Shown here: positions 1 through 64,000 of the stretch, piece by piece | Layout of the letters: the number at the start of each line of letters is the position of its first letter | How positions within the stretch are numbered: the first letter of the stretch is position 1 | Assembly (NCBI GenBank): GCA_977018835.1 | Contig: OZ361258.1 | Span: forward strand, 2,356,001-2,420,000 | Origin: Minutocellus sp. GHC0000111 | Lineage: Eukaryota | Reading direction: 5' to 3' | Length of the DNA stretch: 64,000 bases | Notes under the pieces: generated by a model | Told to the model about the DNA's origin: nothing | Databases searched by the model: none | What the model saw: only the letters and a program-made list of their open reading frames with translations | Made by a program: the position numbers and the translations under genes

Positions 1-1185
1 CCGGTCTCTCCAAACTTTTGCATCCAAGGCCAGGGCGTCCGGTCTTTACAGAAGGAAAAGTCAAGAAAAAGCGAATAGCGACAAAACATTTGATCGTTGT
101 TAGTTGCAACTGACAAAAAACCGCCAAAATCTCAAGTTGGCTGCATGGTCTCGAGAATATTCACATTACTTGACTTACAGATAAGGACATTGCAATTGCC
201 ATATTCCTCTCGAAAGTCAGAAAAAAATTGAGGATCCCATAAAAGAAACTCCTCAGCGCCCGCCTTATTGCTATGCCACTGAGTTAGTACTCTGCAGATC
301 CATAGATAGACATTGATGAAACGAACAGGTGAGCAACAAAACCTCATGGGTATGTTAAAGACGCAACAGGATCAAGTCACCTACATGCATACATATAGGC
401 GCAACACGACACCACACTTACCTTGCAAACGCCACATATCCACCACCCTTCTCTTCAGAAACATGATTGACCCAAATCCGGTCCTGGAACCGACCCTCCA
501 AGTTGATCTGTTCTCGATAGCTTTCTCTCTTATGCTTATAAACCCCCAGATCTGCGTGTGAATTCTCAAGAAACAAAGCCATATTTTCACCATCCGAGTC
601 TCCAACGACCAGTATGTTGAGTGCGTTGAAATCCACCTTGGTGAAAAAATTATTGTTGCTCTCAAACCGCGAACCGGCGGGCACTGCCTGCACCTGCTCT
701 GGCGGAACCCAACGATCGGTTTTAGTATCCCAGTGCGTCTCGCACTATTATGGATGGAATGGGCGAAAGATGTGAGAAATGCCAAGGGGAGTGGATTCGA
801 GGTAAGGAAAGCGATGAATTGATTGCGGGAAAAAACTAAGAACAAGGTAGAGACGATTCGATTCGATTCGACTGGATTCACCTGCTGCCCGGCCGTGGCG
901 GGGAAGGGATTGAAGCGCAGATGCGTCTTGAGGAGGGCCGCCTTGAGCGTGCGGCCTGGCTTGATCTTGTTGACGCCCTCGAGGAGGCGGAAGTTGGCTG
1001 AAAATCCCGTCCTTCCACCGATGAAATTCCTTGCGCTGCTACTTTGGTGCTGTTTCCGGGATTCGGAGGTGCACGGGTAGCGGGACAGGACGTTTTGACC
1101 GACGAGGGCCAGACCGTACCGCCCAAAACGTCCTGTCCCACCTTGCCAGCCGTCGCCATGTCCAACCTCTGCTGTATGGTCTCAT
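1..1185 (-). pseudogene. Spliced SGNH/TBL (PC-esterase)-like gene; 3' end runs off the window; frameshift near the 5' end
   Basis: GT-AG introns at 881-745, 421-292 and 178-44 join in frame: ...ATAGQQ/CETHWDTKTDRWVPP...NILVVGDSDGENM...FAR/VLTQW...NVLI/YRTPWPWM. ILVVGDS resembles the SGNH GDS motif. The ATG at 1185 is out of frame because 5 bp are missing at ~1072 relative to the inverted copy at ~4165. Confidence 0.5.
1037..1139. repeat. Left arm of a ~105-bp inverted repeat with an internal 16-bp-stem hairpin
   Basis: Reverse complement of 4096-4205 apart from a few substitutions and small indels. Contains gggacaggacgttttg-N26-caaaacgtcctgtccc. Confidence 0.9.
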
Positions 1186-1423
1186 TGTTGATAATAATAG
1201 TGAAGATGTCAACAAATATCGTCTCCCTCCTTTCTCTCGTCACCATGAGGATATATTTGAATAGATGATGTGAAAGTTTGCTGCCATGTGGCACAGATAT
1301 CGAGATTTTCATGTGACAATTTACGTTACATTGCCACTCGGCACAGCCAGGCGCCAGCATGATTTCCGACGTCCATTCCTCGGATCGGTGGGAAGAGACG
1401 AACGCCATAATCGCTCATCGACA

Positions 1424-2760
1424 ATGGCTAATCGTTTGAAAGAGAACGAGAAGGTGGCTATCTTAATCAATGCCAGAGACTCTTACAGCGTCGTGTTAGT
1501 GAGGGTGCTCGAGGCTGCGAAATCGGCCCACCGTAGCCCGTATCGCGCTGATCTTGAAATGAGCAAGGGGAGGGAATGCTGTTGTTGCCTTACCCCAAGA
1601 GAGTTTTATCAGATCGCATGGTATTGCTGTAGACCCCCTGAGAAATGGTAATTGTGGGTTTGATGCTGTCGGCCTGGCCATCTCCTACATGCAGGCAAAT
1701 GATACGTCCAGCGCGGCAATGCCCACCGCCAACATTGCGAACGACATCAATCAGTTGCGAAGGGATCTCCACAAACACGCCCGAGATTACTGCCGGGCAT
1801 TCTCACGCCACTATCAAAGCCTCATCAAGGACTCGGGTCAACGAGCAGAAGAGTGGTACACCCAACACGTCCTGGATCGATTGTATACTCCTGGCAGAGA
1901 TTACGCCAAAGATGGAGCAGACGGAGACGAATGGCTCGACGGTCCTTATGGATGCCCTATCATATCTGATTTCTTTCAGGTGAAAGTATTCCTCTACGAC
2001 CTGGATGGCGGGAGCACAACAGTCTACTCCCCCAATATTAGTGGCCACAGTGCTCGCCGTCGCACTCCGCAGGTTACGTGTAGTCACTTCCCGCACATGG
2101 AACCACCATCGCCAGGATCTGTCGCTCTAAATGAAGCAAGGCAATCACTTTTACTGGCTCTTGCCACGTTGAGGGGCTTTAACTCTGAGCAGCAGTGTTT
2201 TGGAGATCGACGCCGACTCTGACGATGGCACTGATGATGAAGTTGAGAATGTGCCAAAGGAAGAAACTATTAGACATTACAGTTCACGAGTCTGGCACTG
2301 CTTTCTGCGACGAGTGTGGCGGTGAAATCTCGGAGGAATCTGGCGGCAGAGAACCACACTGTGACACCGGTACATTCAACTCATCAACTGTCCGAGATAG
2401 CAACGTATCCTCCGGATGTTCAGTATCGGATTCAGATTCAGCACCCGCTCTCATGGGCGCCGTCGAAAGGGCGTGGGGGAGAAGAATCGCGAACGCACAA
2501 AAGGCTATCGCATCAACATCCAAGCAACCAATGAAGAAGGAGCTGAATTAGCGAGGAGACTTATAGGCAAACGCAAACTGAAAATGCTCTCCAGTGGGAA
2601 CAACGTCCTTACTTTCAACAATAATGCTTGCGCCGAGCTGAGCGAGAAGCGGAAGCGTCCCCGAATGGCCAATGCACAGAAAACAATCGAAGGAGCGGAG
2701 ACTTTGAATTCCCAGGATAAGGAAACGGGAGTAAAGGTGTATCATGGAGGGGTTGGATAG
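1424..2760 (+). pseudogene. Fragmented OTU-like cysteine protease (deubiquitinase-like) gene
   Basis: Extending ORF 1689-2222 upstream in frame gives VDPLRNGNCGFDAV (OTU Cys loop), then EWLDGPYGCPIISDFFQVKVFLY and TCSHF (putative His). The flanking ORFs appear to join through frameshifts; gene limits are uncertain. Confidence 0.55.
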
Positions 2761-2793
2761 TACTGAACTTGAACTTGAATAATGAACTAATTT

Positions 2794-3933
2794 CTATTTA
2801 ATTAATGAGTGTTTTTCGGCAAATGATTTCTTCGTTTTTGCTTGGTCGGTGAACATGTAAAATGAATGACTACGAAGTTCGTCCTCTCGGTCTCGTGACG
2901 AAGTTGCTACATCAACACAATTTTCGGCCTCCTCTCGGAGCCGATCCTTGAGATTCTCATCAATGCCAAAGGCCGCTTGACGGACTCGAATCAGCTCATT
3001 GATTACGTCGGGCTTTCTTGAAGCCTTATGGTACCTCTTCTGAGGCCGAATTGCAGGGAAGCGTTCAAGAAGTTCATTGAGCTCTTGCACCAGCTCTTTT
3101 GTCGTCCCGTTTGCACCCAATACCTCCGAAATAACTGAAGTTTTCAATTTCACTAGCTTTGTTTTCAGTTTTGTCGCCTGCTCGGACGTCAGAAGTATGG
3201 AATCAATGTGTTCTTCCGATCGCGACGCCCTGGTCGGATTTTCGATGTAGTTGTCGGTAACATATTTCTCCATTTTGTCTAAACCAAGCGAGAACCAACG
3301 CATCATATCAGCGGGCAATTGCTTCCCGCTTGTAGCAGAGCAGTACCTGTCATTATCGATTCGAGATCGTGCGTGGGATGGCTTTACTTTCTTGCCCTTT
3401 TCCATTATTCCGCTCCGATCGAGAAGAAGGGTAACCTTGATGTAGCCATCACGATCGGGCTCACCATTTTCGTTCCGATAAAGAACATCACGAAAGTGGA
3501 TTCGCAGCGGATCCTTCCTCTTATCCAAATAGTCACTCTTGATCATCGTAGTGCTCATGACTGGCGCTTTCGTCCGATCTTTATTGAGATGTTCCATGTT
3601 GTAGGAAGTAGTTGGTTCTGCGAATGGGCCATCGCTACGGCAGCATCTGCAGATCATATCTGGGCCACGGCATTTGATTGAATCCACGAAAGCACACTGC
3701 ACGTGGAAAACGCAGCCACACGGATTGAATCGAACGCGGTTCCCAGCCGAGGTTGGTTTTGTGCATCGAGCACAACTACTGTCGAATGGTATTGTACTCT
3801 TTTTAAGTGTTGGTCTTCTATTGTCGCCGCCCATAGTTGCATGAAGATAGTCTGTCGAATTGTGGCCGGTGGCCAACCCCAGGGCAGAATGCAACGACCC
3901 CCGACATCTGTCCAAAAATCGCAGCAGATTCAC
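2794..3933 (-). CDS. Uncharacterised protein with an N-terminal RING-like zinc finger
   Basis: 379-aa ORF with CARC...CGCVFHVQC...CRCC (C4HC3-like pattern); the remainder is not recognised. Confidence 0.5.
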   Translation of the reverse strand: MNLLRFLDRCRGSLHSALGLATGHNSTDYLHATMGGDNRRPTLKKSTIPFDSSCARCTKPTSAGNRVRFNPCGCVFHVQCAFVDSIKCRGPDMICRCCRSDGPFAEPTTSYNMEHLNKDRTKAPVMSTTMIKSDYLDKRKDPLRIHFRDVLYRNENGEPDRDGYIKVTLLLDRSGIMEKGKKVKPSHARSRIDNDRYCSATSGKQLPADMMRWFSLGLDKMEKYVTDNYIENPTRASRSEEHIDSILLTSEQATKLKTKLVKLKTSVISEVLGANGTTKELVQELNELLERFPAIRPQKRYHKASRKPDVINELIRVRQAAFGIDENLKDRLREEAENCVDVATSSRDREDELRSHSFYMFTDQAKTKKSFAEKHSLIK

Positions 3934-4095
3934 GCAGGACCAACTGATGTTTCACAAAAAATATCATCTCGGTCCACTCGAGGCATAACGACGACTTCAT
4001 AATTCAGTCTATCTTACAGCTAGTCGAGAGAATACTAATCAGCAGGAGGCGGGAGAACGTAGAATGAGGCAGGATGCGAGCCGCCGCCGACCTGC

Positions 4096-4205
4096 GGGAC
4101 AGGACGTTTTGGGCGGTACGGTCTGGCCCTCGTCGGTCAAAACGTCCTGTCCCGCTACCCGTTCAGCGCACCTCCGAGTCCCGGAAACAGCACCAACTTG
4201 TAGCA
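4096..4205. repeat. Right arm of the ~105-bp inverted repeat with an internal hairpin
   Basis: Matches 1037-1139 in inverted orientation. The hairpin stem gcgggacaggacgttttg...caaaacgtcctgtcccgc starts 2 bp before the shared arm. Confidence 0.9.
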
Positions 4206-4734
4206 CTGACACTGGTACTGCTACTGCTGCCAGGCCTTCTTTTGAGGACGGTCAGGAGCGAGCTTCGCGTCGCCTCATCGGCACCGAGATCGATGAGCAC
4301 GGCCAAGGATCCGCACAGACAGAGCGTCGATGCAATCTTTACGAAAACGTGTCGTCTTCGCCGCTGATGCGGCAGCGGCGGTGGTTCCGCCATGGTCTCT
4401 CTCTGAAATAGAGTAATGACCAGCCCAATGACTGATCGAGGCGATGGCTTCTGGTTTTCTGTACCTAGCTAACTGAAAAGAAAAAGAACTCCTACGTGGA
4501 CAATCGGGAAAGACCCAGCACCAGCTCAGCGAAAATGAGCTCATTCAGCTCATTTTTCGCAAACGGCGGCCCGAACCCCGTGCGTGGTACCATTGTTCTC
4601 GGCGATAGGCGAGGCGATAAGAAAGGAAGTGAGCCTCGTTGTCGTCTGAAGCAAAACAGCTTTCCGGTGCTCTAGCCAACACAACGAGCTGTATCTTGTT
4701 GTCTCATCAGAAACGACAGCATATCAGACCAACA

Positions 4735-7700
4735 ATGGCCACGTCCACGACCAGTACCTTCCGGGGACGGTACGGCGTCGCTCTTGCGGCATTGCTGCTC
4801 ACAGCAGCCAATGTCGATGCCTTCGGGACAACCGATGTGTCGAGTCGCAGCTCTGTTGCGAGGATGGGGGGTTCCTTCACTGCCATGACGTCCAATCAAC
4901 GGATGGCTTGGTTGCCTTCGACCAGCAATGGCGGCAGCAACAGCAACAGTCCGTCATCCTTTCGTCGCTCCTCACGCGCCAGCAGCAACAGCAGAAGTAA
5001 GAGCAGCACATCCCTGTCAATGCTGTTCGAGCGCATGTCGGAGGAGTGCATCGGCGCACTGGTATCGGTGCAGAACGAATCCGCCTCCCAGGGACAGTCC
5101 TCGGTGGGCACCGAGATCATGTTCCTTGGCATCGTCGACCGGCCGGAGAATGCCCGGACCACCCTTAAGAAGTACGGCATCACCCTGCGCAACACCAAGC
5201 GGACCATCTCGTCCATGTTTTCCGAGGAGGATGGTGGTAATGGGAGCAAGGGTGGCGGCGGGGCAGGAAAGATGGGCAAAATGTTCAACCTCAACAACAA
5301 GGCGCGCGATGTCGAGCTGCCCTTCACCCAGGGCCTCAAGAGGGTGCTGACGGCGGCCTCCCGCATTGCCGATGAGATGGATTCCTCGCAGATCAATTCC
5401 GAGCACGTCCTTCTGGCATTGATGGAGTACAAGACCGATGAGGACGGCAACGTCGAGGCAGCCTCAATGGACGAGGATGGCTACGCCAAGGGAGCATTGG
5501 CGGTCATACTGCGGATGGATGGAATGGATGCCGACAACTTCTCTTCGACGGAATTCTGCCGCACTCTCGTCAGGGACATGAACGAATCCGACGGTGCCGA
5601 GCTCGTTACAGGCAACGTCAGTTCCAAGGCCACTCCCACCTTGGCCGATTGTGGCCAGGATCTTACCGAGGCGGCCATGAACTTCGAGCTGGACGAGGTG
5701 TTTGGGCGCGACGAGGAGATTCGGATGTGCCTGCGAACATTGGTCCGACGAAGGTGAGTATCGTATGTGAATTCATTGGATAATGTTGAATCACATCAAT
5801 TCCCTAGTCTAGACCAGCGAGACGAGGCAAGAGCACGAACAGCATCCCTCTTCGACACCGACTACTCAACAATGAATCGACTTACTTCGACAGCAGGATA
5901 AAACGCCCTTTTCCACCATTGAATTGACTTATTTCATATCTCATTTGTCATATCTCACTTCCGCATCAATTGCCTTCTTTGCACTTTGGTAGGAAAAACA
6001 ACCCATGCCTCATGGGAGAACCGGGGGTTGGAAAGACTGCGATTGCAGAAGGCCTGGCGCAAATCATTGCAGCGAATAGCATGCTGGCGAGAATGGATGA
6101 AATTTTTGATCTCGACGAAGATGGCCAATTCGTAAACAAAGACAAAGTTCAGAGAGTGCGCGAATTGGCCAAGCTTTGTCCTCCCCGCCTTCGTGGACAT
6201 CGTGTGGTGTCTCTTGAGCTTGCAAATCTTGTTGCCGGTACCAAATATCGAGGAGAATTCGAAGAGCGACTTCAGTCGATTGTAGAAGAGGTGACCGATG
6301 AGAAGAGTCCCCCAACAATTCTCTTCATCGACGAGATTCACACCCTTGTTGGAGCTGGTAGTGCCGAGGGAGGCATCGATGCTGCCAATATGCTAAAGCC
6401 GGCACTCGCAAGAGGCAAGCTTCAGGTCATTGGCGCGACAACCATTGCAGAGTATCGCAAATACATCGAGAAGGATGCTGCATTAGAACGGCGTCTTCAG
6501 CCACTCCTCGTCAAGGAGCCAACCGTATCTCAAACAATTGGAATTCTTGAAGCCATTGCCGACAAGTACGGTGCTCATCACGGTGTTCAATATACCCCCG
6601 AGAGTATTGCCTCGGCCGCCAAGCTGTCAGAGCGATACATTAACGACCGCTTCCTCCCTGACAAGGTGAGTGTGATGAATAGCTAAGTAGTCTGTCGAAT
6701 TGAGACAACAATAAGTGGTTTGCTCCATTTTCTAAAAGTATTCCCCTTCCAAATGTTGCTTGCCCATTCACTCTCACACTATCTCACACATACCAGGCAA
6801 TCGACCTCTTGGACGAAGCGGGTGCTGTTGTACACATGGAAATTCCTTACGATGCAAGTGGTAAAATGATTTCCTCCGGCGCAAACTTGCCACAGGTAAC
6901 GGAGCACACCGTAGCAGACGTTGTATCTCAATGGTCAAATGTACCCATTGGAAAGATTGAGAGTGAGGAAACAGACCGCCTCATGGCGCTGGAATCTGAA
7001 CTCACTCAGCGCGTAAAGGGCCAGGCGAGGGCTGTCCGATCAGTTTCGCGGGCGGTCCGAAGAGCCCGATCCGGCCTTCGTGATCAAAGCCGTCCCATTG
7101 CTTCGTTCATGTTCTGTGGACCAACGGTAAGTGGGCGTTGTTTTAGTTCGGTTCGTCTACTTTATAAGAAGATGCAATGAATATTTCGGCTCATTTCACT
7201 TATTCACCGCGCAAATCTCGCCAAACCTAACCCGTGAATTTCGCAGGGAGTCGGTAAGACGGAACTGTGCAAGACCCTTGCAGAAACCTACTTTGGATCG
7301 GAAAAGGTGAGCTCGTTTGTAATCTGCCATTGTTATGCGCTTACAACACAGCACGGCAAAGAAGGCACGTTACCATCAATTTGCAGCAAAAGTCATCTTT
7401 CCATTGTTCTAAATATTAACTACTGCTCTCCCCCCTCCCCCCACACCCATGCACAAATTGATAGGACATGATTCGCATCGACATGTCAGAATACATGGCC
7501 AAGCATGACGTGTCGCGTCTAACGGGGCCGCCGCCGGGATATATCGGCTTTGAGGAGGGCGGTCAACTAACCAATGCGGTTTGACGTGCTCCGCATTCTG
7601 TCGTTCTGCTCGATGAGCTAGAAAAGGGCCATCCAGATGTTCTCAATATTTTGTTATAGATCCTTGAGGACGGCCAACTCACCGATGGTCAGGGCCGAAC

Positions 7701-8415
7701 GGTTTCGTTCAAGGAGGTCATCCTCGTCATGACTAGTAACGTAGGTTCCAAGAGGATTCTCGACGTTGCCAAAAAAGGGTCCGTCCAGGCAAATGGATCA
7801 TCAAACGACGAAGACGAGGCCGTGAGATCCGCGGCTCAGTACTCTGAGATGTCCGATGTTGTCAAGGAAGAGCTCGAAGCCGCCATGAAGCCGGAACTGT
7901 TGAACCGTATCGACGAAATCGTTGTCTTTTCACCCCTCGGCGGCTCTGATCTGCGCGACATTGTCAAGCTCATTGTGAACCAGGCCGTGGATCGTGCCTC
8001 AAAGGAGCGCTCGATTACTCTGTCTGTATCCGATTGTCTCATTGATAAGATATTGCAGGAAGGCAGCGCCAATGCTGCCCAGTTCGGCGCCCGTCCGATC
8101 CGACGAGCGGCCCAGAGATATGTCGAAGACGCTGTCTCGGACGCCATTATTCGTGGATTTGTAAAGGAAGGCGAAACTGCTACCGTTTCCTTTGGTAGAG
8201 AAGGGGTCGATCCCTTTGAATTGTCGACCGTTCAGATTACGCGACACTCGGACGGTCAGGCGATGGCATTCGAAGTCGAGGATGCTCACGGAGGGATTGG
8301 TTCGGTCAAGCCCAGTGTATCGGAAGAAGTCGAGATGGAAATGGCAAATGGCGATACAACCCCACGCAAGAAAAGAAGAAGCGAGCACAGAACGAGCCCG
8401 AGGCTGACGCTGTGA
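4735..8415 (+). pseudogene. clpC: Plastid-targeted ClpC/Hsp100-like AAA+ chaperone with two in-frame nonsense codons
   Basis: Presequence with VDAF, Clp-N repeats, Walker A GEPGVGKT and GPTGVGKT, RIDMSEY. Introns 5754-5992, 6666-6796, 7127-7246 and 7307-7464. TGA at 7582-7584 (AV*RAPH, Arg expected) and TAG at 7657-7659 (LL*ILEDG, Gln expected). Confidence 0.88.
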
Positions 8416-8542
8416 TGCAATAAGCTTAGCTCATATTGATAATCAACCTGCACAAGTCATGCCTCGGTAACCATGATGGGAAAAAGGCAACTAGCTATTA
8501 TAGATAAAATTACTACCAATACCTTTTCTGCCATTAGCTCTC

Positions 8543-11102
8543 TCAATCTACGATGGGATCCCACACCCAAAGGTTGGCCAAGTACTTTTCTCCAGAATGA
8601 ACGGGCGTGCTCTGGTGCTGACTCAGGTCGTCAAAATTACCATCCGGTAGAGTATTAAAAAAGAGAACAGCAGTGCCAGCCTTGGGCTTGACCTTGATTC
8701 CATCATGAGATTCTGAATTGACTGCACGAGGAAAGACCGTCTCACCTCCGTCTTCAACATTATTCAAGTACAACAACAATGTGGCAAATCGGCCTGGTTG
8801 ATAACGATTTCCGAAAGCAGGGTAGCTAAAGTCATGATGCGCATGATACTCCTCGCCTTCGCCATAGTGTACCAATTGCATACGCTCTGCAATAGAATGG
8901 TCCGTGGCAAGCTCGGGATGCTCTTCATTCGATCTGTGGCGCAAAAGAGATTCATCTATGCCTAACAAATCTGCCGCTCTGCGGTATATCGAATCTACGA
9001 TGGGACTAGCCTCTCTCTCTATCCAAGCATTGGTAGAACTCCGAGTTGCTGCATCCACCTGTTCATTTTCGGATTTCTCGGCGTCGTTGCCATAGTTTGA
9101 AACTCCACCAGGATGGACGGTTGACCGACTTAGCGTAATGTTGCGACTGCCATCCGTGACGAGATCTTTTATGTGTTCAACTTCCACAGCGGAGAGAAAG
9201 TCATCCACTTTAAACACCTTTGGAGCACAAGCGATGGTTTCCATCTTTAGCTCCAGCTCACGGACACCCTCTTGGCGGTATTTGGGAAGCGATATGCTTA
9301 AATCTTTGCCATACCGAGTCTCTCGGTGAACTCGACGCTCATGGTCATGATAGGAAAGCTTCTCAAGCTCTGATTTAGGGGGCCTCGTTGTAAAATGGCG
9401 CTCGAAAGTCTTTACTGATTTCGTCTTGCCAAAGTATTCTGCAGTGTGCATGTAATGGAAGGGAACGGGCCGGGGGAAGTCTGCTAGCCAAGTACGCTTG
9501 GTTTTGATGAGATAATCTATTGCGTAGGCTTGATTCAACTTCCACATTTTATACCGCGATTGTTGTTCGGGCGTAAGATTGTCAAGGTCACTCGGGTCAT
9601 AGTACACATGCGACTCGTCTGCAGTCATAGTCCACCTCTGAAGGACAAATCGATCATCGTATTTGTCATGCGTTACCGGGATGAGACTGAATGATTGCCC
9701 CGGAGTGGTGGCCGTGTCCAAACTCTCGAATGGTGGCACCCGACCTACCAATTGCGCGTCAGATCCACCTCGTCCGTCCCAAAATAAATTCAGTGGTTCA
9801 GGCGATAAATTCGTGAATTTGGCCGCGAAGCCGCTGAACTTTGGTGCCACTGCTGTTATTTTGCCGCCGATATCCGAATCACTACCACCGGTAGCAGCCT
9901 GCTTCTCCCTCTTGGCGGCTTCCGCAGCAGCCTCGGGATTCTATTGTAGATGCTCATCTCTTCGCGACTTGCTCATCTCTTCGCGACTTGAGGATTGATT
10001 TGACCGATGGCATGCCAGGTGATTGGCCACTTACAGCATCCTCGGGTCCAATGCCAAGATCAGTTCCAGCAGCAGAATTACCAGGCGAAGCTCCCGTTTC
10101 TCTGTAAAAGGTGGAAACATCAGGTTGTACGTATGCCAGTCCCCAACCTTTCAAGCTATGTCTTCCTTTGGAAACTTCGGCAGCCTTGATACGGAGGCAC
10201 AGGTATTCTCGATCAGCGTCAGAAACAATGCCAGGTTCTCCTGCCGCCAGCACACTGTCATACATATCCTCCTTCTTTTTATCGGCAAGTTAATGCACCC
10301 CCATGGTGGAAACCAAATCACTTGGTACGCGAAAGTCAAAGGGAACGAGGCCTGGATTGCTGTTGACATTGCCCATTCCCATGTCATTGGTGTCTGCATC
10401 ATCGTTCAAAACTGACGGCCGATACTTGTAGCGCATATTACTGTCGCCATTTTCATCACCAACCATCAATAACTTGCGGACACCCTCCAAGTAATTGCTG
10501 TTGTTGTTGTTGTTGTTGACCTCATCATGATCCTGACAAAACCCAAGGTTGGCAGTCCGACGATACACATGATGATATTGAGGGTGATTGGTATTATCCG
10601 CCTCGGTCGATCCGGCATTGCTGGTCGGTGAAATATGTGGCGTCGATGCAGTCGGATAAGGACTCGGAACATTCAGGGTCGGCGCTGCTGCGAATTTGCC
10701 ACTGCTGCCGATTGTCCCGCCGTTTGGCGCGTTTGCTCGATGCTCGACAAAATCGCGGTACAGGCCCGTCAGCGTCACGTGCAGGAATTCTCCATCGTTG
10801 AGGTGCGCATGTCCCACAACGGCGGCAACGACAGCAATAATGATAGCAGGTAAGTGCTGCCGGAGGATGACACGCATGTATCGGTGCCGCGTTCGGTTGC
10901 CCTCGTGCCCACCGTTGCTGTTGTCGTAACCGTCATTGTCACCGTTGGTGTTGGTGTTGGTGTTGGTGTTGGTGGAGAAGTCATCTTCGTCTTCATCAAA
11001 AATGCTGAAGCTGTCATCGCCACCAGAAGACGACTCATCGTCGACAAAGCTGTAGCTTTCGTCGTCGCTCTCACTGGAATTGGAAGAAGGGCCGTTCATC
11101 AT
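8543..11102 (-). pseudogene. Membrane-anchored prolyl 4-hydroxylase-like 2OG-Fe(II) dioxygenase, disrupted
   Basis: C-terminal HAHHDF...GGETVFP...QHQSTPV...GEKYLANLW motifs and an N-terminal hydrophobic segment. The three ORFs are linked by an in-frame TAA (10290-10292), a 19-bp tandem duplication (9951-9988) and an in-frame TAG (9941-9943). Confidence 0.75.
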
Positions 11103-11906
11103 GAGGCTGACTGACTTTTGTCCAATCGGTACTGTCCGTAGTCAAAATTGATGATGAAGCCGGAAGGCTGAGCGGCTTCGCCGTGGCTTGAAGTCAGGGG
11201 TTCCCCCTTTTTCATGTCGATTGTGTCAGCCAGACCTCCTGCTGGCTGCCACGCAGTTTTGATGGATTTCATACGGCAGCAGATCGAATTAGACCAAGCC
11301 ACGCTCCCGATCCCACGGAGGTGGCTGAATATCACCATACAAGCACAGCCTAGCTACCACGATGATTGACCCACACGGCGATACAACTACGAGCTATGAT
11401 CCAGCGAGGCATTCTCTTGCCTCCGTTCCAGATCCTATTAATTCCTAAATCACACTCTCTGCTCAAGTGACGAGCCGAGAATCCACCTCCCTCGGAGCTG
11501 CTGCTGCTGCTGCTGCTTCGTTCGCTGCCCGCTCTCAACGCCGGAATAGACCGGTACCGGTAGTACATGTACCTGGTACGTGTACCACCACCACCGTGAT
11601 TCATTCGTCCGGATACAGAATTCCAACAGAAGGGTGAATGGTATTATGTCAACAAGACAAATTGAAGTAGCACAAGGGGGGATCGCTGACGCGCGAGTTT
11701 CGGCGCCAACTTCAACACCGCCGCCAATCTTCGGAGCCTCTGGCGCTCTCTGCTCTCTGCCCAATTGCTCTAGCTAGGCTCCCATCCTTCGTTGCAATTG
11801 CTCTGCGCTGCAAAGCATATCTCTTGCTCACTCGCCATTGCCTGCCTGCCTCTCGCGTGTGTGATCGACACTTCATCATTGCTCGAGTAATCAAGACAAA
11901 AGAACC

Positions 11907-14203
11907 ATGAAGCTTCAGTTTGCATCGGCTGCCATCGCTCTCGTGGCGGCTCTGTCTCCGAGCGTTGATGCCTTTTCTCCTGCTGCCAGGCCCTCGGGGC
12001 TGGTCCAGCGCGCTTCGGCCCTTCGCATGTCGACCACCGAGGTCGAAACTACCAACGGCGAAGCTGCTACCGCTGACAACAAGAATGTTGCCCAGACGGA
12101 GGATACTTCCCGCGAGAAGGTGATGACGTTCTCGTACGACATGTCGATGGAGCCCAAATACGAAAAACCCACCTACCCTGGCACTGGCAACGGCCTTTCT
12201 GGCGATGCCGGAGAGTACGACATCATTGTGATCGGTTCCGGCATGGGTGGTTTGGCCTGCTCTGCCCTCAGTGCCAAGTACGGATCCAAGGTCCTCTGCC
12301 TCGAATCGCACATCAAGGTCGGCGGATCGGCACACACCTTCTCCCGCATGCACAACGGGGAGAAGTACAGCTTCGAGGTTGGGCCCAGTATCTTCGAGGG
12401 ATTGGACCGACCCAGTCTCAACCCCCTTCGTATGATCTTTGACATCCTGGAGGAGACCATGCCCGTCGAGACCTACAAGGGTCTTGGCTTCTGGACACCC
12501 GAGGGATACTGGCGTTTCCCCATCGGCACCAAGAAGGGATTTGAGGAGCTTCTCATGGAACAGTGCGGAGAGGATGGGCCCAAGGCGATCAAGGTGAGTG
12601 AAAACTACGCAGGAGAAAGCGCCAAGTGTACAATCGTCGTTCGCTCTAATTTATTTGAATGACTACATGATTTGTGTTCGGTGTGCATTCATCGCTTTCG
12701 CTAACTCATTTCCTTATGTCCTCATGTGTGACTTGCTGCGATGCAATCACAAACACCATATTGATCTACGTATGACAAAAATTGTTTTAGGAGTGGAATG
12801 CCCTTCGTGATCGTCTCAAGACTCTTGGCGGATCCACCACCGCTGTGGCACTTCTCAATCTCCGTCAGGATGCTGGTTTCTTGTCCACCACGGCTGGCGC
12901 TCTCCCCTTCGTGGCCAAGAACCCCGATGTCTTTGCCGATCTGCCCCTGACCTTCGACGACTTGTCCAAGACGGTGGATGAAATTGTCACCGTTCCATTT
13001 GTTCGCAACTTCATTGACTGCATGTGCATTTTCTGCGGTTTCCCCGCCAAGGGTGCCATGACGGCGCATATCCTTTACATCCTTGAACGTTTCTTTGAGG
13101 AATCGGCCGCCTTTTCCGTTCCCGTCGGTGGTACCTCCCAGCTTGGCGAGACTCTTCAGCGTGGTTTGGAGAAGTTTGGCGGTAAGCTTCAGCTCAATGC
13201 TCACGTTGATGAAATCCTCATCGAAGACGGGCGGGCCGTCGGTGTCAGACTTAAGAACGGCAACGTTGTCAAGGCTCGCAAGGCCGTCGTTTCCAACGCA
13301 ACTCCCTTCGATACCGTCAAGCTGATGCCCCAAAAGGAAGGCGAGCCCAAGAAGTTGACCAAGTGGAGAGAGGATCTCGGCACTCTCCCCCGTCACGGTG
13401 CTATTTCGCATCTTTTCCTTGGTGTTGATGCCACTGGTTTGGACCTTTCCCACCTGGAGGATCCCGCTCATCTTATTGTTCAGGATTGGAATCGATCGAT
13501 GCAGGACTCGCAGAATCTCTGCTCCTTCTTCATCCCATCCCTGTTGGACAAGTCCGTTTGCCCCGAAGGAAAGCATGTAATTCACGTGTACTCCTCTGGA
13601 GGCGAGCCCTACGAGCCTTGGGAGAAACTTACGCCTGGAACCGAGGAGTATGAAGAGTACAAGAAGGAGCGTGTGGAGGTTCTCTTCAAGGCCGTGGAGA
13701 AAGCCATCCCTGACATTCGCGACAGACTTGAGTTCACAATCATCGGCTCTCCCCTCGCCCACGAGGCCTTCCTCCGAAGAGATCGTGGAACTTACGGCAT
13801 GGCCTGGGCCGCTGGGTCGTCGGCACCGCAGGCTGGTATTTTGGGCAGCGTGTTGCCCTTCCCGTTCCCCAACCTGAAGACCCCCGTCGATGGTCTGCTC
13901 CGATGCGGAGATTCTTGCTTCCCTGGCATCGGAACTCCGAGTGCCGCTGCATCTGGTGCGATTGCCGCCAACACTATGACTCATGTTGATAACCACCTGA
14001 AGCTCCTCGAAGAGGCCAGCAAGAAGGATCCCATCTACAAGTTCCTGGATCCTGGCTTCATGGGACAAGTATACAAGCCCTTCGTTCAGGGATTCACTCC
14101 TTCGGCCGAATTGAGGACCGAGCGTTTTGCTGCCGGTGCGGGCGTAGCACCGGTTGACTACACCCAGAAGAATGCGGAGCGTGATGCCGCCGCTTCTAGC
14201 TAA
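11907..14203 (+). CDS. CRTISO: Plastid-targeted carotenoid isomerase (CRTISO)-family FAD protein, possibly the CRTISO5 (fucoxanthin-forming) clade
   Basis: Signal peptide + VDAFSP; GSGMGGL FAD motif, [23 protein letters not shown]. One phase-0 intron at 12594-12790; intact, 699 aa. The subclade assignment rests on recalled similarity only. Confidence 0.88.
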
Positions 14204-14326
14204 GCAAGTTGAGTTCCAGGCGTCTGGTGTATGCAGACTCGTAGGCGTGCATTCTAACAAATACATTTGCATAGAACAAGGTTTTTGCTGCCCATAGTCT
14301 TGTTTGTTTATGTGATTATCAGATTA

Positions 14327-16459
14327 TTACCAACTCAGATCACTATCACAGCCATACTTTGCTACGATAGGGAAATAATAGCTTTGCCACAGCCTGTCGC
14401 AATCTGAATCTGAGAGCTCGGATACATTCTCACGTACACAATCCCGTCTGGCGATTCGGCGCGCCTCATCAAGTCACTAACAATATCACGGATTGAGTCA
14501 TCCAATGTATTCGTTAGATTGCTGTACTCGCCACGTCGGTGCCAGTCACTCAAGGAAAAGTATCGAATAATCTGAAGTGCCAGCTCAGGCAGCATTGTGC
14601 CATTGTGCCGAAGCATACAGTATATGTATTCAGGGCCGGTCCACTGCATCAAAACGTTGCTCAATCCACATCCCTGCTCATATGCCCCAAGCTCAGTGCT
14701 GTAGAGTGGATCTTCCTCATCATGACATAGAGTGCGGAATTCATCGTGCAACCCTACTACCGAGGCTCGTGTTGGTGGGCTGCAGCCGATGACTCGAGAA
14801 CGGCATGCGGCCGTCCAATCATAGTCACCTTTATCATCGTTTCTGTTTTGATCCCCTCCAATCCCCTCTCTTTTCTCAACAACCCTGACACAGCGTCCTA
14901 ATTCATGAACCAAGGCTACTAAGCAAAGCCAATCTGGATGACCATTGCACCGAAACTGTTCTGCAACGTAAAAACAGAAACTGCGCAGACAAATGGACCG
15001 AGAGGAGGAACCGTTATCAGAAGACGAACGCAGCGGAATGGAGGAAGCTAGGTCCAACGCATTCTTCAAGCTCATAGAACATAAGTTAAAGCTCAGATAT
15101 TTGCAGCGCCAAGCATTTACATTCGCCACGTTCTGATGTCGCCAGCTATTTCGGCACTGAACACGACTCTGCGATTGGTTGGCGAGACACGCAAGACTTC
15201 TGTCCTTTGGATTGACTCTCCAAGGAGTTGGCCTTGGTGAAAGGAAAAGACTTCCTGTACAAGGATCGGTGGAGAGGTAAAGCATCTGATCAGGGTGGTG
15301 GCGCCCAGTACTAGTAGTCTGCATCAGCCACATTTCATCGGGTGGTACCATGGAGCTCAACGACGATCCTTCATGTCCTACGTGACCAAGATCATAGTCT
15401 GACTCATTCGAGTCATATAATAAGTCACAGTCGGGACAAGAGGAAGCGCTGGAGAATCGAAATACGAGCGGGTCTCCAGTATTGTCTTTCGCGACACGTA
15501 CCTCTCCACAGGAGGAAGCAAAAAGATGGTAGCCACAAGTCGTCCGAAAATGAAAAAAGGCCGTTGCCACCATCAATAAGAATCCAATTCCATTTCCGAT
15601 TCCGTCGTTCACCATCAGATGCAGACGAGAATGAAATATCAGATCTGTCTTTGCTTTGAAGATGTACAGGCAAAAAGTTGCAATTCAAAGTGAGATCGAA
15701 TGCTGCAAATGGATCAGGCATGAACACTTGCGTTGGCCCTGACACAACCACCATGGGAATCTTGCGGTAATTCTCTCCGTCGTTACCGGTATTGTTGAGG
15801 TACTGGATCCTTGCATTTGGCTTGACACCAAATCCTAGACGATGGTAGAAACCGATCAGCTTTCCATGTCGGTCGTCTTCTTCTTCAGCATCAAGAAAAC
15901 ATTGAATGGTCCGACCTGGAAATCGACGATGAAGAGCTTGCATGGCCTCCGCAACCAGCAGCCCTCCGAGGTCACAGCCTCGGTGCAGTGGCTTGACTTC
16001 CAAGACGTGAATCCTTGCCTGGACTGCCTCATCACTCCCGCTGAGCTCCGTCGCCACCGAGAAGATAATCTTGGCTACGACCCCAGGCTGATTTGATGCA
16101 AATATTAGTATCCTTTCTTCACCGGGGTGCATGGCGAGGGATGGACTGATCGAGGAACGATGCTCCAATCGATATGAGAAGAATTCATGCTCCCCCAAAA
16201 AAGATTCACGATTGTTGGAAGAACTGCTGCGCCCTAGCACTTTAGCAAGGCCAACTGATTTCTCTGTTATATGCAGTGCGGTTTGTACATCGGTGATTTT
16301 GCTTTGGTCCGCACGGAGTCGCTTCGGGGAAAAAGAAGACGGAGAATGCTTCCGTTTACTTGCGTCCGCCGCCGTTCCTGCGCACTCGCCACATTCAGTC
16401 CGTGAGTTGGACGTTGCTACACATATATCTGCCTCATGGCGCAAGCCCCGAGCCTCCAT
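14327..16459 (-). pseudogene. GNAT acetyltransferase fused to a degenerate myo-inositol oxygenase (MIOX)-like domain, two frameshifts
   Basis: GNAT motifs LEVKPLHRGCDLGGLL and FYHRLGF. MIOX-like HPDWL..LVHELGR, YSTELGAY..GCGLSNV, LPELAL.IIRY, WH..GEY, and C-terminus YY..IVAKY....LSW* (stop at 14327). Frameshifts at a T-run near 15555 and near 14470. Confidence 0.75.
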
Positions 16460-16555
16460 TTTCTAATAACAAGGTACACAAGGACGTTGCTACACATATA
16501 TCTGCCTCATGGCGCAAGCCCCGAGCCTCCATTTTCTAAATAACAAGGTACACAA
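16409..16555. repeat. ~73-bp tandem duplication covering the start codon region of the GNAT-MIOX gene
   Basis: ggacgttgctacacatatatctgcc...ggtacacaa occurs at 16409-16481 and 16482-16555, differing by a 1-bp indel. Confidence 0.95.
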
Positions 16556-16600
16556 GTTGAAAAGTACGAGCAAGTGTCAAGAACAATCAAGTCGAAACAA

Positions 16601-16653
16601 TCGAGTCGTCGAGTCGAGTCGAGTCGTCGAGTCGACGAGTCGAGTGAGTCGTC
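16601..16653. repeat. (GAGTC)n-rich tract related to those at 23.7 kb and 24.98 kb
   Basis: tcgagtcgtcgagtcgagtcgagtcgtcgagtcgacgagtcgagtgagtc. Confidence 0.7.
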
Positions 16654-16751
16654 AGCATTAATAGCACTCCTGAACTGATTTTCCCTTGTATTCAGCCTCA
16701 ACTCTCAAATTAGAGGAGTAGGACAAGTCCAGTCGAACTATTACCAGCAAG

Positions 16752-17457
16752 ATGAAGCGCCGGTCGGAATCTGAGGCGTCGCTACTACGGCATCTAAAGA
16801 GGGCGAACTCGTCGGTATTCTCTATATCGACCATTGTCGAGCAGGAAACTGCGAGCAATGTCGATGGCGAGCCTGCTGAGCCGATGACAGGCAAGACGCT
16901 GCCGCCACCGCCACCGCAACCTCCAACAGCAGCACCATACTCAGACGGAGGGTTTTACGTAGAAAGTGCGGGCGATGGCAATGATAATGATGGCGATGAA
17001 AGGGCTGATACAAGTACGCTGGACACCAGTTCCTATCTGCCCGTGTTGTCTCCTTCACGGAAGACGACAAAGAAGAGAACTCGTGTTGCCAATGATAATG
17101 TCACGGGAGTTATCTTTGAATCATCCGACGGCCATTGCGATCGGAACAATCGTCTGCACAAGGAGCGGCCACTGCGCATTGTCTCCATCAAGGACCACCT
17201 CACAAGGCCCGAGTCTCATCACATACCTCGTCGGTGCAAGATCTTCGGTGACGCTGGTGCCGTCTATAAACGTGAGGAGGAGACAGGGGGGACGATCGGA
17301 ACAATAGCAGCAACGGATTCAGCAGTCGATCAATTTCTGGACGACGAAGATTACCTTCGAGTTCATCTTGCAGGGTACATGCAGCGACTGGATCGCTTAT
17401 CCGGATGTGCCTGCACCGATCGACTCGATTGCGAGGCTGAGCAGTACAAATCAATCC
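16752..17457 (+). pseudogene. Class II histone deacetylase, 5' half
   Basis: HKERPLRIVSI...LRVHLAGYM...AEQYKSI matches the HDAC N-terminal segment (HPE.P.R, L.VH...Y, SIY). Homology stops abruptly at ~17457. Confidence 0.75.
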
Positions 17458-17482
17458 ACAAGGATTGGACACGAATCGACTT

Positions 17483-20400
17483 CTACATTAACTTACTGCT
17501 ATGATATTTGTGTTTTACCACAATCCCCAGTGGAAATTTTCGAGCGGCACTGGCACGACTGGCACGATATTTGATTGTCTGCAACGTCGTCGTGCGATAT
17601 TGCTGAGACGGGTCGACCAGTTTCATTGTTGGTGCTCCTGCATCTCTGCAGAGCCAACACCTGTCAATGACGCAAAGACGATCTGGAAGAGGTGTGTAGC
17701 GGGCATACCAGATTGTCCCTTTGGGTTTTGCCCTACCCGACTGCTTCACTTCAACGACTCCACCTCCCTCGGTAGCCAGTGCTCTCTTCAGAGCCATTGC
17801 GGGCATTCCAGTGCGATCAACGACGTCTCTGTAGCCAGAAGTGAACTTCAGCGGCGTGCCAGTTGGTTCCCTGACGTCCACAAAGACTTGAGTTTCCCGC
17901 CGATCCTTGCGCATGGTGTTCTCGTTGGTAGGGACTGTGCCTCGGGTGTTCTTTCGAACGCCGCACCGAGGGCAAAATGTCAGAACTGTTGACCTAAGAA
18001 CTCTTGCAGTCGAGACGGCAATGCCGAGTTTTTGATTGAGGGCAGATGATCTTCGCTCGGCGCTGATCCTCGTCATGTCCTCGAGCTGCTCCAGCTGATT
18101 CTCGACAAATTCACTCTGGCGATCGTTGGCGGTCCCGTTGCCGTAGGCCTCCCTCGCTTTGCGCTGCCACTCGCGGCACTCCTCGAGATGCTCGAGCTGG
18201 CCCTTGACAAAGCGAAGCTGGTCGTCGTCGGGGCACCCGTCCCAGTAAGCGATCCAAGCCATCAACTGCCAATCTCGAGCTCTACCAAGGGCCTGGCGGG
18301 CTGCCTCGACCTTGAGTAGGTATGCAGCAGAATCCTTGATGCCGTTGAAAATATTCATAGCAGTGACACATACTGTGGAGCAGCCGAGGAACTTGAGGAT
18401 ACCACTGAAGACGGAATCGAAAGCGCGGCACTCAATCCCAAACCGATGCCCGTGGAACATTGGGTTGAGGAGACGCTCGGGGTGGACCGGAGGCTTGAGG
18501 GTAAAAATCTTGGACTTGATCTTCTTGACGAAGCGATCAAAGGCGGTCTTGCCAAAGATGTCCTTCTTCATCCTCTCCATGGCCCCGATGGAGCAGAATA
18601 GATTGGACCGACGATGGGCATGATCTTCTCCACAAACTTTCGATACTCCGCCATCACCCTCTTGTAATTCTTCTCACTGTACACATCCGTCGGCTGTCCA
18701 CCATATGGGAATTGGAATGGGACTGTGTTGAGTTTCATGGTAAGCCAGTACACGGGACCGAGAGCAATACGGATGAGCTCCCACGTGGCCGATAAAAGAG
18801 GGAGGCAATTCTTCCGCCAGGTAGCTGCGGCCGGGTGGCGTTGCTTGAGAGCATTCTCGAGGGACGTAGGGCAAAAGTGGAGCCAAAGAATGAGGAGAGG
18901 TAAACCGGCGATGAGGCTGGCTGGAGCGCACCAAGGCATCCACGGCGAAATAAAGACGACGGATTGGCCACCGATGGCAGGAATCGTCTGAGCAATCTTG
19001 AGGAATTTGAGCCATTCCTTCCATATCTGGACGAAGACCGGATTGTGGTGGTCTTGCCAGTCGGAAGGGAGGGTGCCGTAGTGAGGACCAGGAACGTCGA
19101 AATCTTGAGGATCGTACTTCTCCGACTCTTCGTCGGTGCCACTGGCCGCCCGAAGGAGTTGATCGCTCGAATAGTCTGTAGTGTCGTAACAGAATCGATG
19201 GAACACCGGGTCAACACGAGAAAATAAGAAAAAAATAGGATGAGATATGTGTAACAATAAGAGGTAGGAACAAAAGAATGCGTGTGTATTCGCAACACAC
19301 AAAAGAATACGTGCAGTCTCCATTCCAACTCACCGTCAACGACAGTCTCGTTGCCGGCCATTTGACTCTCATTGCATTGAGAGCAAAGGCATAGGTTCCG
19401 CTCCTTTCCTGTAGGATCGACATGTGCTGTTGAAGCCTCCTCCTCGTCCACCTCTCCACAGGAATCGCAAAGAATACGGTACTTCGTAGTAGCCAAATCC
19501 TTGTTCTCCTTAATCCCGTCGTCCACGTATTCAATGGTAACAATAGAGTGCTGCTTTGCAGTCACCATCGCCGCATACTCGGTCCCGTCCTTGTCCCAGA
19601 CTACAGACAACGTGCTCCCAACACTGACGTGGCCGAGGCTCGTGATTGGCTCCGTCGATGGCACCCAAAGCGTCGACGGCATCTCCTCCTCCTCCTGCTC
19701 TTCCTCCATGGCATCTTCAAATGCCTCGTCCTCCACAGCGTCCTCAAAGAGCTGGCTATCCGCATCGTCCACCTCCATGGTCGACGAATCCGAGGCCTTG
19801 CTGCTGCTCTTGGGCTTCTTCTGCTTCGGCTGATCGCAACCCCCGCAATCCGCCTTACCGCAACTGCCACCACCATTGCAATCTCCGGTGGCCTCCTCTT
19901 CCGAGTTCGCCCGTCGCCGACCAGAACGGCGAGGCTGCTCCTTCTCCCCACCTCCATCCTCAGCCTTGGCCCCATTACCACCAGACTGGCCGCTCTTGGA
20001 ACGGGCAGTACGAGCGGTACGGACCGCGGTAGCTGCATTGGCCGGGGGCTGCTCCTTCTTGGCCTTGGAACGGGTGGTACGGGTGGTACGGGTGGTGGCA
20101 CTGCTACCGCTGCCGTTACTTGAACCGGATCGGGGCTCGGGGATGAGATGACGACGGCCTTCCTCCTCGAGGCTGACGTAGTGGAGCTCATCGTAATATC
20201 CAAGGAGGACGGGGCGGATGTCTTCATCACCCTTGTAGACGACGGGGTCAGTGGGGAAGTCGGTGGTCATCATGCCGTTGGGGCCGGCACTGGCACCATT
20301 GAAGTAGGTAACGGTCTGGGCGCGGAAGGAAAAAACATGAATGGGGAGATCGATGAGGCGCTCGATGATGACCAGTTCGATGTTGCCGGACCACTCATGT

Positions 20401-20753
20401 CCGTCCTTGATGCCCTTGGCGTACTGGGCCGGGCCGTCGCTGAGGGCTTGGTACTTCTCGGGGAGGAAGTCAAAGAACAGTCCAATATCGGAGAGGAAGG
20501 CCTCGGCAACAGCGATGCGAAGAGCACGGGCGTTGGGATATTCCGTGAATCCCCTCCGGAGAAGGGCGGCCACGACCGCGTCGGCTTGGCACAGCCCATC
20601 GGTGCGGGTGGAGATGAGCAGCAGCCGGAGGATGTTGGTACACGCATCGACGCCGGCGGCAATGGCATCGGCGGTCGACCTCGTCCTTCTGCTGCTGCCG
20701 GCCGATGAGGATGGCTGAGACCGATTGGCCTTGGACTTCTTCTTCCTGCCCAT
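17483..20753 (-). CDS. Large OTU-protease + Tudor-like + unknown domain + NUMOD1-like/Zn-ribbon protein (one intron, at least one frameshift)
   Basis: OTU motifs TDGLCQADAV, EWSGNIEL...LPIHVF, LGYYDELHYVSL. Tudor-like VGSTLSVVWDKDGTEYAAMV...IEYVDDG. Intron 19333-19176 joins VDD/YSSDQ in frame. Frameshift near 18600 into ORF 17483-18580. Confidence 0.7.
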
Positions 20754-21495
20754 GGTGGTGATGAGAGGGACGATGCGGTCTTGGGGGGTCGAACAGATAG
20801 GTCCAAAATGACAGATGGAGGAATAACGGTTGTGAGAACATGACAGAGCAAAAGCAGACTGGCCATCCAGGCAACAAATAGCTCGGTGCCGATGCCGACG
20901 CCGATGCCGCCGCCTCCGCCGTCGACACCGACGTCTCCGCCGCGTCCAGCGCAGCTGCTGCCACTGATCCTACAATTCGGCCAGAGCCGCTGCTGCCGGC
21001 CGCCAGTCGCTACAATTGTACCAGTAGTGCTGTGCCACTGGGTGCCACTACTGTGCAGAAACACCGAGCCGCCGAGAGCATCCGGGCTGCCGGACTACCG
21101 ATACGCCAATCGATGCCGGCTTGTATCAAGGCCTTGGTCTCCTCCTTCGTCTCTCCCTCCCTCCCCTCCCCTCTTCACCGCCCAAAAATTCCAAACCAAC
21201 CAACCAACAATCGCAACAGCAAACAGGCCGCGCCGCTGCGCCGCCGCCGATGAGGACGTACCAATACACAGGCAGGTGCTCTTGGTGAAGAAGCACCAGG
21301 AGGAAGATAGCAAGGCGGAAGCAGTCGGCAGCTTCAGCAGGTTCAGCGTCGATCGAAAGTAGGATCAAGTGGAACTGAAATTAGTGAGGTGAGGCGATCT
21401 CGTCGTTGGCTTGATTTCTATCCGGGTTCGCACCGCAGGGTTCGCATTCGCTGCGAATTTCGAATGACGTCATTTACCAATGGGCTGCGATGGCG

Positions 21496-22469
21496 TCATA
21501 CTGCACATCCACCATCCACCGTCAGCTTCCCACCGGAGCCTTTCACATCGGTAACGATTCCATCACCGCCGGGAGAATTCTTGTATGGGCTGTAGTCTGA
21601 TGAAACCCTCACGGTATCGCCTTTTTGGAGGAGGGGTTTGCCCGACACATATATTATAGTTGCTCGTCTTCTTCCCCTTCGGCGGCGGCGTAGTGATGGA
21701 AGTGACGGTACCTCTTTGTTTTGCATGCTCCTTCCTTTCATATTCAAGGCATATGCGCTTATTCTCGCGCTCTTTCTCCGCCGCGACCTGCGCCTTCTTG
21801 GCCGCCTTCTTCGCAATGTCTTCGGCTGCCGCCTTCGCTTTCTCGGCATCCAATTGTTGGGATCGCTGCACTTGCGCCGGTGCTGGCGACGACGATGGAT
21901 GAGAGGACGTATCAGTCGATGTACCAGTCGGCAGAGAAGGCGGAGAACGAGCAGGAGACACAATGGCCGGGCGAGTCGATGGCGTTCGAGTCACGTTCGA
22001 CGAGGGTGAGGTATTGGCATTATTTGATTGCGATGCGGCCCGTGTGCAGACGTTGTTGGACGGCGGGATGAACGAGCGTTGTTGGAGGCTGCTGGCGACC
22101 GAAAATACGTAGGAGGCCATGGGAGGAGATCACCCCTGGATAAATGCATGTCTGCAAGGTTTTTGTCGCTGAGATTGGTCGTGTTGTTTATATCGGCCAC
22201 GAAGCATTTTTGTGGCAGCGCAAGTTTGCGTTCTCTTTGCCGTATCTTTGGAAGTGCTGCACTTGACAGCAGTGGTGGAACGATGCGCCACATTTTGTGC
22301 ACCGATCATTGGCGGGAGGGCCGGCCGAGCCAGGGATAGCCAACGCGCAAGCGCCAATTTGAGAATAACTGCAGGAGTTTGGCATATAAATGGGAGGAGG
22401 GGCAAGCGGTATCGTTTCGTTCTCGTTCTTTATGCTTGGATGGTCGGACGATGATTGGCTGATGAACAT
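21496..22469 (-). pseudogene. Fragmented gene with a PHD-like Cys/His finger and an SH3/Tudor-like segment
   Basis: CSY..IGAC...DRCTKCGASFHHCCQ...LRCHK, a low-complexity/coiled-coil middle and QKGDTVRVSSDYSP...GDGIVTDV, spread over three frames. Confidence 0.4.
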
Positions 22470-23617
22470 TGAAAATCTTCAGAGCCGTATAAAAGTTTTA
22501 CTGTGTCAGAGAGATTTGGGCGGGAATGTGTCGATTTGGAGGGCGATCCCGACGCCGCCGGATTCGCAAGGAGCGCGATCGATGAAGGCGGCGAACATCA
22601 CACGTTGCTCAACATATCTTGAACTAATCGATGAGGGAAAGTCCGATCGGTTGGACAACATTTCGTGATAAACGACCATGCAAAGCAACGACCTTTGCCA
22701 TGAAGAGAGAGGCAAACGAGACGGGCAAGCAAAAAAACGGTCAAAGACGCCCAAAATGTGCTAAATTAAGTAGTGGAGAGCCGGCCATGCCAGTAAAAGA
22801 CATTTTTCCGCTCTCTCTTGTCACTCCTGTTCGCGAAAATTTCTCGCTGGCGTCGCCAGATCGACACGCACTTGGTAGTACATGTAGCATGCGCCGCTCT
22901 CTGCTCACCGATGGTTGCCCCACGGCCTGCCCTAACCCTAAGTCTCTGTGCTCAAAATTTCCCCTACAGGGTAATGAGGATAAGCTGGCAGGCCTTGAAT
23001 CAGATTTGGTAGACGCTCGCAGGAATTTCCTCAAGCTTTACATCCAGCTCAAAGGCAACAACAACGTCGACAACAACGCTGCTGGCGATGATGATGGGCT
23101 GCCTGCAAATGCCGCTCCTGGACTGCAATATGACAAGAAGCTGCGAGTGTGCTACCATGCCGTTGACAGATCTCTTCGCTTGGTCGATGGGAGTCCCATT
23201 GGGACGACTACCATCGACTGGTTGAGGAGAAAGGGTTAGGGAGTGAGAACGAGGGCAAGAGTGTCTCACTCTTGCGAAAAAAAAGAGTGACTGATTTCTC
23301 TCCACATGTCGAACATGTAGATAAATCACAGAGCGCTAACTAATAGTAGGGGAAAGTTGCAATTACACCGGAATTAAAAGAATAGCTAGCTAGATCTAGA
23401 GGATATCGACACTCATGATGCGCATCTCGCTGGTGTTGAAAAAAAAAACAATTGCTCCGGCAATGCATTTTTCTCATTTCGCCAACTCAAGCAAGCATCT
23501 GTAGACTTTCGCTCTACAACAACGCTGCTGTTGCATGTAAATGGAAGTGCTTAATGCTGTTAAAGGTTGAGCTCCTTCCGAATCCGCTCCATCGCACTTC
23601 CAACGGCCCTACGAGTT

Positions 23618-23757
23618 CGCATTTAATAAGATGACGAGCACCATTCATGTGACTCTCCATTCTGACTCGACGACTCGACTCCTCTCCCGCCATCGAATCG
23701 GCTCGTCAGACTATTTTGATTGAGTCGAGTCGAGTGAGTCAATTCGAGTCGAGTCGA
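23618..23757. repeat. Dispersed repeat: ~55 bp shared with 24909-24963, followed by inverted GACTC/GAGTC arrays
   Basis: tcgcatttaa(taa)gatgacgagcaccattcatgtgactctcYattctgactcgacgac is present at both sites. Confidence 0.85.
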
Positions 23758-23764
23758 ATGGGCC

Positions 23765-24739
23765 TTGCGTCTGGTACACTTGCATGCGCCAAAAATGCCG
23801 CATCAACCTTCTGTCGATTGGTTTCAGATGTTGTTACCGGAAAACTAGACAATGGATTTGCTGTGATAAGGCCACCGGGACATCACGCTGAGCCAAGCCT
23901 CGCCGGTGGTTACTGTGTGCTCAACAATGTTGCTCTTGGCGCAGCATATGCCCGGGAGAAGCAAGCTTGGTGTTGCAAAAATTTTGATTGTCGACTGGGA
24001 TATCCATCACGGCAATGGGACTCAATCAGCATTTATCAACGACGCGGATGTTCTGTACTTTTCTGTTCGTTCATCGATATCACAACGGAAATTACTTCCC
24101 TTTCCTTGGCGGCAACGGAGGGCCTGGCATGGTGGGCGAGGGCAAAGGTGCTGGCTTCAATGTCAACGTTGGATGGAACCAAAAGCATATGGGTGACGAA
24201 GAGTACTACGCTGTCTGGAAAAGAGAGTGTTGATGCCCATTGCACGAGAGGTCCAACCCAACATTGTTCTTGTTAGTGCTGGCTTTGATGGGGCCTTGGG
24301 CGACATGGGCGAGTGCAACATTACGCCATACGCCTTTGGCAACCTCACGAAGCAGCTAATGACCTTGGCAGAGGGTAAGGTTGTCTGTACCTTGGAGGGT
24401 GGCTACGTCCGAAGTATCCTTGCAAAATGTTGCGAGGCTGTTATTTTGGCTCTGTTGACGGGTGGCAAAGACGGGAATGCAAAGGATTGTAGCTCCAATC
24501 AGTGTGAGGACTGTAGTGCTAATGATTCTTGTGGTGCCGACGATGAAGAAAAGAAGCTTGATTCCAGTGACCTGCCAAGCTGCATTACATGTAGCAGCAC
24601 CGAAGAGAAAGACAAAGATGACTCGCTGCCTTCTATTTCAATCAACCCAAGTGCAGAAAAAAGCATTCGGGCCACCATAGAGGCGCATGCTCCGTATTGG
24701 AAGTGCTTTGGGAAGTCTTTGGAAGAATTGGATGAATGA
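23765..24739 (+). pseudogene. Class II histone deacetylase, 3' half, with three frameshifts
   Basis: [45 protein letters not shown]. Frameshifts from duplicated aagc (23959-23966), gttc (24065-24072) and an extra ga (~24224). Confidence 0.9.
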
Positions 24740-24908
24740 ATGAGTCCAGTAGAGATCTACACATGTGCGGTAGATCTCTAAGTTGATTGAGGACAAGTTG
24801 AGGGTGAAAGAGAGAGAGGTGAATGAGCCATGAGATACGTGGTCATAAAGATTTTTGCTACTAGAGAGCCTACGTAGAGCCTTAGGTACATTATACCGAT
24901 AATGTGCA

Positions 24909-24999
24909 TCGCATTTAAGATGACGAGCACCATTCATGTGACTCTCTATTCTGACTCGACGACCCGCCGACCAGCGCAGAGCTCGAGTCGAGTGAGTCG
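24909..24999. repeat. Second copy of the dispersed GACTC/GAGTC repeat
   Basis: Direct repeat of 23618-23673 followed by ctcgagtcgagtgagtc. Confidence 0.8.
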
Positions 25000-25205
25000 T
25001 TGCGTTCGATAAAAAATCGTGTCCGTCCGTCGTACGGTCGTGGCTCCAAATTTGCATGCAACAGATACCTAGGTACCTAGGTACTTCTATTGCCGCTGAC
25101 GCTATTATAATTATTGGACAAAATAAGTACATGTAGAGTCTACCGGTGCCATTCATTCATTGCACTACTAGTACGTAGCTAGATTTCGCCAATCGCGTAC
25201 TTAGC

Positions 25206-26960
25206 TCATGCGAGGACGGCCTCCTCCTTCTTAGCCTTGGCTGCTTCGGCCTTTGCCTTCAAACCGTTGGGTCCGTCTGCTCGTGCAACAATCTCATCGG
25301 CCACCATCAAACCACTTCGGGTGGCGCCCTCCATGGAATCCAGATAGTCTTGGTAGGTGTAGGAACCAGCCAGGAAGAAGTTCTCAACGGGAGTGGCCTG
25401 TCGGGGTCGGAACTTGTCCTGCCCGGGCTTCTCCCTGTACAGACTCTGGCCAAGCTTGACAACCGAGCTCCATGTGCACTTGAGCTTCCGGCTCGAGGGG
25501 AACAGCTTGTTGAGCTGATCGATGCAGTCCTGAACAATCTGGTCATTGGAACGGTCAAAGGCGCGCTCATCAAAGACAGCCTGGATGAGGGAACCCTCTC
25601 CCTCCTTGTAGTACTCCGTGGGGCTGGTAAGGGCGAGATCGGCAAAGCAGGAGAATTCAGCATCGGCAGAGTACAGAAGGTTGTCAATACCGCCACCCTT
25701 TCCATCGGATTGATCACCGGCAACGTCCATCATTCGAGCTTCGTCCTCCAATTCCGTCACCCAGCCATCGAAACGAACCTGCACAGTGGCAATAGGGACA
25801 GTGTCGAGCTTGTAAATGTTGTCGAACATGGGGTACTTGCGGAAATTCTCCACCAAAACCTTGCGAATGCCGGGCACGTCGAGGGCGGCAACGACCACAT
25901 CGAACTCCTTCACTTCATCGTTGGGACCGACCTTGATACCAGTCACACGGGTGGGACGGCCCTGGTCGTCAACCTCGTGGACCAAGTCGCGACAACCCGT
26001 GCTGAGATTGATCTTCACATTGCGATCCTCCAGATACTGGATGATGGGATCGTGCAGGTAAGTCTGCGGGCTGCCCTCGAGCATGCGGAGCACACTGGCC
26101 TCCGTCCGGATGGCGAACAGCATGAAAATGGTGAGCATGCAGCGGGCAGAGATGTGATCGCAGTCCACAAAGCCAAGGGCGTAGGCGATGGGATCCCACA
26201 TCCGATCGAGGGAGCCACGGCTGCCGCCGAGCTGGGTGAACCACTCGGTGAAGGTAATGTCGTCGAGTTCACGGACCATGTCCATACCACCGTCAAAGTC
26301 GAAAAGGGCACGAACGATGGGGGAGGTACCAAGACGGACGGCGTTGTGGAACTTGTCCTCAACCTCGAGCTGCTCGGTCTTGAAGAAGGCCTGCAAACCA
26401 GAGACGGGAGCGCCGATGGGGAAGTGGAAATCGAGAGCTCCGAGCTTACCTCCGTCGTTGACGAAGGTGTGGATGTGCTCCTTGACGCGGAGGGCATAGT
26501 CGAAGGAACCGGTGCGCTTCATGATGCCATAAAGGTTGTAGTAGCAGCCGAAGAAGACGTGGAGGCCCATCTCGATGTGGTTGCCGTCCTTGTCGGTCCA
26601 GGAGGATACCTTGCCACCGACGTACGGGCGGAGCTCGAACATCTCAACGTCGTGGCCGGCATCGGCCAGATCCATCGCGGCGACCATGCCAGCGAGGCCG
26701 GCACCGACAATGCCGATCTTGAGCTTCTCCTGATTCTTCTTGGCGGGTCCGTCCATGGCCCTCTGCATCAGGTTGGTGTTGAGGAAGGCATCGTTGCCGA
26801 TCTGCTTCTTGGCATCCTCCGATGCGAAGGTTTCGTCGGCCGAGATGGTCGACATGCGCAGAGGCAGGGATGTACCGGTTTTGGCGGTCAAAGATACGGG
26901 AGCAAACGCCGAGGCGGATGCCAAGAGCAGGGCCGAGGCGGCGATAGATAAACGTGCCAT
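25206..26960 (-). CDS. ZDS: Zeta-carotene desaturase, plastid-targeted, intact and intronless
   Basis: ASASAFAP presequence; [73 protein letters not shown]. Confidence 0.95.
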
Positions 26961-27358
26961 CTTGCTGATTTGGTGTTGTTGGCTGGCGGTCGGGGATATC
27001 GATGCTGACTACTTAGTACAGGCAAGCACGGCGCAGAACAAGCAAAAAAAGTGATGGCAGGCGCGCGGCGCGGCGGCCATCTTGAAGCGCTCTGCGCTGA
27101 CGCATGATACGGGAATACGTACGTATGTACGGCAGAATGCTCTTTCTTTGTTACGACGTATTCATGACGGAGGAGGGCTCGGTGGCCACCACCTGGCGTC
27201 CAGCCACTCTGTTCACTCTTCGCCGTCGCCGATGTCTCAATCTGACTGCAGTACATACAAGTACACAGATGAGATTTCAGTACAAATTTTACCACTGAGG
27301 AATATGTCGGTGCCTTCTATCTACATGTAGATCTATCTTTACTGGTACATGTACGTGG

Positions 27359-28981
27359 CTACATGTACATGTATCGTTTTACATGTATGACAAATCGTCT
27401 CATCAAAAATTTAGCCACATCGAGCCCAAGCAACTTGCACATCACCAAGGCGAAAGACAAAGCGATGCCCGATGTCACCAAAACATTCTGTCGATGCTGT
27501 CTCAAGATGTCTTTGTATGTCAATGTTGGATTGGATTTCATCAAGAGAGCTGTCACAGATGGCCGCATCAAATTGTTGGGCACTCCCACTGCATTGGACA
27601 TTTTTTCCGAGACTCTAAAAAGCTTTGATTCGACTGCTTTTTGGGCTGTGAAAATTGACCTGCCTAATCGATCGATGGGACTGCGAAGGTTGTACTGGTA
27701 GTATGGATTGGCAACAGATATCAAACGACATATGCTCTCTGCCTCCTCCACTCTCTCCTTGCTGTAAGCCTTTAGTGCATTTGCTAGCTCGGCATCGGTC
27801 ATGTTGGAATGCTGCTGCTTGATGCCATCTTCCATGCGTAAGAAATGAGCCGCGTCTAGCAACCCTGCATTCAATCCCTGTCCCACATCCGGAGGGAAGT
27901 GATGCAGCGAATCACCGACCAAGATGATGGGGACGCCATTTACAACGCATGCCGCCCGTTGAGTCCAAGTGGGCTTTGGAAAGGTGACGCCCTTGCCATG
28001 CAAAAATGCCTCGATGGCTTCACGGGATATGCTGGACTTGGCATTCAGTTGAGGAAATTCCTTTGACAAGGCATCATAGACCTCATAGACGGTCTTGCAT
28101 TGATACAGAAAATAATGTGGCCGCCTTGCCATGCTCAGGGGGCGTAAATTGAGATACTCGTCGCCCCCGGCAACTGTGTCGTGAAATGAGAGCATGGATA
28201 TCGAATTGCCTGTTTGTCCTCGAAACGAAACAAAGTCGTTGAATGAAACTCGCTTTGGATTTGGCGCCATGATTGATCGAAATATCAGATTTGCAGACGG
28301 ACAACGGACCGACTTGGTACGAAACGAACGGCTTACTTTCATCGCGAGGATTTTCCGGACCTTGGAGTTGATCCCATCGCATCCAATGATGCGTCGGCAT
28401 GTCAGTGTTCGAGAACCGCTTCCATCCTTGCCATCCTTTGGTACTATGTGCACTTCCGCAGATGAAGTCAAGAAGGAGATATCCTCCACCTTTCCTTCAA
28501 TAATGGGGGCTGTATTGCTTCCACCTTTGCACTTTTCGAAGCGCTCTCGGAGTACTTTGACGCGCTGGCTTCTCTGCAGCTTGATCGATCCATCTCCCAC
28601 CTGGCCTCCTGGGATCGTCTTCTTTGTTCCGTCTGGTTGAATTATGTGAAAGCTGCCACTGCCACCGCCAGATAGGGCATAATTTCTTGATTGTGCCTTC
28701 AGTTCCTCCGTCACCCCCAACTCGTCCATGAGCGATCTGCCCCTCCCATCGATAGAGTAGGTGAACGTTTTGGACCAGTCGCCATAAATACTTTCGGCGG
28801 TTGGTGACGCAGCAGCACCGAGACTTGCTCGTTCAATCACCACGCAGTCGACCCCGCGCTGCCGAAGGCCGAGAGCCACAGCCAATCCGACGGGGCCGCC
28901 CCCGACGACCACCGTGTCGACATCGACGGCCTTGGCGGGGGTGATGATCATGGCGGCTCTTGCCTCTGGCCTGACATGCAT
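27359..28981 (-). CDS. FAD-dependent monooxygenase (kynurenine 3-monooxygenase-like family)
   Basis: VGGGPVG, IGCDGINS and LVGDSLHHFPPDVGQGLNAG motifs; C-terminal hydrophobic tail; start uncertain. Confidence 0.8.
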   Translation of the reverse strand: MHVRPEARAAMIITPAKAVDVDTVVVGGGPVGLAVALGLRQRGVDCVVIERASLGAAASPTAESIYGDWSKTFTYSIDGRGRSLMDELGVTEELKAQSRNYALSGGGSGSFHIIQPDGTKKTIPGGQVGDGSIKLQRSQRVKVLRERFEKCKGGSNTAPIIEGKVEDISFLTSSAEVHIVPKDGKDGSGSRTLTCRRIIGCDGINSKVRKILAMKVSRSFRTKSVRCPSANLIFRSIMAPNPKRVSFNDFVSFRGQTGNSISMLSFHDTVAGGDEYLNLRPLSMARRPHYFLYQCKTVYEVYDALSKEFPQLNAKSSISREAIEAFLHGKGVTFPKPTWTQRAACVVNGVPIILVGDSLHHFPPDVGQGLNAGLLDAAHFLRMEDGIKQQHSNMTDAELANALKAYSKERVEEAESICRLISVANPYYQYNLRSPIDRLGRSIFTAQKAVESKLFRVSEKMSNAVGVPNNLMRPSVTALLMKSNPTLTYKDILRQHRQNVLVTSGIALSFALVMCKLLGLDVAKFLMRRFVIHVKRYMYM

Positions 28982-29788
28982 CGGCTCAACCTGGTAGCTA
29001 TCTACGTAGCTACGTACGTAGGCCTACGTACGTAGTACGAGTACCTCTAGTCTAGGTAGGCCTAGGCACGTACCTAGGTAGCTCATCAGATCAAGTGATG
29101 GCATCCCTTGATCAGATCGCCACGGTCTCGTGCCTACTAGCAACCGGTCGAGCCACCGGTTTTGGCGTTTTGGCTCTCGCTCGAGGCAGCAGGCTTGAGA
29201 GTCTCAAAAGCTCAAAAGGCACTTCACCTTCGCCTGCTTAGCTACAGATCTCCTGCGTAGGAGCTCGGCTGCATGCAACTACATTCTATTCTATTCCACT
29301 CTGTTAGACTGCCAAAGTTTGCACGGGCATGGGAAAGAAGAAGACGAGTCTGGCTGGCTGGCTTGCTTGTCTTCGTGTGAGATCTGCTAGGCAGTGATGC
29401 TGGTGCCGCACCCCCGGACGACCTGCTACATTGACCCCGATCCCCCGATCGGACCTCCCGTGAGCCAGGACAGGGAAATGTCACTCCATCCAGGCCCCGG
29501 GCACCTGCCCTTTTAACATGTGCTGTGGCAGCAGACGGATCGCAGAGACCGCCCCCGACGAGCGTGAAGCTGGAGCCGCGCCCTCCCTTCACGTTGTCGC
29601 TCTCGCGACCGAATTGATGGATTTCCGCGGTTCGGTTTAACTATGTCTACCCTGATTCCATTCACTACCATCTGAGTGTCATGGGGTAGGTAGGTTTGTC
29701 CATCGCTGCCCGCATTGGGCGTGCGAGGTCTCAAACGCCGCGTCAGCGCTTGGAGCCGTGTCTCCCTGTTTGGGCCGACAGAATTGTG

Positions 29789-29984
29789 TGCTAAGAGGTC
29801 CTAAAGCTAAGCTAGATATATATAGCTAGTAGAGGTTAATAGGACCTACGTAGATGAAAAATGGGCCATCGGAGATGTCGTTGGCCCATGGATCAACGGT
29901 CAGGAGAGGGCACTGAGTCAGTGGTCTGATCACCGTACGTACCGTACGTATGTATACGTACGTACGTACCCCACGGCATCAACA
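29789..29984 (-). repeat. 3' LTR
   Basis: About 7 substitutions relative to 35805-36000 (manual count). Confidence 0.95.
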
Positions 29985-30032
29985 CACCCTCGCAGATCAA
30001 TGACTAGTGCCATTGAATCTACATGTAGAGTC

Positions 30033-33000
30033 CTAATTGGAATCTACATGTAAGTAGACTGGTCGCATGTCGACATGGTAGCGGGCGGGATGGTGCTTTG
30101 TAAAATAATCGGCCAAATTTTGCGCTCCTTTCCGCCAGTAGCAGTGCACCTGGAATTGTCGTTGCTCCATGCGATCTTGGACCCAGTAGAATCTCATGTC
30201 CATAGCCTTAGACCGTCTTTGCTTGACGGTTTTATTGGCGATTCCAGATGCTGTAGAGTTGTCAACGACGATAGCAGTAGGGGGCTGCGGGTGACCCGTT
30301 TCTTCTAGTGCTGCCCGGATTGTTGGTGCTGCTGCTGCATCTTTCATGTTGAAAAATAGTCCCCTCCCAATTCGGCTTCAGCGGCTGAGGACATTACATG
30401 CTTGATGATATTGGCATTCACGAGGATGGCTCCATTCATTGGTGGCATGGGATCACTTGAGTCAGGCTGGCGGTGCGGGTCCTTAGGTCGGGAGCTTAGG
30501 TAGAAGCACCCTCCGAGCTTGCTTCTTGTTTTCGGGGCTGATAAGCAGGAGGCGTCGCCATGCACATGTAGGATCATGTCTGACTTGACGTATCGAATGA
30601 CTGCGTCGGGATGGGTTGCAAGGTAATCTAGAAGCTTCTTGGCATCTTGTCGAGTGCGCTCGGTAGCTTTGGATTGTTCCGCTGAGATGCTATTGAGCGC
30701 CGGTAAAATTGTTGAATCAATTGCTCGACCACAGTGCAAGGAGCTGCCCACCACCTGTTGAATTTCGTTGATGCCTTTGGCGTCGAGTGGTGGTGAGTCG
30801 TCTTCCGGTTCTGGCAGCTGGGGTCCCGGGCCACACGTCGGACGATTCCATCGATATGGCGCATGCTCGGGCCGTGAGGGGCGGTCGTGTTGGAACTTGT
30901 GGCGCATCTCCTTGACGTAGTTAGGCATAGATAGATCCACCCATTTGGCCTCGTAGTTCCACTCGAGTTGAATACCACAATAAAGTCGGCCTTCCCAATC
31001 GGTAGTGATCTTGTACTTGGAGTTGAGGGCCTGAATGAGATGGTCTGCATGCTCTTTCCCGACACACTTTACTCCAAAATCGTCAACGGTTAGGCAAAAG
31101 GTAATTGGGCGGGTTTTGTGCCTCCAAAGGCCGGCAGTGCGCTTGCAAGGGAAATAGCCATGGGGTTTGAGATGCTTGACAAGTTGATCGTAGGCTAGGC
31201 GCCCTGCCTGGGGTAATCCATACATTCCACCATCGATTCTGACCAATACTCGACCATTCTTTACTTTGTCGTGGAGGTCGTAGGCTTCCATGACTTCGTC
31301 GGGGATGAGAGCTACTGGCGCCCACATCCATTCTGGTTCTGGCATGGTGCTATTGAGATAGAAGTCACTGATATCAATTCCCATGAAACGAGCATTGTCT
31401 GTAGAGATGACGCTGTTGAAAAGTAACTTTGCAGTCAACATTTCAGCGGTCGGGGTCGAGACTGTACCAGGGTAATGAATTTTGTCGCCTCCTGCAGTCC
31501 ATCGAACTCGATTGGGATTTGGTTTATGGGAGCGATAGTCGGCGACAATGCGGAGGTATGTGGCTTTTTTCCCCCGAGGCAGTTCGGACCAGTGGACGAA
31601 AGCCATTGTATTGGAGGGAATGCTAGCACTGTTTCCAACTCGGCCGTCCGTTAGCCGTCCAATTTCATCGATGTTTGCTTGAATGAATTGGTCCCTCATG
31701 TTCGTTTTGAGGAGGTCGCGGTATTCAAGCATTGCACCAGTGTCGGGATGGACGACGGCGTTAGCAAAGTGTTGGAGGTTTGGTAAAGGCGAGAAAGCTG
31801 CCATGTTGGCCACGTGGTGGGTACTACGACGAGGTGATGGCCGTGGGGGAGGGTTCCGATGTGGAATGTACCCTCGCTGACGGCATGATCGTCGTCGAGG
31901 TGGTTTGGCGGTCGATGGTTTGGACTTGCTTGTCGATTTTGCTGGAGCTGGTAATGTTGGAGTGGTATCGATCGTTGGAGACTTGCGTTTACGTTGCCGA
32001 CGGGAGGTGGGGGCATTGGAACTTTGATTGGATGTTACGACGGTTGCATCGTCGTCATGATTATCATCATCGTCGCCGTTGGGCTCGTCTGCTGCAGCCA
32101 AAGGATTGTAGTAGTTGGAAGAAACTGACGAGCGAGGTGGCGCGTTGGATCGACGTGATCGACGGCTTTTAGTGGTGGCTGCATCATATGTGGAGGATTT
32201 TGCCACCCTCGGAGGTTGCTGGGGCTGAGGCAACGGAGCGTTGGGGTTGGAGACAAGGTGACGGCCTACTTCAGTCTCGTTCATCTCTTCTACGTCGTCG
32301 TCCTCGTATTTGATTTTGTAGTACTTATACTTCTTGTCAAATGCAACGACTCTACCCTTGTAATTGCGATCTCCAAACACTTTGGCGACGATGGTACCGT
32401 GGCGGAATCATTGGGAGTCGTCATCGTTCTCCAGCACCCTCGGAGCTGCGGTTGTCTGCATCGTCTCATCAGAGGCGGAGGTGGCAGATTCTGCTGGGGT
32501 CACGCTGTTGAAAATCTCGGAGAGCTTTTCTAAAGCTTGACGATGCTCGTCTCGAAGGGGAGCAAGGGGTGCCGCTGGATGTGGACTCTGTAGAGCGTGC
32601 AGGAGTTCATGAGCTGCGACTATTGCTGCATCGGCCGACGACGTTTTGGGTACCGGAATCATTTTGGGGAGCCAGACGAGTGTGTTACCAGTGCGTTCCG
32701 CCCGAGTTTCCTCAATCCAAACCTTGTAACACCGGTAGTGTTCCATGGCTGTACCGACATAGTACCCATCAACGCCATGCGGGGACCAAGAGCCGCGTGC
32801 CGAGGGCATCTCGTGAAAGATGACCTTGCATCCGAGGGGGCCGAGAGGCGTGCGATTGAAATCAAAGCCGCCATTGAGTTGCTCGTACGCTGATAGTCGA
32901 GGGTTGACTCGGGATGCTCTCAGGAAATTGAGGGTCATTACCGCCTGCTCCAGCAATTTATCCCACAAGATGAGGGGAAAGTCGGGATCGGTACCACAGA

Positions 33001-34231
33001 GAATCGCAATGAAATGATTCTTAAAGGTTCGAATGGCTCGTTCGGCCGCATTTCGGCGGTGGGAGTGCGTTGGGGTCAATTGAAAATCTACATCCTTTTC
33101 TTCCATGAACTCCTTCAGCTCTCGACTCACTTCATCATCCAATCGTTGCAATTTTGGGCGAAATCCTCGCTTGGAGAGGTATTCGAAAATAGTTTGGTAC
33201 GCTCGGCGCATTTCCGTTCCCGATCGGCTTTTCATTGGTTCGGCCAAGATGCTGTTGGAGTCATAGTCATAGACGACCATTATGTGCTGGTGGCCAGAAA
33301 AATACGATACCAAGAAACGGCCGGGCTGATCTGAGAAGATCTGGCCCGTCATGTCATGACAATCAGCAAAGACATAGTTGGTGCGCTGTTGGTGTTGTGC
33401 CGGGTGGAGATCCTGCTCGGTTTCGTCCACCCCAGGGAGAGATTTTGGCGTAGCCATCGACCGTTTGGGCTTGGTCGACCTGATGTTCTTGCGCTGCTGG
33501 TCTAAGTGACCTTTAATCATCGGTGTCGACTGTGGCATGTGCTTACGTACAAGCTTTGATGTGAGGCCTGGCCAAGATCTATAAAATCCCGCATCGATTG
33601 CTTTGCACCAGGTAGATAGCTGAGGACTGCCAGCGCACCAATGTAAAAAGGCTACACGTTCCGGAACCGTCTCCTGGGCAATTGCGGCGTTGGCAGCATG
33701 TTGGATGACGTTGGGGCCGGGGAGCGGCGACATGGTGGGCGAGCAATTTAGATCTACCATCCACAATTTCGTTGAGGGGTCTCGTTTACCTTGCAAAATG
33801 ACGGTATTGTCCTTGGCGATGACTACCGAATCCTTATCGAAAGTGGCAATACATCCATCGTCACACAGCTGCCCAATCGATAGGAGCGATGATGCCATGT
33901 TATTGAAAATGTAGGCCTTGCTAGCCGATGGGGAAACCCCAGGGAGGCGAAGCGTGGCCTCGTGGGTGTTCGTCATTGTGCTATTATCCGGAAGGGTGAC
34001 GCTGATAGGAATTGCTGTCTGTTGGACGTTGAAAATAGGGCCATCGTACGATAGGTATTGGGGCTTCTGGACAAAATGTCCCGTCGTTCCAGTATCTGCT
34101 GCGAGGACGATTGGCTCTTGAGTTGGAGGTTTGCTTTTTGACGTAAGAAAAGCTAACGAAGGCGGGGAGGAGGTGGATTCAGATGTGCTATCCTCTATTT
34201 TATACTGATTAACATCCACCGTCCCTCCCGC
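30033..34231 (-). pseudogene. pol: Copia pol (protease, integrase, Tudor-like segment, RT, RNase H)
   Basis: ADTGTTGHF (PR); FSDQPG..RLDDE..AAERAIRTFK (IN); YGLPQAG, VDDF (RT); SAAEAE, ADYFTK (RH). Internal TGA at 32408-32410 and a frameshift near 30360. Confidence 0.92.
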
Positions 34232-35512
34232 TCAGTTACGACGCGAGCTACCACCGCAAGGATTGTACTTGGTGGCGTTATCAACGTGGTTGGGCCCTTT
34301 GCAAGTGCATTCAAAGCTGGGGTGGTTGGACGAATAGCCGCACGTGTGGCAATAATGGCCTCTGGGGAGGATCGACTGCAGTTCCCGCTTCTCCTGGCGG
34401 TTGAGGTTAGGACCTTGGCCTGGGAAGTGGCCGGCGCCGTTCTGCTGGCCACCGCCGCGGTAGCCTCCACTGCCACCAGCATGGTTGCGTCCCTCACGCA
34501 GAACGCGGTTCTCGGCCTTGAGTGAAGCTATTTCTTGGCGAAGTTTGGCAATGGTGTCATCCTTCTCGTTGCTCTTTTTGGCGAGGTTCGCCATCATGGC
34601 TTGGTTGGTCTTGAGGGCTTCGGTGGTGTCAGCCAAAAGGAGATCGGCTCGAGAAAGAAATGGATCGTCCGAGGCCGATGAGGCCAAATTCGCGCCATGA
34701 CATCCTGCCGCTTCGGTGGTGGTATTGGCCATCTTCTTATCATGCCAATCGCGGAAGTCCGACTGCATGTTGGCCCACGTGCGTTCGGCCTCCGGTCTGT
34801 CGTCCCAGTCCTCGCATGCCTTCTTTGCCAATGAGAACCTGCGCACGGAGCGGTAGAACTTGGAGACCTTTTGCTTGTTGGTGAAGGGTTCGCCGGCCGT
34901 TTCAAACGCCTTGAAGACTTTGTTGAATGTGGCGATGTGGGTGTCGATGGGTCCCCCGTCGCACTGCTTCTCGAGCTGCTTCTCTAACTCCTCCTTCTGA
35001 GTCTCGTTGAATTTCAAGTAGCGATCGGTAATGCTGTCGATGATTTGGCGGATGGTGACTGGCTGGAAACCGAGCATGTCATCTTCGAGATGATTGATGT
35101 AGACGGCGTCGATCGAGTCGAGGAGGAGATTCTTGAGCGCCGTGTTGACTTGCTCGCACAAGTTGTAGTGGCCCTTTTCGATGTAACATCCCCGGATTGC
35201 ACGATCGCGTTGGTCTAGATTGGCCACGGCGGGAATGGTGGGGCTGGGGCCAGGATTTGCCGGAGGCACATGTGGTCGGCCGTTACTTTTGGTGGTGTGT
35301 TCGGCATCGCTGACGACGAGGCCCAAATGGCCGAGGTTGTGGTCATTGCACCCTGCTGGAATGCTTGCCGCCGCTTGTTGAAGTTCCTTGAGCGCTTTGG
35401 CAACACGCTCGCGTTGGGGAGGTTGTCCTGGGTCATTCATGCGTGTGATTAACTTGGTGGGGAGAATCGGCGCTGCGCCGAGAGGTTGGCCAAAAACTGC
35501 GTCGGGATTCAT
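34232..35512 (-). CDS. gag: Copia gag
   Basis: 426 aa with GHLGLV near the N-terminus and a YCHTCG...HPSFEC...H zinc knuckle, in gag position. Confidence 0.88.
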   Translation of the reverse strand: MNPDAVFGQPLGAAPILPTKLITRMNDPGQPPQRERVAKALKELQQAAASIPAGCNDHNLGHLGLVVSDAEHTTKSNGRPHVPPANPGPSPTIPAVANLDQRDRAIRGCYIEKGHYNLCEQVNTALKNLLLDSIDAVYINHLEDDMLGFQPVTIRQIIDSITDRYLKFNETQKEELEKQLEKQCDGGPIDTHIATFNKVFKAFETAGEPFTNKQKVSKFYRSVRRFSLAKKACEDWDDRPEAERTWANMQSDFRDWHDKKMANTTTEAAGCHGANLASSASDDPFLSRADLLLADTTEALKTNQAMMANLAKKSNEKDDTIAKLRQEIASLKAENRVLREGRNHAGGSGGYRGGGQQNGAGHFPGQGPNLNRQEKRELQSILPRGHYCHTCGYSSNHPSFECTCKGPNHVDNATKYNPCGGSSRRN

Positions 35513-35804
35513 GCTGGTGTTTCAGTCAGCGAAGACAGGCAGCACGGCGGTGTTGCTGCGAGACGTGTGATCGACAGAAGGTTCGATCCAGAGAAGTGTG
35601 ATCGATTGGATGGGTCGATCTGGTCAGGACTTTCGGGGAAGGGATTGGATCGTCGTTCCAATATTGTCGAAAGAAACGGTCGTTTTGGCCGATTGAAGAT
35701 GTGTCGGTTTTTCTTGCGTGACGAGTGAGAACCCAAGAGACAAACCGGTGAGGTGCGAACCGAAATGGGGCGAGCACGGGTGGAAAAGATGTATCACGTA
35801 GGTC

Positions 35805-36000
35805 TGCTAAGAGGTCCTAAAGCTAAGCTAGATAGATATAGCTAGTAGAGGTTAATAGGACCTACGTAGATGAAAAATGGGCCATCGGAGATGTCATTGG
35901 CCCATGGATCAACGGTCAGGAAAAGGCACTGAGTCAGTGGTCTGATCACCGTACGTACCGTACGTATGTATACGTACGTACGTATCCCACGGTGTCAACA
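35805..36000 (-). repeat. 5' LTR
   Basis: tgctaagagg...gtcaaca, partner of 29789-29984. Confidence 0.95.
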
Positions 36001-36239
36001 TCGTGGTCTAAAAGACGTTGGTGCATTCGCACTAAGAAAATGAATGTAAAGTCAAAAAAAAGAAAAAGGAGGGGCCTTCCGCTTAATGTTTGGCTACCCC
36101 CTGCGTCTTGCACCCTAAGGACTAAGCCTCACCTCCATTTTGGAGGTTACGAACTACCCTCTGTGCTAGAGATTTTGGCTTTTGAGAAGGGGCGTCTCCT
36201 TTTTGGAGTTGCTACCTCCTGATGGGGTGGCTCGATGGC

Positions 36240-37760
36240 CTATGGATTGGAGACATCGCTCTTTTCGTGTCTTTTACGGAGTTTCCGTCTCTGAGCTTTG
36301 GCACGTCGTCGAGACGTTGCTGTTTGCCGTGGTGGGGGGGAGGGGGCTTCCGTGGTGTCGTCCTGAGATTGGCGAGTGAGGAAGTCATCTAGAGAGCGTT
36401 GGTTGGTTTGGGTGGGATCGGTTGGTGGGTTGGGATCATTGATAGCATGGAGTCGTGTGCCTTGGAAGCAGTTCTCGATGCTGCCTGTGATGAGGATTCC
36501 GGCGATGTATTTGCGGAACTTTTCGATTAGGTTTGGCATGGCACGTTCAAATCTGTCCCAGTTTATGTCTTTTGGGTGGAGGGCTTCCGAGTGAAAGATC
36601 CAGAAGCATGCGTGGAGGAGGACGTAGACGCCACAGTTGTAGCTGTCCGATTGTTTTAGTCCAGGGATTGTTGTGATGTGACCGTCCCAGTCGTCTGGGA
36701 CTAGGATTGAGTCTCGTATGGTGGTCCGAATGTCATTGATCGTATCCTCGTCGTCCTCGTCGTAGAGAGAGTCCATGATGTAGATATGGATTGTTCCATC
36801 GGGTTCTCGTTCTCGAATGAGGAGGGTCCAGTGGAGTCCGTAGTTCCATGCAGTGAGAATGAGGGGATCCTGGATAGACGGTCGTTCATCTGGGTCGGTC
36901 CTAGTCGAGCGCCGGAGGCGGAGACTGCGTGCGATGGCTGGGTCTCGTGGGTCTCGTCGTAGGATGTCGATGTTGTTGGATGTCCACCATTTGTGGACTC
37001 GGCTGTGGGGAGCCTTTGTACACATGAGACGGCCAAGATTATTGATGATCGCGTCGTTGAGCCATTCCCTCGGTCTAGTGAGGAGGTAGTCATCATAGGT
37101 GATGGTGTATCGGGGTACGCATTGGTGGGGGATATGGGTCTCATCGTGGGGTGGGCTGGATGGTGGGAGAGGGTCGTCAGTGATGGTGATTGTCGTTGCA
37201 TTTGCGTCACCATTTTCGGGGTGAGAGACGGTGGGCGGGCGGCTGCGAGATGAGGCGGCTAGGCCTTGGTGCCGGAGGGTTTCAATGCGTTGATCTGTGG
37301 ATTGGCTGACGTGGAATAGTTGGGTTGGGTTAAGTTCCGGCATCGGTCGATGCTGGGGGGTGCGGCGGATGGGTGGTCTAGTCGCTCCCAGGCGTGAAGG
37401 CCGTAAGTATGGATTTTCTGGTCTGGCGAGCGGTGGGGTAAGTTGGAGGTCCGTTTGGGTTAGCCCAATGGTGTTTAAGCGGGCCTGGTGGGAGTTGAGG
37501 TGGAGTAGGGCGAAGATGTGGCAGGAGGAGCATGTATCGGTAGACGATGTCATGTTACATGATCGGCAGTTGGTTAAGGACGGAGTGGCTGGGTGTGGAT
37601 TAAGCATATTACATTGATGACACCATATCGGCGTTGTCGGTTCCATAGCTAGGCGTGGGGTAGGGTGGCACTGGCAGATCGCCTTCGCGGCGGTCATGAT
37701 GTCCTCGGTGGGAGGTTGGTCCCACCAGTATTGGTTTCTGTCCGCCATTTGGAGGCCGAG
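36240..37760 (-). CDS. C-terminal part of the retroelement ORF: Cys-rich finger + Ulp1/SENP (peptidase C48) domain
   Basis: EWLNDAIIN, HWTLLI, IMDSL and QSDSYNCGVYV give the His-Asp-Cys triad plus the oxyanion Gln. The listed Met at 37769 lies inside the TSD, so it is not a native start. Confidence 0.85.
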   Translation of the reverse strand, partial: LGLQMADRNQYWWDQPPTEDIMTAAKAICQCHPTPRLAMEPTTPIWCHQCNMLNPHPATPSLTNCRSCNMTSSTDTCSSCHIFALLHLNSHQARLNTIGLTQTDLQLTPPLARPENPYLRPSRLGATRPPIRRTPQHRPMPELNPTQLFHVSQSTDQRIETLRHQGLAASSRSRPPTVSHPENGDANATTITITDDPLPPSSPPHDETHIPHQCVPRYTITYDDYLLTRPREWLNDAIINNLGRLMCTKAPHSRVHKWWTSNNIDILRRDPRDPAIARSLRLRRSTRTDPDERPSIQDPLILTAWNYGLHWTLLIREREPDGTIHIYIMDSLYDEDDEDTINDIRTTIRDSILVPDDWDGHITTIPGLKQSDSYNCGVYVLLHACFWIFHSEALHPKDINWDRFERAMPNLIEKFRKYIAGILITGSIENCFQGTRLHAINDPNPPTDPTQTNQRSLDDFLTRQSQDDTTEAPSPPPRQTATSRRRAKAQRRKLRKRHEKSDVSNP

Positions 37761-37863
37761 TGCATGCAACTACATGTACATGTAATCTTTGTTGTTTTCA
37801 TCTAATATGCATTATTACATTATTGTTTCCAATACCGTACCTAGGTACATACTCATCCGTGTT

Positions 37864-40152
37864 TTACATGGCTGGTTGAATCGGCATTGGTTCTTCTCCT
37901 CGCTGCTCTGCCTTTTCTCTTTCCTCAGCAATCTTTTGGGCATCGTAGGCAGTGGCAATGTACACGTCCAAGATTGGGCCAAGCTGCTTATCGTTGGGAT
38001 GCCTGGAGGCCAATTCTTCGAGCTTCTGGACCATGTGGCCAAGTTGGTGCGAGGTATATGGCCGGTACTTATCACCGCTGCGCTCGGACTCTAGGTCCTT
38101 GACGCCAGAGGTGTTGAGATCTTTTCCCTTGTACTTGATGACCTTTTGCCAGACACATTCGACGGTGTTGGGATCTGTAGTGGCCTCAATGCCAACGGTC
38201 CAGTCCAGGAAGCGGGCAAGAGCCAAGGCATTGGCAGGTCCTTCGGCGTTACTGACCATACCTTCATAGCTCAAGATCTGGCGCTCGACCTTTTCGCCGT
38301 CAGTGGACATACCGCCGAACTCGGAACCGTAGTGTTCGACCCAATAGGAGGTGTGATCGATCCAGCTCTGCATCTCCTCCTCTATTAGTGGAGTAGCGAA
38401 ATATATATCACACATGGCAGAGGGTAAAATGCATTGCATTTGTGAGATCAAATTATATCATAGGAGAGAAATTAAGGCCATGCGTAGATATCTCGAAGTA
38501 TAAAACGATACATACCGAAATTAGCATTTCGCCATTTAAGCCATTCGTCCAGTGGTGCACGGGTGGAGTGTCCTGCTAGACAATTGTTTTGCTCGTAAAG
38601 ATAGTTGTGGTATCCTGGAAGCGCATTCATTGGATGACGAATCATAACAAATGCTCTTGGAAAACTAAACTTGAGACCAGGCTCGCCTTCTGTTCGTCCC
38701 ATCATGCTACCAATATTTGGGTTGCCTTCCTTGTGGGGGAAGTGAGTTTTCACAGTGATGGACTCGTCCCATGCTACCTCGTTGATGCGATGGTCGTCTC
38801 CAGTCTGGATACCAGTAAGACCGGTAATGAGAATCCACGACATTTTTGCTCCACTGCCGGGGTACGACGCTGCAAACGTTGGTGCAATCTTCTCAGTGGG
38901 GGGGAGACCCTCCAATACCTGGCAGTCTCCAGGTGCTGCTTCATCCACAATAACCTCCTGATCTGGCTCAGTCTCGCCCTCGAGCTCGAGTACTTCTTCG
39001 AGGACCTCGGCCTCTTGGGGAGGTTGCTGCTCAGTGAGCTCCTCGAGAATTTCTTCTTGGACAATCTCCTCGATGATCTCTTCCTCAGCCTCCAATTCTT
39101 CTTCCATGGCGGCGTTGACAACTGTCTCCGAGAAGGGCTGAGGCTGAAAGGCTGATCCCAAGGGGTCATCAACGTTGAACTCAGGCGAAAGACCAGGCTG
39201 TCCAGGCAGGACCTGATTTATGAGGAGAAGCAATCGATCGAATGAGGATAAAACGTTGAATAAGAAAGTCAGAATATAGAATAAACGGCAAGGGACGGGT
39301 CATCTAACACCTCCTAGCGGCATTCTTTGCTTTGTTCTGTTCTATGCTGTTCTCATGTACATGTATGCGCATTCTTTGCTGATTTGTAATATGTATGATG
39401 TACAGTCACAAAAATACAACCTACCTCGCTGTCCTGGTGAGCATGCTCGTGTTCTCGGGGCACCTGGATGTATTCGAATGACTGGTCATCCATGAGACCT
39501 TCTGGTGTCGAATTACCTTCCGTTTTGCCGGGAGGAGGACCAGCAGATGATGTCTCTTCCAGTGCCTCGAGGGCTTCTTGGAGATCTGGATCTGCATCGG
39601 CAGTATTAGAATCCATCAACTCGTCCAGCCCATGCTCATTGTCTTCGTCGTCCACCTTGTCCTTGTCGGAATTGCCTAGGAAAGAGATACCAAATATTTC
39701 TCTCTTTTTGCTTTTGACCTTTCGCCGGTCTTTGGCTGAGCCATCGAGACCCTCGCCCAGCTGCCGGTTGGTCTGCTCTGCCTCGCTCCGTTCGGCCTGA
39801 GCCTCCAGCTGACGATTGTTGGTGTCGGCTCCCACGGCCGAAGCTCTCCGATGGACAGGTTGCTTGCCCCTGCCTCGGGCAGCACTATTCGCAGCAGCGG
39901 CGGCCTTTTGCCTCTGCCTCCTTTTGCCAGTATCCTGAACCTTGAGCTGCCGTCGGAGGTTGGCCGATGAGGATGAGGAGGATCCACCATCTTCGACAAG
40001 TAGCACGTATCCAATGACTCCCAGAATAATGATAAGAGGGAGAGACTGGGAACGCTTTCGGCTGGAGGAGAAGGGGGGCCCTCCCTCTTGTTGGCCTCGC
40101 CGCCGTCGGGGAAGAAAAATCGCCTCGTTTGTCTCCTCGCTGAGGTCGTCAT
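37864..40152 (-). CDS. Type II membrane sulfotransferase-like protein (WSCD-like domain), probable 5' frameshift
   Basis: ASYPGSG, VKTHFP, IRHPMNAL motifs and TM segment LPLIIILGVIGYVLL. Introns 39424-39213 and 38515-38382. The ATG at 40152 is out of frame with the TM segment (T-run near 40117). Confidence 0.7.
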
Positions 40153-40356
40153 GGTGTTGAGAAAAGTGAAAGTAGGAGAGAGCGAGCAGCTGGTCGACAA
40201 AAGGTCATGGTCGGTCATTTGAATTGGCATCAGGGCAGGGCTAGAGGGTAAAAAATTAAATTACGTCTCTGTGACATCATCATCCTGGGCCGGCTGGCTC
40301 GCGGAAAAAAAACCACACAAAAACCAAAGCCACGTTGCATTGCCAAAGTAGGCCTA

Positions 40357-43300
40357 CCTTTCGAGTTCAGAGGATTTGAAAGTGACGTGATGATGACGTA
40401 TTAGAAACACGACCACACCAGACCAAAAATCCAAGCTCACTTTTTCTAACTCCGAGGAATAAATGACGGCCAAGATGGAAGTCGGGGCAAGAACCAAGTT
40501 ATGGTCACCAACTTCTACATATAGTCGAGAGATATTGTGCACCAGAACCAATAAATGTACATTATGTGATGATTTTTTTCGACATTTGCAATTCCTCACC
40601 CCGGGAAAAAATACATTTTTGGAAGCACCAAATCAAAATGTAATGAATAGAAATGGACATGCTATGATAAGTTATAGCAAATCAATGACTCCATCGTCTT
40701 CATCATTTTCATCTATGTCGTCCTCAATGTCATCATCTTCGCCGGGAACATCAATTGGCCAGAGTGGTTCACCATCCTCTTCAGCTTCTTCCTCGGCAAT
40801 TTTTGCGAGACCAGCCTTTCCCCGTCTGGTCTCCACAAGATTGTTACCGCCACGACTTCTCTTGATGTTGTTATATATCACTGGAAGTTTTCCAAATACA
40901 TTGAGAAAGGCCTCTTTTGATGCGACATTGGCCCATACTTTCATTACAGTCTTGTCAAGAGCATTCGCATCATTCTTCTGACCGCGATGCTCCTTTTCGA
41001 CGGCCGACTGCAAAGACATCCAGATGCCGAGATCAAGAACATTTGTCTCGGGCGACCGAGGAACCTGCTGGATTATCTCAATCTTATATTTGTTTTTGAG
41101 GTCCTCGGTGTACTTCTCAACTGCTTCATTGGACCCATGACCGCCGGCATTGTCAATCATAAGACACATAACATCAGACTCCTGAATATTTTGTGGATCC
41201 CACTTCACCCAATGATGTGCGTCTCGAATCGCCTTCCCGACCTCATTCATAGTCTCCAACATCCATTTGGAGTCGCAGCTACAGTCCTTGGTAACCTTAT
41301 CGCCCCGTTGACACCGCACCCCGAGCTCAAGGTCGTCGATCTCAACCTTCACCTTCTCTCCATTGCTATCAGGAGTGTGTCGCTTGAGACTCGAGATCTT
41401 TTGATTGTAGCCAACAGCGGCATGCTTGCGACTTTTTGCCTGACCGTCGGATTTATAGTCCTCGTATTGAAGTTCCAATCGCTCTGTAACAAACTCAGAA
41501 AGGCCGTAGATTTCGGCAATGTGGTCGCAAAGATGGCCGGCGGTCATGTCAGCATTCTCGTCGTAAATGTCGCGCCAATCATTGTCATTTTTTAGCGCAT
41601 CGTTGACCTTAGCATCTGGAGAGAAACTCTGATTACGCGTAAGCTTTTCCACCTTCTGCTCCCTGGCGACTCTCTTGATCATGATGCGCCCATTGAAATC
41701 AACGTCTTTGGTTTCATCCTTCATTGGTCGGCCAACAACTCCAAGATACATAACTTTGACAGGGTGTCTTCTGGATCGAATTTTTGGGCTTGCCTCGGAA
41801 GCATGGATAGACGCGAGGTTCGGACTACTTAGTTCTTCGTCAGAAAGTGGCAACATCTTGATCTTTCGTCGCCGAGTAGCAGTGTAAAACCACTTTTCAT
41901 CAAGATACGCTACAGGAATGTTGGGATCGGTCGTAATGTCCTCCCACTTTTTGATCCAATCAAGTCGCTTCCTACAATGTTCGGGGGTGAGCCTCGGCTT
42001 CTCGATCGACGACTTCTCCTTACCGCCTTGCTTTTTCCACCAGCGAAAAAGCTGAAGACGATGGAGACTAATTGTCAGCCTATCTTCATCTGGAGTAGCT
42101 GATTTTGCGCTCATGCAGTCAGCTAGCTCCTTAAAGGTTGCCATCGCACCCTTCATCCGAGCAGCATGCCGATGCAGCTCGCGGAGACATCCTGGCTCCT
42201 TCTCCTCGATCATGTCCGTGCATGCCTTCCTTCCACGAACCTCCTTTCTGCCGATGGGATTGCTGATGCCATCAGTAAGGCTTTTGTAGAGCTGGTCTCT
42301 CCACTTGTAAAGCTGAGAACCACCGGTTGACTTGGCATGGCCGTGATCGCACGCAACTTGCCGACACGCGGCAGTTGCAATCAACTTGTTGCCGGTCTTC
42401 ACACGTGCGAGTTGGGTCGCCGCATCCCCACCAATCCGCGAGAGCCACGGCGCTGAACCGCATTCTTTCATTCGCCTGCTTTTCTTTTCTGATTGGTATT
42501 GGTTCGGTGACGGTTGCATTGGGACGAGGAGGACGGAGCATGTCATCGTTGGCCATCCGAACAAAAAAGTCGAGGCCGAGAGCGACCTTTGCCTGTTCAT
42601 CAATGTCACTGGAGGTGGCACAGACAACGGAAGTATCGGCTCCTCCTAAACCTTCATCGTTGGGGGAGGCTGCAGCTGCTTCAGTGGCGGAAGTATCACC
42701 AGTTCCCTTCAGCATGCTGAGGAGACTTGCTGGCATCCAACCCAGTTTCTTGGCCTCGTCGACTAGTGATTTTACTCTTGCTTCGCAATGCGCTGACTGC
42801 ACCTCCTTTCTGTGAGCTGACAACCTCTCACCTAGCTTAGTAGCTAAGACAGTCGAGCGCCCAGAGAACAGAACTTCATCGGGATTTCTTTTCTCGTGCA
42901 CCTTCTGTCCCTCCGGTCCAGAGAATTTCGGGTGGTTGTCCTCCTTATAGTTCTTTTTACGCAACCTGTGAGCACAAACATAAAGCGCCCTGCGTCTTGT
43001 CTTCCCTCTCGGCCGATGCGTCGACAAGTGCAACTTCAAACTACAATGCTCCTTGAGATGTTGCTGCATATCCTTCCATTTTTCCTCGTTGTACTGTAGC
43101 TCATACTTTCCTCCACCGACGGACTTGGAACGCAACAAGTCGGCATCGATGAAAGCAGGGGGGGAGGACGTCTTCCCATTTCTGCCGAGAACCAACACAA
43201 ATGTCATCTTTGCCGCAGGAATCGGGGGTTACTCTCCACCACAGATCCTTACCAGCCCTTCGAATGACATCTGCTGCAAGGAGAAAGGCCATGGGGATAG

Positions 43301-43817
43301 GAGGAGGGGCCGTCCTCTTCTTCGCCGACGACGGTGACGGTTTGGCGGGGGGGCGAATTTGACCGTGGCAGCTTCTTCGACGTGTTTGCGCTCGGCGATG
43401 GTGTTTTCGGCTCAGCTGCCGCCTTTGCCGCCTTCCTGGATGCCTTGGTGTTGCCTCTCTTGCTCCCTGAGAACGAAGTTCTGCTGCGTTTGTATTTTTT
43501 GGGCGTGGTCTGGTTGGTCGTCGTCATCGTCACAAAATTTGCGGGGGTGTTGCGGTGAGGGTGTGCGGGGGACCAAAAAATACATGTGTTCCTGCCAGAA
43601 TCTACTGGACCTGCGAATTCAGTGGATACAAATGGTCGGTGGCAACCTACTGAATGAGCAGGTCCAGTAGATATCCACGAGTTGAGGAGTATTTGCGTTC
43701 CTCCCGAAGAGAATATCGACTAACAAAACACGTGGTGGGAAATGAGAAATGGGTTCAAGAATGACCTTTTTTAGGGGTTATTGGTATACCCTCTACAAAT
43801 CCTCTGAAACCGAAAGG
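40357..43817 (-). mobile_element. Tc1/mariner DNA transposon, DD39D type
   Basis: 22-bp TIRs cctttcgagttcagaggatttg and caaatcctctgaaaccgaaagg (2 mismatches), flanked by TA at 40355-40356 and 43818-43819. Confidence 0.92.
40672..43533 (-). pseudogene. Long DD39D transposase, frameshifted in its N-terminal part
   Basis: LDEKWF, IDNAGGH and SPETNVLDLG motifs, with 39 residues between the second and third Asp. Four overlapping ORFs require about 3 frameshifts. Confidence 0.85.
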
Positions 43818-44095
43818 TAGGCCTACCTAGGTAAGTGTCGGTTGGTTTTGGCTGTAATCCTGCTTGCGTATTCGCCACATGCATTCCACGTTGCTTTGTG
43901 CTTCACATCCCTGGGGAGGCTTTGTTTCAGGAAAGTGTTGAGATTACTTCTCTGATTCTTTCATCGAATTTTTCAATCGCAAAACAAGCACATCTTGTGT
44001 TTCATTCCCTGTTGGTCGGTCGTTGGTCTTGGTTAGGAATTCCCACTCGTCAATTGTATTACTAGTATCAGAAAGACCAACATTCGACGTCGATC

Positions 44096-45885
44096 ATGAA
44101 TAATTCTGAACGAAATGGCGATTTGGAGGCGGGGTCAGACAGCACGAAAAGTGCTGCTGCTGCTGCTGCTGCTGCTGTCTCGGCCAGCGTCTCGTTTGAT
44201 ATCGATGGCGGAGGAAGAGCAGGCCATAATACCGCAATGAAGGGTCAGTCGGCATTTTCGTACAATCAAATGTCGGATGCGTCGCCAAATGCAGCCCAAG
44301 CCGACAACGGAAGCAGCTACGACCCACCGTCCATAGCACCGGCGAGGAGCAATGTCAGTCATCAAACGCAACTTACCACGGTGACCGATTGGACACAAAT
44401 GGAACAGAACTATCGCGAATCCTCGGTCTGTACGGAGGCCATCGAGGCCAATGGCCTCAAGAATCCACTGAGCTTTGGCATCATCTGTGCAGTTATTTTC
44501 GTTGGCGAGATGGCTCGTGGCATCATGCTGCCGACGCTTTGGGGATTCGTGCAGGAATTGGGCGGGGATACAGTCACGATGGGTTACAGCGTGGCCGCCT
44601 TCTCGTTCGGCCGGGTCGTCACCTCCCCAATCTTTGGTTATTTGAGCGTGGAACGGGGTTATCGCTTCACCCTAACCATTGCTCTATCGGTGTTGAGCAC
44701 CGGTGCCTTCCTGTATGCCCAGGCCGGCGTCGTTGGCCGTCCTCTCTTTCTCATCTTCGCACAAAGCGTCATGGGATTCGGGTCTGGCACATTGGGAGTC
44801 ACGAGAGCATATGTGGCCGAGGTGAGCCCCAAGAAGTTGCGTACTCGATACCTTGCCTATTTGGCCCTGGTGCGTGATGCTGGCTTTACCGTCACGCCGT
44901 TTGCTGGGTCGGCATTGGCATACTTTTTTACCGATGAAGATGGCAATGAGGAGAACGTTGTTCAGACGTCGTATTTTTTGCTCAACATGTACACCAGTCC
45001 GGCATATCTGCTCTTTATATGCTGCGTCGTTGAAACACTAATGGTAGTATTCTTCCTCGAACACAAGCGTCGAGAGGTGATGCCCAAGCTAACCAAAATG
45101 ACGAGCCGACGATTGAAGGAAGCATCAGAACCACCTGCGGCCGTTGTTTTGGGAGCCCAAAAAACAGTACTGGACATGTCTGTAATTGACGTTACAATTT
45201 GGGGCATTGTTGTACTGAATGTGATATCCAAGGGCGCTCTCTCTACGTACGAGACGCTTGGTGTCAAGCTTGCGGGCGAGGTTTTCGGGGTACCTTCCAC
45301 AACTGTCGGCGTAACGATTGGCATTTGCGGTCTGATCGGGATGTTTGTTTTGCTCAATCGTGTCCAAATATTTGACCGATGCACAGCTAGTAGTTGGAGG
45401 CCAAATCTTCTTTGCCACCGGCATTGCCATTATGACGGATTATGGTGGCGAGGGCATGTACGGCAACATGGCAAAATTCTATTCCGGATTCTTCTTCATT
45501 TTTGCTCTTGGATTTCCGGTCAAGTGAGTATTGCAATCATTGGTGCTCAATTTTATCATCTTCTTCCCACTACGTAGTATTTCTATCATGAAACTGACTC
45601 TTGCTTCTCTCCTTCTTTATACTACCATGGTACAGCGATACTTCTGTTGTTGGGCTCTTTTCCAAGGTTTGTGGAAATAAGCCGCAGGGTACCTTGCAAG
45701 GTCTTCTAGCCATGAGTTCTGCCATCGCTCGCCTCGTTATGCCAATCATTAGCGCATATATTTGCCAGTACCTCAACATGTCGGTGCTCTTCATCTCTCT
45801 GGTTGTAATTCTGCTCGTTTCGGCTCTGGTTGTGCTTCGTTATCGAGGAATTATTGAACTCCTCTCGTCTAGCATGCGGCATTGA
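44096..45885 (+). pseudogene. MFS transporter (MFSD8-like) with a frameshift near 45355
   Basis: Multiple TM helices, FGYLSVERG, GSGTLGVTRAYVA, QGTLQG. Intron 45524-45635. The frame changes from VLLN to SIVSKYLTD. Confidence 0.8.
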
Positions 45886-45997
45886 GAACGGTGTCAGATA
45901 ACTGCACACGTACCGATGGCGTAGTCGTAAGTCTATTTCTATTGATTTTATGTACACTGTAGTATGCGTGTGATACACTGCTATTATGCGCCCAAGC

Positions 45998-46996
45998 CTA
46001 CTCTGCCGCCTGCTTTCTTGGAAACAAGACGCACAATGCGACCTGAATAAAGCCAAGTCCCGCCCCGAGAGAGTTTGGAACAGCAATGACAAGGTCTTTC
46101 GTAGCAATACCGAACCCACCCCAGAAGATGCCGTTGAATGTTGCAGTAAGCATCGAAGGGATATGAATGGATACCGAATTCCTCGTCTTTAAAACCTTGG
46201 CAATCGTTGACAGAGGAGCAGCGTAGAAGAACACGAGGTTGCAATTGACCACAATACCAATGAACAGCTCACGTTGCCTTGCGGAGAAGGGCAGGAACGC
46301 CGCCAGCGTGAGAATAATTTGCCAGAATGCGGTAATGATTGTTGTGGTCTTTTCGTGCGGTGATGGTATGCTTCGTTCCTGGGTCGTCACTTGAAGGACT
46401 AACTTGCCAACCTCCAACAGCCTATTTTGTCGGTCGTCATTGGCAACATCAATATCAACGCCACCTTCAGCATCTGTTTTTTCTTCACATGCCATCCGAT
46501 TCTCGCCATCCTCCTTCTTCTCCTCGCATGTCACCCCATTCTCCAAGTCACTACCAAGAGTAGCGTCCCCCCTAAACTGGACCATGGACTGCCGTCGCAC
46601 ATCCTCCTCGTGCTTAACGACAAAATCAACCACGCTGCTACGAATTTCCTTGGCCAACCGAGAATGGTACTGCAGCTTTGACGCGCACAAATTGAACCAG
46701 ACGGATAGAATGAGACCAGTTCCGTTGGGAATGACGAGGGTGATGGCACCCGCCAGATCGACTGGGTTTTTTGTCGCGTACCACCGAAACACGTACAGGT
46801 AGGCGTAGCAAACCCACCCGATGCAATTCCCTAGCATCATGCTCCATGGCGTAGGGTTGAGGTCGCCGGGCGTGCCCCGTCGGTTGGCGGTCATTATAGC
46901 TTCCACAGGTGAAAGGAACCACGCCAACCCCGTGAGGATGCCCAACGAGGGGAAGAGAAAGGACAGGACGATCTCCTGTGCGGTAAACTGGGCCAT
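45998..46996 (-). CDS. SWEET: SWEET (MtN3/saliva) sugar transporter, intact
   Basis: Two MtN3 repeats (FLSP...LNPTPW...NCIGW; FYAAPLSTI...NGIFW...VPNSLG) separated by a long loop. Confidence 0.9.
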   Translation of the reverse strand: MAQFTAQEIVLSFLFPSLGILTGLAWFLSPVEAIMTANRRGTPGDLNPTPWSMMLGNCIGWVCYAYLYVFRWYATKNPVDLAGAITLVIPNGTGLILSVWFNLCASKLQYHSRLAKEIRSSVVDFVVKHEEDVRRQSMVQFRGDATLGSDLENGVTCEEKKEDGENRMACEEKTDAEGGVDIDVANDDRQNRLLEVGKLVLQVTTQERSIPSPHEKTTTIITAFWQIILTLAAFLPFSARQRELFIGIVVNCNLVFFYAAPLSTIAKVLKTRNSVSIHIPSMLTATFNGIFWGGFGIATKDLVIAVPNSLGAGLGFIQVALCVLFPRKQAAE

Positions 46997-47566
46997 TGTT
47001 GAGTGCTGCTGGCTGGACGCTTGGCTGGTGAGACTGTGAGACTGATCAGCAGCTTGGCGGCTGGTCTGAGTCTGAGGTGGTTACGGTTACGCGCATTTTT
47101 GTTGGTCGGTGCGGTCGGCCGGCGGTCGGTCAAGGTCTAAAGGAACCCGGAACCGATGAACCCGTTGCTACCTCTCTCGCGCCTCGCGCCCCCCCCCCCC
47201 CCCAAGCAAAGCTGATCGACGAAGCAAGTGAGCAAGATACATACTAGTATCGATACCTTTATCCAAGGAATAAAAAGCAACAATCGAACGACGCAAGAGT
47301 TTGCTGGTATCTTGGAGAATTGTTTGCTTTGAGATAGCTTCTCTGCGTGAGAAAAACAAAGTTGAGTACACGTTTTTACGTAGTTAGAGTCAGTCCAAGA
47401 AAGTCAAATCCGCGCGGGGCCGGGAGCTCCTTGCCTGGCTGGGTCCTGCATCTCTCGAGATATTGCTTCGGCCGGAAAATCGCACGCCTTGCTTTGGCTG
47501 GCATTGACTCGGCCCTTTGTATCCTGCGATACCTCTGAATAGGCACAAGGAAGGGTATTCGATCGC

Positions 47567-50500
47567 ATGTCCGACCCTTCAGGCGGCAGCAGCGGCGGCG
47601 GCCGTCGTCGGGTGACCCGCCAAAGCGGCGGCGCTGCCGCTGGTGCGTCCGGCGCCGGTGCCAATCCCGACGAGGGAGGTGATGCGCCCCCTGTGGTTCT
47701 GCGGTCTCCCCGATCCGCGTCGACGACCCATGGTGCCAATGGTGCTGATGCTTTGGGCGCGGGCGCGACCGGTGGGAACGGAAACGGAGCATCGGCCCCT
47801 CCTCTCGGTGGATCTGCTGCTGGTGCTGGTTCTGCTGCAGCAGCGGAGGCAGAGGCGGAGCGGCGACGGGCGGCGCACGCGGCGGAGCGCCTGCGGCACG
47901 CGATGGCCGCCCTCGACGAGGACGATAGCGGTGGTGACCATGACGACGGCGAGGACGACAATGAATCGTCGGACGAGTCGACGGATGAGGACGACGACCA
48001 CGATGACGATGAGGAGGAGGAGGACGACGACGACGACGACGACGACGACGATATTGAGTTCGGACCTGAGTTCGACATGCAGATGCGGATGCGGGCCGAA
48101 AGGGAGACCGATCTGCTCAATTTGGCCATGATATCCTATCGCGCCAGGGTGGAGGCCAGAGCTGCGGCTGGTGCGGGGGGCAGCGGCAGGAGAAGGAGGG
48201 TGACCAGTGCTGGTGCAGGTTCAGGTTCAGGTACAGGTGGCGGCAGTGCTGCGGCAAGGAACGGAGCTCGAATCACCGACCCGCTTCGAAGGGAGCAGCA
48301 AGCATCCACGACGAATGCAGCTGGGTCTCCTGCAGGTGGTGCAAGTGGGCCTAAAGTTGCAGCGGCGCGACGTTCCGCCCGCCGAGGTGTTGCATCTGCA
48401 GATGCGACTGCTTCTACCAACGGTACGAGTACAGCTGCTTCGTCAACTACCAGTACTTCCACTACCAGATCGAACCGTCGCGAGGCACTTGAGAGGGCAC
48501 GTGGTGCAGCAGCTGCGAGTACTCGTGGGGCTGCCGGATCTGCGGCGAGGGGTACTAGCAGTGGTGGAACTCCCAATGCCACCTCCAGAGCTCTCGCTCG
48601 GCAGGAAAATATGAGTCCAGTCGATGCGGCCAATTTGGGCCCCCCGACGGGCATCCGCAACGATGAGGGGGCAATGACGTACTACCCGCCCCTTCCCGGA
48701 GGCAGTGGTGGTGGTACAGGGGCCGGGCCGGGTATCCTGACTCGCGGTGGGGGTAGAAATCCTGCCCCTCCTCGTCCTGCTAGGGCTGTGAGGGGTGCTG
48801 GGGCTGGCGCTGGGGCCGGTGCCCGTGCCGCGCCTGTCCCACCCAGAATAATCCCCCCGGCGCATCCAGCTGGATTTCCCGGGGATGTTGTTGGCGACTG
48901 GCGAGATTATGCCGTTGGTCTTCCTCGTGTGGGTCCTCCTCCTGTTCCAGTAGGCTACGCTGCCTACCCACATATTGGAGGAGCTGGAGGAGTAGGTCGG
49001 TATTTTCCCGGAGTTCAGGGCAGTGCCAGATCTGTGCACGCAGCAGCGGCGGCTGCTGCGGCTAGGGGCAGCGATGTGGTCGATCCCACCGCCCTATTGG
49101 TTGCCTGCACACGTCGATTCGGCAGCAACTTTTACCCTGATCCTCTCGTTCCATATTGTGGGCGCAGGCTGGGCCGGAACGTGGTACCCAGCCGAGATGG
49201 TACCTGCTCGCCTCTTGCCAGCAGCAGAGGACGTGTGTCGACCTGCCCAAGCTGCGCGAGACTGCATGACTCCCTGCGTCTTTCGCGGTTGCGATTTATG
49301 TTCGGAAAGGCTTCGGATATTGTCGCCCCTGACATTGATAGCGCTATCGATGCAAAGCTTGATGATTCCGATTCTTCTGCTGGTGTAAATCCAGAGGGAA
49401 TTGTCGTCAGTGATGCGGCTCTAGTGGCTGCCCTTCGAAGCAATTCGGGTCAATTTTCTGGGTCGGTGTCGCTGTTGGCAAAACAACTTGGTATCAAACC
49501 TCGGCCTCACCCTCGAGAAATTGCCTACGTCGCTCGTGTACTTGGACTCCCAGAAACATTGGCGCGTATCGCTCTGAAGAAGAACGATTGTGACACGACT
49601 GTCAGCATCGGATGGATTTGTGGTTTTGCCGGTTCGGGTGCCATCGGGACTTCCCGATACAAGTCCAATGGCAATTTGCTATCAGGAGGCTCTGAAAGAG
49701 GAGCTGAAGTCTTCGTCGGCTGCCGCGGCGTCGACGGAAACAGAGGGTGACAAGGATACCGTTCGCAGTACTGTTGACGAAGAAGGATTGGCGGTCCTGT
49801 GCTCTCTTTGTACCGAATTCAACCAATCAGATCAATCTCTGGCCAAGCCTTCTACTTCCTCCTCGTCGCCCACTTTTCGCAGTCGCAAGAAAACTGGTGA
49901 GCGCAAGACCACTGGGCGGGATGAGAAATCTAAGGATGAACACAAGATGGATATTGCTAGCAGTTCTGAAGACGAACCGTTTCTTTTGGATGGGCACTGT
50001 CTCGTTCCAGCAAAGAATTACGCCAAAAATATGCACTCGAATGCGGCCAAGGATGGCGAGGGAGAGAAGCCGCTGGAAGAAAGTGATCGAAAGATACTCC
50101 AGTCTGTATTCGATGCAAAAATCAATGTGCCCAGTCCAGATCCTGTTCTCATGAAGGGATTAGCTACTATTATTGCACAGTCCAAGGAGAAGCGGAAGGG
50201 CAAGGAAGAGGGTGAGGGGCTCAAGTTTGTTATTAATGACTTGAACCCTGCAACTCAGCACAAGCTATTTCGGTATGCAATGGAGGTGAGTTTGAAGTTG
50301 CTTTGCATGAGAAGATGTCTTGCTTTTGAGGTACATGTGCACATGGACCGAGCCTTGTATTGATTGGCTCACAATTATTTCCCTCCCCATTTCCATGCCT
50401 TTTGATATTTTCCTCCAATAAAGAATGCCACTGAGCGATGTCCTCTTTGCACTCTCCCGGTTCCATCCCCGCTGGCTGGCTATCGCCACTGCTCCCAGTG

Positions 50501-53500
50501 CCAGATGTGCGAAGGATGCATTCGCTTCAACCGCTTCGAGAGATTTACCAAATACTCTGTCGTGGAGGAAGAACCTTCTCTTTCGGCACTTCGTCGCAAG
50601 AATGCGCCCGCGCCAAAGAAGGGGGTAAAGAAAATGGTTGCAAGAAAGACCCAGAGAGAACAGGCTGCTGCCGGTAGAGTAGTATCTGGAACTCCGACTT
50701 CCGCCAATGCTGCCACAAAATCCACTGCGCGCTCCACATCTTCTACGAAAAAGGCCAAACCGATACCAAATGACGACGATTACATCTCAGAAGAGGACGA
50801 AGACTACGACCCAATGCAGGATTCGGATGATGGAGAAGCAGGTGACATGGACTTGGATGACAGGGACGGTTTTATCGACGAATCGGCTTTTGCTTGGGAG
50901 GACAATAGTGGAAAGAGCAGCAGCATCGTTCATATGTGTTGTTCTCAACCCAATGGATCGCATTTGCATCATCACCCTCTCTTTCTTCAGTTCACAAGAA
51001 ACAAAACGGCGCATTGTGATATCGAAGGCCCTTGTTGCACAGGACTGAACCGAACGATGCGATGGCACGTCAGCTGGAGCTGCAGCGTCTGCGATTTTGA
51101 TGTTTGTCACGTGTGTGCAGGGAAGGAGCCTCCGTCTCAGCCTCCGTCGTCACCTACCAGCGCTGTCGCAGCTGATGGCAATGGTACCTTTGATCGAAGG
51201 CTTGCGGTCTTTGTGCCCCCGAAAGGAGCTGCTGCAACCACTACGGCAGCCAGTGGCAAATCAAAGCGCTCTATCTTGAAGACCGGTGGAGCTACCACCA
51301 CTGGAACTGGTGCCACTGCCGAAGCGATTGCGAGGAGACAACTGACAAGGACAACTCCCCGTGCTTTCCCTACCTCTGCTTCCGCTAGCTCGGGCCGCTC
51401 AGCAAATTCGCGGCGAACAGTCTCAGCCCCAGCTGCTTCTTCGTCACCTGCTTCGCGGGCTGCCCCAGGTGCCGCTGCGAGCAGAAGTCCCGGAATGGGA
51501 GCGGCTCGTTCCCTTGCATCGTCGCGGCCCGCGCCCGCAGCTTCCGCCTCTGCTGCTAGTAGAGCTGCGGCTTCGAATGGCAGAGCTGCTGCAGCTGCGA
51601 GAGCCGCGGTGGGAAGGCCGCCGCCAGCAAATGCCGGGGGACTACATGACCCACTGGCTGCGGGACCTCCTCCTTTAGGTATGCCCGTGGCAGGCGTCCT
51701 GCCCGTCCCTGTTGGTGCCGACCCAATGGACTATTTTGGCCAAGTATTCGAGAGACTCGGCGCTGCTGCTGCTGCGCATCTCCCCCCAGGTGCTCCTCGT
51801 TTGAGAGCACTCGACATGCTACCTGCTATGGCCGGTGGGGCTCCTGGACTTGGTCTGATCGCAACCATTGGTGGCAGGGGCGTCGGCGTTCGTCTTAGAG
51901 ATGCGCGCGGTGCTGCCGGCACTGTTGGGGCTGCCGGGGCTGCTGGGGCGCGGCAAAGAAGAGCCATTGAAAAATCGCAAAAGAAGAAGGACAACAAACT
52001 CGTGACGCAAATTTGGAATGTTGAGCCTCCTCCTTCCCCTGGCAAAGGTGCTGGCATTGTTGTTGTAAATACTGGAGTCGTTACCCCAAACACTGCCACA
52101 GAACTTGGAAGCGGATTGCTGAGCCCGGCATCTGTGACCGATTATGGTCGCATGTGGCTCAATGCTCTAACTCGAAATGCGCCGGGAGGAATTGCCGGAA
52201 CGCATGGATCTAGCGCTGGGCCCAACAAGAGCTCTTCATCAATGGTTCTCTTGACCGAGGACGCCAAGGCAGCTCTCGCATCTTTCCTTAGGTATACAGG
52301 AGAGGACGGGAAACAGTCAACACCGACCGCCCTCGATATTACCACGGCAGAGCTCTATTGCCAAAAGATTCAATCATTGGTGCCAGCTCGAGCTTCGGCG
52401 ATCAAGGTGAAGGCCTACGCCATGATCGCATCCGGTAAATTGGGATTGGTTGGTACTATAATAGCAGCAGCCTCCTTCGCACCGCTTGCTTTATCCAGGG
52501 CGACCAATGCCTCCGCAACATCCGGCAGCGCAGCCGCAACTACTACTGCTACTACCACATCCCCACCGGCGGAACCTCAAACACCAACTAGATCAAACAG
52601 GAAGCGCAAACGTGATTCATCTCCCCATGGCAAGGAGAAGAAGGACAGCGCCGAAACTCCATCGAAAAGGACAGCAGTTGAATCTCATCCTACGACGAAC
52701 GTATGTTTCTGTGGATCTCCCATTGACCTCAAAACGGCCCCTGATGGTTGCGTCGGCAGCCTCCAATGTGGCCATGCTTGCCACGCGCCTTGTGCGGCAG
52801 ACTTACTACTTGGTGGCGGAGTCTGTCCGGCTTGTCGAGCACCCTTCTATCAGCCGCAGCTTGGTTCCGACGATAGTCAGGCAGCTGATGGTATTTTCCA
52901 CAAGGAATTGCTCGACATGGACAAGCCAGAGCCCGAGGACGGAGCCGGGGAGGGTGGTAGCAGCGAGAGTGAGAAGAAGCAAGGTTCCAACGACGGTGAC
53001 GATGATGCGAAATCTCCCAGTGGTACTCAAGTCGATGTTAAGGAGGGTGATTATGTTCGCATTTCCGCAGACCGTGAGCTCTGTGAAAGTATCCAGTCGA
53101 CTTGTCCGACTTCAGGTGGTTGGTTCTCGGACATGACGGACTGTCTTGGTGCCGAGGGTCAGGTCATCGCTATCGTTCCTCTCGGCGGTATCGGGACAAC
53201 GACAAAGGCCTATCGTATTCGAATCAAAGTGCCCTATCCTCCTCCGGAATCTACATTGAATGCCAATGCCGCCTCCGATGCTACAAAGAAGAAGCAGAAA
53301 GGGGCGGAATGCAACAGCACCAGAAGACACGCTTTTCGCTACACACGTCGCTGTCGCACCCTTCAGGCTGGAAGAGGCAATGTTGATGGCCACTCCAGTA
53401 TTAGTAGCGCCTGCATCGAATGCCACCGATCCTCCGATGAGATGCGGCTGTGTTCAAATTGCGAGACTTGCATGACTTGCCTCTCCCGCAATCCTAGCAA

Positions 53501-56043
53501 AGCAGAGTACTGCACCAGCACGGTGTACCAGTGCGTTTGGAACGAATACTTATTTTCCTTCGTCAGGAGGGGTGTCCTCCCACGAGTATATACTCAAAAT
53601 ACCGCTCGAAGCATCCAAACAAAGAAAGACGATGTCGCGACCGCCACCCAAGAGGCTCAGAAGCACATGATGCGCCTGCGATCGGAACTTACCGCCGCCA
53701 AATCAGCTCGGGACAGTACAAGGACAGAAGCCGAGTCGATCTTCAGAAATGCTGCTGCCGCGGTTGCTTCAATGGACACCAAAATGATCGGCGTCGATGA
53801 TAAGGATGGTGATGACAACGACAGCGGTGAAGAGAGTGCTGGAGCTACGGCAATGATTCAACTCGTCAAGGACAAAGGCGAGCTCTCGCTGCCCGCTTCC
53901 GTAGAGGCACTTACAACAGTAATGGCAGCAAAGGGATCGCCGTTTCAGTTTTTTCTGGCTTTCCACCTTCTCTCCCTTGCAGAACAATGGTCGTCTGACC
54001 CACCATCCTCTGGGTCGCCAAGGAATTTGGCTACGTCGCTTGTATCGGAGATCAAGGCAGTCCAACAGTTTGTTGTTGGAAGAAATCTCGAGGCCGCTGC
54101 TCGTCACATTCGCAACTTCAACACCAACCGCACCATAGATCAGGCACGGTGGGCATGTGCCTATGACACAACCGGCACGTATGTTGGAAAGGCAGGATTT
54201 CAGATCAGTCTATTGGCCTATCCAAGGGAAGGTGCTCCACGGACTGGCTTTGTCATCGAGCCGAATGCCCGCTTTCAGGCAACATTTGAGCATCTCGATG
54301 CCAATGGGAAGGTCTGGGCTCAGGTAGTTGAGCCGACAGATTGGCCTGAATCGTACATTGCAGGTCTTGATGACACTTCGCAAGAGGGATATGGAACGGT
54401 CCTTGTTGGATGCCGCGTCAAGCGAGGACCGAACTGGCGCTACGGCAACCAGGATGGTGGCGAGGGCAACGAGGGCATCATCGTAAAGGCCCGCAGAGGA
54501 CTTGTTCTGGTCAAATGGAACGGTATTGAGAGTAAGTTTCGCTACCGGTACCAACCCAAAAAGAGTGGCCAGGATAGTTCGTCAAGCAAGAAGGAGGTGT
54601 CCATCATCTCGGCAATTGCTCCGCCACAGGGATGGTTCCAAGTCAACACCTTTCCTCCGTCCGTCGACCGCCTTTGCACAACGCTTCAGTGTGGTGCTTG
54701 TTCCAAAGATCTGTGCGCTACAAGTGCCAAGAAGGCGGTATACCAGAGGGTTGATCCGTCAAATCTCAAGAAAGGTGATCGAGTCCTCGTCGCTGCCACT
54801 TTGGAGCCTGTCATCGTTGAAGAGATCACCAGTCTTTGAATTCACTGCTCGTTTGTCCTTCCCGATGATGCGTCCGCTGCCAATGCCGCCGACACTACAA
54901 TTAGTGCCGATGACGATAAGCCCCCAGCGAAAAGAACTCGCCGAAGCAAAGCCGGGGCCTCAGCGACTAAGAATGTTGGCGGGATACAGGCGACTGCGTC
55001 GGTAAATTTGGGTGGGGCAGCAGCTGCGGCTGCTGCAGCTGCTTCCGCTCGTATTTGGTACAGACCGGTCGATTTGGTACTCCCTGCCGACGAAAACAGC
55101 GCATCGGAGCCATCACAATACACTTCAGAAGTCCGGATGGTGGCAGATAAGCTCCGAACTATGCATGAGGTCGCCCTTCTCCATCCCGATGACGAGGAGG
55201 AAGCCAAGAGGGCATGGGACCATGCAGGACCAGCCACTGATGATATTCATGGTGATATTGAATCCTATGCCTCATGTATCAAGGGCCACTTGCTCCATCC
55301 AAAATGTTTCCAAACCGCCCTTCTATCTGGTCAGCGTTGCCCAGCTCCAGGATGTGGTGAACTCCTGTGGCTTCCAAGCATCGTCCGGGACGAGGAAGAG
55401 GTTACCTGCGGAGGAGAGGACGGCGGATCCTCCAGTGCCGCCTCCTCCGACACGGAGTCGATACGCGCAGAGACCGACCTTTGACGAAGGTGCCGCAAAG
55501 GGAGCATCCGACGACGGCGACAACACAGATGCGAATGAATTCTTCACGGAGGAAGAACTTGCTGCTGAGGGTTGCCGCATGTGCCCCGCTTGTTGTAGCG
55601 GCCCTTTCCTCAATCAGCACTGCAGCGACATGAGAACTCATCACGGTCAGTGCTCCGCCATGGCCTGGAGAAGTCGGGACGGGACAAGAAGGACTCCGTG
55701 CCTCTCCAACGGTATGACGTATCAAGTCAGCGCCACAGAAATATCCAAACGTCTAATGCAAGTCGGGAACGGAAAGAGTGTCGCGGATGTTTTGCCTAGA
55801 TGTCCGACTCACAATGTGTCGGTAATGTTCAATGGTTGCAGAGGATGCGGTCATCTGTTTACCGACCTCAGCTGGCACAGCCTCCCGAAATGGGATCCAA
55901 ATGCAAAGGAAAAGGTGAAGCTAGACAAGAAGAAGATGCAGGCAAGTGTCCTGCTTTGCAGTCAAATTAGAAAGGAGGCTGCACAGCTTGAGTTCGAAAG
56001 AGAAGCATTGAAGGAAGTCACTCGACTGCACAAGCCGAGCTAG
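47567..56043 (+). pseudogene. Giant (~2,750 aa) Mind-bomb-like E3 ubiquitin ligase gene, disrupted
   Basis: UBA-like segment (~49520-49620), RING (CFC..CGHACHAPC..CPAC), Mib-repeat-like (GDYVRI...GGWFSDM..CLG..GQV), MIB/HERC2 (RVKRGPNWRYGNQDGG), a second RING-like and an IBR-like C-terminus. Intron 50286-50423; frameshift ~49630, in-frame TGA 54837-54839, gacc duplication 55472-55479. Confidence 0.72.
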
Positions 56044-56207
56044 CCAGGAACGTCGTAGATGCGTAGATAAATCGCACCGTAAGATCCGAAATAGATATGA
56101 TTATATTTCTAGCTAGCTTCCAATAAAAAATATGATGATATGTAATTGCCCAAATGGTATGTGTTCTAAGTAGATAGCTAAGGAGAGACGAAGATTGCTA
56201 CTCAGAA

Positions 56208-59200
56208 TTAATCAACCCTTCGGGCTTGGATTGATGCCAATAACCCAGCTCGAGGATCTTGTGCCATCCCCTCCTCTTCCTGTGTCTCGCTGCCCGGACT
56301 ATCTCCTTTTCTTGATCGAATGGCTGATAGCATCGAAGATCGAGGATCGGTAGAGCCCCCCTCAGCTACTACTGACTGACTACTATCTCCGACGACGATC
56401 GATGATAGACTACTTGTATCTTCATTGGTTTTGTCATCTTCTGTTTTCTTTCTCGATGAGATCGCTGCCAACATCGCTGACCGAGGATCAACAGGCGCCG
56501 GGGCGGGCGCTGGAGAAGGCGTCGTCGGCGTCGTCTCTTCCTTGCCTTCCTCATCGTCAGGTTGCTTTCTCGATGAGATCGCTGCCAACATTGCTGACCG
56601 AGGATCAACAGGCGCCGGGGCCGGAGCGGGCGATGACGCTGCCTCTTCGTCGGGTTGCTTTCTCGACGATATTGCCGCAAGCATTGCTGACCGAGGATCA
56701 ACAGGCGCCGGGGCCGGAGCGGGCGATGACGCTGCCTCTTCGTCGGGCCTCTTGCGCGAGGATATCGCTGCCAACATGGCACTACGTGGATCGAGGGGAG
56801 CTGCAGCTGGAGCTGGTGTCAATTCCGCGTCCGCTTCCGTTTCCTTCTCATCGGGCTTTTTTCTCGACGTTATTGCTGCCAGCATTGCTGCCCGAGGATC
56901 AACAGGCGGCGGGGCGGGCGCTGGAGAAGGCGTCGTCGGCGTCGTCTCTTCCTTGCCTTCCTCATCGCCGGGCTTTTTCCTCGACGATATCGCTAGAAGC
57001 ATCGCCGCTCTAGGGTCGTGCAAACCTGAACTGACTTCTTTTGCTTCCTCTTCATCCGGCTTCTTTCTTGACGATATAGCCGCAAGCATCGCAGCTCGAG
57101 GATTGCCATCACTGCTAGCTTGCTTTCGTTTTGCTAGCGCTTTCGCAACAGCAGACTTATCAATATCCTCCGAAGCAGAACTTGTATTATTCTGCCTAAG
57201 CATCTCCACTTCTGCTCTTGCAAGCTCGGAAGCGAGGTCATCGAGCGCTTCACCAGCGGTAGCAACTTCGCTGCCACAATTATCTTCGTCATCACTGTCA
57301 TCATTATTGTAGCTTCTTGATAAATCCGCTTCTCTTGTGTCAAGTCGCGCTAAGCTTTTATCAAACTCCTCCTAAAATATATCGTTTGTATTCATGTTGT
57401 AGAAAACACAAGAAACAAGAGGCGTGAGCCGCGAAAGAAGGTCGATACGATGAAAAAATAAGAATGCACACAACCAAACTGCATGTACGCACCAATAAGG
57501 TATCCGTCTGAGCCATCTGAGTGGCGACACTATCAGAGAGCTCCACCTGCTTTTTCGTCCCTGTGTCCTCGACACTATCAGCCACCCTTTCAACACCATG
57601 ATCATCTCCGAGATTCTCCAGCACAAGGTTTGCTTCTGATTTTGTAAGCACCAACCCTTGTGCCATCGCGTCGCCGTGGTCTACCTGATTTGTGCGAGCC
57701 TCTGCGTCACCCTCGACGGTCGACTTTGTGGTATCGCCACCATTTTTATTCTCCTGTGACTCGGAGTCTCCTCTGCTTCGGCTGCGTAGATTTCTGTTCG
57801 CGATACAAGCCAATTCAGGAGATGCATTATCATCATGATCATCAGCGACCCCAACGGCATTCTTCTTTGTTTTAATGGCATTGAGTAATGCCGAGCGAGG
57901 ATCATCGGATGTACTTGTCTGCTTGGCATCACCTCCCTCTGGAGCACTACCGGAGACTACTTTGTTATTCTTTTTCTTTTTGATTGCGGCCAACATGGCT
58001 GCGCGAGGGTCCAAAATCGGAGAAGGCTTGGTGCTATCATCAACTTTATCCCCCCCTGAAGATGGCTCGGCGCCTTCGACGAAAGTAATTTCCTCCTCAC
58101 CATTCTTTGCACCACCGGCTGCGGCCTTACTTTTGCTGCGAATTGCACCGAGTAATGCTGCCCGGGGATCAGTGCTAACAGTAGACGCAGACGCAGACGC
58201 GTCACCCTCGCCCGACGGTGTTGGTGTCTTCTTCCGAAGGCTATTCATGAGGGCAAGGCGAGGGTTTTGTGCAGGCTTGTCATTTTCCTCAATATTCCCT
58301 GTGCTACCAACATAGCTACTGATATCCCCCTTGGATGCATTTTTCTGTAGTTGCGCCATGCTTTCTCGAGCCTTCGTCTTCGTCTTGGCCAAAGCTGCAG
58401 CCGCCGCTCCCGCTAGCGTAGGCTTGGAAGCTATTTCCTCACCGCCCTCATTTTTTTCTTCGCCAGCTCCCGAAGTGTTCTTCTTCTTCAGAATGTCTTG
58501 CAGACTTGGTGGATTTTTGGTCGCTTGTTGAATAGCTGCTGCACCCTTCTTCATTGTTGATCGCATCTTCTCCTTCATCTCCTTTGCCTTTTGTCGCTTC
58601 TCCTCCTTGATCTGAGATTTGTTGATTTTGGGTAAAAGAGCAAACAAGTTCTATTGAGCATTACACCAAAGTCACTGAAAAGAATTGTTGGCATTGCGCC
58701 AGAATTTCCCTCGCACTTCACATTCACAAATAAAAGTGTACTTACCCTTGCCTGCTTCGCTTTGGTGACGGCATCCAGTGCAGAATCAAAGGATTCAAGA
58801 AATCGATTTAGCGTTGCAAAGAAATCTCCGGAAGGCATCTTCTCGTCCTCACCGAAATATCGGAGGAGGGCCAGGTAGTTGGACTTCATTTCCTCCGCCA
58901 TCGCATAGCTCTCGTCCATAGTTTAGCGTTCATGGCAAAAAATTGCATTTCCGTTACCTCTTCCTCACTTTCCATTAGGTTGAACTGCTCAACGCCCTCT
59001 TCGTTCTTATGAACGCTAGTCTTTTGTGGCTGGAGCTCTGTCAATGTCTTTTTCCTGCTGTAGTTGATGAACTTGCCATTTTCATCCCTGAGACGATCGG
59101 CTTCCACATCGGCCGTCTTTTGGATCTCTTCGAGCTCCTTACTCAGCTGTTTGAGATCTCCAAAGAGTGAATCGACCATCTGCCCGCTAACTTCGGGGAC

Positions 59201-62200
59201 AGTTGGAATATCCTCCGTAAATTTCAGTAGCCCCTCATCGTTGTCCTTGATAAGTTTGACCAAGTAAAATAGCACACTTGTCCTCTTATCGAATGCTTTG
59301 GCCTGTTTCGAGAATAGGAAAAAATGTATGTGGTGGGGACAAGAAAGAGAGTGAGGGTGGTTGATATGAGATGTTTTGGGGAAAGGAAGACGAGACATAT
59401 CTCACGCAAATGAATATATTTAAACTACTCACCTCTTCAAGCTTTAGCAGCGCGTCCAGACTAAAACCGGCTGCCTGGCTATTTCCCTCACCACCGGTAT
59501 TGATCTGATTTCCGACTGTCAAGATGATGGCCATGAGCTTCCGTAGTCGCTCAGATGACCGCACTTCCTCGCTTGCATCGCTCAGCCTCTTTATCTCGAT
59601 CTGAAAATAAAGAAGGGAAGAAAGTTGAAAGAGGAATAAAAATGAGATCAAAAGTGAATATCGATGGCATAAAAGATATGCATTTCAAAGGGTCTTACCA
59701 TGATTTCATCAAGTCTGGACTGAAATAGCGTCTTGAAGAGCATGCAATCAAACTTGGCGGCTGCATTTGGCACTTCCAACATTGCGACCATATAATGTTC
59801 GCAAGCACATAGATCGGCCATGGCCTTGGCTTTGGCTTCTTCCGACGTCGATGCTTTGGCCAAATAACCCTTCAGAGCCTGTGCCTTTCAGCGCCTTTAG
59901 TTGCGTGGTGTCAAACTTTTTCGATTCTCCATCATGTCCACCAACTTGGCGATTTCGGAGTATTCCATCTTTATTCGACTTAGGATAATGCCGCCGTTCA
60001 TACCTCGCTTGCCATCTATGACTTGAACGCTCTTTTTTGGGCCGCCCCCACCCGTCGCTCCTGCACCCCCTGCGGCTGCTGGGCTCTTTACCTTCTTTTT
60101 CTCAAGCTTATCGGTAAATAGATTCTCGAATTCGCTCGCATCATATTTCAGTTGAGACATATTGATGCTTCCCCGCACAATGCTCCACAATGAATCCTTT
60201 TCTATCTTCTTCTCATCAATCGGCGTCCAGTACAACTTCTTTCGTCGAACCTTGGGCTTCTTTTCCTTCTTCTTGGCAGATGCAGCCGATGTTGACTTGC
60301 CTTGCTGTGATTTGAGAGGTCTTTCTGGATCATAATCCATTATGGATGGATCAACATTGTCGCGGGTGCAGGCATTCTTCACAGCACCGATAGGCAGCCC
60401 AAATTTCAGCATTTTGAAGTATTTCGCATATACCGGATCGTCTTTAAGAGCTGGGCCGGTATCAGCCTCCTCCTCCTTTTCGTCGTCTCCACCACCTTGC
60501 TGCGAATTGAGAGACCTTTCCCGATCTAAGTCCATAATTCCAGGATCTAAGCCATCCCGACTCAAAGCGTTTTTAACAGCGCCGACTGCAATGCGAAAAG
60601 AGAAAGCGAGTAGAAACAGCGAGATAGAAACGAGGAGAAATAGTGAAATGGAAATGTAAGAGCATTTATTTCCAATGCATGGTGATGAATGGGTGATTTT
60701 TTTAGGCGGAAACAATACCACAATAACTCACCAGGAAGGCCAACCTTGAGCATCTTAAAGCTGATATAATTTTGGACATAGTTCAACATGCAATAAAATG
60801 GATTGGCGTCAGTATTAGCAACATCATGATATGAAAACGAAGAAAACAAAACACCACCATATTAGGGCCATTTTTTTTTATTTGTCAGCAAGTATGCTCT
60901 CAACAGGAACATTGTACATACGACGCAGTGCACTTACTACTTCTGATAAGTAGGGTCATCTTTCAATGGGGGGCCTGTGTCCTTCTTCTTCTTTTCCTTT
61001 TTCTGTTGACTCGCTAAACTCTTGTCAGGGTCGAGATCAATGATGCCCTGGTCCAAACCATCCCTTGCCAGTGCGTTTTTCACAGCGCCCAAAGGAAGAC
61101 CCACTTTCAGCATTTTGAAGCTAAGTGATAAAATTTTGGACGCAGTTCAAATGAAAGAAATGGATAAGCGTCAGTATCCCCTGTAGCACCATCATGATAT
61201 GAAAGCGAAGAAAACAAAACACCACCATACCAGCGCCAATTTATTTGTCAGCAAATGTTCTCCACATTAACATTGCGTACAGTGCACTTACTATTTCCCA
61301 TATGTCGGATCATCCTTTAATGCAGGGCCAGAATCGGCCTCTTCTTCCTTTTCATCACCCGCCTTGGACTTGTCTTTCTCTGTCTTCCTTTGACTAGCCA
61401 GCGATTTATTGGGGTCGAGCTTCATCACCGTGGGGTCCACAGAATCTCGTTCGCAGGCATTCATCACGGCACCTAGAGGCAGTCCAACCTTTAGCATCTT
61501 CCAATACTTGGCATATACCGGGTCGTCTTTCAATGGTGGATCGTCACCGTCAGCTTCAGTGTCTCCCTCGTCATCACTCTCATCCGGATCGGCACCCTCC
61601 CTCGGCCGTCGAAATTTGAGCGATATGGGTCGACTGCTGTCCTTGATGGCCTTGACCGCCTGGCCAAGGTCACGCAGCCCCCTCACCGAGCTGCCATTGA
61701 CCTCCAAGAGCACATCGCCGCGCTTCACCCCGGCCTTACGGACGGCCGACACCTGCGCCAGGTCATGAACTCGCGCAGAACCCGCCCTCTTCCCCGGGGG
61801 ACGCAGCCGCAGTTTCAGTCCAAGGGCGGCATCGCTAATGCTCACGCTGTACTCGCGAGCGTCGGTTTTGCCACTGGCCTTGGAGACATCACCGGCTATA
61901 GCCCCGCCGCCGGTATCCGTGCCTCCCGCTGCAGCGGCGGCCACTGCCGCGGCGACCACATTGGCCATTGCCATCGTTGGCTGCCTGAAACTTGCTGAAA
62001 CGTTTGTGCCAAAAATGCTTATTGCAAGCGATTTCCCCCTCTATTCTGATTTCTTTGGACACCCCCTTTATGGGTCGGCGGCAAAGCATCAATCAAGAAT
62101 TCCCCTTCGGGGGTAAATGAAGGTTACATGTATGAATTTCTACGTAGACTACCGCAAACGGTATCTTAGAAGCTATACTTTACCACTTGTCCTTCACAAA

Positions 62201-64000
62201 CAAGTCATCGAGAGAATCTCGTCGTGACTGTCGACTCTGCTGCCCGTCATTGATGTGAGCGAAGAGAGCTGCATCGCTGTCGTCGAGACTCCGGCCCTTC
62301 ATATTATTCCGGCGGCGTTGCTGCTGTTGCCGCTGAGAGCTTCGGGCGATGGAGGCTGCAAGGTTACTGCCGGCATTTGGATTGCCACCTGCCAGCCTGG
62401 ACGATGCAGCAGGTGGGTCAAAATATGAATCCAACCCGGCCAGATCGCCCAACGAATTGAGACTATCGCCGAGGCTGGAATCGACGTGACCTAGAATGCC
62501 AACTTCCTCATCTCCTACTAGCTTTTTGGATTGCTTCGATGCCTGGCTATTTCTCGTGAAAAGACCGCCAAGCATGGACTTGCCCTTGGATGGTTTACTG
62601 CTGGTAGAAGAAGAGGTATTGCTGCGACTCACTGATGAAGAAGATGACGCGACGGCAGCAGCAGCCTTACGGGCAGTATCGCTGTTTGTACTGCTGGATC
62701 TTCGCGGTCTTTCTCGGTTATCAGAGGAAGAACGTCGGCCATGTTGCTGCCTTTGTTGCTGTGGTTGATATCTGGACGGAGGTGCCGGTCCCTTGCTACC
62801 AGGTGACCTTTGTTGTCGGCCCTGGGACGGCGGCGGTCCCTTTCGAGGTCGACCACCGGCTGTGCCAACGAGTCCAGCACTGTTGTTACTAGTCCCAGGG
62901 GGGCGATTGGGCCTGGCTGCTGGTCTTGTCGGCGTCGATGTGGATGTGGGTGCAGTAGCTGCAGGATTCGACCTGGGCTCTCTCTTGGCATTGGCCGTTT
63001 TTTGTTGTTGGTTCCGATGCTGCTTCTTGGTCGTCTTGTAGCTGGAGCTGGTATTGGCATCAAAGCTGTCATTACCCCAGTTGGCAAAGTCTGCGAAGGA
63101 GTCGTTGCCTCCGTCCAGAATGTCGATGGGCTTGGTGGCGAGGATGGCCTTGGCAGCGTTCGGTGAAGAAGTCGGTGATGTGGTAAAGCTGCTTCGTTTC
63201 TTTCTCGCGGGTGCTAGTGGCTGCATCACGACGGACGTAGGCACAGGAAGATCATTTCGAGTCTTGGCGTTGACGGAGTCATTGATGGCTTTATCCTTGG
63301 AGGTCACGAGTTCCGGATCGGGGAAAACATTCATCGAATCCTCAGTAATTGATGGCATTGTCTTCTTCGGTTTATTTGCAATTGGCTGTAGGTCATTTAG
63401 TTCGTCATTCATTTCGGCCGAAATTTCCGAAAGGTCCATGCTCACCTCACCGAAGCACGAGGTTGAGGCACCTGCATCGGGCTCTCCACCCGTTACTGCC
63501 GTAGCGATGGCTTGAACGTCGGCGAGATCATCAAGAGTGAAAGATCCCTCCTGCACCTGATCGCGCTTTGGACACCTTGATCGTCTACCAGCGCTGCCCT
63601 TCTTTCTGGAGCCATAATTTCTAGAAGTGTCTTCGCACGGATTGGAGTCAGAATGAGGAGACGAGAAGGCCGCCATTGCGTCCACGAGGGATAGGGAGGC
63701 ATCAGCGTTGCTCAGATCGATATTGTCGCGCTCGATGAATTGTGTGTCAAAGACCATGGAGACTTCGGCATGGTCGTTATCGAAGCCATTGCCATTGTCA
63801 TTTCCATCCTCCTCGCTGCTGGGAGTTTCGTCGCTGTCGTATTGGACCTCCTCGTCCTCTTCGAGGTAATCATCGTCGTCACCAAACAAACTCCGGAGTT
63901 TCTCTGCTCTCCTCATGCCTCCCTCGCTTTTGGTGGGGTCCAGGATGCAGACATCTTCCAAACTCTCTCCGTGATGGTCGGTCCAGCGGATGGTCTTGCG
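56208..64000 (-). pseudogene. Multi-exon formin (PDZ, CCDC53/WASHC3-like repeats, FH2, WH2-like repeats); 5' end off-window; lesions in FH2
   Basis: FH2 motifs RKKLYW, IDGKRGMNGGI, GNQIN..AAGFSLDALLKL. Intron 62183-61985 joins ORF 62180-63961 to the PDZ exon in frame. Repeats KDDPVYAKYFKMLKVGLP and DPRAAMLAAI. Frameshifts near 59920, 59885 and 58920. Confidence 0.82.

Follow-up and report, generated by a model that had tools for sequence, protein, structure and literature searches.

Transposons and host genes in the window

The window, as we call the whole 64,000-nucleotide stretch of Minutocellus sp. DNA that was analysed, carries on its minus strand a Copia element, a DNA transposon and the host gene for zeta-carotene desaturase (ZDS), which served as a control (Table 1). 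The Copia element, which we take to be a diatom copia of the CoDi-like kind, shows the features of the Ty1/copia group: LTRs, a 5-bp target duplication, the order gag-PR-INT-RT-RH and an RVT_2 domain. Its LTRs differ at 7 of 196 sites, and among these differences is one CA-versus-TG pair in the context GTAT. All read evidence consisted of assembled contigs from four runs of two studies, with library types unrecorded. The empty site of the insertion is present in contigs from two of the read runs, and the terminal stop of the protease/integrase ORF, a CpG-type change, is absent from the contigs of all four.

Table 1. Features of the window and their positions
Feature	Position	Strand	Remarks
ZDS, host control	25206..26960	-	13/13 conserved Tyr intact
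Target-site duplication, 5 bp	29784..29788; partner 36001-36005	.	TTGTG; partner TCGTG
3' LTR	29789..29984	-	12 RTAY sites kept
RT/RNase H	30033..31810	-	frameshift near 30350-30361
TA-derived codons of RT/RNase H	31066, 30835, 30736, 30733, 30559, 30547, 30508	-	
Tudor-like domain PF21743	32264..32398	-	E 5e-12; between integrase and RT
Protease/integrase	32408..34231	-	His at 33286, Tyr in 11/11 relatives
gag	34232..35512	-	Tyr to His/Cys supported at 35299, 34702; likely at 35188, 35158, 34963, 34744
5' LTR	35805..36000	-	10 RTAY sites kept
DNA transposon	40340..43834	-	39-bp inverted ends; outside the stretch first annotated

Tyrosine codons and the TpA spectrum

The first-pass annotation had read eight motifs of the Copia element as ancestral Tyr codons (with less certainty in gag), and in one case Ser, altered by A-to-G change at TpA on either strand. 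All eight motifs, with their codons, lie on the minus strand where it had placed them, and the relatives bore out most of the proposed ancestors. Among 118 distant RT relatives, Tyr occurs 107 times at FGVKC (31066; next F 3, I 3 and H 2), 109 times at PTCG (30835), 114 times at SCL (30547) and 116 times at the second altered codon of LHC (30733), the first (30736) being Tyr in 79 and Phe in 37; Ser occurs 107 times at HGD (30559). The Cys at 30547 is common to all three siblings covering the site and may be inherited. The GGCF column (30508) is mixed in the same relatives (Y 47, H 34, F 18), and Cys in the window against His in two siblings fits a Tyr ancestor. In gag, the His of AEHT (35299) is Tyr in 118 distant relatives and Cys in two siblings. 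For AGCHGAN the claim survived in part, since one sibling has Tyr at the Cys codon (34702) but all close and mid-distance relatives covering 34699 have His; the same is true of PHVPP (35272), for which a Tyr origin was abandoned. Judged from these relatives, His at 35272 and 34699 is the family residue. Cys or His as the family consensus thus holds for these two positions; in RT and at most gag positions it was rejected. In addition, the first reading had missed further sites, among them the integrase site at 33286 (His) and the gag sites at 35188, 35158, 34963 and 34744.

At 19 conserved Tyr columns, Cys or His accounts for 56 of 155 residues in the window and 11 siblings, compared with 15 of 2382 in 138 other relatives, an excess far beyond chance. 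The sibling copies are likely to come from the same genome as the window, given 93-98% identity and their position mostly on Mb contigs. Among the 11 Copia siblings, one often has Cys where another has His at the same Tyr codon. The RT of the window has Cys or His at 5 of 18 outgroup-Tyr columns, and over all copies these columns hold 82 Y, 34 C and 32 H. In the DNA transposon, the window copy has Cys or His at 15 of 30 such columns, the transposase copies together hold 250 Y, 135 C and 180 H, and the same spectrum is found in 42 sibling copies. In this element alone, A>G is seen at 36 of the 81 sites in TpA context, as against 23 of the 680 remaining A sites (Fisher p 7e-24). Since this transposon is patterned like the unrelated Copia, the process acts on DNA and on both strands.

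We pooled the non-synonymous changes in sibling copies of both elements at sites where the window has A. A>G was found at TpA in 223 of 1908 opportunities (67/132 sites) and at non-TpA adenines in 84 of 14331 (30/915 sites), making it about 20 times commoner at TpA, in counts that are not independent because the copies are related. CpG C>T amounted to 23/3663 (20/221 sites) and transversions to 75/59492; most of these rates are protein-derived and hence blind to new stops and to synonymous change. Both strands are hit (sense 146/1151, antisense 77/757), and the outgroup Tyr sets the direction as off TA. Hence the annotated A-to-G change at TpA on either strand, and its enrichment over other contexts, were supported. 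A CG ancestor decaying to TG, CA and TA was considered and rejected, as the outgroups have Tyr, a single Arg occurs among the 715 residues of the outgroup-Tyr columns and CpG change is just 0.6%.

The rate per adenine depends on the flanks in the order RTAY (134/464, 0.29), YTAY (71/637, 0.11), RTAR (18/523, 0.03) and YTAR (0/284). Of the Tyr codons noted earlier as spared, most fit this rule, YTAC being cold. Outside TpA, AA is cold (A>G at 16/4525 versus 205/1101 at TAY), GAA is nearly untouched (2/1427), CAY is weak (CAT 17/1358, CAC 13/669) and T>C at TC, that is A>G with a 5' G, is nearly absent (4/5801). The symmetry of the spectrum makes a lesion on A (TAY) and one on the paired T (RTA) indistinguishable by sequence.

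As for other families, the signature appears as within-cluster variation in one of eight further copia clusters (P0035), where 11 of 18 variable columns contain Y, C and H only and 6 more are compatible with TA changes. The remaining seven clusters, with 0-2 such columns each, lack it, and short-read assemblies can mask the pattern. The transposase cluster still counts 275 members. Its closest outgroup has 2 of 3 Y/C/H-only columns, a sample too small to judge, and a singleton relative on a Mb contig (P0157) has 15 Y, 2 F and 2 H of 19, one case that lies within the outgroup range.

Host genes, LTRs and the signs of inheritance

The first-pass annotation had seen no such pattern in ZDS. Indeed, all of its 13 conserved Tyr are intact, as are 390/390 in 30 close relatives, in a control that is under purifying selection. 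TpA is low throughout the window and lowest in genes; its bulk observed/expected ratio in the Copia element (0.58) is no lower than in host genes (0.40-0.61) and does not separate the two; the signal emerges solely in comparison with relatives or when RTAY is counted. RTAY accounts for 54 of the 228 TA of the two elements and for 273 of the 703 TA of host ORFs (p 3e-5), and T is kept at 18 of 82 synonymous R-T|AY sites in transposons versus 109 of 283 in host ORFs (p 0.006). Synonymous T before AY versus before AR reaches 0.39 versus 0.20 in host ORFs and 0.22 versus 0.40 in transposons. RTAY is abundant in intergenic tracts and in both LTRs, and the earlier remark that the LTRs were unmutated agrees with the RTAY sites that they keep (Table 1). 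Furthermore, a JGI metagenome scan yielded eight distant loci of 36-61% identity, used as a composition baseline only; RTAY makes up 149 of 344 TA in seven of them (the shortest omitted), as against 38 of 174 for the element in the window (p 1e-6). By composition, synonymous sites and the ZDS control, host coding DNA appears to be spared, as do the LTRs by the RTAY sites that they keep.

In the read contigs, 21 of the 33 transition rows listed lie in TA context versus 21% expected (p 2e-7), and four further listed transitions are the CA-versus-TG partner of a TA-context site. At many of the window's TG or CA sites, the dominant read contigs have TA. Between two copies from separate contigs, 1 of 361 codons differs, and all 8 covered hot sites have the same state in both; moreover, every copy has His at four Tyr columns, and the load per copy is overdispersed (0/2000 permutations). 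Near-identical copies with the same hot-site states and uneven load are indirect signs that the changes may be heritable.

A proposed adenine deaminase, its rivals and its relatives

The spectrum, the involvement of both strands, the direction off TA, the flank rule, the two element classes and the unequal load between copies are observed. To account for them we propose, at a probability of about 0.58, that a host enzyme deaminates the adenine of TA, most often in RTAY, in silenced transposon DNA after insertion, and so turns TA into TG or CA on either strand. Adenine would become inosine in DNA, replication at inosine would fix G, and a TA site once turned into TG or CA would be closed to further TpA attack. 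Targeting may follow silent chromatin rather than repeat pairing: in the alga Bigelowiella natans a single-copy viral insert is affected, which makes silent or foreign chromatin as good a guess as repeat homology. A chromatin-targeted DNA adenine deaminase would be the likeliest cause, and the loss of conserved Tyr without stops being made suggests that its effect could be defensive. Of the repeat-directed mutator first envisaged, TpA A-to-G change that is commoner in transposons than in host coding DNA has held; the adenine deamination is still a proposal.

Thymine modification at transposon TpA (5-hydroxymethyl- or 5-formyl-uracil made by a TET/JBP-type enzyme), mispairing with G to give T>C, would have an identical sequence outcome, and the symmetric pattern suits an A or a T lesion alike; we nevertheless hold it to be unlikely, because 5hmU pairs mostly with A and TC is cold. 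Dinoflagellate transposons do carry 5hmU, which is reported to replace T preferentially in TA and TC (PMC11572971), in a study whose main text contains neither "diatom" nor "stramenopile". A genome-wide TpA bias purged from genes by selection would agree with TpA being low all over the window and lowest in genes and with ZDS being a selected sequence, but the preference for synonymous T before AY in host ORFs is reversed in transposons, and intergenic tracts and LTRs are RTAY-rich, so we give this idea little credence. The same small weight falls to a Pol eta type error-prone polymerase resynthesising patches around mismatches in methylated transposons with A>G at WA. Its hotspots are indeed WA, with TA hot on both strands (PMC7884765), CpG decay does occur in both elements, and there is a slight same-strand excess within copies (22/2000 permutations), of a kind that related copies can produce. 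Nevertheless AA, the other WA context, is cold, so that the TA plus AA hotspot signature is absent; transversions at TA are rare, and TpA changes are about 19 times commoner than the CpG changes needed as trigger.

Artefact, either a sequencer misreading a modified base at TpA or unfixed inosine, with changes that are not inherited, is very improbable. Cys and His are about equally frequent at palindromic sites, some sites are nearly saturated, and the contigs come from libraries of unrecorded type, all of which would suit it. Against it stand the hot-site states common to near-identical copies, the four all-His columns, the varying load, TA in the dominant contigs and the same spectrum reported de novo in B. 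natans lines. ADAR-like editing of retrotransposon RNA, which favours a 5' U (bioRxiv 10.64898/2026.01.13.699255), or reverse-transcriptase error can practically be set aside, since the DNA transposon, which passes through no RNA stage, has the same spectrum, single copies are changed on both strands and A>G at AA is rare.

The TpA changes thus probably record a DNA-editing defence of the host, of a kind that our searches found described in a single unrelated alga. This extends a process reported in a rhizarian to diatom transposons of both classes and suggests a wider A-to-G genome defence beside RIP and APOBEC. As the process was caught half-way in many copies, the order RTAY > YTAY > RTAR > YTAR provides a per-context fingerprint for testing candidate enzymes. 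In such genomes it would bias GC content, the dating of LTRs and the consensus sequences built for transposons. More tentatively, diatoms might possess a natural chromatin-guided DNA adenine deaminase that targets RTAY. It would edit silenced transposons of either class but leave LTRs and TA-rich regulatory tracts alone, as a parallel, for adenine, to CpG decay and CpG islands, and might be an old SAR defence common with rhizarians; if true, the enzyme would amount to an adenine base editor of natural origin.

Like RIP of ascomycete fungi, the process is a dinucleotide-specific transition hypermutation of both strands concentrated in transposons. In RIP, C is changed to T, chiefly at CpA (PMC2621366). 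TpA is raised in this way, and the opposite polarity claimed here at first pass, TA to TG/CA, is upheld by the outgroup Tyr. RIP is also tied to homology between repeats and to the sexual cycle. Diatoms have a RID-related DNMT4 of unassigned function (PMC9998398), a cytosine enzyme that leaves A>G unexplained. TadA-derived editors can prefer YAC or YAY>YAR (PMC12528748), and such variants resemble our process in A>G on DNA and the 3' pyrimidine, whereas here CAY is weak, the 5' base is specifically T and purine is favoured at -2. Amphioxus ADAT2, a natural DNA editor, is reported to prefer GAA (PMC10354150), in contrast to our nearly untouched GAA. Dinoflagellate 5hmU likewise acts on single bases of transposons and counts TA as a preferred context, but it is described as a silencing mark rather than a mutator and includes TC (PMC11572971). 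ADAR-type editing acts on an RNA intermediate as sense-strand A>G, unlike the changes in a DNA transposon and on both strands seen here.

The closest system contradicts the initial statement that no mechanism had been described, since the same spectrum and an adenine-deaminase proposal, with an ADAT2-like candidate, appear in a preprint on B. natans (Mettrop et al., 2026, bioRxiv 10.64898/2026.01.13.699255). There, hypermutation of TpA to TpG/CpA is reported to be heritable and to strike NCLDV and virophage DNA that has become integrated. The A>G/T>C changes occur at TpA only, with a rate of about 6e-7 per site and generation, some 1000-fold background and active in only some lines, and genes poor in TpA are enriched in DDE and RT domains. 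Its main text does not contain the words "diatom", "flanking" or "trinucleotide", the RTAY flank rule being seen here, and our literature search found no paper describing TpA hypermutation in diatoms. Both systems change TpA by A>G/T>C on either strand, and in B. natans this is limited to non-host DNA. While that alga is a rhizarian with viral inserts, the present case is a diatom, a stramenopile, in which multi-copy class I and class II transposons were compared copy by copy.

Tyrosine replacement in the copia element and its probable inheritance

The window is diatom DNA: its zeta-carotene desaturase (ZDS), the host control gene, has its closest named match in Trieres chinensis (87% identity) and groups in the same clade (FastTree, 27 sequences, support 0.93). 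The minus-strand copia element carries a 5-bp target duplication and encodes gag, PR-INT, a Tudor-like domain and RT-RH. By analogy with chromodomains, which guide the insertion of chromoviruses by chromatin marks, the Tudor-like domain could steer insertion. The window copy is disrupted by a stop and a frameshift (see table), and the empty insertion site is present in two runs.

All eight motifs in which the first-pass annotation had read replacement of Tyr were found. Its view of the ancestral residues at the RT sites holds, with Tyr at five positions and Ser at one among 118 distant RT relatives, except that the column of position 30508 (GGCF) is mixed among them; in gag, ancestral Tyr is supported at 35299 and 34702, but both the close and the mid-distance relatives covering 35272 and 34699 have His. 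At 19 conserved Tyr columns, Cys or His made up 56/155 residues in the window copy and 11 siblings vs 15/2382 in 138 other relatives. The siblings are ENA proteins, 93-98% identical, on long contigs, and likely share the window's own genome. Copies disagree at the same site, which may hold Cys or His and, in a few of them, Tyr. Further replacements in the siblings that fall on TA steps, within or across codons, are T>A, I>V, S>G, M>V, V>A and L>P.

At the DNA level, assembled read contigs from four public runs of two studies, possibly non-independent, were aligned to the element. Among the 40 listed of 113 differences, 33 were transitions, 21 of them TA-TG or TA-CA (expected 21%, p 2e-7) and 4 more the partner of a CA-versus-TG site. 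Two copies on different contigs differ in 1/361 codons and agree at each of the 8 hot sites covered, and four Tyr columns are His in every covering sequence (8-13, window included). Copies carry loads between 3/12 and 10/10, an overdispersed distribution (0/2000 permutations). The TA changes thus appear to be inherited rather than misread.

Mutation spectrum and flanking bases

Copies of a second element were obtained by a search with the transposase of the DNA transposon at 40340-43834; 42 close copies were taken, including 15 listed of a 275-member cluster and 15 listed of a 21-member cluster, with P0222 excluded as an apparent duplicate of P0156. We counted copies per unambiguous non-synonymous single-base change and masked gapped or badly aligned stretches. 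In the transposase alone, A>G varied at 36/81 TpA sites vs 23/680 other A sites (p 7e-24), and C>T at 15/164 CpG sites. Pooled with copia, A>G amounted to 223/1908 at TpA (sense 146/1151, antisense 77/757) vs 84/14331 at other A, bearing out the enrichment over other contexts proposed as a check; CpG C>T was 23/3663 and transversions were 75/59492, these pooled rates being lower bounds because sites already altered in the window were excluded and a few mis-polarised sites swell the non-TA class. Columns with outgroup Tyr read Y250/C135/H180/R1 in the transposase and Y82/C34/H32/F1 in RT, after skipping those where the family has another residue (2/32 and 3/21).

The rate varies with the flanks of the TA step (R, purine; Y, pyrimidine), with A>G per adenine in both elements of 134/464 at RTAY, 71/637 at YTAY, 18/523 at RTAR and 0/284 at YTAR. 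About three-quarters of Tyr codons preceded by a purine are converted (286/375 transposase, 49/64 RT), YTAT codons are intermediate (25/53 and 10/42) and YTAC codons seldom so (4/138 and 7/43). This rule accounts for most of the Tyr codons that had been seen unmutated.

Transposons and host DNA

The TpA hypermutation is real, probably heritable and enriched in transposons relative to host coding sequence. ZDS, a gene under selection, keeps 13/13 conserved Tyr (390/390 in 30 close relatives) with TpA A>G at 2/1373, in line with the earlier remark that it lacks the pattern. Composition is less confounded than this control: RTAY made up 273/703 of TA in 22 hand-trimmed host ORFs vs 54/228 in the two elements (p 3e-5), and T was retained at 109/283 synonymous R-T|AY sites in the host vs 18/82 in the elements (p 0.006). 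An xTA/xTG codon test at RTAY gave no host-element difference (33/82 vs 6/14), and bulk TpA of the copia element (0.58) was no lower than that of host genes, which counts against targeting of transposons. The LTRs retain 12 and 10 RTAY sites and differ as CA versus TG at one site only; reads show low-level TA changes of other LTR copies at 29840 and 35837. The signature was present in 1/8 other copia clusters and absent from 7/8. We infer that the changes may be targeted by chromatin and may have a defensive role.

The one other cluster with the signature is a second copia family (P0035, P0367-P0370; 50% identical, short ENA/Logan contigs), with 17/18 variable columns fitting TA changes. The RTAY share is low (22/87, p 0.014) in the Ulp1-like and Cys-rich ORFs pooled. 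The window is otherwise TA-poor, and its short TA-rich tracts look like protected "TpA islands".

Features of the window, in window positions
Feature	Position	Strand	Details
Element with inverted ends	1070-4165		70-bp ends (99%), each nearly self-complementary; no Pfam matches for its ORFs
ORF of this element	1563-2222	+	OTU-like motif by eye
ORF of this element	2794-3951	-	Cys-rich
Tandem duplication	16409-16539		perfect, 58 bp
OTU-like protease ORF	18735-20969	-	E 3e-6; possibly part of a mobile element
Direct repeat	23627-24966		51 bp, copies 1.3 kb apart, flanking deacetylase-like ORFs
TA-rich tracts	24841-24900, 25051-25110, 27311-27400, 28971-29100, 37791-37850, 62121-62180		TACGTA/GTAC/CTAG-rich, at gene ends; also both LTRs
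Strongest TA tract	28901-29100		TpA o/e up to 2.0
Copia LTRs	29789-29984 and 35805-36000	-	196 bp each, 7 differences between them
Copia frameshift	near 30350-30361	-	read contigs 2 nt shorter at 30361
Tudor domain	32264-32398	-	PTM/DIR17-like (PF21743, E 5e-12), separating integrase from RT in pol
Copia stop	32408-32410	-	absent from read contigs
TGA between gag and pol	34232-34234	-	single; gag and pol in same frame; may be read through or be a lesion
Ulp1-like protease ORF	36240-37769	-	weak, E 0.008; possibly part of a mobile element
DNA transposon	40340-43834	-	39-bp inverted ends; left target-duplication copy itself TA to TG, if TA is the target duplication; Tc3 HTH family PF01498 in one distant relative
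Its outer ends	40340-40344 and 43830-43834		TTGCC vs TTACC

Candidate mechanisms and known systems

Since both strands and a DNA transposon are affected, RNA editing is ruled out. Errors of Pol eta are argued against as well, AA sites being cold (16/4525) whereas the hotspot of this polymerase is WA (PMC7884765, excerpt). Adenine deamination at TAY, which would make A>G, is favoured at a probability of about 0.58, because the transitions are pure and there are TadA variants with a preference for YAY over YAR (PMC12528748, excerpt); the preference of amphioxus ADAT2 for GAA (PMC10354150, excerpt) weighs against it. The remaining candidate, a mutagenic thymine modification at RTA, would leave the same sequence trace as deamination at TAY; in dinoflagellates, transposons are marked by 5hmU, preferentially at TA and TC (PMC11572971, excerpt), but TC is cold in the window elements. 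Diatoms also carry a RID-related DNMT4, described as of unknown function in the accessible part of PMC9998398.

The first-pass annotation knew of no described mechanism, a view overtaken by a preprint on Bigelowiella natans (bioRxiv 10.64898/2026.01.13.699255), in which two viral inserts acquired 231 de novo changes, about 1000-fold over background. With a single exception these were A>G/T>C, every one of them at TpA, and an ADAT2-like enzyme is proposed there. No diatom report of TpA hypermutation was found in the accessible portions of the literature surveyed, mostly outside subscription journals. In direction the process is opposite to RIP, as had been claimed, with TA becoming TG or CA at outgroup-Tyr columns. 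It appears to work like that of Bigelowiella, where this type of process, of which the window is a further case, was recently described; what the window contributes is many copies in a half-converted state, from which rates per sequence context can be derived.
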